The position numbers were made by a program, and so were the translations under genes. The notes under the pieces are model-generated. The model had not been told where the DNA came from. It was given only the letters and a program-made list of their open reading frames with translations, and made no database searches. Of a stretch of 64,000 nt of DNA, positions 1 through 64,000 are shown in pieces. The stretch lies in the NCBI RefSeq assembly GCF_053078305.1, contig NZ_CP166879.1. One strand, 5' to 3'. Within the stretch, counting starts at the first letter, position 1, and each line of letters starts with the position of its first letter.

Positions 1-516
1 TGCTGTCACCCCCACATCATTGTTTTCCGCATCCGTCCAGAAAAACGCCTCCGGCAGTTTCCCCGCTTTCGCTGCCGCCACCGATGGCTCAAGACGCGTC
101 TGCGTTGACTTCCCGTAGTCCCATTTACGCCCATTGTGCTCAAACGTGTAGTTCGCCGCTTCCATCGCATTACGCCAGGCGTTAATTTCATCGCCCTTCA
201 TCCCTCGCGCTTTCTCCGCGGTCAGCAGGTCCGTGATTTTCTCCCCGTCAAAACCCCAGCGCCCCGAGATGTCAGCTTTGCGGTTTTCTTCCGTATCCGC
301 CACCTCCACCACACTCTGGCCCACTGGCCACAGAACTGATGCCACCCTGCTGATGCCGGTAATGACTCCGGCACTGTTATAAACCACCTTCAGCGTCTCT
401 GCTGAAAATAACGACTGACACTCATACCAGTCCTGACCATCCTCTGATTTCAGGTACATCGCACCCGGCACATCCGGATTTTCCGGCGTGTATTGTCTGA
501 AATTCTTTATGTGCAT
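1..516 (-). CDS. Tail fibre assembly protein (Tfa family), partial; C-terminus beyond window start
   Basis: ATG at 516 read from sequence; translation MHIKNFRQYTPENPDVPGAMYLKSEDGQDWYECQS... continues without stop to position 1; lies immediately downstream of the tail fibre gene. Confidence 0.7.
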   Translation of the reverse strand, partial: MHIKNFRQYTPENPDVPGAMYLKSEDGQDWYECQSLFSAETLKVVYNSAGVITGISRVASVLWPVGQSVVEVADTEENRKADISGRWGFDGEKITDLLTAEKARGMKGDEINAWRNAMEAANYTFEHNGRKWDYGKSTQTRLEPSVAAAKAGKLPEAFFWTDAENNDVGVTA

Positions 517-557
517 CTGTAAGTCCTCCCGGTTACATGTCTGAAAGATGATGCGCT

Positions 558-2285
558 TTATAATGGAAAATACTCAAACCCCGAAGCTCCTGACGACACA
601 TACTCACCCACGCTGACTGTACGCCACTGAGAACCATCAAATGTCACCTGAAGCGGCCTGTAAGATACCCTGTCAATAAGGGTTTTGTTTCCGTCGTTGT
701 AACCGCCAATCCCCGTAATCATTGCACCAATATCCAAATCCACTGCCCATGTAGTGCTGTCTGTTTGCGGCGCATAAGTCTGTTTATTACCCAGCCTGAT
801 ACCCACAACCCGGCTCTTCCCGTCTGATGCCCCGGGCGGCCCCATCGGCCCGGTTTCTCCACGCTCACCTCTGGGACCGGGGTCTCCTTTCTCCCCTTTC
901 GGTCCCTGCGCTCCCCGCGGACCAGCGGGGCCTGTTGCTCCCGTTTCACCTTTCGGACCCTGTGCTCCGGGGTCGCCTTTCTCTCCTTTCGGACCGGGAA
1001 CACCACCTCCTGCTGCAGCCTCTTCTGCCTTTGTTTTCGCTTCATTTGCCACATCCATTGCCGCCTTCACGGCCTTCGGCGTGGCTGCCTTTGTTTCGTC
1101 ATTACTGCCAGTATCACTGCTTAACTGCACCACACCTTTCTGCGTCGTGCTGGCATCCCGCTGGCTGACCGTATCCGGTTTGTTTTTTGTGCTGTAATCC
1201 ACCCGCCAGTGGAAATACCGTGTGTCGCCGTAAACCGTACAGGTACAGACCGTGCCATTAATAAACCCCGTTGCACCGTATTCGCCAATGGTGACCCGGA
1301 CTATGGCAGCCTCATACGTTCCCATCACCTCAATGACACAGCCACCCAGATTGAGTTTTCCCGGTCCGACATCCGTGATGACTTTATTCATTGACGCAAG
1401 CAGTGATGCCTTCATCATCCAGTAAGGCTGGTCAAATGCCCCTTTTTCTTTCAGCCAGGCAACAAACTCGCGTGTTTTCCATTCACCGGCCCCCGTATGA
1501 ATGTCCCGCCCGTATACTCTGGCTGCTCCCACGGTGTTCAGAAACTTCACCTTATCCGGGATATCGTCACCGTTTTTCGCTTTCTCCAGGCATCCGTCCG
1601 CTTTGTCCATTGCCGCTTTCACCGCTTTCGGGGTGGCTGCCTTCGTTTCATCATCACTGTCCGTTGCGCTGCTTAACTGCACAATTCCCTTCTGTGCCGT
1701 CGTCGCATCCGGCCCTCCCGGCTCGCCTTTTTCGCCCTTCTCTCCCCGTTCACCTTTCACACCCTGAAGCCCCTGTGGTCCTGTCTCACCACGCTCACCC
1801 TTTGGCCCCCGCTCGCCGGTATCGCCTTTTGGCCCGGGAATACCCTGCGGCCCGGTGTCCCCCTTATCCCCCTTCGGTCCCCGTGCATTCTCTGCCCGTT
1901 TTTTTGCCTCCTCCGCACTGGCTGCGGAGGCTTCCGCACGTTTCAGGATTTCCGCTGCCACCGCTTCCAGCTCTGCAAGGGCTTTCGGGTAATACTGTGC
2001 GTCTTCCAGGTCCATCAGAAATTTATTCAGCGTTCCCGGTGCAGAATCCGCCTTCACCAGAATGTCACCCACATATGACGGCGCGTACCCTTCCGTGTTC
2101 AGCGTCACCCGGTACAACCCCGGCTCAACATCCATACTGTAACTGCCGGTTTCCCCCGGCAGACCATACGCCACCGTGGTGACAATCACCGTCTCCGTTG
2201 TGCGTCGCGCTTTCAGCTCTATCGTGCATCCCGGTACCGCTTTTCCCGTACCATCCTTCAGCACACCCGATATTCTGACTGTCAT
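558..2285 (-). CDS. Side tail fibre protein with collagen-like Gly-X-Y repeats
   Basis: 575-aa ORF; two blocks of [13 protein letters not shown]... triplet repeats; GGGGGA RBS upstream of ATG at 2285; position downstream of J. Confidence 0.85.
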
Positions 2286-2427
2286 GGATTTCCCCCATAA
2301 AAAAACCGCAGTACCGGTTTCCCGGCCTGCGGTAAAATTTGTGGTTTGTTGGTGTTAAAACGGTGCCATCCGGCTGACCACCCTCAGCAACCGGTCGGCG
2401 GGGGATATTCTCCCCCGCCACGGTTTC

Positions 2428-2568
2428 TTACTGCTTACACTGTAAGAACGCCGCAATCTCCGCGCCCGCTATCCGGAACCGGAACTCGCACAGTGAACTG
2501 TGGGTGATCCAGATAATGAGCACTACCGTGATACAAATCACGGTGGTTTTTAACGGTTTTTGCGACAT
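2428..2568 (-). CDS. Hok/Gef-family type I toxin-like small membrane protein (46 aa)
   Basis: Read by eye (below ORF-track size cutoff): MSQKPLKTTVICITVVLIIWITHSSLCEFRFRIAGAEIAAFLQCKQ; hydrophobic helix then LCExRxR...AAF motif as in Hok/RelF; AAGGAG RBS 9 nt upstream. Confidence 0.5.
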   Translation of the reverse strand: MSQKPLKTTVICITVVLIIWITHSSLCEFRFRIAGAEIAAFLQCKQ

Positions 2569-2766
2569 AAACGCTTGCTCCTTTTACGGAGAGGCGCTAA
2601 CCTTCCACTTGTTGAAGGTAGGAACGTCAGGCCTCGGGTTAAACATGAATGTTTGTCCGGGGCCTTTTCACATCCGGCCTTCAGGTGCTCCCTCCGGCCA
2701 TCAGCCAAAGGCACCCGCGCATAATGTACGGTTTTTGTCTCCTTCCGGCAATCCGGCTCCTCATGA

Positions 2767-5700
2767 TCACGAAATACTGATACCCGCCGTGGACTTCTTC
2801 ATCACGACAACCAGCAGATCGCTGATACTCGCTGTCGGGTACCATCCATTCACCAGCCAGGCAGACACAGAAAACTCCAGCGTCATATGCCCCCTTCCTG
2901 CAGGCATATCAATCACCCCTGAATACACCTGAGACTCAGCCAGCGCCGTCCTTTCAAAAAGCACCCTGCCGTTACATTTCACCATCAGCCGGCATGATGA
3001 ATAAATATCGTTATGCTCTCTCTCATGTTTAGCGCCGCTGAAAGCCACTGCCGGGATCACAATTTGCCGGTCAAAAGGCTGATCGTCATAAATCCTGACG
3101 GTAATGGTCCCCGATGGCCACCGCTCCGGTGCGCGGGAGTCCCGCGGGAAAGCCTTCCCCACGGTTTTAACAATATCGCCTTCAATCTGGTTGGCAGACA
3201 GTTTTCCAAGTATCCGGCAGTTCTGGTTAATGGTCACATTATTGAGCGTGCCCGAGTTCGCACTGATATGTCCGCTGATGTCCGCATTGCGGGCCGTCAG
3301 CCTGCCCTCCGGCGTCAGGGAGAACGTCGGGGGATTGCCGGACGAGGTGATGCTCACTGCAAACAACCGCTTCAGGAACACATCGTTCATGAACAGCTGA
3401 TTCCCCTGCGCCACAAACAGCGGCGTGGTGTTGCCGTTCTCCGGGTTAATCATCGCGATACGGTCCGCCTGCAGCAGTATATTGCTCAGGGGCTGGCCAT
3501 CAGCATCCTCAATCCCCGCACCAATACCGGCAACATACGGAATGCCGTTTTTCGTTTTCTGCACCTTCAGCATGTACAGCGCAGCCAGGTCGTTATTTGT
3601 GTCTGTCTGCACCCGCTGTATCTGCTGTATGGTGGCACTCTGGTCTTCCAGGGTTTTACTGACCGTCTGCGTGATTTCATTGCGGGTTTCGGTGATGGTG
3701 GTCTTCATCTCCGCCATCTCATCATCAAGCTGGCTGTTATCAATCAGCTCCCACATCCCCTGTGCCAGATGTGTCTTCCCGATTTCTCCTCTGAAAAAGT
3801 CCAGATACCCTTCCGCATCATTGCTGGCCCGGCCACTGGCTTCCACAAACGCAGATTTCCCCACCAGGTTGACGCTGCGCACATAAAACCAGAAATCCTT
3901 CCCCGGCTTAATGTGCGGGCCGGAGACACTCCACTGGCGGCCTGTCCCCAGATAACGGGCAGAGGTTTCCACCTGAGATGTGTCTGCGATTTTTGCCTCC
4001 GAAAACCAGAACTCAAATTGTACCGTCGGGTCATACACCGTAAGATGCGGGACCGCCGTTATCTGATAATACCCCGGCGTCAGCTCAATGCTGTCCGGTG
4101 CTGCCGGGGCGTTAATCCGGAACGTGGTGGTGGCAGGTTCGCCCTGCTGGCCGTAGCTGTTTATCGCCCTGACCGTCAGGGTGTATTCCCCGGGCGGCAG
4201 GCCACTGAAACGGTGCTCCGTATCGGCAGTGATGGCGCTGGTCACCAGGCGGCTGTTTTCACCACTGCCACTGGTCAGGCGCAGACTGAAGCGCACGCCC
4301 TTCACCACCCGCGGCGTGTCCCATTTTGCCAGCGCCATATACTGGCCGTCTGAGGCACTCACCTCCACCGTGAGGTGCTGCACTGCCGGCGGGATGACGC
4401 TGTTCAGTGAACCGGAGAGCGGCTCAAAGCGGGCCCCGTTATCCACGATGGCTTCTTTTTCCGGTACGTGCTGCACTGCCGTGATGGCAAAGGTGCCGTC
4501 CGTGTTTTCCCGGATGGAAACACAGCGGAACAGGCGACGACGCAGTGACGGCAGGGAGAGTCCCCACACACCGTATGTCTCCACGCCATCCGGCAGGGCG
4601 CTGACCTGTATCCGGTCAGGGGCGGGGTGTGCAGTGATGTCCACGCGCACCGGCTTACCGCTGCCGTTAATCAGGTTCACCGTCGATGTACCTGCTTCCG
4701 GCAGTGTCACCTCACGGTCCAGCGTCAGTGTGCGGCTGGCGGCATCGATGGACAGGATGCGTCCACCGGTCAGGGTCCCGGCATAGTCGTTATCACAGAT
4801 TTCAATGATGTCACCGGGCGTGTGCCGCAGCCCCTGTGACCCGAGCATGAAATCCACCGTCTGTGTTTCCAGCAGTTCTGTCTTTATCACCCACAGTCCG
4901 GCACGGTGGGCCTGACCGCGGCTGGTACAGCCGAACGCATCCATCTTCAGCAGATTGCGCCCGTAGCGCAGGATGGCGTCCGGGTCTTCCACCAGTTCCG
5001 TGGAAGTCTGCCAGCCGTTCTGCGGGTCAGTGTAATTCACCTCCACCGCCGTGTGCCGGTCCTTCAGGGCACTGAAGCTGTAGCGGAACCCCACGCCGTT
5101 ATCATCCACCACCACATCGCTGTTGGTGTACGGCCACACCACATCCGACGGACGGTCCTGAACGAACGTCAGCGTCTGGCCGTTCCATACCGGCATACAG
5201 CGCATCGCCGAGCAGAAATCCCCCAGGACATCCCACACCTTACGCTGCTGTGACAGGTACGCATTGAAAGTCATCCGCGGCTCTGTTCCCCCGAAACCAT
5301 CCGGGACCGTCTGGTCACAGTACTGCCCGATGGCATACAGTGCCCACTTGTCCACGTCCGGGGCCCCCAGGCGTTTTCCCATCCCGTAGCGCGGGTGGGT
5401 CAGCATGTCCCACAGGCACCAGGCCGGGTTATTGCTGTATGCCGGTTTCAGACTCCCGTCCCAGATACCGCTGTAGGTGCGTTTTTCCGGGTCATAGTTT
5501 GACGGCACCTGAATGATGCGACCACGGATATGGTAGTTCACCGTCAGCTGCTGGCCACCAAACTGCTCCGCATCCACCTGCAGCCCCACAATGGCCGTGT
5601 TCGGGTAGCACTGTTTCACATCGATGATTTCGGTGTATGACGACCACAGCGTTCTGTTCTGCAGCTGGTCCGTGGTGCTGTCCGCCGTCTCCCTGACCAT

Positions 5701-6240
5701 CCGGATGTTAAAGGGGCGCTCAGGGAGATTATTCAGAATCACCGACGTCAGGTACTGCGAGGTGGTCTTGCCGTTAATGGTGATATCCTTCTCCGTCACC
5801 CAGTGCCCGTTACGCTCAAGCTGAATCAGCAGGCGGACAGAAGAGGGATTACGGTCACCCTTTGAGGTGGTCTCCACCAGTGACTGTACCCCGAAGGTGA
5901 CCCGCAGACGGTCAATGTTCGCTGACGTGATGGTGCGCGTCACCGGCTTTGCCTTCGTCACCTCCACGCCCAGTGCGGTTTCCGCCCCGGAGGACTCAAA
6001 GCCTTCCGGCGGTGTCTGCTCCTGCTCCCCGGCACGCCAGACGGCGGTCACACCGTGTATCACAGGATTACCGTCCGTGTCCGTCAGCGGGGTTTTGTTC
6101 ACCAGAATACTCTGCAGTCCCTTCACCGGGCCTTCCACCGGTCCCTCACCAATGGCATCAATCACGCTCATCATCTGCGTGGATTTGAGATTGTCCTTCG
6201 CCTCACGCGGTGTGTGCCCCTTGCCGCCCCCTTTACCCAC
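2767..6240 (-). CDS. J: Tail tip / host specificity protein J
   Basis: Track ORF 2767..6291; likely GTG start at ~6240 ([17 protein letters not shown]..., GAGGGGGA RBS); length and sequence are lambda J-like throughout. Confidence 0.9.
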
Positions 6241-6284
6241 TCTGTCCCCCTCTCCTGTCTGATGTCTGAATCTGTTTATGCCCA

Positions 6285-6311
6285 AAAACAACAGGCACCC
6301 CGGAGGGTGCC
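6285..6311 (-). terminator. Intrinsic terminator-like hairpin ~45 nt upstream of J start
   Basis: Minus strand CAGGCACCC-TCCG-GGGTGCCTG followed by TTGTTTTT. Confidence 0.45.
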
Positions 6312-6327
6312 TGTGTCATGACGGAAT

Positions 6328-6488
6328 AAAATTTCTGAAATTCTTCACATTTCCGGCAATTGCCTGTAGCCACTATAATGACGCAGCGTTACAGTTTTTT
6401 TGCTCAATAAAAGCAATAATTATCAGACCTCCTTAAGGTGACTATTCGTCTCCCGTCAGTATCCGGCGATATTACGGGAGATTTTTTT
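6328..6488 (+). ncRNA. Candidate small RNA mini-cassette, copy 1 of 3 (promoter-like box to intrinsic terminator)
   Basis: Box AAATTTCTGAAATTCTTCACATTT, TATAAT at ~6374, hairpin CTCCCGT...ACGGGAG plus T7 at ~6449-6488; no convincing ORF. Confidence 0.3.
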
Positions 6489-6566
6489 GCTTCAGCCACA
6501 CCACAACATCCTGCTCATTTACGCCACTGGTACCCTGGCGGTCATCCGTTCTGTAAACCTGCGACA

Positions 6567-6722
6567 GAAAAAGTCTGAATTTCTTCACATTTTCTGTACG
6601 TTCCCGTGGCAGATATCATTCCGGGGCGTTACAGTTTTTTCGGGTCAATAAAAACAAAACTCCTTGAACGTTAATCTTCATCGGTTCTGTCCCGCAGTCT
6701 CCGGACTCTGCGGGATTTTTTT
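6567..6722 (+). ncRNA. Candidate small RNA mini-cassette, copy 2 of 3
   Basis: Same 5' box (AAGTCTGAATTTCTTCACATTTT), TATCAT at ~6614, hairpin CCCGCAG...CTGCGGG plus T-run at ~6690-6722. Confidence 0.3.
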
Positions 6723-6795
6723 ATCCCTTAACCCCGGCATGATGTTTTCTGTCTTCTGCCACAGATACCCGGCAAGCTCCCTGCACCTCTGCAGC

Positions 6796-6950
6796 AAAAA
6801 ATTTCTGAATTTCTTCACATTTTCGCAAAATCCATGTGGCGCTTATAATTTCGCTGCGTTAATGTTTTTCTGCCCAAAAAAATAACTCCATAACGTTAAT
6901 CTTCATCGTTATTTCCCGCAGCTCCGCTAACTCTGCGGGATTTTTTTTAT
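6796..6950 (+). ncRNA. Candidate small RNA mini-cassette, copy 3 of 3
   Basis: Same 5' box, consensus TATAAT at ~6844 with TTCGCA 16 nt upstream, hairpin CCCGCAG...CTGCGGG plus T8 at ~6916-6950, abutting the stop of I. Confidence 0.35.
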
Positions 6951-6952
6951 TT

Positions 6953-7633
6953 TTATCCCCGCCCGATAACCACCACTTTCCCGTCTCCGCCCTCATCACG
7001 GGTGCTGATATCCTGGGATATCCGTCGTGAACCAACCAGCATTTCACCGTAAGGCACCGGCATCGGGTTACCCTGGGCAATCATGTTGTCCAGTGACGAA
7101 AAATACGTGTTCTGTTTACCGTTATCCGTACTTTTATACTCCGGCGTCTTTGCCTTCGGGGCCAGCATCTGAGCCACACCACCCAGTATCATGCTGGCAC
7201 CCAGTGAGAACAGCATCGTGGTGGCAGTCAGCCCTCCGGCACTCAGGGCTGCGCCCCATGCCGCCAGTGTTGCACCACCAGTGAAAAATGACCCGACAAT
7301 CGCTGCAACCCCCAGCACCACCTGAAAAACACCATTTCCCCCGGCTCCGGCCAGTCGCGGCACAATGTGGATGACCGCTCCCTCACCCAGTTGTTCGTGA
7401 AGACGGGCGTACACCGCCTCCGGTGCGGTATCCTCACCGGCAATACGTATCTGATACCAGCCTTCGTTCATCTGACCGCGGAATCCCGGCACCTGCAGCG
7501 ACAGGGCACGGATGGCCTCCGCTGCCGTGTTCACATACAGGCTGATGCGGCGACCAAATCGTTGTAAATCCCCGTGAAGGCAGATGCGGACCAGTGGCGG
7601 TGACGCCAGACAGAATGCGTTCGTCGTTGCCAT
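6953..7633 (-). CDS. I: Tail assembly protein I
   Basis: 226 aa; conserved ...RICLxGDLQRFGRRI...NGKQNTYFSSLDNM... throughout; overlaps end of K as in lambda. Confidence 0.9.
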   Translation of the reverse strand: MATTNAFCLASPPLVRICLHGDLQRFGRRISLYVNTAAEAIRALSLQVPGFRGQMNEGWYQIRIAGEDTAPEAVYARLHEQLGEGAVIHIVPRLAGAGGNGVFQVVLGVAAIVGSFFTGGATLAAWGAALSAGGLTATTMLFSLGASMILGGVAQMLAPKAKTPEYKSTDNGKQNTYFSSLDNMIAQGNPMPVPYGEMLVGSRRISQDISTRDEGGDGKVVVIGRG

Positions 7634-8274
7634 TTCTCTGAATACCTCTCCCGTTTACTCAGTTGTTCAGGTATATGGTGAAGCAGTTCACCGTTGCCAC
7701 AGTAAATGGCGGCATGATTCGGCACCGATGAACCAAAGCAGCACAGCAGGATATCGCCCGCCTGTGCACAGGACGGAGACACCCGGTAAAAGCCGTTGTC
7801 TGCCAGGTTGTCCAGGTACAGGTTCTGACCGTTGCGCCACCAGTCATCCTCACGCACAAAATCCGGCAGCGTTATCCCCGCCAGATGGTATGCATCCCGG
7901 AACAGGGTGTAACAGTCCGTCACACCGTGTTCAAAGCGCCGTCCGGTCAGGTGCGGCACACAGCGGAACCGGTGAATTTCACCCCGGCAGACCAGCCACC
8001 AGGGCAGGGCACTCTTTATCTGCAGCCGCCGGTCCGCCTCGCTCAGCCAGGGCAGACCACCGGGATGACTGTGGACCAGCGCCACAATCTCCCCCTGCAT
8101 CTGTGCCTGCAGCCAGTCTTCCGGTGTAATACGAAAATACGCCTCCGGCTCTGCGGAGATATTCACGCAGGGCTGGTACCGTTCGCCCTCCGGGGTGCTT
8201 ATCACGAAGCCGCACGACTCCGCTGGCGCACACCGCCGGGCATGCACCAGAATCGCTGATTCAGTCTGTGTCAT
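7531..8274 (-). CDS. K: Minor tail protein K
   Basis: Internal ATG at ~8274 in track ORF 7531..8535 gives MTQTESAILVHARRCAPAESCGFV...HSHPGG (lambda K-like). Confidence 0.85.
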   Translation of the reverse strand: MTQTESAILVHARRCAPAESCGFVISTPEGERYQPCVNISAEPEAYFRITPEDWLQAQMQGEIVALVHSHPGGLPWLSEADRRLQIKSALPWWLVCRGEIHRFRCVPHLTGRRFEHGVTDCYTLFRDAYHLAGITLPDFVREDDWWRNGQNLYLDNLADNGFYRVSPSCAQAGDILLCCFGSSVPNHAAIYCGNGELLHHIPEQLSKRERYSEKWQRRTHSVWRHRHWSASAFTGIYNDLVAASACM

Positions 8275-8284
8275 AAACCGGGAT

Positions 8285-8983
8285 TTACTGCGAAAGTTTA
8301 TTGATGGAAAGGAAACCGCCAAAATTGACCGCCATGCCGCGCATCTCACACCCGCGCATGCATTTACTGCATCTGTCCTTCCGGATATCCGTGGTAGGGT
8401 TGTCGAACTCATCCGCCACTGCCGGACCGTTATACCCGCACTCATCGCCCCGGTAATCCCACATACAGGTGTTCGCCAGCATGATGCGACCGGGAAACAG
8501 CGCCCCGTCCGTCTCCGTCGGTGTCGCCAGCACAAACGAGGCCGTCATGGCCGTCAGCGCTGATAACTGCTCCACCACCCACCGGTCCGTCAGCTCCTGC
8601 TCCGGGTCTGCCTCCGGATTCCCCGCCACAAAGTTCACCGCATCAAGAAAACGCGCATACACCCGGCGGCGGACCACCGTGGCACCCACCAGGCTCTGCA
8701 AATCCTCCGCCATCCCGGTGACAAGGCCGAAAAGATTGGACACCGTCAGCGACGGGCGGGCACTGCTGCCCTTTCCGTTCATCTCAAAGCCGCTGCCCTC
8801 AATCGGGTACGCCTGATATTCACGCCCCTGCCAGGTCACCGGCTCCCCTTTTTCATTCAGCTCATTGCAGAAAAAATACCGCTCACCGCCCTGCACCGTC
8901 AGGTCGATTTCCCAGAGCACCACCCGCGGTGACTGCTCTGACTTAACCGACTCGTTCAGGCTTTCTTCGTGAATATCCTGCAT
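8285..8983 (-). CDS. L: Minor tail protein L
   Basis: Internal ATG in track ORF 8285..9025 gives MQDIHEESLNE...GFLSINKLSQ, 232 aa as lambda L. Confidence 0.9.
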   Translation of the reverse strand: MQDIHEESLNESVKSEQSPRVVLWEIDLTVQGGERYFFCNELNEKGEPVTWQGREYQAYPIEGSGFEMNGKGSSARPSLTVSNLFGLVTGMAEDLQSLVGATVVRRRVYARFLDAVNFVAGNPEADPEQELTDRWVVEQLSALTAMTASFVLATPTETDGALFPGRIMLANTCMWDYRGDECGYNGPAVADEFDNPTTDIRKDRCSKCMRGCEMRGMAVNFGGFLSINKLSQ

Positions 8984-8994
8984 ATATCCGCCCA

Positions 8995-9019
8995 TAAAAA
9001 AGGGGCGCAGACGCGCCCC
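8995..9019 (-). terminator. Intrinsic terminator between porin moron and L
   Basis: Minus strand GGGGCGC-GTCT-GCGCCCC followed by TTTTT, just upstream of the L RBS. Confidence 0.5.
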
Positions 9020-9192
9020 GAACAATAAAAGTCCAATTTAAAATAAAACCAATAAAGGTAATAACAGAAAGTTAAATCAGCACATGCCAGATGGCAATTG
9101 CTGATCGCAGTGACCAATGAAAACTGTGTTTTCATTGATACAGGCCGCCTGTAAGGGCAGACGGCCCGTATTTATTAACTTATCAGCAATAA

Positions 9193-10347
9193 TCAGAACT
9201 GATAAGTCATACCCACAGCAACGATATTATCTGTCGCAACACCGGCTTTCCGGGTAAATTCACTTTCATCAATCAGGTTAATTTTATAATCAACATAGGT
9301 GGACATATTCTTGTTAAAGTAATAAGTCGCACCGACATCAATATATTTAACCAGATCCTGATCGCCATGGTTCACACCACCAACCATAACATCCTGTCCG
9401 CGGGACTGAAGGTAGGCAAGGGACGGGCGCAGACCAAAATCAAACTGATACTGAACAACGGCTTCGATATTCTGAGCTTTATCCGCAACACCTTGATCAC
9501 CAAAGGTCGTCATATTCTGGGTTTCAGAATACACTGCTGCCAGATACAGGTTATTGGCATCATATTTAAGACCAGTTCCCCAGAATTCAGCATGTTTACC
9601 TTTTGCCACACTACCTGAGTCAACTGTTTTTTCTCCAACCTTTTTACCTGATTCAGGATCAAGAACATCTGCAGTACCGTTCAACCCCTGAACCTGCTTA
9701 TCGGTACGATCTGACTTGGTATACGCAGCGACAAAACCAAAACCATCAAACTCATAGCTGGCCGAGAAACCATACCCGTCGCCATTAGCCTTCTGAAGGT
9801 CATCACGCTCATTTTTGCCCTGATACTGCGCCGCAAAATTCAGACCATCAACCAGTCCGAAGAAGTCTGTATTACGGTAAGTCAGGACACCGGAAGTTCG
9901 GGCCGTCATAAAGTTATCGGTCTGCGTCCAGCCATCACCACCAAACTCAGGCAGTACGTCAGTATATGATCCGACATCGTAAGCAATACCATAGTTACGT
10001 CCGTAATCAATGGTACCAACATCTGCAAATCTCAGACCTGCAAATGCCAGACGGGTTTTATTTCCCGCGGAACCTTCAGATTCCGTTTTGTTACCAGAGA
10101 ACTGGTATTCCCACTGACCAAATCCGGTCAGTTGATCATTAATCTGCGTTTCGCCTTTAAAGCCGAGACGAGCATAAGTCTGGTCTCCGTCATTACCTTT
10201 ATCATCCGAGAAGTAATGCAGAGCGGTTGCACGCCCGTAAAGATCCAGTTTATTACCATCTTTATTATAAACTTCTGCTGCCTGCGCCCCCGCAGCAAAC
10301 ATCACTGCCACTGCTACAGCAGAAAGTGCCACTGTCATTTTTTTCAT
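9193..10347 (-). CDS. OmpC/OmpF/NmpC-family general porin (prophage moron)
   Basis: 384 aa with signal peptide; [15 protein letters not shown]... and C-terminal ...YVDYKINL...F typical of enterobacterial 16-strand porins; AT-rich upstream region 10348-10545. Confidence 0.9.
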
Positions 10348-10545
10348 GATTTAATCCTTATTTAAACTGAACTATTCATGCATTCAGATGTCATGAACAA
10401 AAATTAAAATATTTTAATACAAATTCTTAGTTCAATTTATATTATGTAACAAAATGTAAATACAAGATCGATTTCGCACTTTCTGACAAGACAGATTAAA
10501 AATAATTAACAACTAAACAATAAAGAGTGATTTATAGGATAATTC

Positions 10546-10887
10546 TCATCTGACTACCTGCTCTATCGTGCAACTGAAATCACTGTACCGGGCGTTATCC
10601 GTAATACTCCACTCCCGGCACACCACCCTGACCGTCCGGTTATGTTTCGGGGGCTTCCACAAAAAAGCCCGGTAACCACCATGCCATGACAGAAACGCGG
10701 ACAGTGCCTCCCGCTCAGCATCCGTTGTCACCCGAAAAACCACCTGAAAGGTCTTCAGTTGCGCATTCAGTCCTGCCGGACGACGTTGCTGATAACCGTC
10801 GCCAAACTTCACCGTCACCACCGACGGTTTCTCCGTCACCTGCATCCCTTCCCGGGGACACCAGTGAAGGGTCTTAATCTCATCCAC
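10546..10887 (-). CDS. M: Minor tail protein M
   Basis: 113 aa; ...FGDGYQQRRPAGLNAQLKT...; immediately downstream of tape measure. Confidence 0.85.
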   Translation of the reverse strand: MDEIKTLHWCPREGMQVTEKPSVVTVKFGDGYQQRRPAGLNAQLKTFQVVFRVTTDAEREALSAFLSWHGGYRAFLWKPPKHNRTVRVVCREWSITDNARYSDFSCTIEQVVR

Positions 10888-20401: not shown

Positions 20402-22339
20402 TCAGCCGCCGGACGCACTGCCGTAGTTCACACCGGTGATCACCGCCACCGCCGCGGTACGGCGACGACGCCAGTTGATCCAGCGCTCCGCACGGATGGC
20501 CACACTGCCTGTCTGGAACATGGAAACCAGCTCCACCGGCGACGGCGTGGTACTGTCGCCGGTCGGCTCAGACTGCATTTCCAGTGATGCCTCGCGGGAC
20601 ATATCCACTGCCACGCCGCCGTCATCCGCCAGATAAATATCCGGGGCATTCACCAGCACCAGCTGGTCACCCACGTACTGGGAGACAATCACCGGCAGCC
20701 CCTGGAAGGAGCCACCCAGCAGGGTCATGTCCGGGTATTCTTTCTGACCCAGCGCATTTTTACGCATGGACAGTGCCAGGGCATTGGTGCTGGACATCAG
20801 CCAGACCGCACCGGTGGGTTGCAGGTTTGCTGCCACAAACTGTCCAAACGCAGCCTCTGCATCCGCATCCGGGTTACCGCTTGATGCCGTGCCCTTCACA
20901 TCATGGGTGATGGACGCCGGGGAGACATCTGCCACCGCCGCTTTTTTCGGGTCCACAAAGTCTGTATCCAGACGCGCCACCACCGCTTCCGCCAGCGCAT
21001 TACGGACCAGTGCATCAGCAGCCGGACTGGAAAAACGGATCAATTCTTCCGTCAGTACCGCAATGGCCGACACCTTCGCATGACTGAAGGTGATGGATTC
21101 AAAATCAAACTTCGTCAGGGGTTTTGCCTTACCCTCACCCACCCAGCCGGCAGCACCGCCGGACACCTGGGCGTGCACACGGATATTGAACGGCACCTGA
21201 CGAAGTGCAGGGATCCCGCCCTGACCAAATCGCCCGATAATGGTCTGAGGACGCAGGTAATCAATAAAGTCCTGTGCGTATTCCTGATATTCAGACAGGC
21301 TGCCTGCCCACTGCGGATCCGTGGTGGTCCCCGCGCCCACTGCCGATTTCAGGACATGATGCAGACGACTGTCATCCGGATACTGACGACGGGCCACTTC
21401 CAGGGCTTCAGAGCGGACACCTTTAGCCGCAGCCAGCGATTTGGCAAAACGTGCGAAACCAATCCCCTTATCCAGTTTCTGCTCCACACGGATCACCGGC
21501 GCAGAAGCCACCGCGGCCACATTCCCGTTACCGGCCTGTTTCACCGGCTGCGCCGTGGCGGCCTTACCGGCTTCCAGTTCACGCAGGCGCTTCAGGTGCG
21601 CATCCACCTGACGGATTTCCGCTGCGGTGTTGTCGTAATGCTCTTCCTCCTCCACATCCAGCGTGCGCCCTTCCTCTGCGGCTTTGGTCATGACCTCCTC
21701 AAGGGAGGCTGCCAGCGCTGCACGCTTGTTTTCAAAACTTTTAATCTGTTCGCCAATATTCATTATGGTCTTTTCCTTATGAAAAACGGTTGTTGACTGT
21801 GCCGCAGCGCCGGCAGAAGATGCGATTTTCACCACCGGTTTCCGGTTGCCGGACGCGGCAGAAAACGGGCGGTCGTAAGATTTAATGGTCCGGATAGTGC
21901 ATTCCGCATTCGCGGGCACGGTGACGGCAGACACCTCCATCAGCTCCCAGCGCAGAAAATGCACTCCGCCTCCGTCCAGAAAGGTGTATTCATGAGGACG
22001 GAAGCCCACGGACAGCCCCCTGACCAGCCCGGTCTTAATGGCCGCCCAGACCTCATCCAGCCGGGCAGCCAGTTGCGACGGCATATCCGGTACGGGTTTC
22101 ACCAGTGTTGCCGTGATTTCCAGCCCTTCGCTGACCCGGCGCACCGTACACTGCCCCACCGGGCGGGAATGGTCATGCTGCCAGAGAAACGGGATCGCAC
22201 TGCCAAACTCCGCGCCCTCCGGCTCCAGGATGTCACCATCCCGATCCGGAGAAGGCGTTGACGCAATCCCGGTGATCACCCGCTCATCCTCACTGAAGGA
22301 TTTCACCGTCAGCAGGGAGCAGGCCCGTTTAAGAGTCAC
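20402..22339 (-). CDS. Prohead protease - major capsid protein fusion (HK97 fold)
   Basis: 645 aa; N-terminal ...GIASTPSPDRDGDI... protease domain, C-terminal HK97-type capsid domain. Confidence 0.8.
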   Translation of the reverse strand: MTLKRACSLLTVKSFSEDERVITGIASTPSPDRDGDILEPEGAEFGSAIPFLWQHDHSRPVGQCTVRRVSEGLEITATLVKPVPDMPSQLAARLDEVWAAIKTGLVRGLSVGFRPHEYTFLDGGGVHFLRWELMEVSAVTVPANAECTIRTIKSYDRPFSAASGNRKPVVKIASSAGAAAQSTTVFHKEKTIMNIGEQIKSFENKRAALAASLEEVMTKAAEEGRTLDVEEEEHYDNTAAEIRQVDAHLKRLRELEAGKAATAQPVKQAGNGNVAAVASAPVIRVEQKLDKGIGFARFAKSLAAAKGVRSEALEVARRQYPDDSRLHHVLKSAVGAGTTTDPQWAGSLSEYQEYAQDFIDYLRPQTIIGRFGQGGIPALRQVPFNIRVHAQVSGGAAGWVGEGKAKPLTKFDFESITFSHAKVSAIAVLTEELIRFSSPAADALVRNALAEAVVARLDTDFVDPKKAAVADVSPASITHDVKGTASSGNPDADAEAAFGQFVAANLQPTGAVWLMSSTNALALSMRKNALGQKEYPDMTLLGGSFQGLPVIVSQYVGDQLVLVNAPDIYLADDGGVAVDMSREASLEMQSEPTGDSTTPSPVELVSMFQTGSVAIRAERWINWRRRRTAAVAVITGVNYGSASGG

Positions 22340-22402
22340 ATCAGCCTCCTGAAAATAAAAAAACCGCCGCAGCGGTCCATGATGGTTACAGGGTGAACAG
22401 GG

Positions 22403-24064
22403 TTATATGAAAAAAACCGCATATTCTTTCTTTTTGGGCTCCGGATTCAGGGACATCAGGGATACCGCATTGAACAGCGCCATCAGCGGGTCAATTTTCC
22501 CCCGTCCGCTGGCCTGTTTGGTAATAAGGATGGCGTTACCTTTAGGCTCCACCCGGGCATTGCCAACGCACCAGGCCATCAGTGGCTGACCACCATGCAC
22601 CAGCACTCCCTCAGCCAGTTTGCGCTCGGTGGTTTTGATGGCCCCGCCCAGCTTCCAGCCCTGGCTTATCCCCACAACAATTCCGTCGGGGATCCCGGCT
22701 TCTGCCAGTGAATCCAGAATCTGCCCCACACCTGACGGGTCAATACCGATATGGTCCAGTAACTCAGCCTCATGAATACGACGCACATACTCCGCCACTT
22801 CCGCCGTGTCATCCCCGACCCGACGGACAATCGTCATGTCTCCACTGGCCACAAAATCCTGAAACCGGGATGCCTCACTCTTCCGTCTGACCACCGCGGT
22901 TTCATGCGCCCAGGCATGGCCCCAGCCCAGCCATTCGCGGGTTTCCCTGTCACGACCAATCACGTACATTCCCAGCAGATCATCCAGGCCCCCGCCGTCA
23001 ATCCCCACCGTCACCACATCAGCGCGCTGCAGGATATCGTCCAGGCTGACGCGCCTGCCCTGCTGCTCCCAGAAATCCGCACCCGCCCAGCGGTCAGAAC
23101 GCAGGGCAAGACCAATTTCCACATTGGCGTGTTTTGACATGAAGCCACGAAATGCCTCCTCACCAGCCTCCCGGGCTTTACGGTACTCCCGGTACAGAAA
23201 AGCCTCATCCACCGAATAACCGAGATTCGGGTTAACCATGGCGAGGTTTTCCATCAGCAGGTGCTCACCGCGCTCCACCATCTCCGGCGGATGCTCAAAT
23301 ATCACCGGCAGAAAGTGCGGATCATTAATTTTGCCGTCGCGCACATCCCGGGCGTACTGCAGTTTCTGTCTGAACACCCCGGCGGGCGGCTCATTCGACT
23401 GGGTGGTTGTGTACACCACAAACCCTTCCGGGCGGGAGGCAAGGCCGCCGATGGCTTCACGTAACATGTCCTCCGCTTTGTACTGCTTGCCAAATAACCA
23501 CAGTTCATCAATCAGCGTCCCCACGGACTTGATACCGGACACCGTATTCGGATCGGCAGCCACCACCTTAAGGGTGGTGTCCGTCACCCGATGGGTGATG
23601 GTCCGGATATGTGTCTGCACCTGACAGAGGTCATCCAGATCATCGTCCCGTCGTACCATATCCCTGGCAGGGTTGAAGGCGTTAGCCGCCACCTCCACGG
23701 TCGGGGCCAGAATGGTGTAGCCCGCCGCCTGCCGCCAGTTCAGTAACAGCGCCGTCATCATGATCCCGGCAGCCAGCGTGGACTTGCTGTTTTTTTTGGG
23801 TATCAGAATGAACACTTCCTTTATATGGCGTACACCGGTCTGCGCATCGTAGGAGCCAAACAGGGCAGCCACCAGATCAAACACCCACGGTGCACAGGAC
23901 TCCCCGAACGTCGGGCTGCCCGGTGCATCCACAATCCGCAGTTGTTTAAAAATCGCCAGGGCATGTGCGGCCTGGTCCGGGTAAATCGGAGCCGGAATAA
24001 TCGACAGCCCCTTTTTCAGACGCTCTGCCCAGTCCGGGCAGGCCGTGCTCCACACAGGTATCAT
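22403..24064 (-). CDS. Terminase large subunit
   Basis: 553 aa; position between small subunit and capsid gene. Confidence 0.85.
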   Translation of the reverse strand: MIPVWSTACPDWAERLKKGLSIIPAPIYPDQAAHALAIFKQLRIVDAPGSPTFGESCAPWVFDLVAALFGSYDAQTGVRHIKEVFILIPKKNSKSTLAAGIMMTALLLNWRQAAGYTILAPTVEVAANAFNPARDMVRRDDDLDDLCQVQTHIRTITHRVTDTTLKVVAADPNTVSGIKSVGTLIDELWLFGKQYKAEDMLREAIGGLASRPEGFVVYTTTQSNEPPAGVFRQKLQYARDVRDGKINDPHFLPVIFEHPPEMVERGEHLLMENLAMVNPNLGYSVDEAFLYREYRKAREAGEEAFRGFMSKHANVEIGLALRSDRWAGADFWEQQGRRVSLDDILQRADVVTVGIDGGGLDDLLGMYVIGRDRETREWLGWGHAWAHETAVVRRKSEASRFQDFVASGDMTIVRRVGDDTAEVAEYVRRIHEAELLDHIGIDPSGVGQILDSLAEAGIPDGIVVGISQGWKLGGAIKTTERKLAEGVLVHGGQPLMAWCVGNARVEPKGNAILITKQASGRGKIDPLMALFNAVSLMSLNPEPKKKEYAVFFI

Positions 24065-24618
24065 CCGTTGCCCTCATTATCATTATTCACCACCAGGCGG
24101 GGTGGTGGTGGCACCGCAAAACGGTTAGCCGCTTTTTTCGCCGCGTCACCTTTTGCCGATTTTTTACCGGCATCCCCTTTTTTGTGGTGCGTGAACTGCG
24201 CCAGTCGCCAGGCTGCATCCAGAGCCAGTTTCGGATCAATGCTGATGTTTTCCACCAGGATCCGACCCATGGCTTTCACAGGATCAGGAAGGCCGTCCTC
24301 CATGTAATCAATACCGGATAGTGGAGAGAAACTTTGCCCGTCATCCGGTGGCACTGAAACCTGGTTTTTCTTTTCCACCGGAGGAACTTCCCGGTGGCAC
24401 GCCTGCGTCTTTTTCTGCCGGTAAACAGGAACCTCATCCACCTCCACCGTCTCGCCCTGCTTACGGGCTATAAACGCGAGCACTTCCGGATCTTTTGCCA
24501 GTTGTGAGCCTTTACATCTGGCGGACTTTTCCGAGTAACCAGCCTCAATAGCAGCAGCCGTTCTGTTTTTGCCCGACATGAGCGCCAGCGCAAATTTTCT
24601 TTTTTGCGTCGTCAGCAT
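24061..24618 (-). CDS. Terminase small subunit
   Basis: Internal ATG (MLTTQKRKFALALMSGKNRTAAAIEAGYS...) with GGAGG RBS in track ORF 24061..24654. Confidence 0.7.
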   Translation of the reverse strand: MLTTQKRKFALALMSGKNRTAAAIEAGYSEKSARCKGSQLAKDPEVLAFIARKQGETVEVDEVPVYRQKKTQACHREVPPVEKKNQVSVPPDDGQSFSPLSGIDYMEDGLPDPVKAMGRILVENISIDPKLALDAAWRLAQFTHHKKGDAGKKSAKGDAAKKAANRFAVPPPPRLVVNNDNEGNG

Positions 24619-24901
24619 TCTTTCCTCCGGGGAAAAACAGAAAAACGTCAGCAATCCTCCCGGTAAGAATGGAGGCGGCAGGGAAAATGTTTACCGCTGC
24701 CCTGTAAACATTTTGCGAAAAAAAGGTATAAACATTTACCTCCCACAACGTTATGAATAAAAAGAAAAAAACGGTAAAAATCCATCAGTAGGTTATAAAC
24801 ATGTTTATAACTTCTGAAGGGGAATTTTTTCTCTGCGTGAGAGGGGGCGCGGTGTCCGGAGCGATCGTTTTTTACGCCGGATGATACCCCCCCGGGTCGG
24901 G

Positions 24902-25267
24902 TTACAGTCCGATGATGTCGTCCGCTCTGCCACTACCTCCGGACACCTCCGGCAGTGTCGGGTCCGGCATACCACCCGCCGCTTCACGAGCAGACTTTTG
25001 TCGATGGCATTCGGTACAGAGCGTCCAGAGATTCGTCTCCTCATTACCACCACCGAACTGAAGTGCAATTCGGTGATCGAGTTCACTGTCACAGAGGTCA
25101 ACCACACGACCACAGAGACAGCACTGCCCGGCATCCCTGAGCCAGATATGACGCTTGAGGGAAACACGTGCACTGCCACTGACACGACGCTGTTCACCCT
25201 TCAGAATATTCACCCGTCGGGTATTCAGTGTTTTGATTCTGCTCTGGAGTGTACGAAGCTCAGCCAT
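24902..25267 (-). CDS. HNH endonuclease (terminase-associated)
   Basis: 121 aa; CxxC...DHRIALQFGGGNEETNLWTLCTECHRQKS HNH motif. Confidence 0.85.
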   Translation of the reverse strand: MAELRTLQSRIKTLNTRRVNILKGEQRRVSGSARVSLKRHIWLRDAGQCCLCGRVVDLCDSELDHRIALQFGGGNEETNLWTLCTECHRQKSAREAAGGMPDPTLPEVSGGSGRADDIIGL

Positions 25268-25308
25268 GTAAAATCCCCGTCATAAGGCAATCAGTAAAGG
25301 AAATAAAT

Positions 25309-25509
25309 ATGTCATCGAAAAACCGGACCCGCAGAACCACAACCCGCAATATCCGTTTCCCCAATCACATGATTGAACAGATCAACATCGCCCTTGAGCA
25401 TAAAGGGTCCGGTAACTTTTCAGCGTGGGTTATTGAAGCCTGCCGGAGAAGGCTGGCAACAGATGCAACGCACCTGCGCCCGGCCAGCATGACAAATAAC
25501 GAGAAATGA
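25309..25509 (+). CDS. YlcI/YnfO-family small protein (DUF3950-like)
   Basis: MSSKNRTRRTTTRNIRFPNHMIEQINIALEHKGSGNFSAWVIEACRRRL; internal start of track ORF 25249..25509. Confidence 0.6.
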   Translation: MSSKNRTRRTTTRNIRFPNHMIEQINIALEHKGSGNFSAWVIEACRRRLATDATHLRPASMTNNEK

Positions 25510-25641
25510 ACGTTCGGTTACAGGAGCAGGTACCCACTGTCCTCCAACAATATTTCATCTTCATACCCGGCGGAACAAGACTTACCCAGCCGGGGATGTA
25601 CAGAATAACAACAGAGTGATAATTAATTTCTGATGAAATAA

Positions 25642-25989
25642 TCAGGGTGCAGAAGGACTAAAGATAAACGTTTTCTTCACGCCTTTACGCGGCCTGTCCT
25701 TCTCAAATCGCCATTTTGCCATCGCCTTTACAACCTGCTCATCAAACAGATGGTGCGGCTCTGAACGGATAAACTCAATTCGGGTGACAGTACCATCAGC
25801 ACCAATATCAAACTTCACATCAACCCGTCCCTTTATATAATTTGCCGCTGCATAGGCCGGATATTGTGGTAATGCCTTAACCAACTGTCGGGGCATATCT
25901 GTTTTATGTTGCGTACAGCCCATAACCAGAGAAGACAACAAAATAATTAACGGAAGATTTCTTTTCATTTTCATTTTCATTCCCGGCAC
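25642..25989 (-). CDS. TonB C-terminal-domain lipoprotein (moron in the bor slot)
   Basis: Signal peptide with lipobox VMGC; ...LPQYPAYAAANYIKGRVDVKFDIGADGTVTRIEFIRSEPHHLFDEQVVKAMAKWRF... matches the TonB_C signature. Confidence 0.7.
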   Translation of the reverse strand: MPGMKMKMKRNLPLIILLSSLVMGCTQHKTDMPRQLVKALPQYPAYAAANYIKGRVDVKFDIGADGTVTRIEFIRSEPHHLFDEQVVKAMAKWRFEKDRPRKGVKKTFIFSPSAP

Positions 25990-26318
25990 AGATAAGAATA
26001 AGTCTTATTCTAACAATGCCACCCTGTCGGCCATCAATCCTCTGCTTAATGGCAACGACAATTATCCGACTTAAATCACAAATCAGACACATGACATAAC
26101 AGGTCTTGCGAGGTAACACATCGTCCGGTTTCTTCCACCATCGCACCGGACCAGCGACCATGAGGGGACAACGCCGCGCTCCGTTAACGCGGTAAACCCC
26201 GGTGTGTATCGTTTTTGATTATCCCCGCACACTCGCGCAGAGGAGTCTCCCGGTCGGGCTGCGGTCTCTGTTAATGCAGGAATACGGCGACAATACCGCG
26301 CATGAATAATAAGGTCGC

Positions 26319-26543
26319 TCAACACACTGGCTGTAATGCAGCGGATACCATGCGGCATTTAGCGGCATTCATCGTATACTCAACGGTTAGCTCTTCATTC
26401 GTGGCATTCACCTGAAAGGTCCGGGAGTGTAATTGCGTACATTTACCACTGAACGAACCTTCAACAAGAACACGACCACGCTGCAAAATACGGAACGGAA
26501 TTGTTCCCTGAAAAGGCTTTACGGTTACCAATAATTTCTGCAT
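26319..26543 (-). CDS. Hypothetical protein
   Basis: Track ORF; MQKLLVTVKPFQGTIPFRILQRG...; no recognisable family. Confidence 0.3.
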   Translation of the reverse strand: MQKLLVTVKPFQGTIPFRILQRGRVLVEGSFSGKCTQLHSRTFQVNATNEELTVEYTMNAAKCRMVSAALQPVC

Positions 26544-26566
26544 GCATTCTCCGAATAACAAAAATA

Positions 26567-27040
26567 CTAGTTAATACACTGAGTGCGGATATATTCCTGA
26601 AGCATTCTCAATGCTGCCTGGTCGCTGATGATTCCGTCTCTGATACCGAGAACGTTTCGTCCAGCAACCGGAGAGAGTTCGACGGCGGCATCATTGCCCA
26701 CGCCGGAGGTGCCGGTGGCTTCACGCACGGTACCGGGGCAGGTGGCGTTGATCCGCAGGCGCTTACGACCAGCGGCAACATCAGCACGCAGAGTTTCATT
26801 TTCAGCTCTCGCATCGGCTAATTCCCTCGAGTATTTTGCATCGAGCGCAGCAACATCGCGCTGGCGCACCTGCATATCAGTAATGGTTGCGTTTGCCAGC
26901 TCCAGCTCTCTGGCTTTTTTATCACGCTGCGCTTTGTAGGTGATGGCGTTATCGCGGTAATGATTCAGCCCCAGACTAAGCGCACCACAGACCACCAGCA
27001 GAATAACGGTAAACGCGGAAAGCATTCGGTTTATGCTCAC
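26567..27040 (-). CDS. Rz: Rz i-spanin
   Basis: 157 aa; N-terminal TM segment, coiled-coil periplasmic domain; Rz1 embedded in alternative frame. Confidence 0.85.
26608..26802 (-). CDS. Rz1: Rz1 o-spanin lipoprotein (embedded in Rz)
   Basis: [36 protein letters not shown]...; lipobox, Pro-rich. Confidence 0.75.
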
Positions 27041-27168
27041 CCCAGCATCCCCGACGAAGATAACATCATCCAGCCCATGGAAAGAAAAAGAGCAACCAGC
27101 ATTAGTGAAAATGAAATGCCGATGATTACACAGAGGATCTTCGCCAGCATTATGAGTTTGTCTGACAT
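27037..27168 (-). CDS. Small membrane protein (43 aa) between endolysin and Rz
   Basis: [55 protein letters not shown]; stop overlaps Rz start. Confidence 0.45.
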
Positions 27169-27190
27169 GTTTAATCCTCCCTTCACGATT

Positions 27191-27367
27191 TCAACGCAAT
27201 GACCAGTTTTGCCAGCCCATACAGCATCGGAGACACAGCGATATACCGACCGCCACCCACTTAATAGCAAAAGCCAGTGCTCTGCTGATGTCATCAGTTA
27301 CTGGCGCTTTCAGTTCAAGGCCGTTTTTCATAGTCAACCTCAACAGAATTCGTTTATACTTTTCCAT
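27191..27367 (-). CDS. Small protein (58 aa) with C-terminal hydrophobic segment
   Basis: MEKYKRILLRLTMKNGLELKAPVTDDISRALAFAIKWVAVGISLCLRCCMGWQNWSLR; AAGGGAGAA RBS. Confidence 0.4.
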   Translation of the reverse strand: MEKYKRILLRLTMKNGLELKAPVTDDISRALAFAIKWVAVGISLCLRCCMGWQNWSLR

Positions 27368-27523
27368 GTTCTCCCTTGCCTTATCCAAGGTCAGAAACAC
27401 AAAACCCCGCTTGCTGCCAACAAACGGGGTTTTTACTTTTATTCACTTAGGTTTTGCCAGTTCGCAGGATTTCGTGTTATCCGTCCGCGTTGGCCAACGT
27501 CATTTTTCAGCAAAATATTCTGC

Positions 27524-28057
27524 TTATCTGTCGATACCCCAGCACGCCAGCGCGCTCTCCTGGTCACGACGGGATACCTGACCATAACAGTTATTTGAGC
27601 GGATACGGCAGTCTCTGCCACCGTCCTTAATCCACCAGCGAAGCGCCTCACACGCTCCCCTGCGATCTCCTGCATTAATTCGTTTATAAAACGTCGACGT
27701 GAAACACTTACCCGGGCCAATGTTGTAAGGACAGAATGACGCAATACCCGCTTTCTGGGGTTCAGTCAGTGGCACTCTGATGTTTTTCTCCACCCATGCC
27801 AGCGCCTTATCCCGTTCAATGGCGTTAACCTGGTCGCATTTTTCCTTCGACAGCTTCATGCCAGGGACGACAGGCTTACCATCCACCCGGGTGGCACCAC
27901 GGCAGATGGTCCAGATACCCGCACCATCACGGTATGCCGTGGTGTGGTTACCTTCTTTTTCGTCAAGAAACTGGTCGAGGATTTCAGGCGCAGAAGCACC
28001 TGCAGCAATCAGCGCCAGAACGACCGCTGATAAACCATAGCGGAATTTCCTGCTCAT
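27524..28057 (-). CDS. R: SAR endolysin (phage lysozyme, R21-like)
   Basis: 177 aa; N-terminal SAR/signal-anchor helix, lysozyme catalytic region. Confidence 0.9.
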   Translation of the reverse strand: MSRKFRYGLSAVVLALIAAGASAPEILDQFLDEKEGNHTTAYRDGAGIWTICRGATRVDGKPVVPGMKLSKEKCDQVNAIERDKALAWVEKNIRVPLTEPQKAGIASFCPYNIGPGKCFTSTFYKRINAGDRRGACEALRWWIKDGGRDCRIRSNNCYGQVSRRDQESALACWGIDR

Positions 28058-28061
28058 CAGC

Positions 28062-28277
28062 TTACTCTCCCCGCGCCGCCTTACGCCGGTCCTCTCTGAT
28101 TTTGAAATACAGGTTCGTCAGATATGTCAGCAGCCCAAACAGCAGACTCCCCAGCACGCCTATTGCCGCCCACTGAGACGGGGAAACCCTGTCCAGCAAC
28201 TGCAGGAACCAGTAGCCCGTTCCCACCGCTGACGTGGTGTATGACACACCTGTTGTGATTTTTTCCATCTGGTACAT
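28062..28277 (-). CDS. S: Pinholin (S21-like), dual-start
   Basis: [71 protein letters not shown]. Confidence 0.9.
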
Positions 28278-28353
28278 ACCCCGTCTCCCGCAAGCCGGAA
28301 GCTCACAACAATATAAAGACCACCGGCACACACCGATGGTCCCTTGCGCATGC

Positions 28354-28599
28354 TTACATCATCATGTCGCTGTCAGGTGTGGGGTCACCGCCATCTGAAG
28401 CACTCCCCTCACCCGCGATACCTTCCGGCTCCGGAACTGCCGGTGCGCCCAGCAGTTCATCCAGAATGGCATCCACTTCTGCATCAAGACGCGCCTCAAG
28501 GTTCTGGCGGAGTTTCTGTTTCAGTGCGCTCAGGACTTCTTCAGAGCGCAGGACTTCCTTCACTGCCTCTGCAGTGACCAGGGATGTAATTTCTGACAT
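28354..28599 (-). CDS. Hypothetical acidic protein upstream of holin
   Basis: Internal start [28 protein letters not shown]... of track ORF 28354..28773. Confidence 0.35.
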
Positions 28600-28639
28600 G
28601 GGATTTTCTCGTCGAAAGGTGTGATTAAGAAAGTTGCAG

Positions 28640-28819
28640 CTAAATGAGCGGCTCTTCGGGTTTGCTTCCGGCTGACTGACTGGCGCTGATTTTCTCTGCG
28701 GCCCTTTTATCAATCTGCCTGCGCCAGAAATCGCGCACTGCCCTGTACCCACCCGAAAGAAGATACAGCACACAGACCGCCGTACAGAAGTACAGCATTA
28801 ACTGGTTCAGAAATGTCAT
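28640..28819 (-). CDS. Small membrane protein (59 aa)
   Basis: Read by eye: MTFLNQLMLYFCTAVCVLYLLSGGYRAVRDFWRRQIDKRAAEKISASQSAGSKPEEPLI. Confidence 0.3.
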   Translation of the reverse strand: MTFLNQLMLYFCTAVCVLYLLSGGYRAVRDFWRRQIDKRAAEKISASQSAGSKPEEPLI

Positions 28820-28969
28820 GGTTTCTCACCGTGATAGTTGACATGATTTACTTATTTTTGTAGAAAAACACCGCAGACTTCGGTGTCATCATGGTCGTTT
28901 TACCAGCCGCCAGCATTCATGTAGTGGACACAGTTCATCCCTTTCCTTCATTGCTGGCGGCCTTTTTTA

Positions 28970-30937
28970 TCATGCCGCGGCGTCCGCGTTGTTCACTTCC
29001 ACCTTCACACTGTCAATCAGCAGCGTATATGTCGCCGCCTTTGATATGCCTGTCAGTTGCAGTTTGTCCGCCGCCCCTGATGCCGGAGATTTCACCAGTG
29101 TGAACGGTGTACCCCGTTTCTCATCCAGTACCGGCGTCACCTGAATGCTGTTGTTTCCGGCAAACTCAAAAGCCAGTGTGTGCCATCCGTTATCAAAGAC
29201 CCCGAACGTATCCAGCTTCGCATTCTGCTTCTTGTGGTACATCGCGTTCAGGTTCGTCGCATCCGTCTGCAGGAAGAAGGACATCAGCATGTCGTTGCCT
29301 TCCTCTGCCAGCGTCACTCCCTCCGGCAGGGACGACAACTGCCAGTAAATACCCAGGGCAAACTGATTCGGCACCAGTGCGCCCGGCACCTTAAACCGCA
29401 CGCTCACACGTCCGCCTTTCTTCAGCAACTCTGCCCCCTTCCCGGCGGCATCATGCTCCAGAAACCAGATGTGGCTTTCCGGTTTGTTCAGTTGCAGGGC
29501 CTTACCACCGGTGGCACCCTCATCACTGACCACGGCCTCAGCGATGTTTTTATCAACACTGTCTCCGCTCGCCGGTTTGTGATAATAGCGCCAGCCCTGT
29601 GATGCCAGGTCTTCACCGGACGCCAGCAGACTCATCAGGGTTCGGTTACTGACCGGGGCTTCCGGCTCTCTCTCCGGGCCTTCACCGGAAGGTCCGGTGG
29701 GCTTCACCGTATCAGGCTGTTTTCCGGTAATGAATTCAGCGGTTCTCCCGGCATGCACCAGAATCGCCGTTGCCAGACGGTCGGAAATAATCCCACGGCG
29801 AGCCCATGAACTGAAATGGCTGGCCCTGTCCACAGATGTCCAGGTCTTCTGGTCATTACGCCACTTTGAACCGTAATAACCGACGGCTTCCAGGTCCGGG
29901 TCTTCTGCCGGGTCATTGGTCTGCACATTCGCACCATTCTCATCCGTCATTAACGGTACAAAGAAAATGTTCTGCGACTCCTTACCCTTATACCCTCCGT
30001 ATACTGATGCATACCCTTCCGCATGACGCTGCTTCCAGAAATACGTTGTGTCCCCGCAAATCCACGGTACCGCTGATGCGCTGCCTCCTGTGCTCTGTGA
30101 TGCCTGACCGGCAAGCTCCGTTCTGAACTGATTCACCATCGCACTAAACAGCCCCGGATGCTGCGCATGCGTCCCCACTGCCGCATCACCTTCTCCCTGC
30201 ATCCACACCACCGCAAGCAGACGGTTTTTCGGGTTCTTCGCCAGTGCGGCTTTAGTCCGGCTCACCAAATCCTGATACAGCGGCTTACCCACACCCCAGC
30301 GCAGTGAATTTTCCGATGCACCGGCTGATTCGTTGTATGTGCCGTCTGCACCCGTTGTGAATGCCGAAGCACCACGGCAGCACGGAACCAGCAGAATGCC
30401 CGCATTCGCCGGTATAAACGGCAGCAGTTTTTTGGCGATATGCAGCCCCTGCCCCACGGTTCCGTACTGCCCCTTTGACAGGTCCGCTTTCGGATGGTTA
30501 AGACGGCTCATGTCCTGCACATCATGCAGACAATGGTCCGCCGGAATAATGTCGTTATACTTACAGGCGGCACCGCCCGGTGTCACCGTACTGCGACGCG
30601 CCAGCTGCTTAATACGCGGGTCCGGACGGTCATATGTCTCCGGCAGCGGAAGGCCTTCACCATACGACATGCCGTTTGACTGCCCTGCCAGAACCACAAC
30701 AAAGTAATACTCCGGGTCGCTGGTGGCGCTGATTACTGTGCCTTCTCCATCCGACGGCTTCACCACCACAGGTGTGGTGACATCACCTTCCGCCGCAATG
30801 GCCTGCATCAGGGTATAAGGCGTGATGGCCACCGGGCTGCCAAATGGCTGCCACCCCTCCTTCAGTTTTTGAGTCAGTCGCTCCGCAAGGTCTGACGGCG
30901 ACGCCGCCCTGACCACGTCATAGTGTTTAAATGCCAT
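28970..30937 (-). CDS. NanS-p-type sialate O-acetylesterase (SGNH/DUF303 with C-terminal lectin-like domain)
   Basis: 655 aa; VVLAGQSNGMSYG motif; position between the toxin slot and the holin as in Stx prophages. Confidence 0.8.
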   Translation of the reverse strand: MAFKHYDVVRAASPSDLAERLTQKLKEGWQPFGSPVAITPYTLMQAIAAEGDVTTPVVVKPSDGEGTVISATSDPEYYFVVVLAGQSNGMSYGEGLPLPETYDRPDPRIKQLARRSTVTPGGAACKYNDIIPADHCLHDVQDMSRLNHPKADLSKGQYGTVGQGLHIAKKLLPFIPANAGILLVPCCRGASAFTTGADGTYNESAGASENSLRWGVGKPLYQDLVSRTKAALAKNPKNRLLAVVWMQGEGDAAVGTHAQHPGLFSAMVNQFRTELAGQASQSTGGSASAVPWICGDTTYFWKQRHAEGYASVYGGYKGKESQNIFFVPLMTDENGANVQTNDPAEDPDLEAVGYYGSKWRNDQKTWTSVDRASHFSSWARRGIISDRLATAILVHAGRTAEFITGKQPDTVKPTGPSGEGPEREPEAPVSNRTLMSLLASGEDLASQGWRYYHKPASGDSVDKNIAEAVVSDEGATGGKALQLNKPESHIWFLEHDAAGKGAELLKKGGRVSVRFKVPGALVPNQFALGIYWQLSSLPEGVTLAEEGNDMLMSFFLQTDATNLNAMYHKKQNAKLDTFGVFDNGWHTLAFEFAGNNSIQVTPVLDEKRGTPFTLVKSPASGAADKLQLTGISKAATYTLLIDSVKVEVNNADAAA

Positions 30938-31149
30938 GAATCCTCCCGGTCGGGATAATGTTGTGAGTCAGATAAGGGGCGGGCTGAAGTCCGGAAGTTA
31001 CAGGACAATGACAGAAGGAAGACTACAGCCCGCAATACGAAAAAGGCCGCGCAGTTGCGCAGAGTGATTACTGTCGGGTATTATTCGCCAGCTGAAAAAT
31101 TGATTACTTCACGTTTTGTTGTTTATTCCTTGCTGCCCGCATCTCACCA

Positions 31150-31960
31150 TGCGGGCTTTTTTTATCCATAAGAAAGCCCCTCCGGAGAGGGGCTGGAGTA
31201 GCGCTATGTACCGTTCATTGCATGATGCCGGGTGCCTCCCGGTGAGTTCAGCCCGGTGCCACCGAACCCGCGTCATTCTCGCTAACGATCATCAGAGACC
31301 ATACCGTACACCAGCCGCCCCTCCGCACAGGGGGATTCATCATGCAGAAATTTTTTAACAAATTCTCAGTCGGGAAGACAACCTTCAACTGACTGAATTG
31401 TGAGCAACATAGCATTTAACGGGGAACCTGTTTTCTGCAGTAAAAAGGCCCACCGGAGCGGACGGGCCTGGAAGGATAGCGGTCATGTGATGCCGGTTTC
31501 CCGGTAACTCAGCACCGGTATCTGAGTCAACGTTTTCTCTACTGGGTCATTTCCGATACGCCCTGCCTGCTGACAGGCTTTCATCACATCTGAAAATATA
31601 GCACCCTGACTGATACTGTAGTACCCAAGGTTCCAGAAACTGTGATGTATCCGGCACAGAAAAGCCCCTCCGGAGAGGGGCTGACGCTGCGTATCTGTAT
31701 CATCATGCGCATGGTGCCGGGTGCCTCCCGGTGAGTTCAGTATCAGCACCTGAACCCGCACAGAAAGGATAAGGGATGTAACCAAACACCTGTCGCTGAT
31801 ATGCCCCTCCGCTCAGGGGGATTCACCATGCCAGTTTCTTTTAACAAACTCCCCGCAAATCAGACAACTGTCAACCGTCTGAATTGTGAGACATTTAAAA
31901 TTTTCGGGGCAACAGGAAGACAATCATCACGACACCGGCAACCAGCGACCGGCACCAGAT
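31150..31960. repeat. Two diverged copies (~490-bp spacing) of a structured non-coding element
   Basis: Shared segments AAGCCCCTCCGGAGAGGGGCT, TGCCGGGTGCCTCCCGGTGAGTTCAG, CCCCTCCGCxCAGGGGGATTCA, CTGAATTGTGAG at ~31174/31664, 31223/31713, 31317/31804, 31394/31879. Confidence 0.6.
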
Positions 31961-32956
31961 TTAACGTATGTGCACACAACCTGAACCGGCATCAAAAAAC
32001 AAACCGTGCACTGACAGAAAACGGGAAACCTCCGTCCGCTGATCATCACTCATTAAGGACCACACAAAGGCGTTATGCTCATCTTCAAGTTTCCGTCTTC
32101 TTGTTTGCCTTACAAGCAACTCAGCCGTCACCTGTACAATGTCAATGACCTCCTTCTCTTCAGCAATGTACGGCCTGTTCCAGTTGTCTGTGTTAATCTT
32201 CTCCGTCACCGGCGCTGACTTTTTGCAAGTTTCCCCATTAAACCCGACGCCATAAACAACAACATCATCGCTTTGCTTTTCGTTATCAATAATGACGAAT
32301 AATACAGAAACCGATGTATCAGCGAACCCGCCTGAAATCTGAACCAACTCAACAACGCGGTTGCCAAAATACTGACGCATTGCCAGCTCACCACGCCTGT
32401 AACCAACCCCGGGAAAGCACAAAAAAAATGAAAATCTTGCCTTCATGCTCGCCAGAACATAAAACGCGTCATCCAGAACACCGGAGGTCTTTTTATAAGG
32501 CATCATCGCTGAAATCTTCTCCCTGATATCCGCGCTCTGTGCTTTGTACTGTAGCGAAAAAGGCGGATTCATGATGACACAATCGAACGTGTCCGTGTCA
32601 CTGACATCATCGATGGCGTTGAAGAAATTTTCATTGACCGTCTTCACTGTGGCATCCGGGAAATTATCCGGGATATGCACCAACGGAGAGGCCTGTATAT
32701 CCACAGCATACAGACTTCCCACCGTGAGAAACTGCTCCAGTTGCCCGGAGCCACACGCACCATCAAAAATACTCAGGGGCAGATCACCACAATATTCCCG
32801 CACTTTTTCAGCGACAAACCGACGCAAAGGAACGGACGTGATGTACTCTGCGTATTTTCTGGCGACATCGCGATTATTGGACTCCTGAAAAACCATTTGT
32901 GAAAGGCTCTGTGGTTGATATGCGCCGGGCGTGGCGCGGAGGCAAAAAAGGCCCAC
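31961..32956 (-). CDS. DNA N6-adenine methyltransferase, gamma-like motif order (orphan)
   Basis: FDGACGSGQL (motif I) followed by VIMNPPF (motif IV); start may be internal at ~32896. Confidence 0.7.
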   Translation of the reverse strand: MGLFCLRATPGAYQPQSLSQMVFQESNNRDVARKYAEYITSVPLRRFVAEKVREYCGDLPLSIFDGACGSGQLEQFLTVGSLYAVDIQASPLVHIPDNFPDATVKTVNENFFNAIDDVSDTDTFDCVIMNPPFSLQYKAQSADIREKISAMMPYKKTSGVLDDAFYVLASMKARFSFFLCFPGVGYRRGELAMRQYFGNRVVELVQISGGFADTSVSVLFVIIDNEKQSDDVVVYGVGFNGETCKKSAPVTEKINTDNWNRPYIAEEKEVIDIVQVTAELLVRQTRRRKLEDEHNAFVWSLMSDDQRTEVSRFLSVHGLFFDAGSGCVHIR

Positions 32957-32981
32957 AAAAGCGAGCCAGGAAAAATAAGTG

Positions 32982-33058
32982 TGGTGCGTTGTACTGGATT
33001 CGAACCAGTGACCGATTGCTTAGAAGGCAATTGCTCTGTCCGGCTGAGCTAACAACGC
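32982..33058 (-). tRNA. argO: tRNA-Arg (anticodon TCT), argO-like
   Basis: Cloverleaf read by eye; anticodon loop CTTCTAA; GGTTCGAATCC T-arm; CCA end. Confidence 0.8.
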
Positions 33059-33071
33059 AGTGTACAGATAA

Positions 33072-33148
33072 TGGACCGCCATCGAGGACTCGAACCCCGC
33101 GCAACCAGCTTCGAAGGCTGGCGCTCTATCCCGATGAGCTAATGGCGG
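33072..33148 (-). tRNA. argN: tRNA-Arg (anticodon TCG), argN-like
   Basis: Anticodon loop CTTCGAA; GGTTCGAGTCC T-arm. Confidence 0.75.
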
Positions 33149-33155
33149 TATGTGA

Positions 33156-33231
33156 TGGTGGCCCTTGCTGGATTTGAACCAGCGACCTGGCGATTATGAG
33201 TCGCTCGCTCTCACCACTGAGCTAAAGGGCC
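33156..33231 (-). tRNA. ileZ: tRNA with CAT anticodon, ileX-like (tRNA-Ile2), ileZ-like
   Basis: GGCCCTTTAGCTCAGTGG...GACTCATAATCGC...GGTTCAAATCC...CCA; close to E. coli ileX. Confidence 0.75.
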
Positions 33232-33271
33232 GGGCGCAGGATAATAACGGTACGTAACTAATCCTGCAATA

Positions 33272-34330
33272 TCATCCGTTCTGACTGGCTAAATCCTGAA
33301 CTTCCCTGACCGTCTGCTCAAAACGTTCAGTCTCCAGCTCAACGCCAGTTGCACGACGCCCCAGCGCCATCGCTGCTTTGACTGTCGAACCCGACCCCAT
33401 GAAAAAATCTGCAACCAGGTCACCCGGACGACTGCTCGCGCTGATTATCTGCTGCAGCATTTCTGCCGGTTTTTCGCACGGATGTTTCCCGGGATAGTAC
33501 TGCACCGGTTTATGCGTCCACACATCGGTGTACGGCACCTGCGCCGTCACGCCAAAATACCGCCGCAGATGCTTATATTCACTCTGCAGTTCCGTATAGT
33601 GTCGGTTCAGTTCACTGTATGTGCTGACCAGTTGGTGATGTGGCTTTTCCAGTTCTCCGCGCTGATGCTTCTCTTCTGCCACCCGGGCAAACAGCGCCTG
33701 TAATTTCAGATAATCGCTTTCGTCCGGTAGCTGCCACTGACTGGCACTGAACCAGTGCGACACCATGTTTTTCTTTCCTGTGGCATCAGCAATCTGTTTT
33801 GCCGTTATCCCCAGGGCAGCACGTGCATCACGAAAGTAAGCAATCAGCGGGGCCATCACATGCTGTTTCAGTGCCCTGCCCTTCGCCTCATACCCGGCAT
33901 CTTTCGGACGATACGGCCCCTGATAATGTTCCGCGAACAGAATGCGCTCTGTGGCGGGGAAATACGCCCTCAGGCTTTCCTTGTTGCACCCGTTCCAGCG
34001 TCCGGACGGCTTCGCCCAGATAATATGGTTCAGCACACTGAAGCGTTCACGCATCATGATTTCAATGTCAGATGCCAGGCGATGGCCACAGAACAGGTAA
34101 AGACTTCCGGCAGGTTTCAGCACCCGCCAGAACTGCGCCAGACACTGGTCCAGCCACTTCAGGTAATCATCGTCGCCCTTCCACTGGTTATCCCAGCCCT
34201 CAGGCTTCACTTTAAAGTACGGCGGGTCCGTGACTATCAGGTCAACAGAATTTTCGGGTAACGACCGGATAAATTCCAGGCAGTCGGCGTTGATTAACTC
34301 ACAACTGGATATTTTTACAGTATTAAGCAT
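33272..34330 (-). CDS. DNA methyltransferase, beta-class (N6-adenine or N4-cytosine), orphan
   Basis: 352 aa; DPPY (motif IV) near N-terminus, FFMGSGST (motif I) near C-terminus. Confidence 0.85.
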   Translation of the reverse strand: MLNTVKISSCELINADCLEFIRSLPENSVDLIVTDPPYFKVKPEGWDNQWKGDDDYLKWLDQCLAQFWRVLKPAGSLYLFCGHRLASDIEIMMRERFSVLNHIIWAKPSGRWNGCNKESLRAYFPATERILFAEHYQGPYRPKDAGYEAKGRALKQHVMAPLIAYFRDARAALGITAKQIADATGKKNMVSHWFSASQWQLPDESDYLKLQALFARVAEEKHQRGELEKPHHQLVSTYSELNRHYTELQSEYKHLRRYFGVTAQVPYTDVWTHKPVQYYPGKHPCEKPAEMLQQIISASSRPGDLVADFFMGSGSTVKAAMALGRRATGVELETERFEQTVREVQDLASQNG

Positions 34331-34480
34331 GGATCATTAAGCCTGTCTCTGATAGGCTCATTCTGCTTTTGCGCAAAGCAGTGGGCCTGAGGTTTGCTTG
34401 TGATCCGGACGCATGAGCAGATGGCTGGTGAGTGCCCCTAACACCCACCAGCCGCCCATTTACCACAAATAAAAAAGCCT

Positions 34481-34678
34481 TCAGGACTGAAGGCGTCTGT
34501 AACAACCGAACTGATAGTCTGCCAGACCCGCCATAACAAGCTGGGTCAGTATTAACTGGCAGCGTTCACGTGAAAGATAAGTATTCTGCGCAATCTCCCC
34601 GACTGTCGCCGGTTCGGTGGCACTTAATTCATTAAACACCACTCTGGCGGTTTCTGTCATATCCTGCTGTTTCAGCAT
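34481..34678 (-). CDS. Small hypothetical protein (possible DNA-binding)
   Basis: Internal start MLKQQDMTETARVVFNELSATEPATVGEIAQNTYLSRERCQLILTQL... Confidence 0.3.
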   Translation of the reverse strand: MLKQQDMTETARVVFNELSATEPATVGEIAQNTYLSRERCQLILTQLVMAGLADYQFGCYRRLQS

Positions 34679-34801
34679 GTCTTTTTCCCTTTTCCGGTTA
34701 ACGTGACACACCAATAACTCTTGTCAAAAAAGCCAGCAAGCTGAAAGACCGGTATTCACCACCACCAGCGCGTTTACTGTACTGACGAGATTTTCGGACA
34801 T

Positions 34802-34826
34802 AAAAAAAACCACCTGGCGGTGGTTT
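34802..34826 (-). terminator. tR-prime-like intrinsic terminator downstream of Q
   Basis: Minus strand CCACC-GCCA-GGTGG followed by T8. Confidence 0.6.
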
Positions 34827-34837
34827 TTTCTTACTTT

Positions 34838-34885
34838 GCCATCGCGTACAAAATCGGCAAAATATCAGATTTATACGAAACATAC
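34838..34885 (-). promoter_or_regulatory. Candidate late promoter pR-prime
   Basis: Minus strand TTGCAA, 17 nt spacer, TATGTT between Q stop and the terminator. Confidence 0.35.
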
Positions 34886-34890
34886 GCGAT

Positions 34891-35580
34891 TTAATTGACT
34901 TTTGCAATATCTCGTCGTGAAAAGGTCGCTTTTTGTTGCGCTCTTATTTTCACGGAGCAAATCAAGGATTCTCTATCGAGGCGCTTAAAAATATCGCACA
35001 TCTCACGCCAGTAGTTCGCATAATTATGGCTCCAGTTATCAGGCTTAACTCCACACAGTCTGGCAAGCTCCTGTCTCTGGTAGACCTCACACCCGGTAAC
35101 CCATCCTCTGACATCCTGTGCCGCCAGCCAGATCAACTTCTTCACACGCTCCAGCGTTTTCACTGCAATTTTTCTGGAGCCGGACTGAGTTTTAAATTCA
35201 CTCCACACCCACTGTGTTATGGTGACCTGATCTTCCCAGCAAACATTTCCACTGTAGCACCACAGTAACCACGCCTTCTGATGTTCTTCCAGTTCCAGAA
35301 CGGCACGCCGCCACGATGATGTTGCAAACTCAACCGGACTGACCAGAGCAATTGACGTCCCTTTCGCCAGTGATTGTTTGCCCGGGATCGGTGGATTATC
35401 CCGCGTGATCATTTTTCCGGTTACCTCATCGCGGTAACGAATTTTTTTACGTCTGTAACGCCCTGTATCGAACAGGGCATTTTCCTGCCAGGCTTCCAGC
35501 TGGCCTTTTGTCGACCCACTGAGATCCGCAGTGGCAATCATGAGTTGCTCACGAACAAACTGTAAATACTGGCTATTCAT
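34891..35580 (-). CDS. Late-gene antiterminator Q-like protein
   Basis: 229 aa at the Q position (downstream of rusA, upstream of promoter/terminator pair); Cys-containing; family not verified. Confidence 0.5.
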   Translation of the reverse strand: MNSQYLQFVREQLMIATADLSGSTKGQLEAWQENALFDTGRYRRKKIRYRDEVTGKMITRDNPPIPGKQSLAKGTSIALVSPVEFATSSWRRAVLELEEHQKAWLLWCYSGNVCWEDQVTITQWVWSEFKTQSGSRKIAVKTLERVKKLIWLAAQDVRGWVTGCEVYQRQELARLCGVKPDNWSHNYANYWREMCDIFKRLDRESLICSVKIRAQQKATFSRRDIAKVN

Positions 35581-35935
35581 GCACACCCACCTCTGTAATT
35601 CTTATCTCCAGCCGTCCACCAGATACTGGCTGGCCACGTACAATATTGATTTCATCAAACTGCTCATCGTCCATTAACAACCCCGCGTGCGTCAGCGCAT
35701 CCAGCGGTGCTTTCAGAATATTGTCCAGGTCACGGCGGCGCTTATCCGGTGGCTCTGCAATAATTTTTATTGCCAGCCGTCCGGACAGGCTTAATTTCAG
35801 TCGCTGCTGGCGAACAATAAGCGCCACTGCCCGGCGATAACGCTCCCCGGCTTTTGATACAAAATATGTGCTGCCACGGCGTCGCCAGTAAGTGTTCACC
35901 GTCGGCGGGTAAGGTAAAACCAAATCTATGAGCAT
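35573..35935 (-). CDS. rusA: Holliday junction resolvase RusA
   Basis: 120 aa; ...DKRRRDLDNILKAPLDALTHAGLLMDDEQ...GGRLEIRITE. Confidence 0.9.
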   Translation of the reverse strand: MLIDLVLPYPPTVNTYWRRRGSTYFVSKAGERYRRAVALIVRQQRLKLSLSGRLAIKIIAEPPDKRRRDLDNILKAPLDALTHAGLLMDDEQFDEINIVRGQPVSGGRLEIRITEVGVHE

Positions 35936-35947
35936 CAGTCACCTCTT

Positions 35948-36997
35948 TTACCCGAGCACGCCAGTCGCAAAGGCGTGATCAAGAAAACGAAAAATTAACT
36001 CAATCTGAGAGCCGTACTTTTTCTCAAACTCCAGCGGGTCTGCATGAAGTTCGTTGTGGTGCTCCCGGCACAACGGTAGCGTGAAAATATCGTGGGCCTT
36101 TGTCCCCATTCCCCCCTGACCATGACCAATCAGGTGATGCGGATCGTCAGCAGGCTTACCACAACACGCACACGGCTGTGTCTTTACCCAGCGCGTGTAT
36201 TTCTCATTAACCCAACGGCGACGTTTAGGCCGCCTCATGAACGATTCAGGAGACTCCGGATCAACGGCGATACTGACAACCGTTTTTTTCTGTGGTGGAT
36301 TTTGTTGCTGGTGGACGTGAAGTGGCAGCGCAATATTTTTTGTGCGCTGCTTCAGTATGCTGATGGCTGTCTGTTCTCCCGGTACGATGTCACTCTCACG
36401 GTATACGGAGCGGATTTTTTCCGCTGGTAATCCCAGCGAACGACGCGCTACTGCCTCAGGTAGTGCATCCACCACCTGATTGCAGGCCGCCCACCAGGAT
36501 AATTCGGCCAGCGATAACTCCCTCTCCTGCGTGCCGCTTATTGCGTGACGGATGACGTCAATCATCCAGGCAACCAGATTCTGCTGAGCAAGTTGATCGA
36601 GTGATTCTGATGTCTGGTCGCGCAGCTGGTTGTCACAGTGCCAGCACAACACCATCGCGCCGGTACCGTAACGGTGAATGACGGTTTCGCTGTGATGATA
36701 ATCGCCGTGTGGCCACTGGCAGGATTTCACGTGACGTAATAACCAGTCAGACAGTGCACCTGCACCACCCGCAGCACGAATCACCCGTTCGTTGCTGAAA
36801 AATGGCAGTAATGTTTTATCCTCTGCCAGCGGCTGTCGAACGGCGGGAACGACTCCGGACGGCAGACCGCGCATGTTTTTCGGTTCCGGCTCCACCAATA
36901 TTCTGCCGTTATGGAATGCTGACATTGATTCACGGCCCGGCTTAAGGAGCACCATCCCGAGTTCCGGTACCAGAACAGGTCGAAGTAATACCCGCAC
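35948..36997 (-). CDS. DUF968-like phage protein with C-terminal HNH-like Cys/His motif
   Basis: 349 aa; ...CACCGKPADDPHHLIGHGQGGMGTKAHD...CREHHNELH. Confidence 0.55.
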   Translation of the reverse strand: MRVLLRPVLVPELGMVLLKPGRESMSAFHNGRILVEPEPKNMRGLPSGVVPAVRQPLAEDKTLLPFFSNERVIRAAGGAGALSDWLLRHVKSCQWPHGDYHHSETVIHRYGTGAMVLCWHCDNQLRDQTSESLDQLAQQNLVAWMIDVIRHAISGTQERELSLAELSWWAACNQVVDALPEAVARRSLGLPAEKIRSVYRESDIVPGEQTAISILKQRTKNIALPLHVHQQQNPPQKKTVVSIAVDPESPESFMRRPKRRRWVNEKYTRWVKTQPCACCGKPADDPHHLIGHGQGGMGTKAHDIFTLPLCREHHNELHADPLEFEKKYGSQIELIFRFLDHAFATGVLG

Positions 36998-36998
36998 G

Positions 36999-37268
36999 TT
37001 ACCTCCAGATGCGCTGCTGGAATGTGCGGGACGGACGCGGTGGGCGTTCGGAATAAGGGAGCCTGACGGAGATTATCCAGTGACGACGATCGAAGCTGAG
37101 ATCTTTCTGAAACTCGTAACCACGTCTGCGGTAGCACTGGATCAGCCATTCGGCCTGTTCTTCAGTGCATGGGGGATGCTGGTACCAGTCGGTTTTAAAT
37201 ACGTGCGAACGCCGCCCTTGCCTACTGGCAAGGGCGGCAGAATTGTGCAATCTGGTATCGTGCGCCAT
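36999..37268 (-). CDS. Hypothetical nin-region protein
   Basis: Track ORF; no family recognised. Confidence 0.3.
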   Translation of the reverse strand: MAHDTRLHNSAALASRQGRRSHVFKTDWYQHPPCTEEQAEWLIQCYRRRGYEFQKDLSFDRRHWIISVRLPYSERPPRPSRTFQQRIWR

Positions 37269-37321
37269 CGGGATCTCCGGTGGCACGGTGTTTCTCAGCG
37301 ACGGTTCAAGTCAGCCTGATT

Positions 37322-37594
37322 TTATAGCTGCTTCTGAATATCATCAACAGGTAATCCTGCCAACTCTCTTACCTCAGAAAGAAGAGAAAGGCTTACAACA
37401 ACCTCATTACTTCGCATAACAAAACCACATTGAAAAGAACCATCACTGTTTCTGTAAACAACAACCGGGCGCGTGCTCTCATAAAACCCCGGGATCAAAC
37501 TGGCTGGGATTTTCACAACACCTCCTGACGTAAAGGAAATGAAATGCATTATCGCTTCTCTCGGACTATAACCATGAAAAGAGACGCATTTCAC
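37322..37594 (-). CDS. Hypothetical nin-region protein
   Basis: Track ORF; no family recognised. Confidence 0.3.
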   Translation of the reverse strand: MKCVSFHGYSPREAIMHFISFTSGGVVKIPASLIPGFYESTRPVVVYRNSDGSFQCGFVMRSNEVVVSLSLLSEVRELAGLPVDDIQKQL

Positions 37595-37772
37595 TCAGTA
37601 AATCTGAGGATTTTATGCGCAAAAACAATGACTTTTTCTGTCTGCCGTTTATACAATCTGAATTACGTCTGTTTTTTGAACAACGATAAATCAGCAAACA
37701 TTCTCAAATAAAGATTGCCTCCATAGTCCACATGGTGTAACACTATGTGTTATATAAAATGCAGAGGCAGGT

Positions 37773-38144
37773 ATGCGAATTTTCAAAAACGCCTGGTTTG
37801 AACGTTTCGCCCGAAAACATCGGATTTCCGATAAATCGCTGCGCGAAATCGTGGAGCAGGCCGATAAGGGGATCATATCCGCAAATTTGGGTAGTGGTGT
37901 CATTAAACAAAGATTAGCCCGAAGTGGTGGCGGAAAATCAGGCGGTTACCGGACAATAATTTTTTACCGCGTTGCAGAAAAAGCCTTTTTCATCTACGCA
38001 TACGCAAAGAATGAACGAGAGAATATCACCGCTATAGAGGAAAATGCTTTTCGAAAAGCCGCTCCCCATGTCCTCAATCTTACTGATGAACAGCTGGCAC
38101 AATTGATTCTACAAGGCCAGTTCACGGAGGTACCCAATGAGTAA
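37773..38144 (+). CDS. Type II toxin, Gp49/RelE-like (DUF891-like)
   Basis: 123 aa; ...GGYRTIIFYRVAEKAFFIYAYAKNERENITAIEE...; 8-nt overlap with downstream HTH gene. Confidence 0.6.
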   Translation: MRIFKNAWFERFARKHRISDKSLREIVEQADKGIISANLGSGVIKQRLARSGGGKSGGYRTIIFYRVAEKAFFIYAYAKNERENITAIEENAFRKAAPHVLNLTDEQLAQLILQGQFTEVPNE

Positions 38145-38454
38145 AAATTACCGCAGTGATGCACTTGCATCTGTACATGAAATGATGGAGTCACTCCATG
38201 ATATCGGTGCAATCACAAAACAAACTATGCGCGAATTCGATGAAACTTGTCTTCAGCCTGCGCCGGTAATGTCTCCAGAAAGGATCCGTGCACTGCGAGA
38301 ACGAGAGCATCTGTCTCAACCTGTTTTTGCCAGATACCTCAACGTCAGTAAAAACCTGATATCAGACTGGGAACGAGGAGTGAAACGCCCGGGAGGTGCA
38401 GCTCTTCGGCTTCTTTCAGTTGTCGAGAAAAACGGGATCCAGGTAATATCCTGA
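38137..38454 (+). CDS. XRE-family HTH antitoxin / regulator
   Basis: 105 aa; ...LREREHLSQPVFARYLNVSKNLISDWERGVKRP... helix-turn-helix. Confidence 0.6.
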   Translation: MSKNYRSDALASVHEMMESLHDIGAITKQTMREFDETCLQPAPVMSPERIRALREREHLSQPVFARYLNVSKNLISDWERGVKRPGGAALRLLSVVEKNGIQVIS

Positions 38455-38556
38455 TATTCTAATACAACAAAACCCGCCGAAGCAGGTTAAGTGCGGGTGC
38501 GTTGAGGATGCCTGGCACATCAGAGGTGGCGAGGGATTTCTCCCTCGCCTGGTCTC

Positions 38557-38712
38557 TTACTCCTCAGGTTCGTAAGCTGTGAAGACAGCGACCTCCGTCT
38601 GGCCGGTTCGGATTCGTACCTCGCAGAGGTCTTTCCTCGTTACCAGTGCCGTCACTATGACGGTTAAACAGATGACGATCAGGGCGATTAACATCGCCTT
38701 TTGCTGCTTCAT
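38557..38712 (-). CDS. hokD: Hok-family type I toxin (HokD/RelF-like)
   Basis: MKQQKAMLIALIVICLTVIVTALVTRKDLCEVRIRTGQTEVAVFTAYEPEE, internal start of track ORF (a mok-like upstream extension). Confidence 0.9.
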   Translation of the reverse strand: MKQQKAMLIALIVICLTVIVTALVTRKDLCEVRIRTGQTEVAVFTAYEPEE

Positions 38713-38983
38713 AGCCTGCTTCTCCTTGCCTTTCGGCACGTAAGAGGCTAACCTACATTTGTGAGACATAGATTGGGCCTCAGATTAATGTTAAGCGTCT
38801 TGCAGGACGCGAAATGTTAACTGGGGCTTTTCTCTATCTGCCTTTTGGTGTTCATGCCTGAGACAGATAGCCTCAAGCACCCGCAGCGATTTTACAGAAA
38901 TAAGTTATTATTTTCTATCTCACCCTTCACTTATCTCATTCCTAGCTATACTCATCGTTCACACAACATTAAAGGGCATAAAA

Positions 38984-39157
38984 ATGACCGTTCATGGTAT
39001 ACAGGAAGGCAGTATTGTTAACTTACGTGAAAAAGATGGGGAATGGCTTGTAGTACAAACTATTAAAAACGACGACCTTACATATCAACTCCGAAATACA
39101 GATACCAGCGAAGAAGTAAACGTCGCACTTCAGGACATTATCTCCCCAAATAAATAA
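38984..39157 (+). CDS. Small hypothetical protein (57 aa)
   Basis: Read by eye: MTVHGIQEGSIVNLREKDGEWLVVQTIKNDDLTYQLRNTDTSEEVNVALQDIISPNK; AAAGGG RBS. Confidence 0.3.
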   Translation: MTVHGIQEGSIVNLREKDGEWLVVQTIKNDDLTYQLRNTDTSEEVNVALQDIISPNK

Positions 39158-39279
39158 TCAAATTAGCGGGGCGAACAATGCCCCGCACTGTGCTACTTAT
39201 CATCCCCAGCGGCAAATCGAATACACCACCAGCGCCACCGCCATTGCAATACCAACATTTGAGAAGGCTTCAGGCCAGC

Positions 39280-39633
39280 TCATTGGCGCACCTCCTTCGG
39301 CGGTTCTGGTAGCGACATCCAGTGTGTGGCTTCACACACGATGGGCGCACCGAAACACTGCGCATACTGGAAGTCACCCGTATTATCCAGGTTAAAACCT
39401 GTAAACTGTTCACCCGTGCTGGACACAAACAGTTGTACATCAACACCAACTGGCGGCATTCGCTCACTACAGCTTATCCAACCATCCGGAGTTACCGGAG
39501 AATTGCCAGCCTTGCGCATGGCAATCTCCATGATTTCAACCATATCTCCTGGTGGAATTTTACAAAGTTGCCCAATACATTTCTGCTGCCTGGCATATTC
39601 GAGGATGTGCTCCAGCTTGATACGATTAATCAT
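39280..39633 (-). CDS. DUF551-like phage protein
   Basis: 117 aa; ...WISCSERMPP...; nin region. Confidence 0.5.
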   Translation of the reverse strand: MINRIKLEHILEYARQQKCIGQLCKIPPGDMVEIMEIAMRKAGNSPVTPDGWISCSERMPPVGVDVQLFVSSTGEQFTGFNLDNTGDFQYAQCFGAPIVCEATHWMSLPEPPKEVRQ

Positions 39634-39983
39634 GATTTATCTCCCTGAAGCATGGCTTCGCGGCAGTCGTTCCAGCCTTCAGCATAATCACTATACGCAA
39701 GAGGCCAACCGTTTATGTATTCACGCGGCAACTTATCAGGCACTGGCGGGGCGGCGTATAGCTGGTGCGTTCCATCAGGCAGCGAGTGACCAACATACTC
39801 ACCGAACCCGTCAACACACATGCACCCATCTTCAATAATACATGAAGCTACAGGCTTCGCTTCCAGCGATGCCAGTGCGATAAGAGCCAGCTCACGAATT
39901 TCACCGCCGTCTATATCGTCAATGTCATCGCGGCCAGAAATGTTAGCCAGCCATTGCAGTCGCTCTTTGGTAATAGTGGTCAT
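39630..39983 (-). CDS. Hypothetical nin-region protein
   Basis: 117 aa; stop/start overlap with neighbours. Confidence 0.45.
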   Translation of the reverse strand: MTTITKERLQWLANISGRDDIDDIDGGEIRELALIALASLEAKPVASCIIEDGCMCVDGFGEYVGHSLPDGTHQLYAAPPVPDKLPREYINGWPLAYSDYAEGWNDCREAMLQGDKS

Positions 39984-39984
39984 C

Positions 39985-40329
39985 TCACTCTCCTTCTATG
40001 CGAATACCAGCAGCAGTCAGTACTGCATTGACCTCATCAGCGTAGTAGTACGTTAATCCACTTGATGATTTAGCCAGCTTGAATGGTTCTGGTAACTTCA
40101 CTGTGCGGGACTCCTGCTCGTCGATACGCTGTTTTGCTTCCTCCAGTTCATCCAGCAAATCAGCGATAATATCCACTTCACGATGACGGATTTCACGCTT
40201 AAACGCAGCCAAAGCTGCATCACAATCCTGCTCAGCGTTTGGACTGTCTGGTTTCTCCTGATACCACGCCAGCATCGACCGATAGTTTTGTGCTGCCTCA
40301 CGCAGCGCCTGATAATTAATCCCACTCAC
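39985..40329 (-). CDS. Hypothetical protein (start uncertain)
   Basis: Possible GTG start with AAGGAGG RBS inside track ORF 39985..40509. Confidence 0.35.
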   Translation of the reverse strand: MSGINYQALREAAQNYRSMLAWYQEKPDSPNAEQDCDAALAAFKREIRHREVDIIADLLDELEEAKQRIDEQESRTVKLPEPFKLAKSSSGLTYYYADEVNAVLTAAGIRIEGE

Positions 40330-40441
40330 TGGTTGCCTCCTTTGTGGATCTGCGCTGCGATGCACGAAAAAAAAAGACTCCCGCGTATGACTGTTAAGAG
40401 CTGGTGCGAACGCCGCGTTAAGAACGGCAGCATCACAGCCG

Positions 40442-40762
40442 TCATTGATATAGAGCGCAATTTTTTCTCCAGGCGCGCTTTGGCTTCCTGCAACTGCATA
40501 CCCCGGCACGCACGCGGGATATACTCAGCAATTTGAGCGATAGATTTTTCGTTCTGTTTAAACATGCTTCACCTCGACAGGCTTGATGGTGTCGATCAGT
40601 AGTCGGCGGCGCGTATTTTCTGCAAAGTGGCGGCGTCCGGTTTCTTTGTGGTAAAACTCGTTTTTGTCGACGACCCACATCCGCTCCGTCTGGTGCAATT
40701 TTTTTTACCTGCGGACCGTCTTTGGTGATCACGATGCCGGTATGGGTTTTTACGATTGTCAT
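40442..40762 (-). pseudogene. ORF whose plausible reading frame changes at a homopolymer run (possible frameshift, or separate short gene from internal ATG)
   Basis: After MTIVKTHTGIVITKDGPQVKK the track frame becomes low-complexity and basic; the alternative frame reads ...MWVVDKNEFYHKETGRRHFAENTRRRLLIDTIKPVEVKHV and ends overlapping the next ATG. Confidence 0.25.
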
Positions 40763-40861
40763 GCCACCACCTCTTCGAATTTCAATTGTTCACCCCAGAT
40801 TTCACATGACTCTGAACACGAGCCGGTATCGAATCGCCTGGCCTGCACCATCGCCTGATAG

Positions 40862-41047
40862 TTAATCTTCATCATCCTCACCCCACTCATCACAATAAGC
40901 TTCAACCGGAGTTTTTCCTGCTTCATAGTCATCACGCCATGCTTCAGCATCGGCGGCACTTCCACCGCGTAACTCTGCATAGTCCATTAACAGTTCATGC
41001 CATTCTTCAAAACTGGCGTTATATTTAGTTGAACCAAAATCAGCCAT
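40862..41047 (-). CDS. Small acidic protein
   Basis: 61 aa; track ORF. Confidence 0.35.
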   Translation of the reverse strand: MADFGSTKYNASFEEWHELLMDYAELRGGSAADAEAWRDDYEAGKTPVEAYCDEWGEDDED

Positions 41048-41222
41048 TTTGTTCTTCCTCTTCGTCTTTTATTTCGTGATATGAGTAATTGCAGTAGTTA
41101 AAGAAAATTTCTTTTGCTTCGTCATGAATTTCATCAGGTGTTGCGTCATCGTCCACTTCGAATACATCCTCGAAACCTCCACCGGCTATTCCCGTTTCAA
41201 TAATTATTTTGAACTTTCGCAT
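41040..41222 (-). CDS. Small acidic protein
   Basis: 60 aa; track ORF. Confidence 0.35.
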   Translation of the reverse strand: MRKFKIIIETGIAGGGFEDVFEVDDDATPDEIHDEAKEIFFNYCNYSYHEIKDEEEEQNG

Positions 41223-41369
41223 TTCACTACCACCCTGCCGGGCGGTCTCCTGATGTTCTGAGGGTGCAGGAATCCCTCCTGTTAAGGATTAAATTTTATT
41301 TACAGTGCTGATTTTAATTATTCAGATCTGGATTATGCTTTCTCTTTTACCTGCCGTAGTTCCTGGTAA

Positions 41370-41675
41370 TTAATTTCGCTCACTGGTTGCCTCCTGGAAA
41401 ATAACGGCATGTCCCAGTTTCTCCGCCAGTGCCAGTTCTGCCTTAGCGCCTGCCGACCGCTGCCAGCCTTTCAGCATATAAACCGCATCCACACAACGAA
41501 TCATTGCCATGCAAATATCCATGTAATGTGGCTGAGTCAGCCCGTCCGGAAGTACTGCCGGGTTTAAAACGGTATGCCCTTCCCGTTTCAGTGCTTCTTC
41601 CGCCTTGTGAAATGCCTCGCAGTTGAAATTTTCATATCCCGTCATTGGACCGGCGATATAAACCCTAACCCTCAC
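41370..41675 (-). CDS. DUF4406-like (nucleoside 2-deoxyribosyltransferase-like) protein
   Basis: 101 aa; MRVRVYIAGPMTGYENFN... Confidence 0.45.
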   Translation of the reverse strand: MRVRVYIAGPMTGYENFNCEAFHKAEEALKREGHTVLNPAVLPDGLTQPHYMDICMAMIRCVDAVYMLKGWQRSAGAKAELALAEKLGHAVIFQEATSERN

Positions 41676-41926
41676 TCCTGAATCCTCCTGTCGAAATAAA
41701 CGTAGTTATTCACTGTGCGCAACTTCATTCCGAACTTTTCGGCAATTTCCCGTCGGGGTACGCCGCGCTGATACAGTTGCCGCGTCAGCTCAATATCACG
41801 CTGTGAATATTTTGCCGACGGGTGAAAATCGCCACGTAACATCATGCTGATGCCCAACTCCCGTGCCTTCGTTCTCACTGCCGCTTCAGTTCGTCCGATA
41901 AGTGCGCCAATGCTTTTCACCTTCAT
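41672..41926 (-). CDS. Small HTH DNA-binding protein
   Basis: Internal start MKVKSIGALIGRTEAAVRTKARELGISMM... in track ORF 41672..42073. Confidence 0.4.
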   Translation of the reverse strand: MKVKSIGALIGRTEAAVRTKARELGISMMLRGDFHPSAKYSQRDIELTRQLYQRGVPRREIAEKFGMKLRTVNNYVYFDRRIQE

Positions 41927-41985
41927 AGTTCCCGCACACTGACGGAGTATCAGGATTTCAGCCCGGCACCACTTCTTCCAGCCAC

Positions 41986-42699
41986 TCACTGCTGCTCTCT
42001 GGTGGCGGTAATATCCCGGAGAATATCCCGGCACTTGTTCAGCTCCCGCAGAGCGGCACAGACTCGCTCCCACTTCTGAACCTGACCTTTTGCCCGGCGC
42101 AGCTCGCGGTTAGCCACATGCAGCGATGGTAGAATCAGGTCATCTGCTTTCGTTTCGGTGACCGATGGCTGTAACTTCACAATGTCTTCCACGATTTCTG
42201 TTTTCATTTCTTCCTGTGTTTCCGCTTCCCGGACTGGTAACGCAACACCTGCTGGCTGAGGAAAGGCTTTACCATCGTTTTTCTCTGCGGATGTAACTTC
42301 CAGCTCTGCTGGTAAATCAGCGCCCGGTATGCAGTAACGAAATTTACCGCCCTGATTCACGCGAATCAGACGCCCTTTGCTGATTGCCATGGCCAGCGAT
42401 GAATTCGCCCGGCGGGAGGTAATCCCGAACATCAGTGCCAGCTCATCCGCCGTTTGTGGGCCATGTTGTTCAATCGCCTCAGTCAGCATTTGCGCTGTCA
42501 CTTTCGGTACCGGTGACACTGGTTCACTTTCACCAGCCTGAATCAGCCACCACATCGACCCCTTGTTATCCGCTTCACCGCGGCGCTTCAGTTTCCACAG
42601 TTCGTTGACAGCATCTTCGCGGCTGATTCCAAGGCGCGATGCCACTACCTGTGAAGAGGCTCTTTTCAGTGCTTTCAGTGCGTCAAATACGGTTTCCAT
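41986..42699 (-). CDS. Hypothetical replication-module protein
   Basis: 237 aa immediately downstream of the DnaC-like gene. Confidence 0.4.
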   Translation of the reverse strand: METVFDALKALKRASSQVVASRLGISREDAVNELWKLKRRGEADNKGSMWWLIQAGESEPVSPVPKVTAQMLTEAIEQHGPQTADELALMFGITSRRANSSLAMAISKGRLIRVNQGGKFRYCIPGADLPAELEVTSAEKNDGKAFPQPAGVALPVREAETQEEMKTEIVEDIVKLQPSVTETKADDLILPSLHVANRELRRAKGQVQKWERVCAALRELNKCRDILRDITATREQQ

Positions 42700-42728
42700 T
42701 AAAATTTCCTCCGGATAAAAATTACTTC

Positions 42729-43469
42729 TCAGTTCCTGTGCTGGCTGACGTTCGGACGCCAGCTCTCCCAGTTAAACGTCACCCAGCGACCACCGTTCAT
42801 GGACATGCGGTCCATCACCCGCTCGCCGAGAAGTGTATTCATCGCTGCATGGTTAAGATTTGTCAGCATCCCCACACTGAGTAACGATGCCGTTCTGCGG
42901 TCAACAATCTGATTCAGCGTGACCTGCTCATTACGCGTATCCCGTTGCATGCCAATTTCATCCAGTACCAGCAGGTCAACGCCACACAATCCCTGCAAAA
43001 ATTTTTCGCCCGAGTTTTTGTTGTCGTAGCTGCCATGTAACGCCAGCATCACATCCGCCACTGTTATCACAATCACACTGCGACCTTTCGCCAGAAGGTG
43101 GTTGCCAATAGCCGCCGCCAGGTGGTTTTTTCCTGTGCCAGGCCTGCCACTGAAAACAAAATTCGTACAGCCGCCTTCCAGCTCTGCCGCAATGGATTTC
43201 GCCTGACTCAGGGCATGGCGCTGACCATCGTTCTGCACCCGGTAGTTACCGAACGTACACTTCCGGTGAAGCGGCTGGATACCGGAGCGGTTAATGATTT
43301 TTTCAACCCGCGTCTGATGATTCAGACGATTAACCTCCTCGCTTCGCTTACGCCCTTCAGCAAGCTGCCATTCCCGCCACTCCGCCACCGTACGGTACGG
43401 AGGGATTGCATCCTGCGGCACAAATCTGCTGACTCTTGCCAGAACACCACCTGACGTAATGTTTTTCAT
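42729..43469 (-). CDS. DnaC-like helicase loader (AAA+ ATPase)
   Basis: 246 aa; Walker A GRPGTGKNHL, Walker B LLVLDEIG. Confidence 0.85.
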   Translation of the reverse strand: MKNITSGGVLARVSRFVPQDAIPPYRTVAEWREWQLAEGRKRSEEVNRLNHQTRVEKIINRSGIQPLHRKCTFGNYRVQNDGQRHALSQAKSIAAELEGGCTNFVFSGRPGTGKNHLAAAIGNHLLAKGRSVIVITVADVMLALHGSYDNKNSGEKFLQGLCGVDLLVLDEIGMQRDTRNEQVTLNQIVDRRTASLLSVGMLTNLNHAAMNTLLGERVMDRMSMNGGRWVTFNWESWRPNVSQHRN

Positions 43470-43475
43470 GATGCG

Positions 43476-44465
43476 CTACCCCCTGAAACCCGGCGGAATT
43501 TCGGTATCCGGTTCAGAAATATGATTCACGCAACGCTGCGCGGGACCACGCCACAGTCGAATAACCAGTTCATCCCATTTCTCACGGAGTTTTTCCGGGC
43601 TCTTGATGTTTTTTATCCAGAACGGATCCCGTTGTGCCCGGCTGAACATTTCGCAAATTTGTCTGTGACTTCTTCCATCCAGCATCCGCATTGTGCGCAC
43701 GTCATTGGCCCACGCCGTCCAGTTGGGCTCTTTCGGTCGCGTGATCTCACCATCGTCACTGGCAGCCTGTTCGTACAGGTTTACAACCCGCCCCCAGATC
43801 CACTGCGCACACGTCAAATCCTCCCGGGTTCCCCACTGGCGTTTTTTCACGCTGAACACAACTGCATCAGGATGGCGGGTTAAAAACGCCTGTTCAGCCG
43901 TCAGCTCGTCCGGTTGCGAAGCGTCCGGACAAGAGAGTTTTTTATTCTCTGTTGTATTCTCTGTTGTATTCTCTGTTGTATTCTCTGTTGTATTCTCTGT
44001 AGGATCATCGGGCCATTTTGACCTGATGACATTGGGCCGTTTTGAACCAATGGAACGTTTCATTTTGACCTCTTCCATCGTGTCATTTTGACCTGATGGA
44101 GTGGCGCATTTTGACCCGATGGATTCGTTCACTTTGCCATCATCTAAAAGCGCGCTATCGTAGTTAATTGTGTAAAAATTAGTCATATCACGCTTCGATT
44201 TATTGAGCTTTTCGCTACGCAAAAGCCCCAGCGCTTTCAGACTTGCAAACGCACGCTTTAACGTTGACTCTGACCAGAACGGAAACTGTTCCAGCCATTG
44301 TTCCGTTGTGTTGTAAATCCAGCGAACGCCATCACATTCCATGCCGGAACTGGTATCCCTCAACCAGTAATGCAGTTGCTGCAACACAATGGCTTCGTTT
44401 AAACCAATCTTCATCGCCAGCTGTGTGTTTATAACCAGCGGGCGTTCAGCAAAAAGAAGGCTCAT
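43476..44465 (-). CDS. Replication initiator (O-like) containing origin iterons
   Basis: Internal start in track ORF 43476..44507; central TENTTENTTENTTENTTEN encoded by 12-bp tandem repeats. Confidence 0.65.
   Translation of the reverse strand: MSLLFAERPLVINTQLAMKIGLNEAIVLQQLHYWLRDTSSGMECDGVRWIYNTTEQWLEQFPFWSESTLKRAFASLKALGLLRSEKLNKSKRDMTNFYTINYDSALLDDGKVNESIGSKCATPSGQNDTMEEVKMKRSIGSKRPNVIRSKWPDDPTENTTENTTENTTENTTENKKLSCPDASQPDELTAEQAFLTRHPDAVVFSVKKRQWGTREDLTCAQWIWGRVVNLYEQAASDDGEITRPKEPNWTAWANDVRTMRMLDGRSHRQICEMFSRAQRDPFWIKNIKSPEKLREKWDELVIRLWRGPAQRCVNHISEPDTEIPPGFRG
43941..44001. repeat. About five tandem 12-bp repeats (TTCTCTGTTGTA), candidate origin iterons
   Basis: Seen directly in sequence inside the initiator gene. 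Confidence 0.7.
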
Positions 44466-44967
44466 AATTCCATCCGGCTTTTTGTTGGTACTGGTGACGA
44501 TAGGCACGCTTGAAAGCGATTGCTTTTTCTATAAGCTCGTCTGTCTCACGTTCCACAACAGCTGGATCTGCAAAAAGCAGCCCGGACTCCACCACATCGC
44601 CATATTCTTTGTTTAACCCGGCAATCATGTACGTAATGCTTTTTCCGTCAGTAATTTCGCGGTACAACCTGAAATCACTAATCCGGATAGCCTCCATAAT
44701 TGCCGGAATCAGCGCCGTGAATTTTTCTCGCTTATCCCTGGTGTCGATAGCCTTCCAGCGTTCGAATATCTTCACCCGGTTAACGCCAAGCGCACGCTGA
44801 TCAACCCCGCCATCATCAAGCGTGACACGCTGAACATCGATGTTCGGGCGTTCCTGTAGAGCCCAGAAGGCTTCAGTAATTAATATCGTCGCCTGCTCCT
44901 GCGTCATTCCTGGTCGGCTTATCCAGGCATCCAGGGCATCGCGTGCCTGCTCAAGGGTGATTTTCAT
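44446..44967 (-). CDS. Hypothetical protein in the cII slot
   Basis: 173 aa between cro-like gene and initiator. Confidence 0.4.
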   Translation of the reverse strand: MKITLEQARDALDAWISRPGMTQEQATILITEAFWALQERPNIDVQRVTLDDGGVDQRALGVNRVKIFERWKAIDTRDKREKFTALIPAIMEAIRISDFRLYREITDGKSITYMIAGLNKEYGDVVESGLLFADPAVVERETDELIEKAIAFKRAYRHQYQQKAGWNYEPSFC

Positions 44968-45181
44968 TGTTCAACCGCCCCGCCCGCTTCGTCTTACGAT
45001 ATTCGTCATAAACTTTGGGGTCATACTGAAGCTCCCCGCCGGATGCCTCTTGCAGGCGCATCGCGCGACCTTCAGGTACTAGCTCCCCTTTCCAGCTATA
45101 AAGCGAAGCCAAACGAATACCAGCAGCTTGTGCGAGTTTTGTTTTTGAACCGAAATACAAAAGTGCGTCAGTTTTAAGCAT
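44951..45181 (-). CDS. dicC: Cro-like repressor DicC
   Basis: MLKTDALLYFGSKTKLAQAAGIRLASLYSWKG...; divergent from dicA. Confidence 0.85.
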   Translation of the reverse strand: MLKTDALLYFGSKTKLAQAAGIRLASLYSWKGELVPEGRAMRLQEASGGELQYDPKVYDEYRKTKRAGRLNNENHP

Positions 45182-45264
45182 TTAAAGCACCCTGAATGTT
45201 AGTCATGACTAACAAAATAGATGTTAACAAAAACATAGTCAATAAGATTTAGCATTAGCTAACT

Positions 45265-45672
45265 ATGGATACAAAAAATTTAACCATTGGCGAACGCATT
45301 AGATATCGCCGAAAAAGCCTCAAATACACCCAAAGGTCTCTTGCTAAAGCCCTGAAAATTTCTCATGTATCGGTTTCACAATGGGAACGGGATGACAGCG
45401 AACCGACAGGGAAGAATCTTTTTGCCCTCAGCAACGTACTGCAGTGCTCGCCAACATGGATTCTATTTGGCGATGAAGACAAGCAGCCATCACCACCTAT
45501 TGAGGAGCCAGTTGCTCTATCCCCCAAAGAACATGAGCTCCTTGAGCTTTTTAATGCATTGCCTGAATCAGAACAGGATGCTCAGCTCACCGAGATGCGC
45601 GCCCGAGTAAAAAATTTCAACAAACTCTTTGAAGAGTTATTAAAAGCCCGTCAACGAACAAACAAAAGATAA
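45265..45672 (+). CDS. dicA: Immunity repressor DicA (HTH XRE)
   Basis: MDTKNLTIGERIRYRRKSLKYTQRSLAKALKISHVSVSQWERDDSEPTGKNLFALSNVLQCSPTWILFGDEDKQP... Confidence 0.9.
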   Translation: MDTKNLTIGERIRYRRKSLKYTQRSLAKALKISHVSVSQWERDDSEPTGKNLFALSNVLQCSPTWILFGDEDKQPSPPIEEPVALSPKEHELLELFNALPESEQDAQLTEMRARVKNFNKLFEELLKARQRTNKR

Positions 45673-45838
45673 CGCAATCAATGCGTTATCTTTTTGATCG
45701 CTAAAAATGTTAGCCATAACAAACAAAAGCACTTGACCGGATTGTTAGTCATAGCTAATCTTACTTACATCAAGACACCGCACGGTGTTCTCAGCAAACA
45801 GTTCCGCTACCCCGGCGTTAAGGGGAAATGAGGTCAAC

Positions 45839-45991
45839 ATGGATACGCTCAATCTTGGCAACAACGAATCTCTGGTATGCGGCGTGTTTCCCAACCAGGA
45901 CGGCACGTTTACCGCGATGACGTATACCAAAAGTAAAAAGTTTAAAACCGAAGCTGGCGCGCGTCGCTGGTTAGCCAGAAACACTAACTGA
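45839..45991 (+). CDS. ydfA: YdfA-like small protein
   Basis: MDTLNLGNNESLVCGVFPNQDGTFTAMTYTKSKKFKTEAGARRWLARNTN. Confidence 0.55.
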   Translation: MDTLNLGNNESLVCGVFPNQDGTFTAMTYTKSKKFKTEAGARRWLARNTN

Positions 45992-46249
45992 TTAGCACCA
46001 GTAAAAACAGGTTGCCACTGGTTAATTTACCCTGAAAAGTCAGGGCATAACACGAAAGCGCACGGAGAAGCTCGTCTCTCTGTACTTTGTCGCTAAATTT
46101 AATTCGACCGTGCGCTTCCGGTTGTGGCAATCCGCGAAATGGCGCGGCGGTAAGTATGGCTGGGGTTTCCTCCATTGCTCCAGAAAATGCACCGGGTTGT
46201 CAGGTTGACCATACGCTTAAGTGACAGCCCCGCCACAATACCCATGTGT

Positions 46250-46300
46250 AGTCTTTGGTGGCATCAGTTCTACTCCGTGACTGCTCTGCCACCCTTTTTA
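46250..46300 (+). ncRNA. dicF: DicF-like small RNA
   Basis: ...TGGTGGCATCAGTTCTACTCCGTGACTGCTCTGCCACCC followed by TTTTT; similar to my recollection of E. coli DicF with terminal hairpin. Confidence 0.55.
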
Positions 46301-46788
46301 AAGTGAATTTTGTGATGCGGTGAATGCGGCTAAGCGCACGCGGAACAGTTAAAACCGTAAAGTGGTCTTTTACGGGGCGTAACGGGCATACTTCTGTATT
46401 CCGGCGTTAATTGTTAACTGGTTAACGTCACCTGGAGGCACCAGGCACTGCATCAACAAAGTTCACTTCGGTGATGAAGGGTAAGAGAAAATGTTGAATG
46501 TAGCTATTGAAAACCAGAACGGGTGGAATTATAGTGCACCTGCACCTCATAAAACGGGTGCCGGGCGTGGAAACCCGATGATGATCAACGCGCATAACCG
46601 CGCTCAGGCGGTTTTTTTTATGCGTCAAGCACAGCCACATTCAAATTATGGTGGGGCGTGCAGGGCAGCTGCAAGGCTGGCCGGCTCCGTTGGTCACCGG
46701 TATTTCCACCCCTGTACGTCTCACCACCTTTATGGTCGTGGAAAACCTCGGTGGTGAGTTATTTAAACTGATCAACGAGGCTGCCATC

Positions 46789-47346
46789 ATGGCTACTACC
46801 CTTACCCTTTCTCACCCTGACGTAACCATCGAAAATGGTCGCGCAGTCACCACGTCTGTTGCAGTTGCAGAGTTCTTCCACAAACTGCATAAAAACGTCA
46901 TTCAAAAAATTGAAGCTCTGGAATGTTCCGACGAATTCACTGAGCTTAATTTTCAGCCCAGCGAATACACCGACACAACCGGTCGCAAACTCCCAATGTA
47001 CCAAATCACCAAAAACGGCTTCGTTTTCCTGGTGATGGGCTTCACCGGCAAAAAAGCCGCTGCATTTAAAGAAGCCTACATCGCTGAGTTCGATCGCATG
47101 GAGAAAGAACTGCGCCAGAATAACGCCCCGTCTCCCGACAAAATGATTCACGGGGACGGACGTACCCTGGTTATCCGTCTCGACGAACACGGCAATATCA
47201 AATTCACTGAAACCGTTCCGGACGGCGCAATGGTCTGCACCCTGGATACCTTCCAGTTTTATCTGGAAAAACAAGGCTGGACTCTTGTAAACCGGAGCGC
47301 AATTAAAAATATGACTGTGGAGCAATTACTAAAAATTCATTGTTGA
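46789..47346 (+). CDS. Rha-family phage regulatory protein
   Basis: Internal start MATTLTLSHPDVTIENGRAVTTSVAVAEFFHKLHKNVIQKIEALE... in track ORF 46648..47346. Confidence 0.65.
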   Translation: MATTLTLSHPDVTIENGRAVTTSVAVAEFFHKLHKNVIQKIEALECSDEFTELNFQPSEYTDTTGRKLPMYQITKNGFVFLVMGFTGKKAAAFKEAYIAEFDRMEKELRQNNAPSPDKMIHGDGRTLVIRLDEHGNIKFTETVPDGAMVCTLDTFQFYLEKQGWTLVNRSAIKNMTVEQLLKIHC

Positions 47347-47356
47347 GGACGCGATA

Positions 47357-47545
47357 ATGGAAACGTTATTACCAAACGTTAATACGTCTGAAGGGTGTTT
47401 TGATATTGGTGTTCTGCTCAGTAACCGGGAGTTTACTGAAGATGCCATTAAGATGAGAAAATATGAGCCTTATCTTCTCAATGATAATTCCATACTCTCC
47501 AGAATTGCCCTTCTTAAACTTGGTATTTTCGGGGGGCAGCAGTGA
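47357..47545 (+). CDS. dicB: Cell division inhibitor DicB-like
   Basis: METLLPNVNTSEGCFDIGVLLSNREFTEDAIKMRKYEPYLLNDNSILSRIALLKLGIFGGQQ. Confidence 0.8.
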   Translation: METLLPNVNTSEGCFDIGVLLSNREFTEDAIKMRKYEPYLLNDNSILSRIALLKLGIFGGQQ

Positions 47546-47730
47546 CTTCTGCATTTGCACTGGTAATGACTGTTTTTCTTATAACGGGTGAGCCACAGAA
47601 TGTGATTACCGGAATTTATGCCAGTAAAGAATCATGCCTCCGGGCAAGAGACGAGCAAAAAATTTCTGGCGAATGCCTCCCGTTAAAAAAAGTATCGCTG
47701 TACCTGAATAACGAAATACCGGCTGGATAA
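47542..47730 (+). CDS. ydfD: YdfD-like lysis protein
   Basis: MTSAFALVMTVFLITGEPQNVITGIYASKESCLRARDEQKISGECLPLKKVSLYLNNEIPAG. Confidence 0.65.
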   Translation: MTSAFALVMTVFLITGEPQNVITGIYASKESCLRARDEQKISGECLPLKKVSLYLNNEIPAG

Positions 47731-47822
47731 TCCACCAGCCATATTAACGCCATACCCGTTGATTAAGCATGCCAGCAATGGCAGGGGTTCGTACAACCTT
47801 AAAATAGTTATGAGGTTTATCC

Positions 47823-50261
47823 ATGAGCACTGATAAAGAAGAATTTTCGCTATATTGCGAAGCAAAAAATGACAAGGTCAGAAAACGCCTTGGGATTAAA
47901 GGGGGTTTTTACTGGACTACAGCAAAAAAATTATCTGTTGCCATCTCACGGTGCGTTGTTGCAATGGACGAGGCAGGCTACGACGCTGATGATTTCAAAA
48001 AACCTGTCCGCGTCCATTTCCCCGTTGTGAATGACCTTCCACCGGAAGGCGTGTTTGATACCGAATTCTGCAACCGCTATGAAAAAGGCGGGGAAGATGG
48101 CATCACAATGATATTTATAGCGCCTTCCCCCTCAGTTCAGGACAAACCAGCCAGCACTGACAATACCAACGTCAATGGCGAAGACATGGCTGAGATTGAG
48201 GATAATATGCTCCTGCCAATTTCCGGTCAGGAACTGCCCATTCGCTGGCTTGCGCAACATGGCTGCGAAAAACCGGTAACGCACGTTTCACGGGAAGAAC
48301 TTCAGGCATTACATATCGCACGAGCTGAAGAACTGCCGGCTGTTACTGCCCTGGCTATTTCCCACAACACAAAGCTGCTCGACCCGCTGGAGATTCGCGA
48401 CCTTCACAAACTGGTACGCGACACAGACAAAGTTTTCCCTAATCCCGTTAATTCCAGTCTGGGGTTAATGACTGCTTTTTTCGAAGCATACCTGAACGCT
48501 GACTATACCGATCGAGGTCTGCTGACAAAAGAGTGGATGAAAGGAAATCGTGTTTCTCGCATCACCCGCACGGCTTCCGGTGCAAATGCCGGTGGCGGAA
48601 ATAAAACGGATCGTAATCCTGATTTAGTACACACCCTCGATACTCTGGATGTGGAGATTGCAGCAGCCACACTTCCGATGGATTTTAATATTTATGAAAT
48701 ACCCGTGAGCGTTTATCGTCGCGCAAAAGAAATCGTCCTGAAAAAAGAAAGTCCGTTCAGGGAATGGTCCCCAGCACTTCGCGCAACCCCTGGTATCCTG
48801 GACTATTCCCGCGCAGCTATTTTTGCACTTATCCGGAGCGCCCACCCTGAGTTTTATCACTACCCGGGACGTCTTCAGGGGTATATCAATGCCAACCTGA
48901 CAGAGACCGATCATGAGAATCCCACAACTGAAACTCTCACGGCTGCCCGGCATACACCGGAAAAAGATATCCTGGAAGAAATTAACGGAGGACTGGCTGC
49001 TGAGTGCAAAACAGAAGAAGAAAAAAATGATGAAGAAAACCCGCAACCATCTGGCGCAATGGCAGATGAACAGGCAACGGCTGAAACAATGGCAGCGGAT
49101 ACAGTTGAACATCATCAGGACCCGCAGCCGCTGGATGACAAGTCACAGGTAAAAGTTACTGCTGAAGAAGTAAATAAAATTATGGAGGCAGCAGACATCA
49201 GTCGACCAGATGCCGACAAATTGCTTGCCGCTTCTCGTGGTGAGTTTGTTGAAGGGATTAGCGACCCGAATGATTCGAAATGGGTTAAGGGGATTGAAAC
49301 CTGCGATTCTGTGAACCAGAACCAGCAAGAAACGGAACAGAACGGTCAGAAAGCGGAACAAAACAGCCCAAATGCGTTACAAAACGAGCCAGAAACGAAA
49401 CAACCTGAACCAGTCGTGCAACAGGAAGAGGAAAAAGTTTGTACCGCATGCAATCAGACTGGTGGTGGTAACTGCCCTGATTGTGGCGCAGTGATGGGTG
49501 ACGCAACCTACCAGGAGACATTCAACGAAGAAAGCCAGGATGAAGCCCGGGAAAAAGATCCGGAGGAAATGGAAAGTGCCGGACTCCCGAACAAGGAGTG
49601 CACCGAAGGCGATCAACATGCCAATGGCAATAATGAAACAGGCGAGACAGCAAATCCCTTAATTAAGGTGAACGGTCATCGTGAAATCACATCCACCAGC
49701 AGGTTGTGGCACCATCTGATGATTGACCTTGAAACAATGGGCAAAAATCCTGACGCACCAATAGCCTCAATAGGCGCTGTATTTTTCGATCCACAAACCG
49801 GAGAGCAGGGGCCTGAATTCAGCAAAATAATTGATATGGGTACATGTGGCGGCACTGTAGACATAAGCACCATCGAATGGTGGCTTCAACGCTCTGGCGA
49901 AGCCCGTGCCGCCATTTTAGCTGATCGAATACCGCTTGATGATGCGCTTTTACAATTACGGGAATTTATAGACGAAAACTCCGGTGAGTTTTTTGTTCAG
50001 GTCTGGGGAAATGGAGCCAACTTCGACAACGTGATTTTACGCCGTTCATATGAACGGCAGGAGATCCCCTGCCCGTGGCGTTACACCAATGATCGCGATG
50101 TAAGAACGATGGTCGCTCTGGGGTTGGTGATGGATTTCGATGCCCACAACGTCACCACATTTGAGGGTGAACGCCATAATGCCCTGCACGATGCGCGTTA
50201 CCAGGCAAAATACGTTTCAGCTATCTGGCAAAAACTGTTCCCGAGTCAGGCTGATTTTTAA
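47823..50261 (+). CDS. Large early-region protein with C-terminal DEDDh-type 3'-5' exonuclease domain
   Basis: 812 aa; C-terminal MIDLETMG..., ...WGNGANFD..., ...[11 protein letters not shown]...; acidic linker; [16 protein letters not shown]ys cluster. Confidence 0.6.
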
Positions 50262-50319
50262 TGTTCAACCCTGATCGCCGCTAACCGCATATAGTTAGCG
50301 GCGGTTATGAGATATAGCT

Positions 50320-50523
50320 ATGAGCAGCTTATTTTTAACCGAAGATGAATTGCTAATATTAACGGGCTGCAAATATGCAAGCCACCAGCGCAACTGGTTA
50401 ATAAAAAATGGGCTTCCGTTCTATACCAATCGTAGTGGAAAACCGATCGTCAGTCGGGAACTGTTTACCTGTAGAAACACTTTACCACCACGTGAGGCTG
50501 AACCTGATTTCGGTGCGATCTAA
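50320..50523 (+). CDS. Excisionase-like protein (DUF4224-like)
   Basis: 67 aa immediately upstream of integrase; ...LTEDELLILTGCKYASHQRNWLIKNGLPF... Confidence 0.5.
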   Translation: MSSLFLTEDELLILTGCKYASHQRNWLIKNGLPFYTNRSGKPIVSRELFTCRNTLPPREAEPDFGAI

Positions 50524-51548
50524 TGGGAAGACGAAGGAAAAATCCCGAACACGAAAAATTACCGCCAAAGGTATACCCCAATAAATATAGTTATGTATGG
50601 AAACCGACATCCAGAGAATCTGTAACCTTAACTGCAATCGAGGATGGTTTAGCCGCATTATGGAAAAAGTACGAAGAAACAATTAACCATCGCGATCGGG
50701 CAATGACATTTGGGCGTTTGTGGGAAAAATTTCTCGCCAGCGCCTATTACAGCGATCTTAGTCCCAGAACGCAAAAAGATTATCTGCAACATCAAAAAAA
50801 GCTGCTGGCCGTATTCGGTAAGGTGCTGGCCGATTCTGTAAAACCAGAGCACATCAGACGATACATGGACAAAAGGGGCGAGCAGAGTAAAACGCAGGCA
50901 AACCATGAAAAAAGCAGCATGTCACGCGTTTACAGTTGGGGGTATGAACGAGGGTATGTAAAGGCTAATCCTTGTGCCGGTGTAAGTAAATTCAAGGCCA
51001 AAAACCGAGAGCGCTATGTGACTGACAAAGAATACCAGGCCGTATTAAGCGTGGCTCCTGTGCCTGTTTTTATCGCAATGGAAATTGCATACCTGTGCGC
51101 AGCAAGGATTTCCGATGTGTTGTCTCTGAAATGGGAACAGATCGGAAACGACGGGATCTTTATCCAGCAAGGTAAAACAGGAAAGAAACAGATAAAAGCC
51201 TGGAGTCCCCGTCTGCAATCAGTTATAGAAAAAGCTAAACAGCTACCCAAGTCAGCCTATGTAATCAGCAATCAGTACGGCAACCGTTACATGTATAAAG
51301 GATTTAATGAAATGTGGGTTGAGGCAAGAAATTTGGCTGGACAAATATCAGGGATCGCGACGGATTTTACATTCCATGACCTTAAAGCCAAGGGGATATC
51401 AGATTACGAAGGTAGTAGCCGGGATAAGCAACTTTTCTCTGGTCACAAGACCGAAGGACAGGTGCTAATCTATGATAGAAAAGTAAAGATCTCACCCACA
51501 CTGGATGTACCATTACCCCAGAATATTCCAACAAAATATTCCAAGTAA
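50523..51548 (+). CDS. int: Tyrosine integrase
   Basis: 341 aa; phage integrase family; adjacent to tRNA 3' end. Confidence 0.9.
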   Translation: MGRRRKNPEHEKLPPKVYPNKYSYVWKPTSRESVTLTAIEDGLAALWKKYEETINHRDRAMTFGRLWEKFLASAYYSDLSPRTQKDYLQHQKKLLAVFGKVLADSVKPEHIRRYMDKRGEQSKTQANHEKSSMSRVYSWGYERGYVKANPCAGVSKFKAKNRERYVTDKEYQAVLSVAPVPVFIAMEIAYLCAARISDVLSLKWEQIGNDGIFIQQGKTGKKQIKAWSPRLQSVIEKAKQLPKSAYVISNQYGNRYMYKGFNEMWVEARNLAGQISGIATDFTFHDLKAKGISDYEGSSRDKQLFSGHKTEGQVLIYDRKVKISPTLDVPLPQNIPTKYSK

Positions 51549-51600
51549 TTCCAAGTGTGATTTTCGTCATTGACTTAATGATGTGTAAGTGATTGAATTC

Positions 51601-51690
51601 TGGTGGAGAGAGGGGGATTTGAACCCCCGGTGGAGTTGCCCCCACTCCGGTTTTCGAGACCGGTCCGTTCAGCCGCTCCGGCATCTCTCC
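51601..51690 (-). tRNA. serU: tRNA-Ser (anticodon CGA), serU-like; prophage attachment site
   Basis: GGAGAGATGCCGGAGCGGCTGAACGGACCGGTCTCGAAAACCGG...GGTTCAAATCCCCC...CCA read from minus strand. Confidence 0.85.
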
Positions 51691-51783
51691 GTTCAGATGG
51701 TTGCCATGATGCCAGGAAATTTGGCATTTTAACAGTCCCTGTCCGTGCAATTTTGTTCAAGTGACGAGTTTGCGAGCAAAACG

Positions 51784-52581
51784 ATGATTAAGTGGCCCTG
51801 GAAAGTACAAGAATCAGCACATCAAACTGCCCTTCCCTGGCAGGAAGCACTATCGATCCCCCTTTTAACGTGTCTGACGGAACAGGAACAAAGCAAATTA
51901 GTCACTCTTGCCGAACGTTTTTTACAGCAAAAGCGGCTTGTTCCTTTACAGGGCTTTGAACTGGATTCATTAAGAAGCTGCCGGATAGCACTTCTATTTT
52001 GCCTACCCGTTCTGGAGTTAGGACTGGAATGGCTGGATGGTTTTCATGAAGTCTTAATTTATCCTGCGCCATTTGTGGTCGATGATGAATGGGAAGACGA
52101 TATCGGTCTGGTGCATAACCAACGTATTGTTCAGTCAGGTCAGAGCTGGCAGCAAGGGCCTATCGTTTTGAACTGGTTGGATATACAAGATTCTTTTGAT
52201 GCTTCTGGTTTTAACCTGATTATTCATGAAGTCGCTCATAAGCTGGACACCCGTAACGGCGATCGCGCCAGCGGAGTTCCCTTTATTCCGTTGCGTGAGG
52301 TTGCTGGCTGGGAACACGATCTTCATGCTGCAATGAACAACATTCAGGAAGAAATCGAATTGGTTGGCGAGAATGCGGCGAGCATTGATGCTTATGCTGC
52401 CAGTGATCCTGCTGAATGTTTTGCCGTACTTTCTGAATATTTCTTTAGCGCCCCAGAACTTTTTGCTCCTCGTTTCCCTTCATTGTGGCAACGTTTCTGC
52501 CAATTTTATCAACAAGATCCTTTGCAGAGACTGCATCACGCTAATGATACAGACTCGTTTTCGGCGACGAATGTTCATTAA
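51784..52581 (+). CDS. mtfA: Mlc titration factor MtfA (zinc-dependent peptidase)
   Basis: [20 protein letters not shown]...; HEVAH motif; internal start of track ORF 51745..52581. Confidence 0.9.
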
Positions 52582-52681
52582 TTAACAACTTTGCAGATTA
52601 ATTAACCAATTGAAATGACTTATGAAATTTAGTGTTGACAGACAAGGTACCGCTAAGTAATATGCGCCCCGTTCACACGAT

Positions 52682-52757
52682 TCCTCTGTAGTTCAGTCGG
52701 TAGAACGGCGGACTGTTAATCCGTATGTCACTGGTTCGAGTCCAGTCAGAGGAGCCA
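52682..52757 (+). tRNA. asnT: tRNA-Asn (anticodon GTT)
   Basis: TCCTCTGTAGTTCAGTCGGTAGAACGGCGGACTGTTAATCCG...GGTTCGAGTCC...CCA. Confidence 0.9.
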
Positions 52758-53069
52758 AATTCTAAAAATTCGCTTCTTAGCGCAATGTCACTAACCTTAG
52801 TTGAACATTGTTTTTTAACGGATAGCGGGTTTTTAACATCTTAAGCGCCCTCGACCTTTATGGTTGAGGGCGTTTTGCTATGAATGCCATCACCATTTTC
52901 CCCTCGATTATAAAACTTGAGTTATTCAGTAGTCTCCCCTCTTGCAACTCACACCCAAAACTGCCTAACGAAAAGTTATTAATTTTCAATCATATTGCTA
53001 TCAGGATTTACATTTTTTCGCTGTGCTAGAAAGGGCGCATTTATGTTAGCTCGTTCAGGGAAGGTAAGC

Positions 53070-61070
<8,001 letters not shown>

Positions 61071-61651
61071 TTTTTCGCTATATTTTCTTACAGAGTGCTC
61101 CATTCGGGGCGCTCTGCTTTTACATTCGTTTGCTATCAAACGCTCCATTAATATACCTGCATTTTCCCATACCTCCCTGTTAGTCTGAAGATAGTCGAGC
61201 CTCCTTTCGTTTTTAATAAACGCTTTCACACATGGTATAACCACCTGTTCCACGCCAGCGGGAAACAAAGTATATGATCTATTTTGATAACGATCATTGT
61301 TGCTATGTAGTCAAATTACGTTAATGTTTAGCTAAGTACATCAAGGAGGAAGATATGTCAGGACGTACAAACAATATCAGTTCATATTTCAATATTACAA
61401 ATTACATCAGTACCACTCATAATAATGTATGCCTGTTAACGGGGATTTAAGTTCAGGTTGTCTTATTTATGATGGTGAAATACATTACAATGTTTTAGTT
61501 CCACCAGATTCGCGTTCGGTGTGACTATGATCGTATCCGGTGAGTACAGCTTTGATCCAAAGGCTGGTTTTCTGTGATGATTGACCAGCCTCAGAGTATT
61601 GATGACACCACCGTTCATAACAGATCGGCATTACTTTGCATACGTACTGCC

Positions 61652-62704
61652 TCAAATTCTCGCCAAAACACTTTTTAATGCCTTTGCGAATTCATCCAGA
61701 CTTATATTGTCAATTTTTTTCCCAACGACGACTGACTCCGAAACATCGGCCATTGCGGGCCATCGCGTTTTGTAATCAGCATAAATTGCAACAACGGGAG
61801 TATTATAGGCACTTGCCATATGTAATATTGAGGTGTCAGGAGTTATTGCGATATAAGCATCTTTTATGATTGCTGCTGAACGTTTAATCGAGGGTGATAA
61901 GGATAAACGGTAGACATTATTATAACAATCCACTAATACCCTGGCTTTATCTTCCCCTTTTGGTCCATGAACGATCACTATTGGTATATCTGTTTCACTT
62001 TGAATTTTTTCTATTAGATTTTCTGCAATCGATAGTGAAAATGTACGTTCCTGCGAGCTACCTTCTAAATTAAGCGCAATGTAAGATCCTAACGATCGCA
62101 TTTCCTCGCGCACCTCATCGAGTACATCCTCACTTAGTGGCAATTCATATATTGGCCTGACTGCTGGAAAACCCGCCTCACGCATCATAAATGCCCATGT
62201 CATGGGTACGGGAGCCCGGAGATTCTGATCCATCCGGGACGCGTTCTTACACACAGGGGAATAGCACTTCATGGTTAAACCAACAACCTGAAAATTCGTT
62301 TTTGCTTTCAACTTACTGATAAATAACATCGTTTTCAGGTTCTTTTTACGCATCGCCTCTATACAAAGATCCGGCGTACCGTATTGCTGTGTTATGTTCT
62401 TCGCTAAATCTTTTATTTCTTTTAATGTTGCGTGATCCTGCATAGTCATTGTGACTAATGTTAATTTAGTCTGTTCAAGTTTGAGCGCATTAAAGACTTC
62501 TAAATTAATTGTCGACGTAACAATTAGTAGATGCTTAATTTTATGCAATTCAAGCGCCCGAATAACAGGAAAGATGGCCATAGCATCGCCAATCTGATCG
62601 GGAATATGGATGACAACAAAATCTGTTTTTTCAATATTGAAATTATAAGCTTTATAATCGTAGTAACTAAATGCAATATGTCTCAACAATGATGCTAAAA
62701 ACAT
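61652..62704 (-). CDS. yeeL: Glycosyltransferase family 9 (heptosyltransferase-like), YeeL-like, apparently intact
   Basis: 350 aa single ORF; chromosomal position between yeeJ and shiA. Confidence 0.65.
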   Translation of the reverse strand: MFLASLLRHIAFSYYDYKAYNFNIEKTDFVVIHIPDQIGDAMAIFPVIRALELHKIKHLLIVTSTINLEVFNALKLEQTKLTLVTMTMQDHATLKEIKDLAKNITQQYGTPDLCIEAMRKKNLKTMLFISKLKAKTNFQVVGLTMKCYSPVCKNASRMDQNLRAPVPMTWAFMMREAGFPAVRPIYELPLSEDVLDEVREEMRSLGSYIALNLEGSSQERTFSLSIAENLIEKIQSETDIPIVIVHGPKGEDKARVLVDCYNNVYRLSLSPSIKRSAAIIKDAYIAITPDTSILHMASAYNTPVVAIYADYKTRWPAMADVSESVVVGKKIDNISLDEFAKALKSVLARI

Positions 62705-63008
62705 ACCTAACCTCGCCTCCCTACTGGTTATAATGCAATGCAGTCTATCAGACTCATCAGGGTGCCATTTTGTGCATATGCGGACTTTTATGTTTCATAT
62801 CTCGAACCTGTGGGTCCTCTGCTTAATCCTTAAACAACACCAGCAACTCCCGCGCTTTCATCTTCCAGCGAATTTTTCATGTTGCCGCTAATCAGCCATA
62901 AAATCATTTGCAGATGCGCTCTGTCGAGGTAGTCTCATAAGGTTCGTTTATAGATCGACGGCAATGTGAGTTACCTTTTCCATACTAATTATAAAAAGAC
63001 AGTACAAA

Positions 63009-64000
63009 CAGGATCATTATGGACTCCACGCTCATCTCCACCCGTCCCGATGAAGGGACGCTTTCGTTAAGTCGCGCCCGACGAGCTGCGTTAGGCAGTT
63101 TCGCTGGTGCCGTCGTCGACTGGTATGATTTTTTACTCTATGGCATCACCGCCGCACTGGTGTTTAATCGCGAGTTTTTCCCGCAAGTAAGCCCGGCGAT
63201 GGGAACGCTCGCCGCATTTGCTACCTTTGGCGTCGGATTCCTTTTCCGTCCGCTCGGCGGTGTCATTTTCGGTCACTTTGGCGACCGACTGGGACGTAAG
63301 CGCATGTTAATGCTGACCGTCTGGATGATGGGTATCGCGACAGCCTTGATTGGTATTCTTCCTTCATTCTCGACCATTGGGTGGTGGGCACCTATTTTAC
63401 TGGTGACGCTGCGTGCCATTCAGGGATTTGCCGTCGGCGGCGAATGGGGAGGCGCGGCGTTGCTTTCCGTTGAAAGTGCACCAAAAAATAAAAAAGCCTT
63501 TTACAGTAGCGGTGTACAAGTTGGCTACGGTGTAGGTTTACTGCTTTCAACCGGACTGGTTTCATTGATCAGTATGATGACGACTGACGAACAGTTTTTA
63601 AGCTGGGGCTGGCGTATTCCTTTCCTGTTTAGCATCGTACTGGTACTGGGAGCATTGTGGGTGCGCAATGGCATGGAAGAGTCCGCGGAATTTGAACAAC
63701 AGCAACATTATCAAGCTGCCGCGAAAAAACGCATCCCGGTTATCGAAGCTCTGTTACGACATCCCGGTGCTTTCCTGAAGATTATTGCGCTACGACTGTG
63801 CGAGTTGCTGACGATGTACATCGTTACCGCCTTTGCACTTAATTATTCAACCCAGAATATGGGGTTACCGCGCGAACTTTTCCTTAATATTGGTTTGCTG
63901 GTAGGTGGATTAAGCTGCCTGACAATTCCCTGTTTTGCCTGGCTTGCCGATCGTTTTGGTCGCCGCAGGGTTTATATCACAGGTGCGTTAATCGGAACGT
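63009..64000 (+). CDS. shiA: Shikimate transporter ShiA (MFS), partial; continues beyond window end
   Basis: Read by eye: MDSTLISTRPDEGTLSLSRARRAALGSFAGAVVDWYDFLLYG... open to end of window. Confidence 0.85.

Follow-up and report, generated by a model that had tools for sequence, protein, structure and literature searches.

Introduction

The combination of a moron slot with convergent Hfq-bound sRNAs is already known: it is found in eight prophages of Sakai, in which the convergent pairs at the PR' moron site include the anti-sRNAs AsxR and AgvB (Tree et al. 2014, PMC4104026). In an Stx2a phage the order is tRNAs, stxA, stxB, 75 nt, STnc100, ~221 nt and nanS-p, and in Sakai Sp5 the STnc100 gene is followed by a convergent AsxR. 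The sRNA EcOnc27/sRNA103 overlaps STnc100 downstream of stx2B (PMC12711010, PMC7873438) and was found bound to Hfq in Sakai through Hfq-CRAC (PMC4104026), and the STnc100 copies of EDL933 are transcribed according to RNA-seq, with one of them verified on a Northern blot (PMC5331693). PasD, represented in EPEC E2348/69 by the EcOnc13 homologues PasD1 and PasD2, is related to STnc100 (preprint 10.64898/2026.05.13.724894), and its seed is located in the linker (PMC8550237 supplement). RNAs of the EcOnc08/21/42 type and the EPEC E2348C_1409.E2348C_1408.IGR sRNA are reported to be ~180-270 nt long.

The locus described here, which lies within the 64,000-nucleotide stretch of DNA that was analysed (the window), is very probably a lambdoid Stx-type prophage without stx, whose moron slot holds a methylase cassette next to a tandem array of STnc100/PasD-family sRNA genes and a convergent RNA gene. 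It is an ordinary variant of the described late-region layout, because catalogued sRNA genes stand beside an Stx-type cargo slot and a rare stand-alone methylase takes the toxin's place. Among the parts of the locus (Table 1), only this methylase, methyltransferase 2, is rare.

Table 1. Features of the late region, with positions in the window
Feature	Position	Strand	Evidence
Antiterminator Q-like gene	34891..35586	-	PHROG 304 'anti-termination protein Q-like', E 2e-103
tR'-like intrinsic terminator, ~70 nt downstream of Q	34809..34821	-	Terminator scan
Methyltransferase 1, beta-class N4/N6 type DNA methyltransferase	33272..34330	-	PADLOC MTase_II, E 1e-163; PHROG DNA methyltransferase families
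tRNA cluster	32982..33231	-	ARAGORN; Rfam tRNA; Sakai Sp5 annotation ileZ2/argN2/argO2
tRNA, anticodon CAT (PGAP: tRNA-Ile)	33156-33231	-	
tRNA, anticodon TCG	33072-33148	-	
tRNA, anticodon TCT	32982-33058	-	
Intrinsic terminator directly after the tRNAs	32950..32967	-	Terminator scan
Cargo (moron) cassette in the stx slot, 995 bp	31906..32900	-	Homology breakpoints; 47.8% G+C
Methyltransferase 2, stand-alone HsdM-like (gamma-type) putative N6-adenine DNA methyltransferase, 311 aa	31961..32896	-	PHROG 6380, E 2e-79
sRNA gene unit B, STnc100 family	31654..31860	-	RF02076, 134.9 bits; terminator 31682-31663
Diverged third unit M, same architecture	31439..31590	-	STnc100, 28.5 bits, E 0.005; terminator 31469-31446
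sRNA gene unit A, STnc100 family	31164..31374	-	RF02076, 168 bits; terminator 31194-31175
Predicted convergent RNA gene	30966..31163	+	Terminator 31135-31156 followed by seven T; terminator and promoter scan
NanS-p-type SASA carbohydrate esterase, 655 aa, conserved ORF closing the slot	28970..30937	-	PHROG 143, 1085 bits; PGAP 'SASA family carbohydrate esterase'
Holin	28062-28277	-	PHROG 9876 and 20
Endolysin	27524-28057	-	PHROG family 7

Organization of the late region

The minus strand carries the entire late region together with the STnc100-type RNAs (30938-33271 and flanks), in the order Q, tR'-like terminator, methyltransferase 1, tRNA-Ile2/Arg/Arg, methyltransferase 2, ~1 kb of non-coding DNA, NanS-p esterase, holin and endolysin. 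All the elements that an earlier note on this DNA had described at 30938-33271 are present, but its description has to be corrected for strand, as both the late operon and the RNAs run on the minus strand. An identical Q gene occurs in NZ_CP045712, where PGAP names it 'bacteriophage antitermination protein Q'. From its position, the terminator that follows Q is a putative tR', and the site is presumably that of the pR'/tR' short transcript of lambdoid phages. Methyltransferase 1 is a common backbone gene, and ABU 83972 has the same gene in the same place. The tRNA cluster matches the ileZ-argN-argO cluster of Stx phages, and the terminator behind it falls within a block common to Stx2a phages that reaches 32933. 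A search for PasA and PasC between nanS-p and the holin gene (28300-29000) gave no Rfam hit and no BLAST match; this interval has two small ORFs, belonging to PHROG 494 and PHROG 311/8301.

LC645409 and Sakai Sp5 are both co-linear with the window, which retains the backbone order of Stx-converting phages, with Q, tRNA-Ile2/Arg/Arg, slot, STnc100, nanS-p, holin and endolysin in succession. The layout of an Stx-phage late region without stx, as originally proposed, is borne out by the co-linearity with both an Stx2a phage and Sp5 and by a break in homology that falls exactly around the cargo. Among the complete genomes searched, none matches the 24 kb surrounding the locus at 100% identity; the closest reaches 97.7% over 89%, which makes the window a mosaic absent from the complete-genome collection.

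The cargo slot

Homology to ABU 83972 stops at 31905 and restarts at 32901, and homology to the Stx2a phage stops near 31893 and restarts at 32933. The insert is sharply bounded, and unrelated genes fill this site in otherwise homologous phages, as is characteristic of a moron: stx2AB in Stx2 phages, TerB and DUF3927 in ABU 83972, and methyltransferase 2, the sole content of the cassette, here. In the interval that separates the tRNA cluster from the STnc100/nanS-p block, where Stx-converting phages have stxAB, the window has the methyltransferase instead, and tblastn with Stx2A and Stx2B gave nothing significant across the 64 kb. The suggestion that a methyltransferase had taken the toxin slot is confirmed by this result and by breakpoints that bracket only the cargo. 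The cassette sequence ahead of ATG 32896 amounts to only 4 nt, and a consensus scan found no sigma-70-like site upstream of that codon.

Methyltransferase 2

Both PGAP and the ORF list lengthen methyltransferase 2 to a GTG at 32956 (331 aa; ORF 31961-32956), a codon that sits within the post-tRNA terminator hairpin (32967-32950). Three observations point to ATG 32896, giving 311 aa, as the probable real start: the phage homologues align only from residue 20-23, a 79%-identical relative has 311 aa, and the backbone homology of ABU 83972 extends up to 32901. The 331-aa ORF first reported, with motif I ahead of NPPF, does exist, although the shorter form is favoured. In the 311-aa form FDGACGSGQ occupies residues 44-52 and NPPF residues 110-113, and in the family alignment FDGAxGSGQ and NPPF vary little or not at all among 13 homologues. 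The protein is similar to the catalytic domain of the EcoR124 M subunit, without the N-terminal part of HsdM. Its matches in NCBIfam, Pfam and PADLOC are all weak (Pfam N6_Mtase, E 0.0029), and most homologues at 40-50% identity bear a precomputed PF02384 hit.

Methyltransferase 2 resembles the orphan N6-adenine methyltransferases of phages (PHROG 6380; PF02384-type core) in having motif I before NPPF, in length (~280-330 aa), in being encoded by a temperate phage or prophage, and in having no nuclease partner. It differs from them in its location in the stx slot rather than in an early or nin region, and in being only ~40-52% identical to relatives outside E. coli. One homologue lies after Q and tRNAs in another phage lineage, and a Providencia prophage has another in its nin region, where no endonuclease gene is close by. 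Within the species the gene is carried by 11 of 5426 complete E. coli genomes, from ten human isolates and one from food; every one of the 11 copies is intact, with an identity of 99% or more. No E. coli phage record among the 50,697 searched contains it.

It is very unlikely that the enzyme is inactive or that it serves as the modification component of a restriction-modification or defence system with a nuclease encoded elsewhere. One PGAP annotation does read 'type I restriction-modification system subunit M', and PADLOC gives weak hits to mad2 and MTase_I, but the catalytic core alone is matched, the N-terminal part of HsdM is missing, the catalytic motifs are intact, and the cassette consists of this gene alone. 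No endonuclease or type I specificity subunit stands alongside: the neighbours in the window are tRNAs and sRNA genes, and none of the homologues at three further loci (L006, L007, L008) has an adjacent nuclease. The earlier statement that no endonuclease lies next to the methyltransferase holds for both window and cassette. A link to a defence system was considered and set aside, the PADLOC hits being weak.

The sRNA array

The ~1 kb without convincing ORFs most probably holds three paralogous STnc100/PasD-family sRNA genes, B, M and A, co-oriented with the late operon. In each of them, a long closing helix is predicted to surround internal hairpins; a variable single-stranded linker comes next, and then an intrinsic terminator. 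The cmsearch that the earlier note had recommended identified STnc100 on the minus strand. Units A and B match the full-length RF02076 model (1-206) above its gathering threshold of 47 bits, and unit M alone falls below it. The element had been described as duplicated, and the repeat is indeed far beyond chance, but the units number three, with the diverged M between the two recognized copies. Nor is it a new RNA regulatory element, as it is already Rfam STnc100, and binding to Hfq has been published for its relatives, the sRNAs EcOnc27/sRNA103 and PasD. Unit M has the closing helix AUGUGAUG/CAUCACAU and, upstream, an extended -10-like TGcTATATT; 672 of the 5426 complete E. coli genomes (12%) have this unit at an identity of at least 90%.

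The stx2-linked copy of the Stx2a phage and unit A share 85.6% identity. With EcOnc27/sRNA103 the window units share the covariance-model family, the sense orientation with respect to the late operon, the position between cargo and nanS-p, the closing helix, the CCGGGAGGCACCCGG hairpin and a GC-rich terminator. The differences are that the window has three tandem units against one, that the upstream gene is a methyltransferase here and stx2B there, and that the window linkers are unlike the linker of the Sakai unit, which the published EcOnc27 Northern probe matches. Like the units, PasD1 and PasD2 have GCAUGGUGAAUCC as 5' sequence, a closing helix of the same architecture, a location ahead of a gene for a sialate esterase and a single-stranded linker before the terminator. 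However, their BLAST similarity to the window is confined to ~25 nt, and the PasD seed CCUUGUGAG was not found on the minus strand of 30938-31960. A PasD-type assignment was rejected, since PasD2 gives only a ~26-nt match, at the 5' end of A and B; the units are accordingly classed as STnc100-type.

The 5' ends of the units are uncertain, as three kinds of evidence place them differently. The 5' end of PasD2 maps to GCAUGG, which would give transcripts of ~175 nt beginning at 31831 in unit B and 31345 in unit A, whereas the Rfam model begins 28 nt further upstream. The Northern size of EcOnc27 (~235/247 nt) would put the end near the CTCACAATTCAG box, and could also mean processing from a longer transcript. 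A consensus scan found no sigma-70 promoter on the minus strand; candidate promoters read by eye, which are not established, are TGtTAAAAA or TTGACA-17-GAnTTT for A and B and the TGcTATATT of M.

The B-M-A array is common to phage PhiR5_2 and to ABU 83972 with its TerB/DUF3927 cargo. In the alignment of units (A1), R5_A joins the body of window unit B to the linker of window unit A, and ABU_A joins the body of A to the linker of B. The sRNA block belongs to the conserved phage backbone and is kept whatever cargo is present, and a repeat retained irrespective of cargo does not fit the cargo-exchange scar that had been offered as one explanation.

We give almost no credence to the repeats being degraded coding sequence or a functionless scar of this kind. 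The upstream end of the repeated module does coincide with the cargo junction, and homologous stretches are in some cases annotated as 'hypothetical protein' or as a pseudogene. Against this, the array is 87% conserved over 1.1 kb in a lineage with different cargo, unit M is as widespread as described above, each unit has its terminator, the covariance-model scores are strong and pairs have changed in a compensatory manner (see below), and sense-strand ORFs that start at the conserved AUG are anywhere between 1 and 41 aa long. In standard genome annotation, nothing is marked in the sRNA block.

Structure and covariation

In an alignment of 12 related units, from which the structure was itself taken, 95.2% of cells are paired and 11 of 26 pairs have changed on both sides; none of 500 shuffles reached the observed score, and slid controls gave 41-51%. 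Between A and B the closing helix shows a compensatory change from G-C to A-U. The earlier description of the hairpins has to be corrected: CCGGGTGCCTCCCGG is identical in the two copies, and the hairpin that differs only in its loop (A vs T) is CCCCTCCGCxCAGGGGG. The inference of selection on structure is upheld by the compensatory pairs, and the condition named for its rejection, degraded coding sequence with no conserved structure, is largely refuted by these pairs and the covariance scores.

The Shine-Dalgarno-like GGGGGA followed by ATG, to which attention had been drawn, is a real plus-strand sequence, but that is the wrong strand for the RNA, whose 5' closing helix (GCAUGRUGAAUCCCCC) is complementary to this motif. 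The ORF behind the motif has 16 aa in copy A and 10 aa in Sakai, and in copy B it belongs to a longer ORF of 115 aa; with such lengths it is not conserved. These discordant lengths bear on the reading of the units as small mRNAs or dual-function RNAs, translated from this plus-strand ORF or from a near-leaderless micro-ORF on the minus strand (MVNPP...). Several STnc100 copies of EDL933 have ribosome-coverage values >1 (PMC5331693), and the first 5-8 codons of the micro-ORF (M-V/M-N-P-P-x-R/W-R/G) recur across A- and B-type units. This recurrence is explained by the conserved hairpin, however, and past 8-11 codons the ORF diverges in length and sequence, and it is missing in M-type units and in the B-type unit R5_B. 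We regard a coding role as most improbable.

The convergent RNA

Another predicted RNA gene, on the plus strand, appears to converge on the array. Its terminator, with seven T, adjoins unit A, whose 3' end is at 31164, so that the two would end tail-to-tail as in the pairs of Tree et al. (2014). Its own 5' end is uncertain, and could correspond either to a promoter-like site at 30931-30959 or to a ~60-nt form starting near 31103. The position is that of AsxR and AgvB, an opposite-strand gene between cargo and esterase ORF that converges on an STnc100-type sRNA. Identity with these RNAs (RF02703/RF02702) was rejected, as 30938-31200 (263 nt) gave no match at E up to 10; Sakai Sp5, used as positive control for the AsxR search, scored 88 bits.

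The convergent RNA was identified instead through the supplement of the EPEC RIL-seq study (coordinates, Hfq partners and Northern probe) and the E2348/69 sequence. Positions 31051-31163 (+) align with positions 19912-19797 (-) of E2348/69 prophage PP6 (locus L010), and the aligned stretch covers the published probe target and CACGUUUUGUUGUUUAUUCCUUGC, with a homologous seed region and terminator in the same position. Judged from this alignment, the window RNA is a homologue of EcOnc08/21/42 and of the EPEC E2348C_1409.E2348C_1408.IGR sRNA, in which it differs from the pairs of Tree et al. (2014). The seed reads CCUUGCC in EPEC and CCUUGCU in the window. Of 5426 genomes, 1075 carry this variant, most of them at 80-90% identity. 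For the EPEC sRNA, the supplement text and the E2348/69 sequence differ by a few bases.

Proposed roles and significance

The position of the array directly upstream of nanS-p and the lysis cassette suits insulation, and it could be mainly cis-acting: serial terminators would keep non-Q-modified transcription, such as might come from the tRNAs or from a promoter in the cargo, off the nanS-p and lysis genes in the lysogen, with the RNAs as by-products. There are three co-oriented terminators and one more after the tRNAs, and the block is kept whatever the cargo. One terminator would do, however, and the ~150 nt of conserved structure that precede each one, with their compensatory changes, are unneeded for termination, while the homologues are bound by Hfq, are abundant and have many partners in RIL-seq. 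A mainly cis-acting array is unlikely for these reasons, although cis-terminator and trans-sRNA roles are not mutually exclusive.

We prefer to think of the array as a set of trans-acting sRNA genes. Their RNAs would be expressed in the lysogen, depend on Hfq and act on their targets by base-pairing. The variable linker may serve as the seed, in which case three units would have three target specificities. Methyltransferase 2 would be produced from the Q-antiterminated late transcript and would be active during lytic growth, methylating both phage and host DNA, so that progeny DNA might be shielded from restriction in the next host. More tentative is the extended reading in which unit M is an uncatalogued third STnc100/PasD class, the array evolves by swapping bodies and linkers, and the methyltransferase reshapes the methylome of the STEC host in the lysogen; this is possible, but probably goes too far.

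Current knowledge is little changed by this locus, which adds one more Stx-type moron slot with different cargo and with its flanking sRNA genes kept. What it does reveal is that a rare orphan methyltransferase is able to replace the toxin in the slot, and that the widespread middle unit M slips under the Rfam threshold. For the biology of these phages and of STEC, the methylation motif of the enzyme and the targets of the three linkers are useful questions.

Late-region organization and the cargo slot

The prophage late region lies on the minus strand, as seen from the sequence and ORFs of 29000-35500, and has the Stx-phage-like order that an earlier note had proposed, each listed element being located through ORFs, tRNAs, PHROG matches and terminators (table). 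The same order is found in the Stx2a phage LC645409, where the tRNAs are followed by stxA (319 aa), stxB (89 aa), 75 nt, STnc100 and, ~221 nt on, nanS-p, and in Sakai Sp5, where AsxR converges on STnc100. The claim that this architecture lacks stx also holds, tblastn with Stx2A and Stx2B finding none in the 64-kb window.

Features of the prophage late region
Feature	Coordinates	Strand	Evidence or remark
Q-like antiterminator	34891-35586	-	PHROG 304, E 2e-103
Short terminator, ~70 nt downstream of Q	34821-34809	-	Terminator scan; position of tR'
65-aa ORF, function unassigned	between 34821-34809 terminator and methyltransferase 1	-	ORF list
Methyltransferase 1, 352-aa DNA methyltransferase	33272-34330	-	PADLOC MTase_II, E 1e-163
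Three tRNAs, anticodons CAT, TCG, TCT	33231-32982	-	
Terminator 3' of tRNAs	32967-32950	-	Terminator scan
Methyltransferase 2 ORF	31961-32956	-	ORF list
~1 kb without credible ORF	between methyltransferase 2 ORF and esterase		
Unit B terminator	31682-31663	-	
Unit M terminator	31469-31446	-	
Unit A terminator	31194-31175	-	
Terminator followed by seven T	31135-31156	+	Terminator scan; abuts 3' end of unit A
nanS-p esterase, 655 aa	28970-30937	-	PHROG 143; PGAP 'SASA family carbohydrate esterase'
Two small ORFs, then holin, then endolysin	downstream of esterase	-	

BLAST homology to the Stx2a phage and Sakai Sp5 loci covers 33382-32933 and returns from ~31893 downward, and that to ABU 83972 covers 33400-32901 and 31905-30800 (the latter 87% over 1111 nt). 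Because the ABU 83972 homology ends at 31905 and resumes at 32901, the cargo cassette is delimited to 31906-32900, 995 bp of 47.8% G+C with methyltransferase 2 as its sole gene, whereas the slot in ABU 83972 holds TerB and DUF3927. An array of three tandem small-RNA units, B-M-A, is common to the window, ABU 83972 and phage PhiR5_2 and, on this sequence comparison, is part of the phage backbone. Tree et al. [quoted passage not shown] The locus belongs to a described kind, with a rare cargo in a known slot and known sRNA genes alongside; the middle unit and the body/linker reassortment described below are minor points for which we found no description in the literature.

A rare orphan methyltransferase

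Methyltransferase 2 matches PHROG 6380 'DNA methyltransferase' (E 2e-79) and, weakly, MTS, N6_Mtase, Eco57I and hsdM in Pfam/NCBIfam, and the EcoR124 M-subunit catalytic domain is its best relative of solved structure. A tblastn search of 50,697 phage records returned none in E. coli phages; the best phage relatives (~39-43% identity) are from Streptococcus, Fusobacterium and Mannheimia phages and align only from residue 20-23. A large protein search returned 596 relatives, most of them 275-330 aa long and with PF02384, and the family alignment shows little or no variation in FDGAxGSGQ and NPPF. The gene occurs in 11 of the 5426 complete E. coli genomes searched, always once and at no less than 99% identity, and the surrounding 2.4-kb stretch is present in all 11. 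Two more variants, one of which its source names E. coli, show 79% (311 aa) and 61% identity. On a metagenome contig, the 79% variant is preceded by a Q-like gene and the tRNAs, the tRNAs plus methyltransferase matching at 81% nucleotide identity, and directly after it come other genes and the start of a nanS-p-like gene; in Providencia, a lambdoid prophage carries a homologue in its nin region. The enzyme was rightly called an orphan, no endonuclease being adjacent in the window or beside these two homologues.

The PGAP start, GTG 32956 (331 aa), falls within the terminator hairpin 32950-32967 after tRNA-Arg and in backbone sequence common to phages without methyltransferase 2, and because of this placement the most likely start is ATG 32896 (311 aa). 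From its position and general knowledge of phage orphan methyltransferases, we infer that expression would be late and Q-dependent and that the enzyme may act against restriction. Methyltransferase 1, across the tRNA cluster, is of a different class (N4/N6 type), and NZ_CP045712, the closest complete genome, has a further methyltransferase inside the lysis cassette (2925-3860 of its locus L001), making this late region unusually methyltransferase-rich.

An array of STnc100-type small RNAs

An Rfam scan of 26000-38000 found RF02076 (STnc100) at full length twice on the minus strand, at 31164-31374 (unit A, 168 bits) and 31654-31860 (unit B, 134.9 bits), the threshold being 47 bits; a weak third match at 31440-31613 (28.5 bits, E 0.005) is below threshold. 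Between the two obvious copies lies unit M (31439-31590, minus strand), a diverged, unannotated STnc100-like unit that has a terminator and an extended -10-like TGcTATATT to itself; alone it occurs in 672 of the 5426 genomes at an identity of at least 90%. Terminator-like sites in the region number 9, with 3.1 expected.

Of the hairpins singled out in the earlier note, AGCCCCTCTCCGGAGGGGCT is the terminator of the RNA, CCGGGAGGCACCCGG an internal hairpin and CCCCCUGNGCGGAGGGG the first hairpin. That the repeat is RNA is borne out by the Rfam matches, the per-unit terminators and compensatory changes; it is a known family rather than a new element and, with the B-M-A array belonging to a backbone shared with ABU 83972 and PhiR5_2, not a scar of cargo exchange. 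The supposed Shine-Dalgarno sequence and start, 'GGGGGA...ATG', was read on the wrong strand, being the complement of the 5' closing helix GCAUGRUGAAUCCCCC. The plus-strand frame behind this ATG is 16 aa in copy A, part of a 115-aa ORF in copy B and 10 aa in Sakai, and the minus-strand frame that opens at the conserved AUG has between 1 and 41 aa in the 12 units compared; neither, as read from these sequences, is a conserved coding frame.

Twelve units were aligned (three each from the window, PhiR5_2 and ABU 83972, with one each from an Stx2a phage and Sakai Sp5, and PasD2), and RNAalifold gave a common fold of a long closing helix, internal hairpins and a terminator. On this structure 95.2% of cells are paired, falling to 41-51% when partners are slid by 1-3 columns, and 11 of 26 pairs show changes on both sides, a covariation reached by 0 of 500 shuffles, in sequences that are related and with a structure taken from that very alignment. 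Independently, the Rfam model supports these helices as well. Within the window, the closing helix shows compensatory change between A and B (GCAUGAUG...CAUCAUGC versus GCAUGGUG...CACCAUGC), and unit M keeps this helix with three more compensatory pairs.

The alignment varies most in the single-stranded linker that precedes the terminator, which is where the PasD seed lies (PMC8550237); on this basis the three units would differ in targets. Bodies and linkers also reassort among units: unit A of PhiR5_2 joins a window-B body to a window-A linker, and unit A of ABU 83972 a window-A body to a window-B linker, which suggests recombination inside the conserved CCGGGAGGCACCCGGCACCAUGC segment.

STnc100 is transcribed from 11 copies in EDL933, one Northern-verified (PMC5331693), is found 75 nt 3' of stx2 in other STEC (PMC12370729), and is tied to PasD in a 2026 preprint, both beside esterase genes in Stx-type prophages (10.64898/2026.05.13.724894). 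EcOnc27, sRNA103 in EDL933, lies just 3' of stx2B, where it overlaps the annotated STnc100 (PMC12711010, PMC7873438); its published probe is an exact match to the Sakai unit's linker. The PasD2 5' end, mapped at NC_011601 741157 (PMC8550237 Table S6), aligns with GCAUGG of the window units, giving RNAs of ~175 nt if the start is the same, but the Northern size of EcOnc27 (~235/247 nt) would place the 5' end near the CTCACAATTCAG box, and this disagreement leaves the 5' ends uncertain.

Other RNAs of the prophage

The early region matches the sok antitoxin RNA (38707-38882, minus strand, 121 bits), which implies a hok/sok type I toxin-antitoxin locus. At the far prophage end, 46243-46731 (plus strand) holds DicF (61 bits), isrK (66 bits) and C4 antisense RNA (73.5 bits); further out, tRNA-Ser (51601-51690) and tRNA-Asn (52682-52757) may mark where the prophage integrated.

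A convergent RNA opposite the array

Rfam AsxR and AgvB gave no match to the opposite-strand RNA. Its CACGUUUUGUUGUUUAUUCCUUGCUGCCCGCAUCUCACCAUGCGGGCUUUUUUU has a homologue in the EPEC RIL-seq sRNA E2348C_1409.E2348C_1408.IGR (NC_011601 1444797-1444978, minus strand), which occupies the equivalent place in prophage PP6 and whose partners include cfa, dppA and tir, with the shared target motif GGCAAGG (PMC8550237). The same paper equates it with the Sakai Sp4 sRNA EcOnc08/21/42, whose Northern size is ~271 nt, and at 31051-31085 of the window 31 of 35 positions agree with the probe published for it.

In PP6 of E2348/69 (locus L010, 18078; 19660-19800), the STnc100 copy is split by ISEc13 in its first hairpin; the convergent sRNA beside it is intact and is the one that RIL-seq detected. 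In ABU 83972 (locus L009, 2700-2749), an AsxR/AgvB-type opposite-strand terminator (GCCCGAACCCACUCGGGC), not the window's type, stands beside the same B-M-A array, so that the partner has been exchanged independently of the array.

The promoter-like ATGCCA-17-GATAAT at 30931-30959 (plus strand) overlaps the nanS-p start at 30937 and points away from that gene; it would drive an RNA of ~200 nt, antisense to the nanS-p leader. An RNA as long as the reported ~271 nt would lie antisense to the start codon and ribosome-binding site of nanS-p.

Follow-up and report, generated by a model that had tools for sequence, protein, structure and literature searches.

Late-regulatory junction of a lambdoid Escherichia coli prophage: an M.EcoGII-type orphan methyltransferase gene and its conserved, putative control region

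The late switch

We identified the locus as the late-regulatory junction of a stx-negative lambdoid prophage of E. coli that resembles Stx phages. All elements named in the original prediction were located in the window (the whole 64-kb stretch of DNA that was analysed). They lie on the minus strand in the order 82-type Q, pR′, tR′, ORF65, methyltransferase gene, three tRNA genes, and second methyltransferase gene. These elements themselves are ordinary, being textbook or already published; the added value, beyond the known parts, lies in the control region of the methyltransferase gene.

The gene described as Q-like (34891-35580; 229 aa, or 231 aa from an upstream GTG at 35586) encodes a late antiterminator of the phage-82 type. 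Its product matched PF06323 (E=7.8e-84) and phrog_304, shared 68% of its residues with phage 82 Q (X92588) in a full-length comparison, and is annotated as Q in NZ_CP045712; a PDB sequence search with it gave no match. The promoter-like sequence that follows could be aligned with promoters of other 82-type phages and was assigned as the late promoter pR′ (34879-34907). It consists of -35 element TTGCAA (34907-34902), a 17-bp spacer, and -10 element TATGTT (34884-34879). The -35 element is inside the 3′ end of Q, just beyond the interval of the original prediction. The -35 and -10 hexamers are each conserved among phages 434, PPompW, 606R7, and PhiR47_2. A generic promoter scan missed pR′ because only 8 of 12 positions match the consensus; the assignment therefore rests on homology.

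The initial transcribed region (34848-34872) contains a sigma70-dependent pause element. The features published for phage 82 pR′ are an extended -10-like element, GCC at +15 to +17, and U at +25 (PMC5001585). The present region has an AAA start, TG at +6/+7, TATTTT at +9 to +14, GCC at +15 to +17, and T at +25, and the register of these features places +1 at A 34872; the comparison with 82 pR′ was made through the published text description and related phages. PPompW and 606R7 have almost the same pause block, and, as in phage 82, an intrinsic terminator is found downstream. Differences from related phages are seen in the terminator hairpin and in the -35/-10 spacer, the reported location of the Q-binding element.

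That terminator, tR′ (34802-34829), is the strong one described originally. It comprises A6, CCACC (34823-34819), loop GCCA, GGTGG (34814-34810), and T8 (34809-34802); other 82-type phages have unlike hairpins at this position. From the tR′ T tract onward, the sequence is homologous to the Stx2a-phage cargo module. Terminator-like sites number 8 in the region, compared with 2.7 expected by chance. A 25-codon ORF starting from the T tract was considered and rejected, as it is not conserved in phage 1720a-02.

As originally proposed, transcription from pR′ to tR′ is predicted to yield a short leader RNA (34802-34872, ~71 nt). Folding gave two hairpins at -26.3 kcal/mol (z=-6.1 relative to shuffles). 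In Stx phages, the pR′-tR′ leader is the source of the small RNA StxS (Sy et al. 2020, PMC7547250), and the present transcript might likewise be a trans-acting regulatory RNA in lysogens: homology predicts a constitutive pR′, the short RNA folds stably and ends in a terminator with a U8 tail, and StxS is a precedent for such by-products gaining function. Both are short constitutive late-promoter transcripts that end at tR′ in lysogens. However, StxS is processed to 74 nt from a 258-nt leader in phages with a 144-aa Q, whereas the whole leader is ~71 nt here and Q is of the 229-aa 82 type. The leader matched no Rfam family at threshold (best hit isrK, 19 bits; gathering score 50). Furthermore, its conserved part coincides with the pause element required for Q loading, and its conservation therefore needs no additional explanation. 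We consider a StxS-like role improbable.

A second terminator-like hairpin (GCCTTCAGTCCTGAAGGC followed by T6; 34471-34494) overlaps the stop codon of ORF65. Compensatory changes preserve it in other genera, where the T tract is weaker; a good T tract is restricted to the E. coli lineage. The promoter scan revealed no consensus promoter between the two hairpins.

The methyltransferase and its downstream neighbours

The methyltransferase gene (33272-34330) encodes a protein of 352 aa that matched PF01555 (N6_N4_Mtase) over residues 29-340 (E=7e-44). Motifs DPPY (residues 35-38) and FMGSG (310-314) occur in the beta-class order, as in PMC5778455, in agreement with the class given in the original prediction. 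The enzyme is an orphan N6-adenine DNA methyltransferase; as originally noted, there is no partner endonuclease, and the neighbours are a small ORF and tRNA genes. The exact protein sequence occurs on at least 1000 contigs.

As judged from sequence, the enzyme is an orthologue of M.EcoGII. The two proteins are identical at 333 of 348 residues when compared with the M.EcoGII sequence machine-read from the supplement of PMC11551740, and they share motif order and length class. Identity is also 96% to a 349-aa protein of O104:H4 strain FWSEC0009, in which the order Q, small ORF, methyltransferase, tRNA Ile-Arg-Arg, esterase, holin is the same. In both prophages the gene is placed between Q and the tRNA trio, and the same leader and a member of the same small ORF family come before it. 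Phage 1720a-02, named alongside M.EcoGII (PMC5778455), carries a module with 96.5% DNA identity to the present one. The differences are 13-15 substitutions, mostly in residues 191-273, and a C-terminal tail ASQNG instead of IV; in addition, the O104:H4 prophage has another Q type and two inserted genes, whereas the Q found here is of the 82 type.

M.EcoGII is widely used for chromatin footprinting and RNA labelling. In its source strain, E. coli O104:H4 C227-11, it belongs to a prophage; the enzyme methylates adenine in any context and is toxic when expressed (Murray et al. 2018, PMC5778455). The native lysogen does not express it, a silence for which its discoverers gave no mechanism, and it shares 333 of 349 residues with M.EcoGI (PMC5778455). 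The enzyme studied here may be similarly non-specific, an extrapolation across the 13-15 substitutions.

Three tRNA genes follow (32982-33231), as expected from the original prediction: one with anticodon CAT (annotated as tRNA-Ile), Arg-TCG, and Arg-TCT, supported by ARAGORN, Rfam, and the RefSeq annotation. They correspond to ileZ-argN-argO of Stx phages. After the last tRNA, a terminator-like hairpin with T6 (32944-32967) overlaps the annotated GTG start of the second orphan methyltransferase gene (31961-32956), and homology to Stx phages stops at 32944. The second enzyme, whose presence had also been noted, matched PF02384 (E=1.7e-4) and phrog_6380, and its motif I precedes NPPF (gamma-class order). 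Its true start is probably ATG 32896, giving a 311-aa rather than a 331-aa form; the shorter one is common in its cluster. A scan found no consensus promoter before this gene.

It had been suggested that the two methyltransferases would impose two methylation specificities on lysogens. That both enzymes are expressed in the lysogen and mark the host chromosome at two sequence motifs, serving as cargo for epigenetic or anti-restriction purposes, is conceivable in that both are orphans with intact catalytic motifs, and the second gene could have a promoter missed by the scan. However, the first enzyme is the orthologue (96% identity, shared context) of M.EcoGII, which is non-specific, toxic, and silent in the lysogen. 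Homologues of M.EcoGI/M.EcoGII in O111 STEC gave no additional SMRT motif (PMC6602927). Both genes are located in a late operon behind terminator-like hairpins and have no consensus promoter; the first follows both tR′ and the second hairpin, and its start has no Shine-Dalgarno sequence and a folded leader. Motif imprinting on lysogens by the first methyltransferase is unlikely, and the combined proposal of two lysogen motifs is very improbable. The anti-restriction part of the original prediction fared better: from M.EcoGII orthology, anti-restriction is the likely purpose of the first enzyme, which most likely modifies progeny phage DNA late in lytic growth.

The leader, the LexA box, and ORF65

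Folding and comparative alignment revealed a conserved, structured 5′ leader of ~130 nt (34331-34459) directly before the methyltransferase gene. Its elements are a hairpin P1 (34459-34413), a palindrome (34381-34363), and a long-range helix between 34406-34397 and 34341-34331 that adjoins the AUG. The start codon is preceded by GATC at -6 to -3, without a Shine-Dalgarno sequence. The single-sequence fold had z=-4.9, with the AUG itself paired in the fold of the window sequence; in the consensus, the predicted helix pairs positions -7 to -3.

The leader was found before the methyltransferase gene across Enterobacterales. For a 20-mer from the leader, the methyltransferase start was located 128-133 nt downstream in 26 of 31 contig matches, including Providencia and Morganella. 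In the alignments, 95.5-97.3% of cells were paired according to the consensus (at most 41% in slid controls). Compensatory changes occurred in 5-7 pairs, amounting to 13-32 such cells, a level reached by none of 500 shuffles. The covariation tolerates G-U pairs; therefore the leader evidently acts as a sense RNA transcribed from farther upstream. At the scan threshold, no sigma70 promoter was found ahead of ORF65, either methyltransferase gene, or the tRNA genes. The compensatory changes are drawn from a restricted set of lineages.

At permissive thresholds the leader matched no Rfam family and gave only sub-threshold, terminator-driven hits; the sub-threshold scores for the two leaders were 19 bits (isrK), 29 bits (Phe_leader), and 30 bits (STnc370). 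Three other features of the region were considered and rejected. Chi is not a conserved feature of the leader 20-mer, because unbiased loci have compensating helices without Chi. A 60-codon ORF across the leader is broken in other genera, with alignment indels of 1-3 nt. Finally, the palindrome is not a repeated operator; the sole other GCTTT-N-AAAGC in the window is inside an unrelated ORF.

Codons 3-9 of the methyltransferase gene contain a putative LexA (SOS) box, TACTGTAAAAATATCCAGTT (34303-34322), a 20-bp palindrome of the CTGT-N8-ACAG type. It is the sole match to CTGT-W8-MCAG in 64 kb (0.00 expected) and scored 23.9 bits, the best value in the window (runner-up site, 16.6), with a scoring matrix derived from 18 SOS boxes in the literature, for which leave-one-out scores of true boxes were 6.6-27.6. 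A box of at least 18 bits was present in all 69 E. coli loci and in 57 of 61 loci of the Providencia type. It was strongly conserved at synonymous sites and kept despite amino-acid differences through the use of A/T-only codons. It is lost in all 17 distant homologues, which also carry a short leader. In 126 of 130 loci the box is accompanied by the palindrome-containing 3′ half of the leader, and both are absent in those 17. Neither the leader nor the in-gene LexA box was described in Rfam or in the literature searched. We infer the functions of both from their conservation.

LexA-controlled prophage genes are known, for example the tum antirepressor gene of coliphage 186 and the Gifsy antirepressor genes. 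As in these, a canonical SOS box would couple expression to DNA damage; here, however, the box falls within the codons of a gene in the late operon, and no convincing promoter for it was found on either strand. LexA bound within the ORF could act as a roadblock, could control an antisense promoter, or could have no effect.

The methyltransferase might also be a direct SOS gene, transcribed from a LexA-repressed weak or activator-dependent promoter in the 3′ half of the leader and switched on before, or independently of, Q read-through. The strength and conservation of the box, its joint occurrence and joint loss with the leader 3′ half, and a weak candidate promoter (TTGCGC-16-TATCAG, ending 19 nt ahead of the ATG) point in this direction. 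However, the scan gave no promoter with at least 9 of 12 consensus positions, the final T is missing from the candidate -10, and the box would be positioned at ~+20 to +39 relative to the putative start; the G-U-tolerant covariation indicates a sense RNA that originates farther upstream. We regard such direct SOS control as rather doubtful, and prefer a gene reached by late transcription.

Upstream of the leader is the 65-aa ORF of the original prediction, ORF65 (34481-34678), which encodes a small winged-helix protein without assigned function. It matched phrog_331 (function unknown) and, weakly, TrmB (E=0.0018). The AlphaFold model (pLDDT 91) has three helices and a beta-hairpin; a fold search in the PDB gave only generic winged-helix matches, with E values of 1e-3 or worse. 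The protein carries two cysteines. ORF65 is found ~150 nt upstream of the methyltransferase gene in 76 of 76 E. coli IMG/VR loci, these being the loci with sufficient upstream DNA, and the linkage extends to Salmonella, Klebsiella, and Buttiauxella. Its conservation (83-90%) exceeds that of the methyltransferase (71-79%), and the third helix is invariant.

The fixed spacing of this linkage, the higher conservation, and a winged-helix fold whose structural matches include both DNA-binding and RNA-binding (SelB) proteins raise the possibility that ORF65 is a dedicated regulator that times or licenses methyltransferase synthesis. It might bind the leader RNA, as Com does for Mu mom, or the palindromic DNA, in the manner of a controller protein. 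However, 8 of 26 species loci have the leader and the methyltransferase without ORF65; the fold matches are weak and generic; the protein is homologous neither to Com nor to controller proteins of the Xre type; and the palindrome arms are a variable 15-17 nt apart. The features of C protein-regulated restriction-modification systems were not found, given the weak TrmB match and no nearby endonuclease gene. A regulatory role of either kind for ORF65 is therefore tentative, and we lean against it.

The com-mom operon of phage Mu offers a parallel. There, a toxic DNA-modifying enzyme is made late under stacked negative controls, a small ORF is directly upstream, and RNA structure masks the start of translation. 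Com is a zinc finger, and the negative regulator of mom is OxyR. On paper the present locus would work similarly, with a probably toxic enzyme made late, a small upstream ORF, a start predicted to be masked, and stacked negative controls. It differs in the absence of sequence or fold homology, in having a winged-helix ORF65 rather than a zinc finger, in the chemistry of the enzyme, and in the predicted negative regulator, which is LexA rather than OxyR.

Proposed control of the methyltransferase gene

The reading that we favour, with a probability of roughly 0.78, is that an 82-type late switch governs an M.EcoGII-like late anti-restriction enzyme whose gene carries added silencing layers. By homology to phage 82, pR′ would fire constitutively and RNA polymerase would pause at ~+25 on the -10-like element. 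Without Q, transcription would stop at tR′ and yield the ~71-nt leader RNA. After induction, Q would modify the polymerase so that it passes tR′ and the second hairpin, and read-through would then transcribe ORF65, the methyltransferase gene, the three tRNA genes, and genes beyond. Because of its presumed harmfulness, the enzyme would be kept off in the lysogen. It would methylate adenine in any context, as does M.EcoGII; being made late, it would leave progeny phage DNA heavily m6A-modified, and such DNA would escape many restriction systems.

Judging from conservation only, the start without a Shine-Dalgarno sequence, the folded leader beside the AUG, and the LexA operator in codons 3-9 would silence the gene further, and the operator would couple its expression to SOS, the same signal that triggers prophage induction. 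More broadly, genes of the M.EcoGII family may carry a previously undescribed conserved control cassette, composed of the ~130-nt leader (P1, perfect palindrome, long-range helix, no Shine-Dalgarno sequence) and the LexA operator in codons 3-9, usually accompanied by ORF65, which would work as a fail-safe that needs both Q read-through and SOS for synthesis of a methylase able to modify adenines genome-wide. We place this general proposal at slightly under even odds. If true, it would account for the silence of M.EcoGII in its native host, for which the folded leader and in-gene SOS operator offer concrete, testable answers. The arrangement suggests that lambdoid phages couple a dangerous, broad anti-restriction methylase to the late switch and to DNA damage.

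The second methyltransferase gene occupies the position of stx in Stx phages and illustrates reuse of a cargo slot. This arrangement was found in 11 of 5426 complete genomes and 2 of 80 IMG/VR loci; the nearest phage relatives of the enzyme (~40% identity) are from Streptococcus, Fusobacterium, and Mannheimia phages. Strain FHI_NMBU_11, although nearly identical, has a third methyltransferase gene within its lysis cassette that is absent from the window.

Gene order and late promoter

The region is part of a lambdoid prophage whose late genes lie on the minus strand. A DUF968 gene and rusA precede the antiterminator gene Q (35580-34891), which is followed by a short non-coding stretch, a 65-aa ORF (ORF65; 34678-34481), a 150-nt spacer, a 352-aa methyltransferase gene (34330-33272), three tRNA genes (33231-32982), a second methyltransferase gene (32956-31961), and then STnc100-like RNAs, a SASA esterase gene and lysis genes. 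The features listed in the original prediction were confirmed, and each was placed on the minus strand. E. coli FHI_NMBU_11 and JNEC-KY174 showed 99.9% identity to the window in this region. Of 5426 complete E. coli genomes, 3405 carried parts of the segment; only 241 had 80% or more, i.e., with this Q type. In Stx2a phages with other Q types, homology spanned 32944 to the T tract of tR', the intrinsic terminator after the late promoter; the cargo module is thus a terminator-bounded cassette. The core of the region is biology already known; the control cassette on the first methyltransferase gene appears undescribed, and is directly testable.

Q was assigned to Pfam PF06323 (E=7.8e-84) and was 68% identical to phage 82 Q over its full length. 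Its late promoter pR', read from the sequence, consists of a -35 element TTGCAA (34907-34902, minus strand) and a -10 element TATGTT (34884-34879) with a 17-bp spacer, and the putative transcription start lies in an A run beginning at 34872. The register from 34872 places TG at +6/+7, TATTTT at +9 to +14 and GCC at +15 to +17, with a T at position +25; these positions coincide with features published for 82 pR', where a pause element resembling an extended -10 and a GCC at +15-17 accompany a pause at +25 that ends in U (PMC5001585). The AAA start would fit slippage at the 82 late promoter, the subject of work cited in that paper. The pR' block is kept in 434, PPompW, 606R7 and PhiR47_2, and their terminator hairpins differ. 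A generic promoter scan did not call pR' because it has just 8 of 12 consensus matches. tR' (CCACC-GCCA-GGTGG plus T8) was located at 34823-34802 on the minus strand. The short leader transcript originally proposed from a promoter-like sequence and a strong terminator corresponds to a pR'-tR' RNA of predicted length 71-72 nt, with two hairpins (-26.3 kcal/mol, z=-6.1).

Methyltransferases and other cargo

The first methyltransferase belongs to PF01555, with DPPY at residues 35-38 and FMGSG at 310-314. It was identical at 333 of 348 residues to the M.EcoGII sequence in the supplement of PMC11551740, which, barring evident reading errors in the supplement, matches the 349-aa protein of O104:H4 strain FWSEC0009. 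The FWSEC0009 locus has the same order as the window: Q, small ORF, methyltransferase, tRNA Ile-Arg-Arg, esterase, holin. According to Murray et al. (PMC5778455), M.EcoGII modifies adenine regardless of sequence context, its expression retards growth, and the native strain does not express it. The same authors named phage 1720a-02 as carrier of a very similar enzyme; its module showed 96.5% DNA identity to that of the window. An O111 STEC methylome revealed no additional motif in the presence of M.EcoGI/GII homologues (PMC6602927). The proposal that this enzyme imposes a methylation specificity on lysogens is therefore unsupported. The anti-restriction part of the original interpretation is retained as our inference, adopted from the function proposed in the literature, in which progeny DNA is heavily methylated.

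The first methyltransferase gene sits 3' of tR', and hence would be silent. Silence would come from tR', from a second hairpin with T6 (34494-34471, minus strand) overlapping the ORF65 stop codon, from the lack of any promoter reaching the scan threshold between tR' and the second hairpin, and from the absence of a Shine-Dalgarno sequence at the start codon.

The second methyltransferase is also an orphan, with motif I before NPPF in gamma-class order. Because its annotated GTG start falls in a terminator-like hairpin (32967-32950), a 311-aa form starting at 32896 is more likely. The gene occupies the position of stx in Stx phages. The arrangement was rare, occurring in just 11 of the 5426 complete genomes, and the nearest phage relatives of the protein, ~40% identical, are from Streptococcus, Fusobacterium and Mannheimia phages. 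The prophage of the near-identical strain FHI_NMBU_11 has another DNA methyltransferase of 311 aa within its lysis cassette (NZ_CP045712.1 416252-417187); the window has no 311-aa ORF at that position. Three copies of the Rfam sRNA family STnc100 lie on the minus strand, between the genes for the second methyltransferase and the esterase: two strong (31164-31374 and 31654-31860; 168 and 135 bits) and one weak (31440-31613; 28.5 bits).

ORF65 and the structured leader

The ORF65 model is a winged helix (pLDDT 91) whose fold matches were generic only: MarR/IclR regulators, SelB, and N-terminal domains of O-methyltransferases. In all 76 E. coli IMG/VR loci that include sufficient upstream sequence, ORF65 lay 5' of the methyltransferase at a fixed distance, as it did in Salmonella, Klebsiella and Buttiauxella, where it follows three different Q families. 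ORF65 is more conserved than the methyltransferase, and its third helix is invariant. Eight of the 26 species loci have leader and methyltransferase without ORF65, which is thus accessory. By analogy with Com, the regulator of mom in phage Mu, it may have a regulatory role.

The 150-nt spacer was unusually conserved. It contains a structured leader of ~130 nt (34331-34459, minus strand) with compensatory changes in prophages of Enterobacteriaceae and Morganellaceae; Rfam held no matching family. The leader 20-mer ATGGGCGGCTGGTGGGTGTT was matched in 31 species genomes, and in 26 of these an M.EcoGII-family gene started 128-133 nt 3' of it; Providencia and Morganella, with proteins just 56-62% identical, are among them. 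Because this search held one arm of the main hairpin fixed, a second, unbiased leader set was gathered with a Providencia methyltransferase protein as query. In this set the arms of the long hairpin P1 covaried (GGCUGGUGGGUG/CACYYACCAGCC, GACUGUAAAAGUG/CACUCUUACAGUC, GACAGUGAGGAUG/CAUCCCCACUGUC, GACCGAUGAGUG/CACACAUCGGUC). Since the paired arms change together, the Chi site of the E. coli version, considered as a conserved leader feature, is incidental.

RNAalifold analysis of both alignments revealed two main common elements, P1 and a long-range helix in which (A/G)G(A/G)UC pairs with GAUC(U/C) ending three bases 5' of AUG; for the helices between them the two predictions disagree. With the structure derived from the same sequences, 97.3% and 95.5% of cells were paired in the two alignments; slid controls gave at most 41%. 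Compensatory changes, drawn from a limited number of lineages, affected 5 and 7 pairs (13 and 32 cells); the cell counts were reached by 0 of 500 shuffles. G-U pairs were frequent, which points to the leader acting as sense RNA. The window's own fold likewise has the AUG paired. The centre of a palindrome in the leader (34381-34363, minus strand) is self-complementary in all variants (GCGC, GTGCAC, ACGCGT, GTCGAC), and the spacing of the palindrome arms ranges from 15 to 17 nt. A similar perfect palindrome, GCTTTTCGAAAAGC (38046-38059), occurs within an unrelated ORF of 123 aa (37773-38144), probably by chance. Chi sites (GCTGGTGG) numbered 12 in the window, against an expectation of 2.8 by shuffling; of the 10 sites from 26 to 51 kb, 8 were on the minus strand, that of the late genes examined. 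Two are at 34445-34452 (in the leader hairpin) and 34762-34769.

A candidate LexA box in the methyltransferase gene

Codons 3-9 of the first methyltransferase gene match a canonical LexA/SOS box, TACTGTAAAAATATCCAGTT (34322-34303). The pattern CTGT-W8-MCAG occurred once in 64 kb, with 0.00 expected. On a matrix of 18 SOS boxes from Table 4 of PMC3009722, the site scored 23.9 bits, the highest in the window (mean -28, sd 9.4); true boxes, each left out in turn, scored 6.6-27.6 bits. The candidate box scored 21.6 bits or more in each of 69 E. coli loci, and 57 of 61 Providencia-type loci kept it at 18 bits or above. In the 17 more distant homologues (IMG/VR L191-L207) it was degenerate throughout, none reaching 14 bits, and the ten aligned loci of this branch had a shortened leader retaining the P1-like hairpin alone. 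Box and leader 3' half thus seem to have been gained, or lost, as a unit.

The residues encoded by the box vary (KISS, KINS, NLNS, ILNS), and the box spacer is always formed from A/T-only codons, ATA and TTA among them. Where the box is present, Thr is encoded exclusively by ACT, and Ser by AGT except in two loci. These synonymous and A/T-only choices indicate constraint at the nucleotide level. The box may act as a roadblock to leaky read-through, as the operator of an SOS-inducible weak promoter, or in control of an antisense promoter; no convincing promoter under LexA control was found. No description of this box turned up in the papers searched. The second-best LexA-like site in the window, TACTGTTTACCTGTACAGTC (16.6 bits; 14500-14519), lies within a 137-aa lipoprotein-like ORF (14186-14599) directly after a 1080-aa ORF (10880-14122).

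Follow-up and report, generated by a model that had tools for sequence, protein, structure and literature searches.

A gene for a Hok-type toxin on the minus strand and an ORF of 57 aa on the plus strand lie divergently, their starts 272 nt apart in the ORF list, within the 64,000-nt stretch of DNA analysed here (the window, from contig NZ_CP166879.1 of RefSeq assembly GCF_053078305.1). This arrangement raises two questions: whether the short ORF is a gene, and whether it takes part in the toxin-antitoxin system beside which it is found. By its gene content, with DUF551, Ead/Ea22, DUF968, RusA and Q genes around the locus and replication genes further to the right, the locus belongs to a nin-type region within a lambdoid prophage; early-right transcription of this prophage follows the minus strand of the window. 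The elements assigned to the toxin module are the following.

38471-38488, minus strand: intrinsic terminator of the hok mRNA, AACCTGCTTCGGCGGGTT followed by a T-rich tail (terminator scan; 3' hairpin of the MFE fold)
38495-38507, minus strand: fbi (fold-back inhibitory) element CCUCAACGCACCC, partner of the 5' tac element (MFE fold)
38557-38712, minus strand: hok toxin gene, 51 aa (ORF list, Pfam, PHROG and identity to K-12 HokD)
38557-38769, minus strand: mok-like leader ORF of 70 codons (ORF list; position equivalent to the annotated mokW of 933W)
38707-38882, minus strand: 5' leader of the hok mRNA (match to Rfam RF01794 'sok')
38726-38754, plus strand: Sok promoter, TTGCCT and TAACCT with a 17-nt spacer (read from the sequence; identical in 933W upstream of sokW)
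38761-38831, plus strand: Sok antisense RNA, about 71 nt (sokW annotation of 933W transferred by alignment)
38871-38882, minus strand: tac element GGGUGCUUGAGG, the first 12 nt of the hok mRNA
38889-38917, minus strand: hok promoter, TAGAAA and TAAAAT with a 17-nt spacer (promoter scan)

The toxin matched the Pfam family PF01848 HOK_GEF with E = 1.2e-23 and 82.9 bits (cut-off 22), and PHROG 251 with 2.8e-33. The RF01794 'sok' covariance model, which describes the hok mRNA leader, was matched over its full length (1-157) with 121 bits against a gathering score of 59 (E = 1.3e-28), the match having a 16-nt insertion in one leader hairpin with respect to the Rfam consensus. The transcription start predicted from the hok promoter, around 38882, coincides with position 1 of this model, and the -35 of that promoter falls within inserted cassette DNA according to the empty-site alignment. 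The mok-like ORF begins 19 codons upstream of hok in the same frame, with GAGG 8 nt before its ATG. On the opposite strand, the 71-nt Sok region and its promoter are identical or nearly so to the annotated sokW of 933W; the promoter, whose -10 is weak, was absent from the calls of the consensus promoter scan. The predicted Sok RNA has a hairpin and CTTTT at its end, and is antisense to the mok start region. In both the MFE and the centroid folds of the 421-nt hok mRNA, nucleotides 1-12 pair with the fbi sequence through 12 bp with one bulge, the tac and fbi elements being taken as defined in PMC9841398; the fold has a z of -7.55 with respect to shuffles.

When compared with hokD (relF) of the Qin prophage of E. 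coli K-12, the toxin is identical in all 51 residues, and the DNA identity is 98.5% over the part that begins with the terminator and fbi element and ends 14 nt before the hok ATG. In both cases the gene is part of a lambdoid nin-type region and precedes ydfU (DUF968) and Q. The homology to K-12 is limited, however, to positions 38469-38726 of the window and stops just upstream of the ATG: in K-12 the mok start, the Sok promoter and RNA, the tac element and the hok promoter are replaced by relBE, whereas the window copy has all of them. Since the elements missing in K-12 are kept here, the window can be regarded as holding the intact form of the hokD locus. The preliminary description of this DNA had recognised a canonical HokD/RelF-like toxin in a nin region; the identity to K-12 HokD, the presence of mok, sok, tac and fbi, and the flanking genes agree with both statements, and the Sok promoter and fbi element that it had proposed to search for were found, as detailed above. 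The interval that it had delimited, 38557-39160, encloses both ORFs correctly and cuts off the hok 3' UTR at its left end; with fbi and the terminator lying outside it, the hok module is better placed at approximately 38465-38917.

The locus also shares 92.5% DNA identity over 411 nt with hokW-sokW of the Stx phage 933W and the Sakai prophage Sp5. Both 933W and the window have mok, the Sok promoter and RNA, tac/fbi and the -10 of the hok promoter, and Hok is identical to HokW of 933W/Sp5 in 47 of 51 residues, the four differences being C-terminal. In contrast with the window, 933W lacks the RelE/HTH pair downstream of hok as well as the 57-aa ORF, with some 35 nt in place of a 300-bp cassette; because this site is empty, the -35 of its hok promoter differs from that of the window. 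By experiment, hokW-sokW is a working type I toxin-antitoxin system in which sokW RNA neutralises HokW, and it is functional without the 57-aa ORF (PMC8621323). Toxicity of Hok and neutralisation by Sok have their experimental basis in the 92%-identical hokW-sokW, and are predicted by homology for the window copy. The organisation is also that described for hok/sok of plasmid R1 (PMC9841398), with a toxin of some 50 aa, a mok of 70 codons whose start lies 19 codons upstream, a GAGG Shine-Dalgarno sequence, an antisense Sok with its own promoter, long-range tac/fbi pairing and a 3' terminator. The R1 system is carried by a plasmid, while the window locus is in a chromosomal prophage; unlike in R1, the window mok is in frame with hok and would give an N-terminally extended Hok.

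All these elements taken together, the window carries, as predicted from its sequence features, a complete hokD-type hok/mok/sok type I toxin-antitoxin locus, the biology of which is already known and well understood. By homology, a stable hok mRNA would be produced from the promoter at 38889-38917 and kept untranslatable by pairing between 5' tac and 3' fbi, until trimming of the 3' end would render it translatable via the mok leader ORF. The unstable antisense Sok (38761-38831) would bind the hok mRNA, leading to its decay and blocking translation, and if the supply of Sok were lost the 51-aa membrane toxin would kill the cell. The outcome could be prophage addiction, or assistance in lysis and phage release as for hokW-sokW.

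The DNA to the right of the hok promoter has a different composition and contains the features listed below, together with the neighbouring ORF that borders it.

38896-39199, plus strand: low-GC 'moron'-like insert with the 57-aa gene and a hairpin (empty-site alignment)
38946-38952, plus strand: CTATACT, -10-like, invariant in 12 of 12 distinct cassettes
38961-38968, plus strand: motif ACACAACA (invariant columns of the cassette alignment, 12 of 12 variants)
38971-38976, plus strand: Shine-Dalgarno sequence AAAGGG, 7 nt before the ATG (sequence)
38984-39157, plus strand: 57-aa ORF, MTVHGIQEGS...ISPNK (ORF list)
39166-39186, no strand assigned: GC-rich hairpin GCGGGGC-GAACAAT-GCCCCGC, 8 nt after the ORF stop (terminator scan)
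39200-39283, minus strand: 27-aa hydrophobic ORF MSWPEAFSNVGIAMAVALVVYSICRWG (ORF list)

The coding status of the 57-aa ORF was evaluated with 29 loci that were fetched and that represent 12 distinct coding sequences, with amino acid identities down to 66%. An ORF of this size could be untranslated, the conserved 300-bp block acting as DNA or RNA (it could be an sRNA, for instance, or could space the promoters and terminators of hok and the nin operon), in which case its open frame would be incidental. Several observations would fit such a block: there is no convincing promoter with a -35 for the ORF, the -35 of hok lies inside it, the closest copies are not called by PGAP, and the family is confined to one species. 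In addition, dN/dS is around 1 in some intermediate pairs (the window versus L003/L007), and the third-position enrichment among variable sites is not significant (21/16/26, p = 0.30). These have to be set against the behaviour of the frame itself, which is intact in the 29 loci and in each of the 12 distinct sequences, and which is the sole one of six that is open in all 8 sequences tested, the other five having 1-6 stops each. The indels found in the ORF (-3, -6, and +6 with -3), at least four of them independent, are all multiples of 3; deep pairs give dN/dS values of 0.23-0.42 with a significant synonymous excess (Fisher p = 0.001-0.04); and amino acid replacements are mostly conservative (I/V, K/R, D/E/N). 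The Shine-Dalgarno sequence is correctly spaced, and the block gives no Rfam match even at E <= 1, on which ground a known prophage sRNA in the cassette was rejected. An untranslated block is on balance unlikely, and the 57-aa ORF is most likely a genuine protein gene under moderate constraint, as far as the comparison of sequences can tell.

With respect to its start, two protein calls of 98 aa (P0002, P0005) are N-terminal extensions through the hok leader and were rejected as the true form; the frame upstream is continuous with that of the 57-aa ORF in some variants only, and not in the window, and the ATG at 38984 is therefore considered the real start.

The cassette that contains the gene is about 300 bp long and has a GC content of 38.5%, versus 49-52% in its flanks. 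Its empty site, in 933W and in vB_EcoM-606R7, consists of around 35 nt between the -10 of the hok promoter and the end of the 27-aa ORF, and the left cassette end is the same in the window and in the translocated copies (L009 and L029). The CTATACT and ACACAACA motifs are kept even in L004/L005, where the DNA further upstream differs. A good -35 upstream of the 57-aa ORF was not found, CTATACT was not called by the promoter scan, and the scan gave no acceptable sigma-70 site placed to express the ORF, its only match overlapping the ATG. A search for a LexA-box-like site near the ORF was also negative, and SOS control was rejected. In the window type of cassette the hairpin after the gene has a T-rich tail on the minus strand only, which points to a terminator for the DUF551/27-aa transcript, and it is possibly a weak stop or stabiliser for the mRNA of the 57-aa ORF. 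It is kept with changed stems in the variants; in L004/L005 it reads CCCCCC...GGGGGG with a T-tail on the plus strand, a proper terminator. PasA, which co-occurs with Sok within 10 kb, is located between the sialate esterase and holin genes and not in the cassette.

These traits recall the morons of Hendrix and colleagues, reportedly additional genes that sit between conserved ones of the phage and bring transcription signals of their own. Like them, the cassette shows presence/absence polymorphism with a clean empty site, a GC content below that of its flanks, an ORF opposite to the adjoining phage genes in every context, a hairpin right after the gene, and occurrence at two different positions in lambdoid genomes. 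As to the promoter expected of a moron, the cassette offers the invariant -10-like TATACT, without an acceptable -35. Unlike known moron proteins, the 57-aa product matches none of their families.

The gene is rare. DNA searches located it in 18 complete E. coli genomes out of 5426, and no copy turned up among 50,697 phage records; 14 IMG/VR contigs carry it, and the exact 57-aa protein is recorded on around 101 contigs. Assemblies GCA_017226535.1 and GCA_026420245.1 are examples with the exact cassette. A word-indexed search of 5.8 billion proteins returned 6 clusters, the 4 with a source-given name being from E. coli, and an exhaustive profile search of 1.84 billion representatives returned 3 true clusters, all the named ones again from E. 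coli. The remaining 29 matches of the profile search were polyubiquitin and other repeat proteins. No significant match was obtained in Pfam, PHROGs, NCBIfam or PADLOC, and a literature search with the peptide sequence and its RefSeq accessions found no paper. In PADLOC-DB only the candidate family PDC-M49B was matched, and weakly so (E = 0.0032, 15.8 bits), between residues 13-52 of the protein and a profile of 135 positions.

The preliminary description had presented this ORF, about 270 bp from hok on the opposite strand, as unannotated, with a plausible RBS and of no recognised family. Its position and distance were accurate, and AAAGGG is a well-placed RBS. The homology search for small proteins that it had suggested led to nothing beyond the tiny E. 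coli-named family, three clusters at 50% identity in the 1.84 billion representatives, in keeping with the lack of a recognised family. The word 'unannotated' needs to be qualified: RefSeq indeed has no annotation on copies that are 98% identical, but an identical protein is in GenBank as 'hypothetical protein', and RefSeq annotates 75%-identical variants (WP_157910004.1, WP_187469051.1) under that same name.

Some apparent relationships were considered and rejected. The matches to polyubiquitin, SpaA repeats and YadA stalks are an artefact of summing weak repeated matches: those to polyubiquitin reach E-values down to 6e-14, and each stretch has about 11 bits and an i-Evalue around 2e4 and straddles two ubiquitin units, while in the large library di-ubiquitin on its own has E = 8.6 and mono-ubiquitin is not matched. 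A ubiquitin-like protein was also discarded on structural grounds, as the AF2 model is made up of beta strands only and forms a hairpin at the place of the crossover that ubiquitin requires. The MazE/AbrB (SpoVT) antitoxin family PF04014 was rejected because the match, of 15.1 bits and covering residues 4-28 only, is below the family cut-off (24.7) and there is no co-oriented partner toxin gene in the window-type cassette.

The 57-aa protein is acidic (pI 4.45) and has no transmembrane or hydrophobic segment. AlphaFold2, run with an 11-sequence alignment, gave a four-strand model of moderate confidence (mean pLDDT 67) that resembles SH3/Tudor/KOW barrels; the best Foldseek matches, E = 0.08 against the PDB and E = 0.005 against BFVD, the latter to unnamed phage proteins, are not significant. 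The model suggests that the product is probably a small, cytoplasmic SH3/Tudor-like beta-barrel. Like morons, the gene is probably active in the repressed prophage, since its transcription runs against that of the phage early-right operon. Judging by fold class, acidity and moron-like surroundings, the most likely mode of action of the product would be that of a small binding protein, produced by the lysogen, which would sequester or modulate a protein of the host or of an incoming phage, and such binding might serve lysogen fitness, exclusion or counter-defence. Morons often prove to encode exclusion, anti-defence or host-modulating factors. Any functional assignment is nonetheless speculative, the family being so small, and we regard it as quite improbable that the protein represents a new family of lysogen-expressed small beta-barrel inhibitors or decoys, or a modulator of Hok or of the 27-aa peptide.

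Concerning the relation between the two divergent genes, we consider it probable that they belong to two independent modules, hok/mok/sok on one side and the low-GC insert with the moron-like 57-aa gene on the other, which have become adjacent through prophage mosaicism. The coding status of the ORF and its independence from hok are supported by the data; its expression, fold and function we infer. The opposite possibility is that the 57-aa protein is an accessory of hok/sok, either as a modulator of Hok or Sok or because its divergent promoter regulates hok. It finds some basis in the arrangement, since hok adjoins the ORF, in divergent orientation, in 27 of the 29 loci. One of these is L020, in which the Hok beside the ORF is another variant (35% identity) and has a sok leader of its own. 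Furthermore, the -35 of hok and the region upstream of the ORF overlap back-to-back, with predicted starts some 77 bp apart, and read-through from Sok, which lies 150 nt upstream and on the same strand, could co-transcribe the ORF.

Distribution tells against this. Around 4943 of the 5426 complete E. coli genomes match a 901-bp query containing hok (38400-39300), versus the 18 that have the ORF, which is absent from more than 99% of the genomes matched by that query and from all 50,697 phage records. In L009 and L029 the ORF is near the integrase, with perC and abc2 on either side, and neither hok nor a sok leader is present there; it also remains intact in loci of the L004 type, where hok is decayed (its start ATG changed to ATA, and a TAG at codon 3) and where the hok leader and sok are deleted, with no RF01794 match. 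Moreover, hokW-sokW works without it (PMC8621323), and the copies adjacent to hok are largely one inherited arrangement. The presence of the ORF with an intact, a decayed or no hok, and always opposing the phage genes, indicates an autonomous moron-like gene and not a component of hok/sok. A link to hok is unlikely even given hok beside the ORF in 27 of 29 loci, and an accessory role in the specific forms outlined above has a very small chance of being correct. A functional link between hok and the 57-aa ORF had not been claimed in the preliminary description, and the evidence points against one.

The other neighbour, the 27-aa ORF, is convergent with the 57-aa ORF and overlaps the stop of the DUF551 gene through ATGA. 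The 27-aa peptide clusters with 121-aa DUF551 proteins, and a fusion was rejected as the explanation, the peptide being absent from those proteins. It is very unlikely that both ORFs form a pair, with the 27-aa membrane peptide as a toxin under the control of the 57-aa protein, or of antisense transcription when the 57-aa mRNA reads through the weak plus-strand hairpin. Such a pair would fit with each of the 29 loci with the 57-aa ORF (the translocated L009 and L029 included) having the 27-aa ORF downstream of it on the other strand; the peptide resembles a single transmembrane peptide of the size of type I toxins, and read-through on the plus strand is plausible with a hairpin that in the window type has its T-tail on the minus strand only. 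On the other hand, the 27-aa ORF is also present in 88 phage records, all without the 57-aa ORF; it appears translationally coupled through ATGA to whichever nin or ea gene lies before it; it is interrupted by stop codons in L007 and L005, where the 57-aa ORF is intact; and in loci of the L004 type another gene and a proper plus-strand terminator separate the two ORFs.

The contribution of each part of this region to our view of lambdoid prophages is uneven. The hok/sok part adds little, as a textbook toxin-antitoxin system of type I, which is of note only as the intact form of the hokD remnant of K-12. If the 57-aa protein were an inhibitor or decoy, its target could be, for example, a protein of the host or of a superinfecting phage, and if it acted on one of its toxin neighbours, the region would be a composite, three-part addiction or exclusion island. 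The 27-aa predicted membrane peptide, widely conserved in Stx and other coliphages and largely unannotated, may be a more general lead. The 57-aa gene, with two independent modules as the preferred reading of the locus, stands as an example of a short, rare and lineage-restricted prophage gene, inconsistently called and outside the family databases, yet apparently selected.

In addition to hok/sok and the 57-aa ORF, the following features were found in the window:
39200-39283, minus strand, 27-aa hydrophobic ORF (MSWPEAFSNVGIAMAVALVVYSICRWG)
38845-39021, plus strand, 58-codon TTG ORF that crosses the hok leader/promoter and reaches the beginning of the 57-aa ORF
37773-38454, plus strand, type II toxin-antitoxin-like pair directly adjoining the hok terminator

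The ATG of the 27-aa ORF shares bases with the stop codon (TGA) of the DUF551 gene upstream, and the sequence GGAGGTG is located 5' of it. Conservation of the peptide, which has the pattern [M][STN]WPEAF..VG...AVA..YS..RWG, extends over 88 phage records with identities down to 63%, its carriers including 933W, VT2-Sakai and BP-4795 and also the virulent Vequintavirinae phage Av-05. The gene upstream varies, yet its end is always overlapped by the 27-aa ORF. The annotated records inspected (the cassette loci L001-L007, BP-4795 and Av-05) give it no CDS of its own; a few GenBank records list it as a 27-aa "hypothetical protein". The ORF probably encodes a real small membrane protein.

In some strains the TTG ORF shares the reading frame of the 57-aa ORF, which leads gene callers to give 98-aa proteins (P0002, P0005). 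Since the two ORFs are out of frame in the window, this extended form is most likely an annotation artefact.

A variant of the cassette was identified in other loci:
L004/L005 (E. coli C5 and RM11911), 2825-3710, and also L025-L028, cassette variant with a decayed hok

These loci have lost the leader and sok by deletion, and in their hok the start codon is changed from ATG to ATA and codon 3 is a TAG. RefSeq nonetheless lists a 45-aa "Hok/Gef family protein", the start of which is an internal Met. In the L004/L005-type variant a proper terminator is found 3' of the homologue of the 57-aa ORF, followed by an extra 95-aa hypothetical gene on the plus strand, with a weak CCDC90-like match (E = 3e-7, below the cut-off).

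The toxin-antitoxin-like pair runs against the orientation of the phage genes. Its members are a RelE-family toxin (123 aa, PF06296 at E = 6e-47) and an overlapping antitoxin-like HTH_3 gene (105 aa), which is weakly similar to MqsA/NadS. This pair is missing from L001-L007; O157 prophages carry it, as do L010-L016, the loci with an exact match. Two addiction-type modules and the orphan gene are thus stacked in this short stretch.

The position of the orphan gene is occupied differently in O157-type prophages, as in the comparison locus:
L030 (E. coli O157 FDAARGOS_293), 2585-3133, minus strand, ORF6N-domain (antirepressor-like) gene

There, the ORF6N-domain gene replaces the 57-aa ORF between the hok promoter and the region of the 27-aa ORF, and this slot is therefore a recurrent cargo position.

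What the first reader, a model, noticed from the sequence alone, without database searches (positions are those of the whole stretch)
40326..40762. Reading frames of small nin-region genes change at homopolymer runs
Around an A/T homopolymer near 40661-40668 the plausible protein (...VKK then ...MWVVDKNEFYHKETGRRHFAENTRRRLLIDTIKPVEVKHV, ending in an ATGTTTAA stop/start overlap with the next gene) switches frame relative to the supplied ORF, whose continuation is low-complexity. A similar switch occurs near an A-run at ~40462. This could be a genuine frameshift pseudogene, slippage-prone regulation, or a sequencing error. My own reading of homopolymer lengths is not reliable enough to decide.
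Basis: seen in the sequence. Interest (0 to 1): 0.35.

Follow-up and report, generated by a model that had tools for sequence, protein, structure and literature searches.

The report
Homopolymer frameshifts in two prophage genes
Two tiny prophage genes of unknown function have gained or lost single bases at three A/T runs, which breaks one gene and scrambles the middle of the other; this looks like ordinary mutational decay, not a new mechanism.

Summary
The frame changes are real, and there are three, not two. All genes here are on the minus strand.

**Three changed runs, compared with intact homologues:**
- Coding-strand A8 at 40699-40706, against A7 in homologues. This is a +1 insertion.
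- A6 at 40461-40466, against A7. This is a -1 deletion.
- T9 at 40367-40375, against T8. This is a +1 insertion.

**Effects on the genes:**
- The first change splits a 67-aa gene (phrog_1226).
- The second and third lie in a 79-aa gene (phrog_1344) and cancel out. The ORF stays open, but 29 central codons are read out of frame.

**Evidence that they are real:**
- The window has no substitutions against an intact haplotype over 460 nt.
- A contig assembled from sequencing run SRR17945621 reproduces all three run lengths exactly.
- About 55 kb of the rest of the window shows only one other homopolymer difference, and it is intergenic.

**Population picture:** the same three runs vary at low frequency in other E. 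coli and Klebsiella prophages, so they are slippage hotspots. I found no sign of programmed recoding or of selection.

**Verdict:** ordinary strain-specific frameshift mutations in dispensable nin-like genes. A systematic sequencing error is not fully excluded without reads. Interest is low.

The parts
40558..40762 (-). Gene 1, a frameshifted copy of a 67-aa phage protein (phrog_1226; WP_001563025.1 when intact). Its ATG is at 40762-40760 and its true stop TAA at 40560-40558.
   Evidence: One search shows the intact protein matching phrog_1226 at 1-67/67 (E 1.2e-41). One search shows the window's two frames matching profile positions 1-22 and 22-67 separately.
40699..40706 (-). Run 1: A8 on the coding strand (T8 on +). 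It is a +1 insertion relative to the A7 of homologues. Codons read GTA AAA AAA A|TT.
   Evidence: alignment. A7 is present in 88 of 89 scorable IMG/VR loci.
40442..40762 (-). The 106-aa ORF produced by the frameshift: 21 native residues followed by 85 out-of-frame residues.
   Evidence: This exact product is absent from the 15-billion-protein collection.
40558..40565 (-). ATGTTTAA overlap between the stop of gene 1 and the start of gene 2.
   Evidence: It is invariant in all aligned homologues.
40326..40565 (-). Gene 2, a 79-aa ORF (phrog_1344; WP_001563026.1 when intact). It is open, but its middle is out of frame.
40461..40466 (-). Run 2: A6 on the coding strand (T6 on +). It is a -1 deletion relative to A7.
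   Evidence: A6 is also present in Z1323MEC, where NCBI's PGAP annotation pipeline marks the gene 'frameshifted', and in IMG/VR loci L067 and L092.
40374..40460 (-). The 29 codons of gene 2 read out of frame. The window reads LRSISMTAVMLPFLTRRSHQLLTVIRGSL where the intact protein reads IALYINDGCDAAVLNAAFAPALNSHTRES.
   Evidence: One search shows the native frame of this stretch matching phrog_1344 positions 34-67.
40367..40375 (-). Run 3: T9 on the coding strand (A9 on +), the longest homopolymer in the window. It is a +1 insertion relative to T8 and restores the frame of gene 2.
39985..40329 (-). Downstream ead/Ea22-like gene (114 aa). Its GTG start overlaps the gene 2 stop as GTGA.
   Evidence: One search gives PF13935 at E 2.5e-7.
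40759..40860 (-). 3' remnant of a PAPS reductase gene. Its stop overlaps the gene 1 start as ATGA.
   Evidence: Annotation of homologues. The full-length gene is present in phage Lyz12581Vzw.

Best explanation
Three independent single-base length changes arose by strand slippage during DNA replication. They sit in mononucleotide tracts of two small, dispensable genes of a lambdoid prophage, in the delayed-early segment between the replication genes and Q.

**What changed.**
- A7 to A8 in gene 1 destroys the reading frame after codon 21.
- A7 to A6 followed by T8 to T9 in gene 2 shift and then restore the frame. The result is a same-length protein with 29 scrambled central residues.

**What follows.**
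- Both genes are best treated as inactivated.
- The stop/start overlaps that link gene 2 to the downstream Ea22-like gene are unchanged.
- These tracts are mutational hotspots across this gene cassette.
- The genes are probably silent in the lysogen and under weak selection, so such alleles persist.

**Shown versus inferred.** Shown: the indels, their effect on the frames, their rarity, and their recurrence elsewhere. Inferred: replication slippage as the cause, loss of function, and neutrality.
For: **The indels and what they do.**
- the only indels within the two genes, against three homologues, are at the three runs.
- the intact forms give full-length matches to phrog_1226 and phrog_1344.
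- the window's ORFs match those profiles only in pieces.

**The haplotype.** One search shows 0 substitutions in 460 nt against the intact JNEC-KY171 haplotype. It shows 1 substitution against Z1323MEC, which already carries A6 and which PGAP annotates as 'frameshifted'.

**Reproducibility.**
- Logan contig SRR17945621_128 is 100% identical over 1161 nt, including A8, A6 and T9.
- about 55 kb of the window compared with its nearest relatives shows only one other homopolymer length difference, an intergenic one at 6941.
- The 12-kb chromosomal flank, which includes the 8-kb yeeJ gene, has 0 indels.

**Population frequency.**
- the intact proteins occur on 838 and 577 or more contigs. The window's 79-aa form occurs on 1.
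- of 90 IMG/VR loci, 84 have the in-frame run lengths or synonymous/interrupted forms of them.
- The remaining six are 2 with T7, 1 with T9, 2 with A6, and the window's own genome.
- frameshift products for every run recur on several haplotypes.
  - A8 at run 1: about 27 contigs.
  - A6 at run 1: about 7 contigs.
  - A6 at run 2: 42, 15 and about 9 contigs on different haplotypes.
  - T7 at run 3: more than 100 contigs.
- One search also shows A8 at run 2 in Klebsiella on 58 contigs.

**Literature.** Indel rates in E. coli rise exponentially with homopolymer length (PMC8510543).
Against: - No read-level data were available, so a systematic platform error shared by two data sets cannot be excluded.
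- Three indels with zero substitutions in 460 nt is a strong local excess. It suggests either a past mutator episode or selection, and I could not test either.
- Loss of function is inferred, because neither protein has a known function or assay.
Confidence: 0.8

Rival explanations
1. Sequencing or assembly error: the true DNA is A7/A7/T8, and the run lengths were miscalled by a platform that handles homopolymers badly.
For: - All three differences are single-base length changes in runs of 6-9 nt.
- One of them is the longest run in the window.
- They are the only differences from an intact haplotype.
Against: - A contig assembled from run SRR17945621 carries the same three lengths.
- The same sequence is in IMG/VR under an IMG genome id (L079).
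- Every other run of 7 nt or more in the compared regions matches its relatives, apart from an intergenic T8/T9 length difference at 6941 and one run shortened by a substitution at 14140. Long genes such as yeeJ and the tail and head genes carry no such indels.
- A6 is shared with the independently sequenced Z1323MEC genome.
Confidence: 0.1
2. Slippage-prone regulation: the tracts are programmed sites. Transcriptional slippage, ribosomal frameshifting or phase variation would set the expression of the small proteins or create fusions, for example gene 2 fused to Ea22 when run 3 is T9 in an A7 background.
For: - A/T runs of 8-9 nt support productive RNA polymerase slippage in some systems (PMC1088944).
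- All three tracts vary in length in natural populations.
- IMG/VR locus L064 carries A7/T9, which is predicted to fuse gene 2 to Ea22.
Against: - More than 90% of homologues have tract lengths that encode the full-length proteins directly, so no recoding is needed.
- Synonymous sites inside the tracts are no more conserved than other third-codon positions: 2 of 8 are polymorphic, against 36% overall.
- Run 2 is interrupted in L013 and L021.
- The out-of-frame continuations match nothing except other frameshift alleles.
Confidence: 0.04
3. Selection-driven changes: either the two genes were inactivated because that was advantageous, or the T9 insertion was selected to restore the gene 2 frame and its coupling to the Ea22-like gene.
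For: - Three of the four homopolymer differences in about 55 kb cluster within 340 bp.
- The -1/+1 pair restores the native C-terminus and the GTGA overlap.
- The same A6+T9 combination occurs on a second haplotype (P0084).
Against: - T9 is about as rare among A6 alleles (about 2 of about 70 contigs) as among A7 alleles (1 of about 85 loci).
- In the uncompensated A6/T8 state, translation still stops only 9 nt past the Ea22 start, so little coupling would be lost.
- Overall allele frequencies of a few percent fit neutral hotspots.
Confidence: 0.06

Closest known systems
Frameshifted pseudogenes at mononucleotide runs in prophages, as annotated by PGAP (for example WHU19_RS13940 in E. coli Z1323MEC0001)
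   Same: It is the same gene and the same A7-to-A6 deletion, and PGAP annotates it 'frameshifted'. Slippage at homopolymers is the standard source of small indels in E. coli (PMC8510543).
   Different: The window carries two further changes. One is a compensating T8-to-T9 insertion, so gene 2 stays open and would escape pseudogene flags that rely on ORF length. The other is a +1 insertion in the neighbouring gene.
Programmed transcriptional slippage sites (Thermus thermophilus dnaX A9, Shigella mxiE, IS-element A9/T9 runs)
   Same: They are A or T runs of 8-9 nt inside coding sequence, where RNA polymerase can add or drop a base. A low level of rescue of gene 1 from the A8 template is conceivable (PMC1088944).
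   Different: In programmed cases the out-of-frame arrangement and the long run are conserved among homologues. Here homologues are in frame with shorter runs (A7/A7/T8), and the long runs are private to this strain.
Phase-variable contingency loci with simple-sequence tracts
   Same: Tract length varies between related elements, with on/off consequences for an ORF.
   Different: The variant alleles are rare, at a few percent. The tracts are short for A/T phase variation. No surface or restriction function is involved, and no within-clone switching has been shown.
Compensated (paired) frameshift mutations
   Same: A -1 and a +1 indel 94 nt apart restore the downstream frame and leave a scrambled internal segment.
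   Different: There is no evidence that the scrambled protein keeps its function or that the second event was selected.

Membership tests
phrog_1226 (67-aa phage protein, unknown function) | End-to-end match of a single ORF to the 67-position profile | tested here: not met
   The window's 106-aa ORF matches only profile positions 1-22, and a second frame matches 22-67. Removing one A gives WP_001563025.1, which matches 1-67/67. The window copy is therefore a frameshifted member, not an intact one.
phrog_1344 (79-aa phage protein, unknown function) | End-to-end match with native residues across the profile | tested here: inconclusive
   The window ORF aligns 1-79/79, but its score is halved (88 against 176 bits). 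The native middle, profile positions 34-67, is encoded in another frame. The protein keeps its length, but 29 of 79 residues are not homologous.
Programmed transcriptional slippage / recoding site | The split-frame arrangement is conserved among homologues, so a frameshift is needed to make the product | tested here: not met
   84 of 90 IMG/VR loci and the dominant protein clusters are in frame.
Programmed transcriptional slippage / recoding site | The slippery run is preserved against synonymous change | tested here: not met
   2 of the 8 synonymous sites in the tracts are polymorphic, against 36% of all third-codon positions. Run 2 is interrupted in L013 and L021. Statistical power is low.
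Programmed transcriptional slippage / recoding site | Heterogeneous run length in mRNA, and a protein product from the shifted frame | not testable with these tools
   This needs cDNA amplicon sequencing or mass spectrometry.
Phase-variable contingency locus | Tract-length polymorphism among closely related elements | tested here: met
   All three runs show +1 or -1 alleles on several haplotypes, though only at a few percent.
Phase-variable contingency locus | High-frequency reversible switching within a clone | not testable with these tools
   This needs read-level heterogeneity data or fluctuation assays.
Sequencing artefact | Run lengths are not reproduced in independent data, and homopolymer errors are spread across the assembly | tested here: not met
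   An identical Logan contig exists. Only one other homopolymer difference, an intergenic one, appears in about 55 kb. Whether the two read sets are truly independent could not be verified.

The most novel reading that the evidence does not exclude
The three tracts act together as a slippage-controlled switch, at the DNA or RNA level. In different length combinations it would yield the two native small proteins, a long read-through product in the alternative frame, or a gene 2::Ea22 fusion. The alternative frame is open for 148 codons across both genes. On this reading the cassette is a variable-output module rather than decaying genes.
Probability: 0.04. Interest if true: 0.45.

Novelty: already known. 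Interest (0 to 1): 0.1.

Why it matters
The value is mainly practical.

- Gene 1 should be annotated as a frameshifted pseudogene.
- The open 79-aa ORF of gene 2 hides a compensated double frameshift that checks based on ORF length would miss.
- The data also show that these three A/T tracts are recurrent indel hotspots in a cassette widespread in E. coli, Shigella and Klebsiella prophages and Stx phages. This helps when judging 'frameshifted' calls there.
- Nothing here challenges current understanding.

Tried and rejected
**Functional assignment of the two proteins.** Pfam, NCBIfam and PDB sequence searches gave nothing significant. PHROGs gave only families of unknown function. I did not predict structures, because function does not bear on the verdict.

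**A general homopolymer problem in the window.** I rejected this after blastn comparison of about 55 kb with the nearest relatives.

**Counting alleles in complete E. coli genomes with short BLAST queries.** I did not run these. SNPs next to the runs in the roughly 93%-identical haplotypes would confound exact-match counts. I used exact protein look-ups and an anchored IMG/VR scan instead.

**Selection for compensation.** I looked for an excess of A6+T9 alleles and found none.

**Selective preservation of the tracts.** I tested for it and found none.

**A misleading cluster.** The collection's 90% clustering placed the window's 79-aa protein in a cluster led by an Ea22-like protein. Inspecting the sequences showed this to be a clustering artefact, not a fusion.

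Full report
**Setting.** The window is E. coli chromosome carrying a lambdoid prophage.
- Tail, head and lysis genes occupy roughly 1-30 kb.
- The integrase lies next to tRNA-Ser/mtfA near 52 kb, and yeeJ and shiA follow on the right flank.
- The finding lies on the minus strand.
- The gene order there runs: cro-like regulator, YdaT, replication genes, DUF1627, DUF977, DUF4406, DUF7167, a 61-aa gene, a PAPS-reductase remnant, gene 1, gene 2, an Ea22-like gene, hokD, DUF968, RusA, Q (from the colinear relative JNEC-KY171).
- The two genes therefore sit between the replication genes and Q. 'nin region' is a fair positional label.

**The observation.**
- The ORF list gives a 106-aa ORF at 40762..40442. 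It starts MTIVKTHTGIVITKDGPQVKK and continues as Arg/Pro-rich sequence.
- A 46-aa ORF in another frame (40698..40558) ends ...IKPVEVKHV, in an ATGTTTAA overlap with the next gene.
- The next gene is a 79-aa ORF at 40565..40326. A 174-aa ORF overlaps it in yet another frame.
- Reading the sequence places the first frame change at the coding-strand A8 run at 40699-40706.

**Comparison with homologues.**
- Megablast finds the cassette in 763 of 5,426 complete E. coli genomes and in 92 phage records, mostly Stx2a-converting phages. Most hits are 90-95% identical.
- In E. coli JNEC-KY171 and in phage Lyz12581Vzw the region is annotated as two intact genes of 204 nt (67 aa) and 240 nt (79 aa).
- The four-way alignment shows that, inside the two genes, the window differs in length at exactly three places:

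| Run | Window (coding strand) | Intact homologues | Change |
|---|---|---|---|
| 1, at 40699-40706 | A8 | A7 | +1 |
| 2, at 40461-40466 | A6 | A7 | -1 |
| 3, at 40367-40375 | T9 | T8 | +1 |

- The intact proteins are MTIVKTHTGIVITKDGPQVKKLHQTERMWVVDKNEFYHKETGRRHFAENTRRRLLIDTIKPVEVKHV and MFKQNEKSIAQIAEYIPRACRGMQLQEAKARLEKKIALYINDGCDAAVLNAAFAPALNSHTRESFFSCIAAQIHKGGNQ.
- Gene 1 is therefore frameshifted after codon 21.
- Gene 2 has a -1 and a +1 change 94 nt apart. Its first 35 and last 15 residues are native. The 29 residues between them are read out of frame (LRSISMTAVMLPFLTRRSHQLLTVIRGSL).
It is the longest homopolymer in the whole window.

**Profile confirmation.**
- The intact proteins match phrog_1226 (1-67/67, E 1.2e-41) and phrog_1344 (1-79/79, 176 bits) end to end.
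- The window's 106-aa ORF matches phrog_1226 only at positions 1-22, and the other-frame ORF matches 22-67.
- The window's 79-aa ORF drops to 88 bits, and the displaced frame matches phrog_1344 positions 34-67.
- Both families have unknown function. Pfam, NCBIfam and PDB sequence searches gave nothing significant.

**Real or artefact?**
- The window's exact 79-aa protein exists on one other contig in the 15-billion-protein collection, a Logan assembly of run SRR17945621.
- That 1,162-nt contig is 100% identical to window 40276-41436, including A8, A6 and T9.
- An IMG/VR contig (L079, IMG genome 2617271340) is 100% identical to window 38302-45442. It is presumably the source genome.
- I compared about 55 kb of the window with its nearest relatives by blastn:
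  - The 12-kb chromosomal flank, including the 8-kb yeeJ gene, has no indels at 98.9% identity.
  - The 14-kb tail region has one homopolymer difference, an intergenic T8 against T9 at 6941.
  - The 9.3-kb head region has none.
- The assembly is therefore not generally unreliable at homopolymers.
- Z1323MEC, a separately sequenced genome one substitution away, shares the A6 allele, and PGAP annotates it as 'frameshifted'.
- I could not inspect reads or confirm that the two read sets are independent. An artefact keeps about 10% probability.

**Population picture.**
- Over 460 nt the window has zero substitutions against the intact JNEC-KY171 haplotype. The three indels are the only changes.
- An anchored scan of IMG/VR returned 90 loci. 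Their states were:
  - 84 have the in-frame run lengths, counting two in which run 2 is interrupted by a substitution;
  - 2 have T7;
  - 1 has T9, predicted to fuse gene 2 to Ea22;
  - 2 have A6;
  - 1 is the window's own genome.
- Exact look-ups of predicted frameshift products show that every run has variant alleles on several haplotypes:

| Allele | Contigs |
|---|---|
| Run 1, A8 | about 27 (including an O26:H11 GenBank protein) |
| Run 1, A6 | about 7 |
| Run 2, A6 | 42, 15 and about 9, on different backgrounds |
| Run 2, A8 (Klebsiella) | 58 |
| Run 3, T7 | more than 100 |

- The intact forms sit on many hundreds to thousands of contigs.
- The tracts are therefore recurrent hotspots, with variant alleles at a few percent.
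- This fits the exponential dependence of indel rate on run length in E. coli (PMC8510543).

**Tests of the more interesting readings.**

*Selection for compensation.*
- The A6+T9 combination occurs on a second haplotype (P0084, one contig).
- T9 is about as rare among A6 alleles (about 2 of about 70 contigs) as among A7 alleles (1 of about 85 loci).
- In the uncompensated state, translation still stops 9 nt past the Ea22 start.
- There is no evidence of selection.

*Programmed slippage.*
- Homologues need no frameshift.
- Synonymous sites within the tracts are no more conserved than other third-codon positions: 2 of 8 are polymorphic, against 36% overall.
- Run 2 is interrupted in two loci.
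- Runs of 8-9 A or T can support RNA polymerase slippage (PMC1088944). A low level of native gene 1 product from A7 transcripts is therefore conceivable. That would be incidental leakiness, not design.

**Mechanism and verdict.**
- The most likely history is A7/A7/T8, then A7/A6/T8 (as in Z1323MEC), then A8/A6/T9. Each step would be a replication-slippage event in a tract of a gene that is silent in the lysogen and dispensable.
- Gene 1 is a pseudogene. Gene 2 is an open but internally scrambled ORF and is probably non-functional.
- The chain of overlapping stops and starts (ATGA, ATGTTTAA, GTGA) is intact, apart from the ribosome path through gene 1.
- This is an ordinary, already understood kind of event.
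- The only mildly unusual points are the compensated pair and the clustering of three events in 340 bp with no substitutions. The clustering might reflect a mutator episode, which I could not test.

Noticed in passing
window 40296-40341, 41350-41395 and 40849-40867: A conserved junction sequence, AGGAGGCAACCAGTGAG..ATTAATTAYCAGG on the minus strand, recurs at gene boundaries. It carries the ribosome-binding site and the first codons (S-x-INYQ) of Ea22-like genes. The copy at 41333-41410 heads only a 25-aa Ea22 remnant after DUF4406. The partial copy at 40849-40867 lies at the start of the PAPS-reductase remnant. These look like recombination boundary sequences of mosaic phage modules.
   Followed up: partly
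window 40759-40860 (-): Only the last ~100 nt of a PAPS reductase gene remain. The gene is full length (879 nt) in phage Lyz12581Vzw. The window and Z1323MEC also lack 6 nt (AATTGG) that are present in JNEC-KY171 and the phage.
   Followed up: partly
window 40320-40762 (-), alternative frame: In haplotypes with A7 at run 2, the frame entered by a +1 insertion at run 1 stays open for 148 codons. It runs across both genes and ends just past the Ea22 start. The product is Arg-rich, and it appears in databases only as frameshift alleles. It is probably chance.
   Followed up: partly
window 6941-6948: An intergenic T8 run, apparently a terminator-like T tract after GCGGGA, is T9 in the closest relative (2015C-3121). 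It is the only other homopolymer length difference found in about 55 kb.
   Followed up: no
window 17606-20190 (-): The relative JNEC-KY171 annotates this stretch as one 'frameshifted' portal gene. The window has no indel relative to it and shows two ORFs of 454 and 407 aa overlapping by 4 nt. These may be a genuine portal plus protease/scaffold pair rather than a frameshift.
   Followed up: no
window ~9200-10350 and ~2430-2570 (by colinearity with L005): In the near-identical relative, the tail-gene region carries an ompC-like porin gene and a hok/gef toxin gene as cargo inside the prophage.
   Followed up: no
window 34744 and 34815: Against JNEC-KY171 the window has a 1-nt gap (A3 against A4) and a 2-nt gap, in or near a small hypothetical gene. 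Both are close to the edge of the aligned block, so they may simply mark a mosaic boundary.
   Followed up: no

What the first reader, a model, noticed from the sequence alone, without database searches (positions are those of the whole stretch)
43476..44465. Origin iterons embedded in the O-like initiator gene
About five tandem copies of TTCTCTGTTGTA lie in the middle of the initiator gene and encode a TENTTEN... peptide linker, mirroring lambda ori inside O. An AT-rich stretch follows on the transcript. This identifies the probable prophage replication origin.
Basis: partly seen in the sequence, partly recalled or inferred. Interest (0 to 1): 0.4.

Follow-up and report, generated by a model that had tools for sequence, protein, structure and literature searches.

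The report
Conserved 12-mer array beside prophage origin iterons
The prophage's replication origin does lie inside its initiator gene, but the 12-base tandem repeat is not the initiator's specific binding site: it is a separate DNA module that sits next to the real binding sites and recurs, almost letter for letter, beside the unrelated binding sites of hundreds of phage origins across many bacterial phyla.

Summary
Observation confirmed. Window 43941-44000 holds five tandem 12-mers (sense ACAGAGAATACA x4, then ACAGAGAATAAA). They lie in the lambda-O-like initiator gene (43476-44465, minus strand) and encode TENTTEN...

Interpretation partly supported. An origin is very probably here, but the 12-mers are not the initiator-specific iterons. 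Those are six repeats at 23-bp spacing directly upstream on the transcript (44006-44144, core GGTCAAAATG), several with dyad symmetry like lambda's.

The 12-mer array occupies the position of lambda's A+T-rich unwinding region. It is the least stable 40-mer of the gene in 10/10 relatives and is 77% purine on the sense strand.

No separate AT-rich stretch follows the array; the array is itself the AT-rich stretch.

Copy number varies from 2 to 7, with 3 the commonest.

Unexpected result: the same array, ACAGAGAnTACw repeated two or more times, sits 3-7 nt after iterons of many unrelated sequences. It occurs in initiator genes of phages and prophages of Proteobacteria, Firmicutes, Cyanobacteria, Chloroflexi, Nitrospirae and others.

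Conservation is at the DNA level. Evidence: fixed codons, one copy read in another frame, and non-coding copies.

Best reading: a generic cis-acting origin module, probably the opening and helicase-loading site. Its reader is unknown. I found no description of it in the open-access papers searched.

The parts
43476..44465 (-). Initiator gene (329 aa from the ATG at 44465; an in-frame GTG lies at 44507). It has an N-terminal winged-helix domain, a disordered linker and a lambda-O-like C-terminal domain.
   Evidence: ORF list. phrog_391 'replication initiation O-like', E 6.7e-91. No Pfam hit. RefSeq bounds of the 99.7%-identical gene. AlphaFold2: residues 10-105 and 190-305 folded, 109-186 with pLDDT below 50 (block means about 25-28 over residues 111-180).
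44145..44465 (-). Coding region of the N-terminal DNA-binding (winged-helix) domain, aa 1-107.
   Evidence: AlphaFold2 secondary structure H-H-E-E-H-H-E-E. Best PDB fold matches are RepA_N/Rep-DNA complex 5kbj and 4pt7, and DnaD-N 2v79; these are weak (E 0.02-0.3). Homologues occur in phages of Gram-negative and Gram-positive hosts. No similarity to the lambda O N-domain.
44122..44144 (-). Iteron I0, degenerate in this window (GATGATGGCAAAGTGAACGAATC). It is a good copy in the Klebsiella and Citrobacter relatives (GGTCAAAGTGAC).
   Evidence: DNA alignment of 11 relatives.
44006..44121 (-). Iterons I1-I5, the probable initiator-binding sites. Sense consensus is CATCrGGTCAAAATGnCnCGATG. Unit starts are 23, 23, 23 and 24 bp apart. 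Units: I1 44099-44121, I2 44076-44098, I3 44053-44075, I4 44029-44052, I5 44006-44028.
   Evidence: Repeat family D2 and inverted repeats I2 and I5. Four exact GGTCAAAATG copies. Copy number and sequence are conserved across relatives. Third-codon-position identity is 76-83% here against 36-49% in the N-domain for the Klebsiella, Citrobacter, L019 (E. coli) and L021 comparisons. The sequence changes with the N-domain.
44001..44005 (-). Spacer ATCCT between the last iteron and the array. Together with the iteron end it forms a GATC site.
   Evidence: Sequence. A T precedes the array in 75% of 111 distinct loci.
43941..44000 (-). The reported tandem array: five 12-mers (ACAGAGAATACA x4, then ACAGAGAATAAA), encoding TENTTENTTENTTENTTENK. 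Proposed generic origin module in the position of lambda's A+T-rich unwinding region.
   Evidence: GC 0.32 and AT skew -0.76. Least stable 40-mer of the gene, and 77% purine on the sense strand. Unstructured as single-stranded DNA. Copy number 2-7. DNA-level conservation. Association with many iteron types.
43908..43937 (-). Conserved junction after the array (sense CTCTCTTGTCCGGACGCTTCGCAACCGGAC). It contains the 6-bp inverted repeat GTCCGG/CCGGAC.
   Evidence: Shared by relatives that have a different C-domain (L011) and, from TCTTGTCCGGAC on, by L013 (L012 a close variant), which have a different N-domain. Role unknown.
43476..43880 (-). Coding region of the C-terminal domain, homologous to the lambda O C-terminal domain. 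Ends in a DnaT-like tail, ...ISEPDTEIPPGFRG.
   Evidence: BLASTP against lambda O: 37% identity, E 5e-25. NCBIfam DnaT tail match at aa 308-329, E 0.003, far below the cut-off.
42729..43469 (-). DnaC-like helicase loader gene, immediately downstream of the initiator.
   Evidence: NF009043, 474.8 bits (cut-off 389). PF01695 IstB_IS21. phrog_50.
45214..45242 (-). pR-like promoter candidate (TTGACT-17-TATTTT). It lies upstream of the cro-like, YdaT/cII-like, initiator and loader genes, so transcription from it would cross the origin.
   Evidence: Consensus scan only. Gene order.

Best explanation
The middle of the initiator gene carries a lambda-style replication origin made of two different repeat modules.

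**Module 1: the specific sites (44006-44144).** Six repeats at 23-bp spacing with core GGTCAAAATG. The initiator's N-terminal winged-helix domain probably binds them. This is inferred.

**Module 2: the reported 12-mer array (43941-44000).** It starts 5 bp after the last iteron, always on the same side and the same strand. It is the least stable, purine-skewed stretch of the gene. I propose it is where the duplex is opened and where the C-terminal domain brings in the DnaC-like loader with DnaB. This step is also inferred.

**What is shown.**
- The array is conserved as DNA, not as peptide.
- It is shared by origins whose iterons and initiator domains differ.

So it is a generic origin component, not the specificity determinant.

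**Who reads its sequence is open.** Candidates are:
- a conserved, aromatic-rich surface of the initiator N-domain capturing one opened strand, as DnaA does with DnaA-trios and plasmid Rep proteins do with their unwinding elements;
- a universal host replication factor;
- the purine-rich transcript forming a stable RNA-DNA hybrid.

**Copy number** changes by slippage between 2 and 7. Three is the standard number and the five here is a rare expansion.
For: **Architecture.**
- BLASTP aligns window aa 149-302 with lambda O aa 141-270 (E 5e-25).
- In that alignment SKWPDD, coded by the last 23-bp repeat, falls on SKQGD, coded by lambda iteron 4.
- The TENT repeats fall on lambda's AT-rich-coded TKDTITKEKRKDYSSEN.

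**Helical stability.**
- A nearest-neighbour scan puts the least stable 40-mer of the gene on the array in 10/10 relatives and in all six further relatives examined that carry the array.
- In the window it ties with 44164-44203.
- The same scan picks lambda's known AT-rich region.
- The sense strand is 77% purine, against 75% in lambda.
- PMC5043065 describes lambda's 40-bp A+T-rich region with purines almost all on one strand, and notes repeated 13-mers in the unwinding elements of oriC and RK2.

**Natural domain swaps.**
- The Klebsiella phage L011 keeps the N-domain, the iterons and the 12-mers but has an unrelated C-domain.
- E. coli L012 and L013 keep the C-domain but have another N-domain, other repeats and no 12-mers.

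**Iterons vary, the array does not.**
- Hafnia, Erwinia, Pantoea, Pseudomonas and Klebsiella ZX1 phages have cores such as GGGCAAATTGCCC or GGGACAAATTGTCC, each followed by 2-4 ACAGAGAnTACn units.
- Staphylococcus and Bacillus phages with cores close to the window's (GGACAAAATG, GTGTCAAAATG) have partial or irregularly spaced copies.
In 32 loci no window-type N-domain was detected upstream. The 31 of these that have upstream sequence each show repeats of another sequence directly upstream.

**DNA-level constraint.**
- Third codon positions are 92% identical in the array and 76-83% in the iterons, against 36-49% in the N-domain. Fisher p is 1e-7 to 3e-9 for three of the four divergent comparisons and 3e-6 for the fourth.
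- Glu is GAG in 25/25 array codons, against 107/185 elsewhere (p 3.6e-6).
- Thr is ACA or ACT in 51/53, against 58/162 elsewhere (p 2.6e-16).
- The first Thr codon of each unit is ACA in 23/23, against 11/22 for the fourth codon.
- Bacillus phage TP21-L has units 11 and 10 bp apart, so one is read in another frame.
- L363 reads the units as RDYHRDY within an intact 350-codon ORF.
- In L343 the iterons and array have stops in all frames and precede a Shine-Dalgarno site and ATG.

**Protein context.** AlphaFold2 predicts residues 109-186, coded by the iterons and the array, as disordered.

**Lambda precedent.** In-frame 12- and 15-bp deletions in lambda's AT-rich region kill the origin in cis, while the O protein still complements (PMC6022878).
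Against: - Nothing here shows binding, opening or replication. All function is inferred.
- In this window a second stretch (44164-44203) is equally unstable, although it is not conserved as such in relatives.
- At 68% A+T, the array is less AT-rich than lambda's region (78%).
- A plain unwinding element would not need a 10-base sequence conserved across phyla, so 'unwinding element' is incomplete as an explanation.
- Lambda tolerates no 12-bp deletion in its AT-rich region. Here 12-bp steps occur naturally (2-7 copies), so length is less critical or the logic differs.
- The reading frame T-E-x-T is kept in about 100 of the 109 genome loci that have at least 500 nt upstream, so some protein-level or descent constraint coexists.
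- The sequences compared are not phylogenetically independent, so the Fisher p-values are optimistic.
- The L363 frame case comes from a metagenome-assembled genome.
Confidence: 0.6

Rival explanations
1. One reading: the 12-mers are the iterons. That is, they are the repeated double-stranded sites that this initiator recognises specifically, and the O-some assembles on them.
For: They are perfect tandem repeats in the middle of an O-like gene. At least two or three copies are kept in all relatives.
Against: - The same 12-mer follows iterons of many unrelated sequences and goes with different N-domains. It therefore cannot set specificity.
- A separate 23-bp-period family with partial dyad symmetry, co-varying with the N-domain, fits lambda's iterons far better.
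- The array aligns with lambda's AT-rich region, not with its iterons.
- The 12-bp period is out of helical phase.
Confidence: 0.06
2. Recombination joint. The array is kept because it is a short shared homology at the boundary between the origin/N-domain module and the helicase-recruiting C-domain module. Phages would use it to shuffle these modules. It would have no direct role in initiation.
For: - Module boundaries fall at or just after the array. The Klebsiella phages match the window only from inside the array upstream (query 490-933).
- L118-type and L148-type loci share the sequence after the array but differ before it.
- 12 C-domain clusters are joined to the array.
- Recombination within in-frame arrays would also explain why the reading frame is kept.
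Against: - Second-order selection for shuffling is unlikely to hold 10 bases fixed from Enterobacteria to Cyanobacteria, Chloroflexi and Clostridia.
- It does not explain the fixed polarity, or the 3-7 nt distance from the last iteron.
- It does not explain the non-coding copies beside iterons (L343, L183).
- It does not explain why the array is always the stability minimum.
Confidence: 0.12
3. Peptide linker or neutral VNTR. Selection acts on a flexible Thr/Glu-rich linker (TExT)n between the two domains. The DNA repeat is a by-product that expands and contracts neutrally.
For: - The region is predicted disordered.
- Copy number varies between near-identical alleles.
- The T-E-x-T frame is kept in most loci.
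- Unrelated Thr/Glu-rich surface proteins also hit the pattern occasionally (L327, L330, L380, L391).
Against: - Synonymous sites are fixed: GAG 25/25, and the first Thr codon ACA 23/23.
- Third positions are 92% conserved where the N-domain is at 36-49%.
- Units are read in other frames (TP21-L; L363).
- Copies occur with stops in every frame (L343).
- In the unrelated Thr/Glu-rich proteins the codons do vary.
Confidence: 0.05
4. Transcript-level role. The purine-rich mRNA made across the array forms an unusually stable RNA-DNA hybrid with the pyrimidine-rich template strand. That R-loop opens the origin or provides a primer. This would be the physical basis of 'transcriptional activation' of the origin.
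For: - The purine-rich strand is the sense strand here and in lambda.
- The origin lies in an operon behind a pR-like promoter.
- Lambda's origin needs transcription nearby (PMC5043065).
- In nearly all loci seen the array is on the coding strand.
Against: - Purine richness alone would not fix ACAGAGAnTAC.
- No RNA family or structure was detected.
- In the non-coding copies (L343, L183) transcription is not evident.
- This is a sub-mechanism of origin function rather than a true alternative.
Confidence: 0.1

Closest known systems
Bacteriophage lambda ori (four iterons plus a 40-bp A+T-rich region inside gene O)
   Same: - The origin lies inside the initiator gene, in the linker between the DNA-binding N-domain and the C-domain.
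- The repeats are spaced 20-24 bp apart and have dyad symmetry.
- An A+T-rich, purine-skewed stretch follows immediately 3' of the last iteron on the sense strand.
- The C-terminal domain is homologous: 37% identity, E 5e-25.
- The gene order is cro-like, cII-like, initiator, loader.
   Different: - The N-terminal domain is unrelated in sequence (no PF04492 hit; hhalign probability 0.1%).
- There are six iterons with another sequence.
- The loader is DnaC-like, not lambda P.
- The AT-rich position is filled by a tandem 12-mer of conserved sequence, not a unique A-rich tract.
- Lambda and phi80 lack the array. Lambda has only a single CAGAGAAT just after its AT-rich region.
Repeated 13-mers of the unwinding elements of E. 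coli oriC and plasmid RK2
   Same: - Short A+T-rich direct repeats lie next to the initiator sites.
- Their sequence matters as well as their composition (PMC5043065).
- One register of the array's T-rich strand (TCTCTGTTGTATT) matches the oriC M 13-mer GATCTGTTCTATT at 10 of 13 positions.
   Different: - The 10/13 match is near chance after allowing for registers, strands and three 13-mers (my estimate p about 0.05).
- There is no GATC in the units.
- The period is 12, not 13.
- The array is coding in most loci.
- It is conserved across phyla and across initiator families, which the 13-mers are not.
DnaA-trios and Rep-ssDNA contacts in plasmid unwinding elements (initiators that read a second, single-stranded motif beside their double-stranded sites)
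   Same: The proposed logic is the same: a variable double-stranded recognition element, plus a short repeated motif directly adjacent with fixed polarity in the region that opens.
   Different: - This rests on my own knowledge of those systems and nothing was tested here.
- The unit is 12 nt, not 3.
- The initiators here are winged-helix proteins without an AAA+ domain.
- The motif does not resemble a DnaA-trio.
Origins inside replisome-organizer or initiator genes of Gram-positive phages (for example SPP1 oriL in gene 38)
   Same: - The initiator binds repeats inside its own gene, with an adjacent AT-rich region.
- Phages of Staphylococcus and Bacillus have N-domains about 45% identical to the window's, with iteron cores GGACAAAATG and GTGTCAAAATG.
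   Different: - I did not examine SPP1 itself.
- The window protein did not hit Pfam at all (0 families at E <= 0.01), so also not its phage replisome-organizer N-terminal family.
- The array is degenerate or irregularly spaced in the two Gram-positive isolates I read.

Membership tests
Lambda-type origin embedded in the initiator gene | The origin lies within the initiator ORF, in the segment between the DNA-binding domain and the C-terminal domain. | tested here: met
   Both repeat families fall in codons 108-174. AlphaFold2 predicts residues 109-186 as disordered, between two folded domains.
Lambda-type origin embedded in the initiator gene | Four or more repeated sites about two helical turns apart, with internal dyad symmetry. 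| tested here: met
   Five or six copies, 23-24 bp apart. I2, I4 and I5 have CATCrGG...CCyGATG arms, and the arm change in I4 is compensated (CATTGG/CCAATG). Lambda's spacings are 20, 24 and 23 bp.
Lambda-type origin embedded in the initiator gene | An A+T-rich region with purine/pyrimidine strand asymmetry directly 3' of the last iteron. | tested here: met
   43941-44000: 68% A+T, 77% purine on the sense strand, and the least stable 40-mer.
Lambda-type origin embedded in the initiator gene | The initiator binds the repeats, the duplex opens in the AT-rich region, and the fragment supports replication. | not testable with these tools
   Needs EMSA or footprinting, permanganate probing and a replication assay.
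Lambda O protein family | N-terminal domain of the Phage_rep_O type (Pfam PF04492). | tested here: not met
   No Pfam hit at E <= 0.01. hhalign of the N-domain profile against the lambda O N-domain gives probability 0.1%.
Lambda O protein family | C-terminal domain homologous to the lambda O C-terminal (P-interacting) domain. | tested here: met
   BLASTP: 37% identity over 154 aligned columns, E 5e-25.
Iterons (initiator-specific binding repeats), applied to the 12-mers | The repeat sequence co-varies with the initiator's DNA-binding domain. | tested here: not met
   The same ACAGAGAnTACw array follows iterons of many different sequences and at least two BLAST-separable N-domain families. The 23-bp repeats do co-vary.
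Iterons (initiator-specific binding repeats), applied to the 12-mers | Repeats in phase with the DNA helix (about 11 or 22 bp). | tested here: not met
   The period is exactly 12 bp. Bacillus phage TP21-L has 11 and 10 bp.
Iterons (initiator-specific binding repeats), applied to the 12-mers | Bound by the initiator. | not testable with these tools
   A contact through a conserved surface of the N-domain is not excluded.
DNA unwinding element | Minimum of helical stability next to the initiator sites, conserved among relatives. | tested here: met
   The least stable 40-mer falls on the array in 10/10 relatives and in all six further relatives examined that carry the array: Hafnia yong2, Erwinia PEp14, Pantoea AH07, Pseudomonas AF, Pseudomonas USP_18 and Klebsiella ZX1. 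The control on lambda picks the known region. In the window it ties with 44164-44203.
DNA unwinding element | Strand opening observed under superhelical stress or on initiator binding. | not testable with these tools
Variable-number tandem repeat | Copy number differs between otherwise near-identical alleles. | tested here: met
   Alleles with near-identical flanks carry 2, 3, 4, 5 or 6 copies; these numbers are inferred from match lengths. Three, four and five copies are confirmed by alignment, and seven in L018. In loci retrieved by protein similarity, three copies occur in 75/80 and 67/80.

The most novel reading that the evidence does not exclude
The tandem array (ACAGAGAnTACw), two or more copies, is a sequence-specific, pan-bacterial cis-element of phage replication origins. 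It sits at a fixed distance and polarity 3' of the iterons in a large superfamily of winged-helix phage initiators. It is conserved as DNA from Enterobacteria to Firmicutes, Cyanobacteria, Chloroflexi and Nitrospirae, while the iterons and both protein domains diverge. It is read by something conserved: a constant surface of the initiator, or a universal replication factor. In effect these origins would be bipartite, with variable double-stranded sites and a constant opening or loading motif. On this reading the element has not been described before.
Probability: 0.4. Interest if true: 0.8.

Novelty: new variant of a known kind. Interest (0 to 1): 0.6.

Why it matters
**For this prophage.** The result pins the probable origin to 43941-44144 and separates the specificity sites from the opening site. 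This corrects which repeat should be mutated or used in binding assays.

**More generally.** A 10-base DNA motif held constant beside hundreds of otherwise unrelated iteron sets, across bacterial phyla, is unusual for protein-coding phage DNA. If it is functional, it would do three things:
- give a simple sequence signature for locating replication origins in phage and prophage genomes. A scan for two units found origin-like contexts in about 100 of 120 hits;
- point to a conserved step of origin opening or helicase loading that has a sequence requirement;
- explain why initiator genes recombine at exactly this point.

The natural 2-7 copy series, and the frame-shifted and non-coding copies, provide ready-made test material.

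Tried and rejected
- **oriC 13-mer homology.** One register matches the M 13-mer at 10/13. After allowing for 12 registers, 2 strands and 3 13-mers this is near chance (my estimate p about 0.05). Kept only as a lead.
- **Promoter in the array.** The consensus scan finds none. The TAnTCT on the T-rich strand lacks a -35 element or a correctly spaced TG.
- **Structured RNA.** Rfam gives no match at E <= 1. The array is unpaired in the single-strand fold, and the whole region has z -1.4.
- **DnaA box, IHF site, DnaA-trio, pause element.** Checked by eye against consensus sequences from memory. No convincing match. Not tested with tools.
- **Primase start site.** CTG on the T-rich strand of every unit is noted, but it is too short to explain a 10-base motif.
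- **BLAST of the array against isolated phages.** No match, because the low-complexity filter masks it.
- **The search for related loci with the N-domain alignments.** Each returned 80 near-identical loci. These were useful for copy-number counts but not for diversity.
- **P22.** I fetched the wrong region, so P22 gene 18 was not examined.
- **Literature.**
  - String searches for the peptide and DNA motifs found nothing relevant.
  - Searches on iterons, replisome organizers, oriJ and mEp460 found no description of this origin or motif.
  - The library covers open-access papers only.
- **Pfam on initiators with other iteron types.** Mostly no N-domain family. C-domains were Phg_2220_C and DnaT; a lambda-O-C-like C-domain (L132) was seen by eye only, not by Pfam.
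Full report
**1. What is in the window**

The window is an E. coli lambdoid prophage. The 1032 bases around the finding are 99.7% identical to a prophage of E. coli O178:H19 strain 2012C-4431.

The relevant genes are as follows.

| Coordinates | Strand | Product | Evidence |
|---|---|---|---|
| 45265..45672 | + | cI-like repressor | |
| 44951..45181 | - | Cro-like protein | |
| 44446..44967 | - | YdaT/cII-like protein | |
| 43476..44465 | - | initiator | phrog_391 'replication initiation O-like', E 6.7e-91; no Pfam hit |
| 42729..43469 | - | DnaC-like loader | NF009043, 474.8 bits |

A pR-like promoter candidate lies at 45242..45214 on the minus strand.

**2. The observation**

- Tandem Repeats Finder reports a 12-bp period, 4.8 copies and 100% matches at 43943-44000.
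- In register with the gene there are five units at 43941-44000. Four are exact ACAGAGAATACA and one is ACAGAGAATAAA.
- They encode TENTTENTTENTTENTTEN.

This part of the finding is confirmed.

The statement that an AT-rich stretch follows on the transcript is not confirmed. The 60 bases after the array are 55% GC. The array itself is the AT-rich stretch, with GC 0.32 and AT skew -0.76.

**3.

Directly upstream on the transcript there are five copies of a 23-nt unit at 44006-44121, spaced 23-24 bp apart. A degenerate sixth copy lies at 44122-44144. That sixth copy is a good copy in the Klebsiella and Citrobacter relatives.

- The sense consensus is CATCrGGTCAAAATGnCnCGATG.
- Four exact GGTCAAAATG copies lie within 103 bp on one strand.
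- Units I2, I4 and I5 have inverted arms. In I4 the arm change is compensated (CATTGG...CCAATG).
- Lambda's four annotated iterons are 20, 24 and 23 bp apart and are also dyad-symmetric (PMC6022878).

**4. Comparison with lambda**

The C-terminal half of the protein is homologous to lambda O: 37% identity, E 5e-25.

- The alignment puts SKWPDD, coded by the last 23-bp repeat, on lambda's SKQGD, coded by iteron 4.
- It puts the TENT repeats on TKDTITKEKRKDYSSEN, coded by lambda's A+T-rich region.

The N-terminal domain is not lambda-like (no PF04492 hit; hhalign probability 0.1%).

AlphaFold2 predicts three parts:
- a winged-helix N-domain, residues 10-105;
- a disordered stretch, residues 109-186, which is exactly the part coded by the two repeat families;
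- a helical C-domain.

The best PDB fold matches of the N-domain are plasmid RepA_N/Rep-DNA structures and DnaD-N. These matches are weak.

**5. The array as the stability minimum**

- A nearest-neighbour scan with 40-bp windows places the least stable segment of the gene on the array in 10 of 10 relatives. In the window it ties with 44164-44203, which is not conserved as unstable.
- The same scan applied to lambda O picks 39122-39161, the known A+T-rich region.
- The sense strand of the array is 77% purine. Lambda's region is 75%.
- Lambda's region is described as 40 bp, opened on O binding, with nearly all purines on one strand (PMC5043065).
- As single-stranded DNA the array is unpaired.

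**6. Natural domain swaps**

- Klebsiella phage vB_VIPKPNMC05 shares the N-domain, the six iterons and three 12-mers. Its C-domain is unrelated.
- E. coli prophages L012 and L013 share the C-domain. They have another N-domain, other repeats (GACCCGTCAA...) and no 12-mers.

So among these close relatives the array travels with the N-domain and iteron module.

**7. Copy number**

| Source | Copy numbers seen |
|---|---|
| E. coli alleles with near-identical flanks | 2, 3, 4, 5, 6 (from match lengths; 3-5 also by alignment) |
| L018 | 7, built from a 24-bp double unit |
| 120 protein clusters | 3 in 114 |
| 80 viral loci retrieved by N-domain similarity | 3 in 75, 5 in 2 |

The five copies in the window are therefore a rare expansion. 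The isolated phages mEp460_ev081, HannyBb and PhiR42_1 carry three; three units are seen in the alignment for the first and last, and for HannyBb this is inferred from match length.

**8. The unexpected part: the array is far more widely conserved than the iterons**

I sampled phages by N-domain similarity only.

| Phage | What follows the iterons |
|---|---|
| Hafnia yong2, Erwinia PEp14, Pantoea AH07, Pseudomonas AF, Pseudomonas USP_18, Klebsiella ZX1 | N-domains about 50% identical to the window's; different iteron cores (GGGACAAATTGTCC, GGGCAAATTGCCC and others); 2-4 units of ACAGAGAnTACn |
| Staphylococcus P954, Bacillus TP21-L | iteron cores GGACAAAATG and GTGTCAAAATG; partial or irregularly spaced copies |
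| Vibrio OPA17, Xanthomonas Dennis | only degenerate purine-rich stretches |

- In 88 loci the window-type N-domain lies upstream.
- In 32 loci no window-type N-domain was detected within 520 bp upstream. The 31 of these that have upstream sequence each show repeats of another sequence directly before the array. L186 has no upstream sequence at all, and L161 is a truncated window-type locus with GGGTCAAAATG iterons.
- Two of the loci could be identified as Acinetobacter phages from their contig lengths.

I estimate about 0.5 matches by chance. The hosts were:
- Gammaproteobacteria;
- Firmicutes (Lachnospiraceae, Selenomonadaceae, Staphylococcus, Bacillus, Caldanaerobacter and others);
- Cyanobacteria;
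- Chloroflexi;
- Nitrospirae and Nitrospinota;
- Campylobacterota;
- WOR-3;
- one MAG labelled archaeal.

Of 109 loci with enough upstream sequence, 100 have at least 100 in-frame codons upstream. Nearly all show family-specific repeats that end 3-7 nt before the array. About eight to ten hits are unrelated Thr/Glu-rich repeats in large proteins or other contexts.

*Further details.*
- The unit after the matched pair, which is not constrained by the search pattern, has the consensus A C A G A G A W T A C W at 51-77% per position. The base before the array is T in 75% of loci.
- Two N-domain families that BLAST separates are probably one superfamily (hhalign probability 86%, E 4.6e-6).
- At least 12 C-domain clusters are attached to the array. 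Pfam recognises Phg_2220_C and DnaT among the sampled representatives; a lambda-O-C-like type (L132) was recognised by eye only.
- Lambda and phi80, which have the lambda-type N-domain, do not have the array.

**9. DNA or peptide?**

The conservation is in the DNA. Four lines of evidence support this.

- *Synonymous sites.* Against four divergent relatives (Klebsiella phage L011, Citrobacter L016, E. coli L019 and metagenomic L021), third codon positions are 36-49% identical in the N-domain, 76-83% in the iterons and 92% in the array.
- *Codon choice in nine diverse genes chosen by protein similarity.*
  - Glu in the array is GAG in 25 of 25 codons, against 107 of 185 elsewhere.
  - Thr is ACA or ACT in 51 of 53, against 58 of 162 elsewhere.
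  - The first Thr codon of each unit is ACA in 23 of 23, while the fourth codon is ACA in 11 of 22.
- *Other reading frames.*
  - In Bacillus phage TP21-L the units are 11 and 10 bp apart, so the middle one is read in another frame.
  - In L363 a 13-nt first unit shifts the frame. An intact 350-codon initiator then reads the next units as RDYHRDY.
- *Non-coding copies.*
  - In L343 (Planococcus soli) the iterons and array have stops in every frame and precede a ribosome-binding site and ATG.
  - In L399 the iterons are non-coding.
  - In L183 a fragment with iteron-like repeats and the array lies between a terminator and an integrase gene.

Caveats: the sequences are not independent, so the p-values are optimistic. 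L363 comes from a metagenome-assembled genome.

**10. Explanation**

*Shown.*
- There are two repeat modules with fixed order, spacing and polarity.
- The 23-bp repeats co-vary with the N-domain.
- The 12-mer array does not co-vary with the N-domain, and it is constrained as DNA.
- The array is the stability minimum, and it occupies the position of lambda's unwinding region.

*Inferred.*
- The initiator binds the 23-bp repeats.
- The duplex opens in the array.
- The C-domain brings in the loader and helicase there.

*Open.* What reads the sequence of the array is unknown. A plain unwinding element would not need ten fixed bases. I therefore favour a sequence-specific contact, either by a constant part of the initiator or by a universal host factor. 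The N-domain alignment has invariant Y33, W34, W49, W57, F61 and W64. A role for the purine-rich transcript is possible. A pure recombination-joint role is less likely, and a pure peptide-linker role is contradicted by the evidence in section 9.

**11. Known or new**

An origin inside an O-like gene, with iterons followed by an AT-rich region, is the classical lambda design (PMC7466680; PMC5043065). This origin is a new member of that kind.

I did not find the tandem, cross-phylum conserved 12-mer in the AT-rich position described anywhere. This covers string and topic searches of the open-access library. That library omits most subscription journals, so a prior description cannot be excluded.

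I rate the element a new variant of a known kind. Interest is moderate to high because of the breadth and the DNA-level nature of the conservation.

Noticed in passing
window 43476-43541 (aa 308-329 of the initiator): The C-terminal tail ISEPDTEIPPGFRG weakly matches the C-terminus of primosomal protein DnaT (NF002770, E 0.003, far below the cut-off). A similar ending (VPAGFRS, VPAGFRN, VPHGFRG, IPEGFRG) closes relatives whose C-domains are otherwise different. It may be a conserved docking peptide.
   Followed up: partly
window 43908-43937: The sequence just after the array (sense CTCTCTTGTCCGGACGCTTCGCAACCGGAC, with GTCCGG/CCGGAC inverted arms) is shared by initiators with a different C-domain (L011) and, from TCTTGTCCGGAC on, by L013 (L012 a close variant), which have a different N-domain. 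Lambda and phi80 also have an inverted repeat just after their AT-rich region (GTCAGAG...CTCTGAC).
   Followed up: partly
L014 1164-1171 (lambda 39163-39170): Lambda has a single CAGAGAAT directly after its AT-rich region, matching the core of the 12-mer. phi80 has CCGAGAAT at the same place. This may be a relic or may be chance.
   Followed up: no
L183 1480-1610: Iteron-like repeats, a DnaA-box-like AGTGGATAA and two 12-mers lie in an intergenic stretch between the terminator of a 735-aa ORF of unknown identity and an integrase gene. No initiator domains flank them. This could be an origin-only fragment, for example of an element that borrows a helper's initiator, or a gene remnant.
   Followed up: partly
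L332 and L399: In these loci the N-domain part and the C-domain part are in different frames or separated by stops at the iterons or the array. The initiator may exist as two separate proteins there, or these may be pseudogenes.
   Followed up: no
(loci L001-L009, L016-L021): Close relatives of the initiator are followed by quite different genes. These include a DnaC-like loader, DUF977/LygF, a PerC-like protein and a 147-aa unknown protein. Pseudomonas phage AF has a primase/helicase and Staphylococcus phage P954 has a helicase loader plus a DnaB-like helicase. The helicase-recruitment partner is therefore not fixed.
   Followed up: no
window 44164-44203: A second stretch is as unstable as the array (dG -45.1 kcal/mol per 40 bp). 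It lies on the other side of the iterons, inside the end of the N-domain coding region. It is not equally unstable in most relatives.
   Followed up: partly
window 43835-43846 and 43882-43893: A 12-nt inverted repeat (ACTGGCGTTTTT / AAAAACGCCTGT, 92% complementary, 35 nt apart) lies at the start of the C-domain coding region. It looks less well kept in the mEp460-type relatives.
   Followed up: no
window 32982-33231, 28970-30937, 50523-51690: Prophage context. Three tRNA genes (Arg-tct, Arg-tcg, Met-cat) lie upstream of a 331-aa ORF with no Pfam family. There is a NanS-p-like esterase (DUF1737 + SASA + DUF6645). An integrase lies next to tRNA-Ser(cga), probably marking the prophage end.
   Followed up: partly
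L013 (E. coli O157:H7), middle of its initiator gene: The initiator with the other N-domain has its own repeats (GACCCGTCAA / TTGACCC). These are followed by a twice-repeated GATCCGTCAG(T)AT(T)AAAA unit rich in A+T. This is another origin with a repeated unit in the AT-rich position.
   Followed up: no

Follow-up and report, generated by a model that had tools for sequence, protein, structure and literature searches.

DicA and DicC of K-12 form a bistable switch in which DicA, a repressor without an Ala-Gly cleavage site, represses dicBp until the Rem antirepressor lifts repression (PMC10448788). The DicF RNA of this system undergoes processing in which RNase III and RNase E take part (PMC10448788) and pairs through its 3' end with ftsZ and pykA and through its 5' end with xylR (PMC5069750), and phage exclusion by DicB goes via ManYZ (PMC6832061). 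Moreover, a functional temperate phage with dicB, dicF, dicAC and rem, mEp460_ev081, has been described (Ragunathan et al. 2023, PMC10448788). Given this publication and the presence of the module in many phage records, the contrast that the first-pass annotation implied as its point of interest, a module known from defective Qin now found within a complete phage, is not new, and the arrangement is already known, published and deposited for working phages.

Our analysis of a 64-kb window (the whole stretch of DNA studied) indicates, with a probability of about 0.85, that at positions 44951-47730 a lambdoid prophage of the Qin/CP-933P type, integrated at tRNA-Ser in E. coli, has its immunity switch and early-left operon (Table 1). 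The locus is a CI/Cro-like switch plus a PL-like dicBF operon, and the prophage adjoins mtfA/yeeJ at tRNA-Ser. The flank carries mtfA, tRNA-Asn and yeeJ and reaches 99.1% identity with complete E. coli genomes, which identifies the host as E. coli. The tRNA-Ser (cga) gene is the probable integration target. Gene order matches that annotated for Qin and STEC434, down to an identical xis-int order in the latter. DicA-type immunity is likewise found in mEp460_ev081, PhiR42_1, PPompW prophages, the STEC434 prophage and CP-933P, and DicA-type lambdoid phages and prophages share the layout of dicC, a ydaT-like gene and O on one side and dicA, ydfA through dicB, ydfD, exo, xis and int on the other. 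The best E. coli genome match to the 2.8-kb region stands at 93.7%, split over two pieces, and the best of 153 matching phage records covers 58% of it; no record among the E. coli genomes and phage records holds the whole 2.8 kb in one high-identity block. By this comparison, the mosaic without ydfBC and with an isrK-C4-rha block is a combination of its own.

Table 1. Features of the immunity region and of the surrounding prophage (positions in the window)
Feature	Position	Strand	Evidence
Portal gene, two ORFs (18826-20190, 17606-18829)	17606..20190	-	PHROG 2271, profile 1-451 and 455-859
75-aa ORF, weak Rem-like antirepressor candidate	37322..37549	-	hhalign vs Rem-family alignment
DnaC/IstB-like helicase loader, P-equivalent	42729..43469	-	Pfam IstB_IS21 6.5e-16, Bac_DnaA
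O-like replication initiator	43476..44507	-	PHROG 391 'replication initiation O-like', profile 11-298/298
YdaT-family CII-like regulator	44446..44967	-	Pfam YdaT_toxin 9.8e-6; PHROG 163 'CII-like transcriptional activator' 1.6e-40
dicC, Cro analogue	44951-45181	-	Pfam P22_Cro 44.5 bits, 1.3e-11
Operator TGTTAGTCATGACTAACA, perfect 18-bp palindrome	45197..45214	.	Pattern search; dicC-dicA intergenic, abuts dicCp -10
dicCp promoter-like site, PR analogue, TTGACT-17-TATTTT	45214..45242	-	Consensus scan
dicA, 135 aa, CI analogue	45265-45672	+	Pfam HTH_3 59.3 bits, 3.8e-16
Hairpin, 13-bp stem, terminator-like, straddles dicA stop codon	45664..45694	.	Terminator scan
dicBp region, PL analogue	45708..45761	+	Pattern search; hexamers read from sequence
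ydfA (DUF1391), first gene of leftward operon	45839-45991	+	Pfam DUF1391 101.8 bits, 1.5e-29
dicF sRNA; own T-run downstream	46243-46294	+	Rfam RF00039 61.1 bits (gathering score 48)
isrK promoter-like site, TTGAAA-17-TATAGT (10/12)	46507..46535	+	Promoter scan
IsrK-type sRNA	46542-46618	+	Rfam RF01394 65.7 bits (threshold 50)
C4-type antisense RNA element	46644-46731	+	Rfam RF01695 73.5 bits (threshold 45)
Rha-domain, antirepressor-like ORF	46648..47346 or 46786-47346	+	Pfam Phage_pRha 108 bits, 3.2e-31; PHROG 995
dicB, 62 aa	47357-47545	+	Pfam DicB 124 bits, 1.4e-36, profile 1-62/62
ydfD homologue, 62 aa	47542-47730	+	Pfam DUF1482 58 bits, 6.6e-16
Exonuclease VIII (RecE)-like gene	47823..50261	+	Pfam Exonuc_VIII 6.3e-34, Rv2179c-like 1.9e-62
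Excisionase-like gene (DUF4224)	50320-50523	+	Pfam
Tyrosine integrase	50523-51548	+	Pfam
tRNA-Ser (cga), right prophage end	51601..51690	-	ARAGORN; Rfam tRNA

The proposal of a Qin-type DicA/DicC switch is borne out, in that DicA shares 92% and DicC 97% identity with its K-12 Qin counterpart, the operator half-sites are the same, and the 83-bp control region between the divergent dicC and dicA genes is nearly identical. The perfect palindrome is the only operator site without mismatch that pattern search found in the 64-kb window; a weaker site lies at 45247-45264, also between dicC and dicA. At dicBp, operators at 45708-45725 (one mismatch) and 45743-45760 (two mismatches) accompany a -35 hexamer TTGACC (45733-45738) and a -10 hexamer TAATCT (45756-45761), both conserved in K-12, with the second operator positioned between them. 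The positions of the sites with zero, one or two mismatches coincide exactly with these two intergenic regions.

The repressor was said to be of an HTH-only kind rather than a cleavable CI, and we agree: HTH_3 is the sole Pfam domain of DicA, with no Pfam match to peptidase S24. A conventional CI/C2-type repressor, cleaved in the SOS response, is very improbable and is contradicted by this domain content, even though the layout resembles lambda and P22 immC and some relatives carry the annotation 'repressor protein C2'; the protein has 135 residues, is 92% identical to K-12 DicA, itself without the Ala-Gly site (PMC10448788), and belongs with the Gifsy repressors, which are non-cleavable (PMC3121763). 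It equals in size the short, non-cleavable GfoR of Gifsy-1, to which it is 34% identical. In the alignment, no difference separates the PhiR42_1 repressor from K-12 DicA.

From homology and the K-12 work, we suggest that in lysogeny DicA would bind TGTTAG-N6-CTAACA operators, one where the divergent dicC and dicA promoters lie (the OR analogue) and two over dicBp (the PL analogue), and would thereby silence both a rightward operon (the Cro-like dicC, the CII-like ydaT-like gene, O and the dnaC-like gene) and a leftward operon (ydfA, dicF, the isrK-C4-rha block, dicB, ydfD, the recE-like gene, xis and int). The ydaT-like gene lies downstream of dicC in the PR-like operon, and its product may by analogy be a CII-like regulator (PMC9986795). 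The O-like gene contains a perfect tandem repeat (12 bp x 4.8, 43943-44000) resembling origin iterons, and the RecE-like gene has a 3'-5' exonuclease domain at its C-terminal end. Lambda, with CI/Cro and a PL operon (kil, exo, xis, int), likewise transcribes its repressor gene with the left operon, has operators at both promoters, and has in that operon a division inhibitor and recombination genes as well as xis and int; however, DicA does not cleave itself, no homologue of N was recognised here, and division inhibition falls to DicB and DicF here but to Kil in lambda.

Within the leftward operon, the DicF, Rha, DicB and YdfD elements named by the first-pass annotation were all found where it had placed them, every match exceeding curated Pfam or Rfam thresholds. 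The order ydfA, dicF, dicB, ydfD is that of Qin, but DicB and YdfD are only 61 and 48% identical to the K-12 proteins, and a block of ~0.9 kb (isrK, C4, rha) separates dicF from dicB, of which Qin keeps just the last ~15 nt of rha. Conversely, replication, late and morphogenesis genes lost in Qin are present here. As an observation that had escaped the earlier description, ydfB and ydfC, which in K-12 stand between ydfA and dicF, are absent here in alignments with K-12 and STEC434. The match of dicF to RF00039 contains no non-canonical pairs. Alignment to K-12 dicF, which had been named as a check, gave a divided result: the 3' 41 nt agree (37/41 identical, with one compensatory stem change), whereas the 5' 12 nt are unrelated, a difference that the earlier description had likewise not mentioned. 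Since these 12 nt and one position pairing with ftsZ differ from K-12, the target set may differ as well.

Upon derepression, DicF would be excised from the long transcript and its conserved 3' part would repress ftsZ, while DicB would block division via MinC as well as ManYZ-dependent phage DNA entry, YdfD would promote lysis, and DicC would lock the lytic state; DicF, DicB and YdfD may jointly play the role of the lambda kil and exclusion genes. This functional reading is limited by how far DicB and YdfD have diverged from the functionally studied proteins of K-12.

By its sequence, the Rha gene forms a cassette of its own inside the leftward operon, with its own promoter; this promoter and the IsrK/C4 leader had gone unnoticed before. 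The promoter-like site ends 6 nt upstream of position 1 of the isrK match, its -10 lines up with the isrK promoter region of Gifsy-1, and isrK carries an intrinsic terminator (46596-46613 with a T-run). Both isrK and the C4 element, the latter equivalent to the Gifsy-1 'orf45' leader by DNA alignment to isrK-orf45, stand between dicF and the Rha gene, and promoter, sRNA, terminator, C4/orf45 element and RBS are colinear with Gifsy-1. The two differ in that the Gifsy-1 cassette stands downstream of Q but this one in the early-left operon, that the cargo proteins diverge over their N-terminal half, and that orf45 ends in AUGA in Gifsy-1, whereas here the equivalent frame runs on in frame into the Rha ORF. 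A start at the ATG that lies within the C4 element gives 232 aa, and one at the ATG at 46786, preceded by GAGG, 186 aa. P1 immI (c4 antisense RNA, icd, ant) also has a C4-family RNA followed by an antirepressor-type gene, and GUGGAAA motifs complementary to UUUCCAC in the C4 element are present here too, one upstream in isrK and one downstream. The c4-a1b1 target match overlapping isrK (46529-46581) is, however, weak and below the Rfam threshold of 46.7 bits (RF03163, 24.7 bits), no homologue of icd was identified, the cargo is a Rha-domain protein, and the phage is lambdoid rather than P1-like. Considering the demonstrated sequence homology to the Gifsy-1 leader, we infer a mechanism in which the IsrK sRNA and C4 antisense leader would gate Rha translation, as in Gifsy-1 isrK-orf45-anrP and P1 c4-ant.

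What Rha itself does bears on induction. Since DicA has no autocleavage domain, induction would have to go through an antirepressor or switch noise, not RecA-mediated cleavage. The 64-kb window yielded neither a clear homologue of Rem, GfoA or DinI nor a convincing LexA box; Qin thus differs in possessing a recognisable rem, and Gifsy-1 in possessing the dinI-gfoA operon and LexA box. The Qin rem position, between the DUF968 gene and hok, is occupied by a 75-aa ORF, which aligns to the Rem family with hhalign over 33 columns (probability 68.6%, E 4.6e-5), with no Pfam hit and a BLASTP E of 0.31 under composition correction. The Rha-domain protein could be a putative antirepressor that inactivates DicA, with stress-induced IsrK opening its translation so as to trigger or reinforce induction in place of Rem. 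Its N- and C-termini both match anti-repressor PHROG families; the N-terminal domain, common to antirepressor-labelled families and records, is 40% identical to a phage P22 segment (39689-39994), unannotated in that record, which we take to be ant, and the C-terminal 75 aa weakly match Gifsy-1 STM2616, taken as AnrP because of its position downstream of Q. The cassette has a good promoter of its own, Gifsy-1 too has a DicA-like repressor, and the leader is homologous to isrK-orf45, whose Gifsy-1 cargo raises phage operon transcription (PMC4825925). Nevertheless, we consider this role for Rha rather unlikely, given that its N-terminal half bears no relation to AnrP and that Rha-family proteins elsewhere are annotated as plain transcriptional regulators. 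The same cassette is found in other phages, such as Stx2a phages, which from their names we presume to be of other immunity types, and this argues against a DicA-specific partner. Additionally, K-12 lacks the cassette, yet its switch flips via Rem and noise (PMC10448788).

Finally, the modules had been called apparently complete, which holds for the most part, and the rest of the prophage looks nearly intact. Compared with profiles, O, the DnaC-like protein, Q, holin, lysozyme, Rz, terminase, capsid, tape measure, J, tail fibre and integrase are full length, and the gene lengths of these modules match PGAP-intact genes in close relatives; the portal gene, in contrast, is split, and the left prophage end with attL was not seen in the window, beyond which it falls. 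The split is a one-base frameshift, with a G5 run here against G6 in intact relatives in the alignments, and may leave the prophage defective. It is possible, if on the whole doubtful, that the element is a domesticated, defective prophage like Qin, yielding no infectious particles because the portal is truncated and a cognate antirepressor is absent, and that the switch and dicBF are kept for host benefit in phage exclusion and division control. The portal of the nearest genome is flagged 'frameshifted' and called a pseudogene by PGAP, which together with the unseen left end and the want of a clear Rem, GfoA or DinI homologue or LexA box points this way, and many O157-type prophages of such architecture have been described as defective (PMC5069750). 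Against this, an antirepressor could come in trans (PMC3121763), the remaining structural, lysis, replication and integration genes are all full length, and the identical G5 portal split is carried by BP-4795, Stx2c phage 1717 and Lys8385Vzw, the last of which was obtained by induction and its particles imaged (PMC6986202). Moreover, if tRNA-Gly slipped by -1 on the G run, exactly the intact protein sequence would result.

Every element that the first-pass annotation had named between 44951 and 47730 is present, with the listing of open reading frames (ORFs), Pfam and Rfam in agreement (see the table). The region is a known module, correctly identified, in an ordinary, possibly active prophage of E. 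coli. The implied novelty of finding a module known from the defective Qin prophage of K-12 in a complete phage does not hold up, since this has already been published. In 2016 neither DicB nor DicF was found in phage genome databases (PMC5069750); in 2023 mEp460_ev081 was described as a functional temperate phage with dicB, dicF, dicAC and rem (PMC10448788). We find 153 phage records that match the region, including PhiR42_1, whose DicA is identical to that of K-12, and Tritos, which has an annotated DicF, and 4774 of 5426 complete E. coli genomes carry parts of the region. The exact mosaic was not found at high identity elsewhere (93.7%, split over two pieces, in the best genome), as is normal for lambdoid phages. 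The prophage is one more example of the dicAC-dicBF region of the ‘cryptic’ Qin serving, in a live family of lambdoid phages, as the ordinary region for immunity and early-left functions, as the literature already says, and it has little importance beyond annotation. Its alleles might be of modest use as natural variants for the study of DicF target choice and of the induction of non-cleavable DicA repressors, since the 5' end of DicF differs, DicB and YdfD have diverged, ydfBC is absent and rem is not obvious.

Features of the immunity and dicBF region, with the ORF at the rem position
Feature	Coordinates	Strand	Assignment	Identity to K-12
dicC	44951-45181	-	P22_Cro family, 44.5 bits (cut-off 30.2)	97%
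dicA	45265-45672	+	135 aa; HTH_3 (Cro/C1-type HTH), residues 12-66	92%
ydfA	45839-45991	+	DUF1391	
dicF	46243-46294	+	RF00039, 61.1 bits (gathering score 48); full model 1-52	
IsrK sRNA	46542-46618	+	65.7 bits (gathering score 50); intrinsic terminator 46596-46613	
C4 antisense RNA element	46644-46731	+	73.5 bits (gathering score 45)	
Rha-domain ORF	end at 47346	+	between dicF and dicB	
dicB	47357-47545	+	PF05358, 124.4 bits; profile 1-62 of 62	61%
ydfD homologue	47542-47730	+	DUF1482 (PF07358), 58.4 bits (cut-off 25)	48%
75-aa ORF	37322-37549	-	at the Qin rem position, between a DUF968 gene and hok	

The proposed switch with an HTH-only repressor of the DicA/DicC type stands, both proteins being close to their K-12 counterparts and the HTH_3 domain of DicA being accompanied by no peptidase S24 match at E <= 0.01 in the Pfam search. 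With its short length (about 135-150 aa in the class), its N-terminal HTH and no S24 domain, DicA fits the DicA-type class of non-cleavable prophage repressors of Gifsy, Qin and Rac, and it is 34% identical to, and nearly as long as, the Gifsy-1 repressor GfoR. The K-12 DicA has no Ala-Gly site and is not long enough to undergo cleavage of the RecA type (PMC10448788), and Lemire et al. grouped DicA with the Gifsy repressors, for which small antirepressors under LexA control act as inactivators (PMC3121763). In K-12, DicA represses dicBp and dicC, and DicA and DicC form a bistable switch (PMC10448788). In the window dicC diverges from dicA and is the first gene of a rightward operon that continues with YdaT-family CII-like, O-like and DnaC-like genes; the O-like initiator gene holds a perfect tandem repeat (12 bp x 4.8, 43943-44000), which encodes a TENT repeat and probably represents the origin iterons.

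The dicC-dicA spacer (83 bp) is almost identical to that of Qin, with identical operator half-sites. Within it a perfect palindrome, TGTTAGTCATGACTAACA (45197-45214), immediately follows the -10 of a dicC-directed promoter-like site. When the Qin-type operator was sought in the 64 kb window as the inverted repeat TGTTAG-N6-CTAACA, sites with 0, 1 and 2 mismatches were found at 45197, 45708 and 45743, the last two lying 3' of dicA, and only two other sites had <=2 mismatches. The site at 45743 sits between a -35 (TTGACC) and a -10 (TAATCT) that are both conserved in K-12 dicBp. Because the total of sites with <=3 mismatches in the window is not above that of shuffles, what is informative is where the good sites fall, and this placement reads as the OR/OL layout of a lambdoid phage. 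The site TTGATT-N6-AATCAA of YdaT (CP-933P) gave only two 2-mismatch matches in the window, both far from the switch and below the shuffle count.

Downstream of the switch, the K-12 order ydfA-ydfB-ydfC-dicF-dicB-ydfD is not found in the window. Compared with Qin, the window lacks about 520 bp with ydfB and ydfC and has an isrK-C4-rha block of about 0.9 kb between dicF and dicB. We regard the operon as a variant arrangement because the core order ydfA, dicF, dicB, ydfD is retained; variant dicBF arrangements are already on record for other prophages (PMC5069750). The ydfD homologue, a putative lysis protein with a full-length DUF1482 match, overlaps dicB by 4 nt as in K-12, and is followed by a RecE-like exonuclease gene, xis and int. 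The K-12 DicB confers protection from ManYZ-using phages (PMC6832061).

DicF of the window keeps the consensus hairpin with no non-canonical pairs and is followed by TTTTT. The alignment to K-12 dicF that the first-pass annotation had proposed gave 37/41 identical positions over the last 41 nt, with one compensatory change (C-G to U-A) in the window hairpin, and a 5' end of 12 nt that matches at only two positions. In K-12, RNase III and RNase E process the operon transcript to give DicF (PMC10448788); its 3' part pairs with ftsZ and pykA and its 5' part with xylR (PMC5069750). Since the first 12 nt differ so widely, xylR-type targets are probably not shared by the two RNAs. For ftsZ, the ACUCCG core is retained and one U-to-C change makes a mismatch in the manual pairing of AGUUCU with ftsZ GAAACU; the energy of the DicF-ftsZ duplex was indistinguishable from that of shuffles and is uninformative either way. 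Directly 3' of dicF lies a partial, sub-threshold STnc100-like element (46306-46460, plus strand) that is conserved in K-12.

Considering how such a switch might be induced, the Qin protein Rem is the DicA antirepressor in K-12 (PMC10448788), and K-12 Rem had no tblastn match in the window (best E 4.4). Induction by an SOS-controlled antirepressor of the Gifsy type finds no support in the window, given that tblastn found no homologue of Gifsy-1 DinI or of its antirepressor GfoA in the window and that a regex scan found no convincing LexA box there. The two sites that the scan did find are both away from the candidate antirepressors: the single perfect CTGT-N8-ACAG (14502-14521; chance expectation about one) is within a tail chaperone gene, and the CTGT-N8-CCAG site TACTGTAAAAATATCCAGTT (34305-34324, minus strand) is within the first codons of an N6_N4 methylase gene. 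One route might involve the 75-aa ORF at the rem position, a candidate Rem-like antirepressor. Its match to a Rem-family alignment, in the C-terminal part where conservation is highest, is weak (hhalign probability 68.6%, E 4.6e-5, 33 columns); it has no Pfam match, BLASTP to Rem gave E 0.31, and its only homologues in a large protein database are six near-identical E. coli proteins, too few for a profile. A Qin-like prophage in the same cell might also provide an antirepressor in trans, in cross-talk of the kind described in PMC3121763, or the switch might be flipped by noise and heat or urea as in K-12 (PMC10448788). A further route would run through the Rha cassette.

This cassette carries a strong promoter-like site (TTGAAA-17-TATAGT, 46507-46535) that ends 6 nt upstream of isrK, and an upstream in-frame ATG of the Rha ORF falls within the C4 element. 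Short complementary motifs are visible by eye; the P1-type a1b1 upstream target (RF03163) scored below its gathering score (24.7 against 46.7 bits, E 0.0015). The IsrK-C4 duplex energy was indistinguishable from that of shuffles, and the modest duplex z-scores of C4 with its upstream and downstream flanks (-2.4 and -3.5) were left out of the evidence.

The leader is colinear with that of Gifsy-1 isrK-orf45 in its -10 region, sRNA, terminator, AATTATGGTGGGGCGT...CCCTGTACGTCTCACCACC element, ribosome-binding site and start codon. In Gifsy-1 this leader keeps the mRNA translationally inactive, IsrK opens it in trans, and AnrP, the cargo protein, raises transcription of the phage operon (PMC4825925). 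Whereas orf45 is coupled to anrP by an AUGA overlap in Gifsy-1, the orf45-equivalent frame of the window is fused in frame to the cargo with no stop. The window cargo is not an AnrP orthologue coupled in that way: Gifsy-1 STM2616 shows weak similarity (23% identity) to its last 75 aa only, and none to its N-terminus. Rha domains like the one at its N-terminus occur in families and records that bear the label antirepressor. Because the same leader and Rha domain occur at other positions in many Stx phages, mEp460 and Salmonella phages, isrK-C4-rha is a mobile regulatory cassette and not a part specific to the DicA switch.

Of the Rha gene, K-12 Qin has just the final ~15 nt, in front of dicB (window 46400-46470 and 47330-47357 compared with K-12), and the K-12 junction falls in a short imperfect repeat, ACAAAGTTCA / AAAAATTCA. 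The comparison suggests that the block was lost from the Qin lineage by deletion, an insertion being the alternative. It seems rather unlikely that the cassette product acts on DicA. We nevertheless put forward, at a probability of roughly 0.15, that in DicA-type prophages with no recognisable rem an IsrK/C4-gated Rha protein may be the antirepressor that flips the DicA/DicC switch. If so, the cassette's own promoter would feed stationary-phase and oxidative stress signals into induction, as for Gifsy-1 IsrK, read-through from dicBp would add positive feedback, and K-12 Qin would have lost its antirepressor device through the deletion that left the end of the gene.

The modules described earlier as apparently complete are full length with one exception, and the left end of the prophage is outside the window. 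Profiles are covered end to end for Q, the P21-type holin, lysozyme, Rz, both terminase subunits, the protease-capsid fusion, head-tail connectors, major tail protein, tape measure, M, L, K, I, J and side tail fibre, and these genes equal in length the PGAP-intact genes of the close relatives N51 and JNEC-KY171. The portal is the sole exception among the morphogenesis genes, being split into two ORFs (17606-20190, minus strand): ORF 18826-20190 matches PHROG 2271 over positions 1-451, and ORF 17606-18829 matches it over positions 455-859. The split stems from a G5 run, against G6 in the intact relatives YYZ-2008 and N51, at a junction near 18826-18845 on the minus strand, and PGAP flags the identical sequence in JNEC-KY171 as ‘frameshifted’. 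The G5 allele occurs on diverged backgrounds in BP-4795, Stx2c phage 1717 and Lys8385Vzw. BP-4795 is an infectious phage. Induction yielded Lys8385Vzw, whose particles were imaged (PMC6986202). As read from the alignment, the exact intact portal reading would be regained if the glycine tRNA slipped by -1 on the G run. On this evidence the split may be either disabling or harmless. Its recurrence in the phage lineage as G5 and G6 forms could reflect programmed frameshifting or phase variation and is worth attention on that account.

A tyrosine integrase gene and a small excisionase-like gene adjoin tRNA-Ser(cga) (51601-51690) at the right end, which points to insertion at this tRNA. On the left, a tail-fibre-assembly-like ORF is cut off by position 1, and the first 1.5 kb share no att repeat with the tRNA-Ser region, which puts the left end outside the window.

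The late region was also considered as that of an Stx-converting phage, and this was rejected: the ORF at the stx position (31961-32956) is methyltransferase-like and not StxA. That position, after Q and a tRNA-Met/Arg/Arg cluster (32982-33231), holds two DNA methyltransferase-like genes (31961-34330, minus strand) and no toxin gene. The late region also has two full STnc100 sRNA matches (31164-31374 and 31654-31860, minus strand; 168 and 135 bits), which are separated by 280 bp and lie upstream of a nanS-like esterase gene. The nin-like region carries, as in CP-933P-like prophages, a RelE-family toxin gene with an HTH partner (37773-38454, plus strand) and a hok/sok type I toxin-antitoxin locus (38557-38882, minus strand; sok 121 bits). 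Between the lysis and terminase genes, a small ORF (25642-25989, minus strand) encodes a lipoprotein-like product that carries a TonB C-terminal domain. Among the tail genes, a full-length OmpC/NmpC-type porin gene (9193-10347, minus strand; Porin_1, 480 bits) lies between M and L, and about 660 bp with no sizeable ORF (6292-6952) separate I from J; N51 has the same porin gene and the same unannotated gap. The host flank on the right (mtfA, tRNA-Asn, yeeJ) reaches 99.1% identity with complete E. coli genomes, and its yeeJ (52995-61070, plus strand) encodes an intact Ig-like/inverse-autotransporter adhesin of 2691 aa that is interrupted by IS1203 in O157:H7 relatives.
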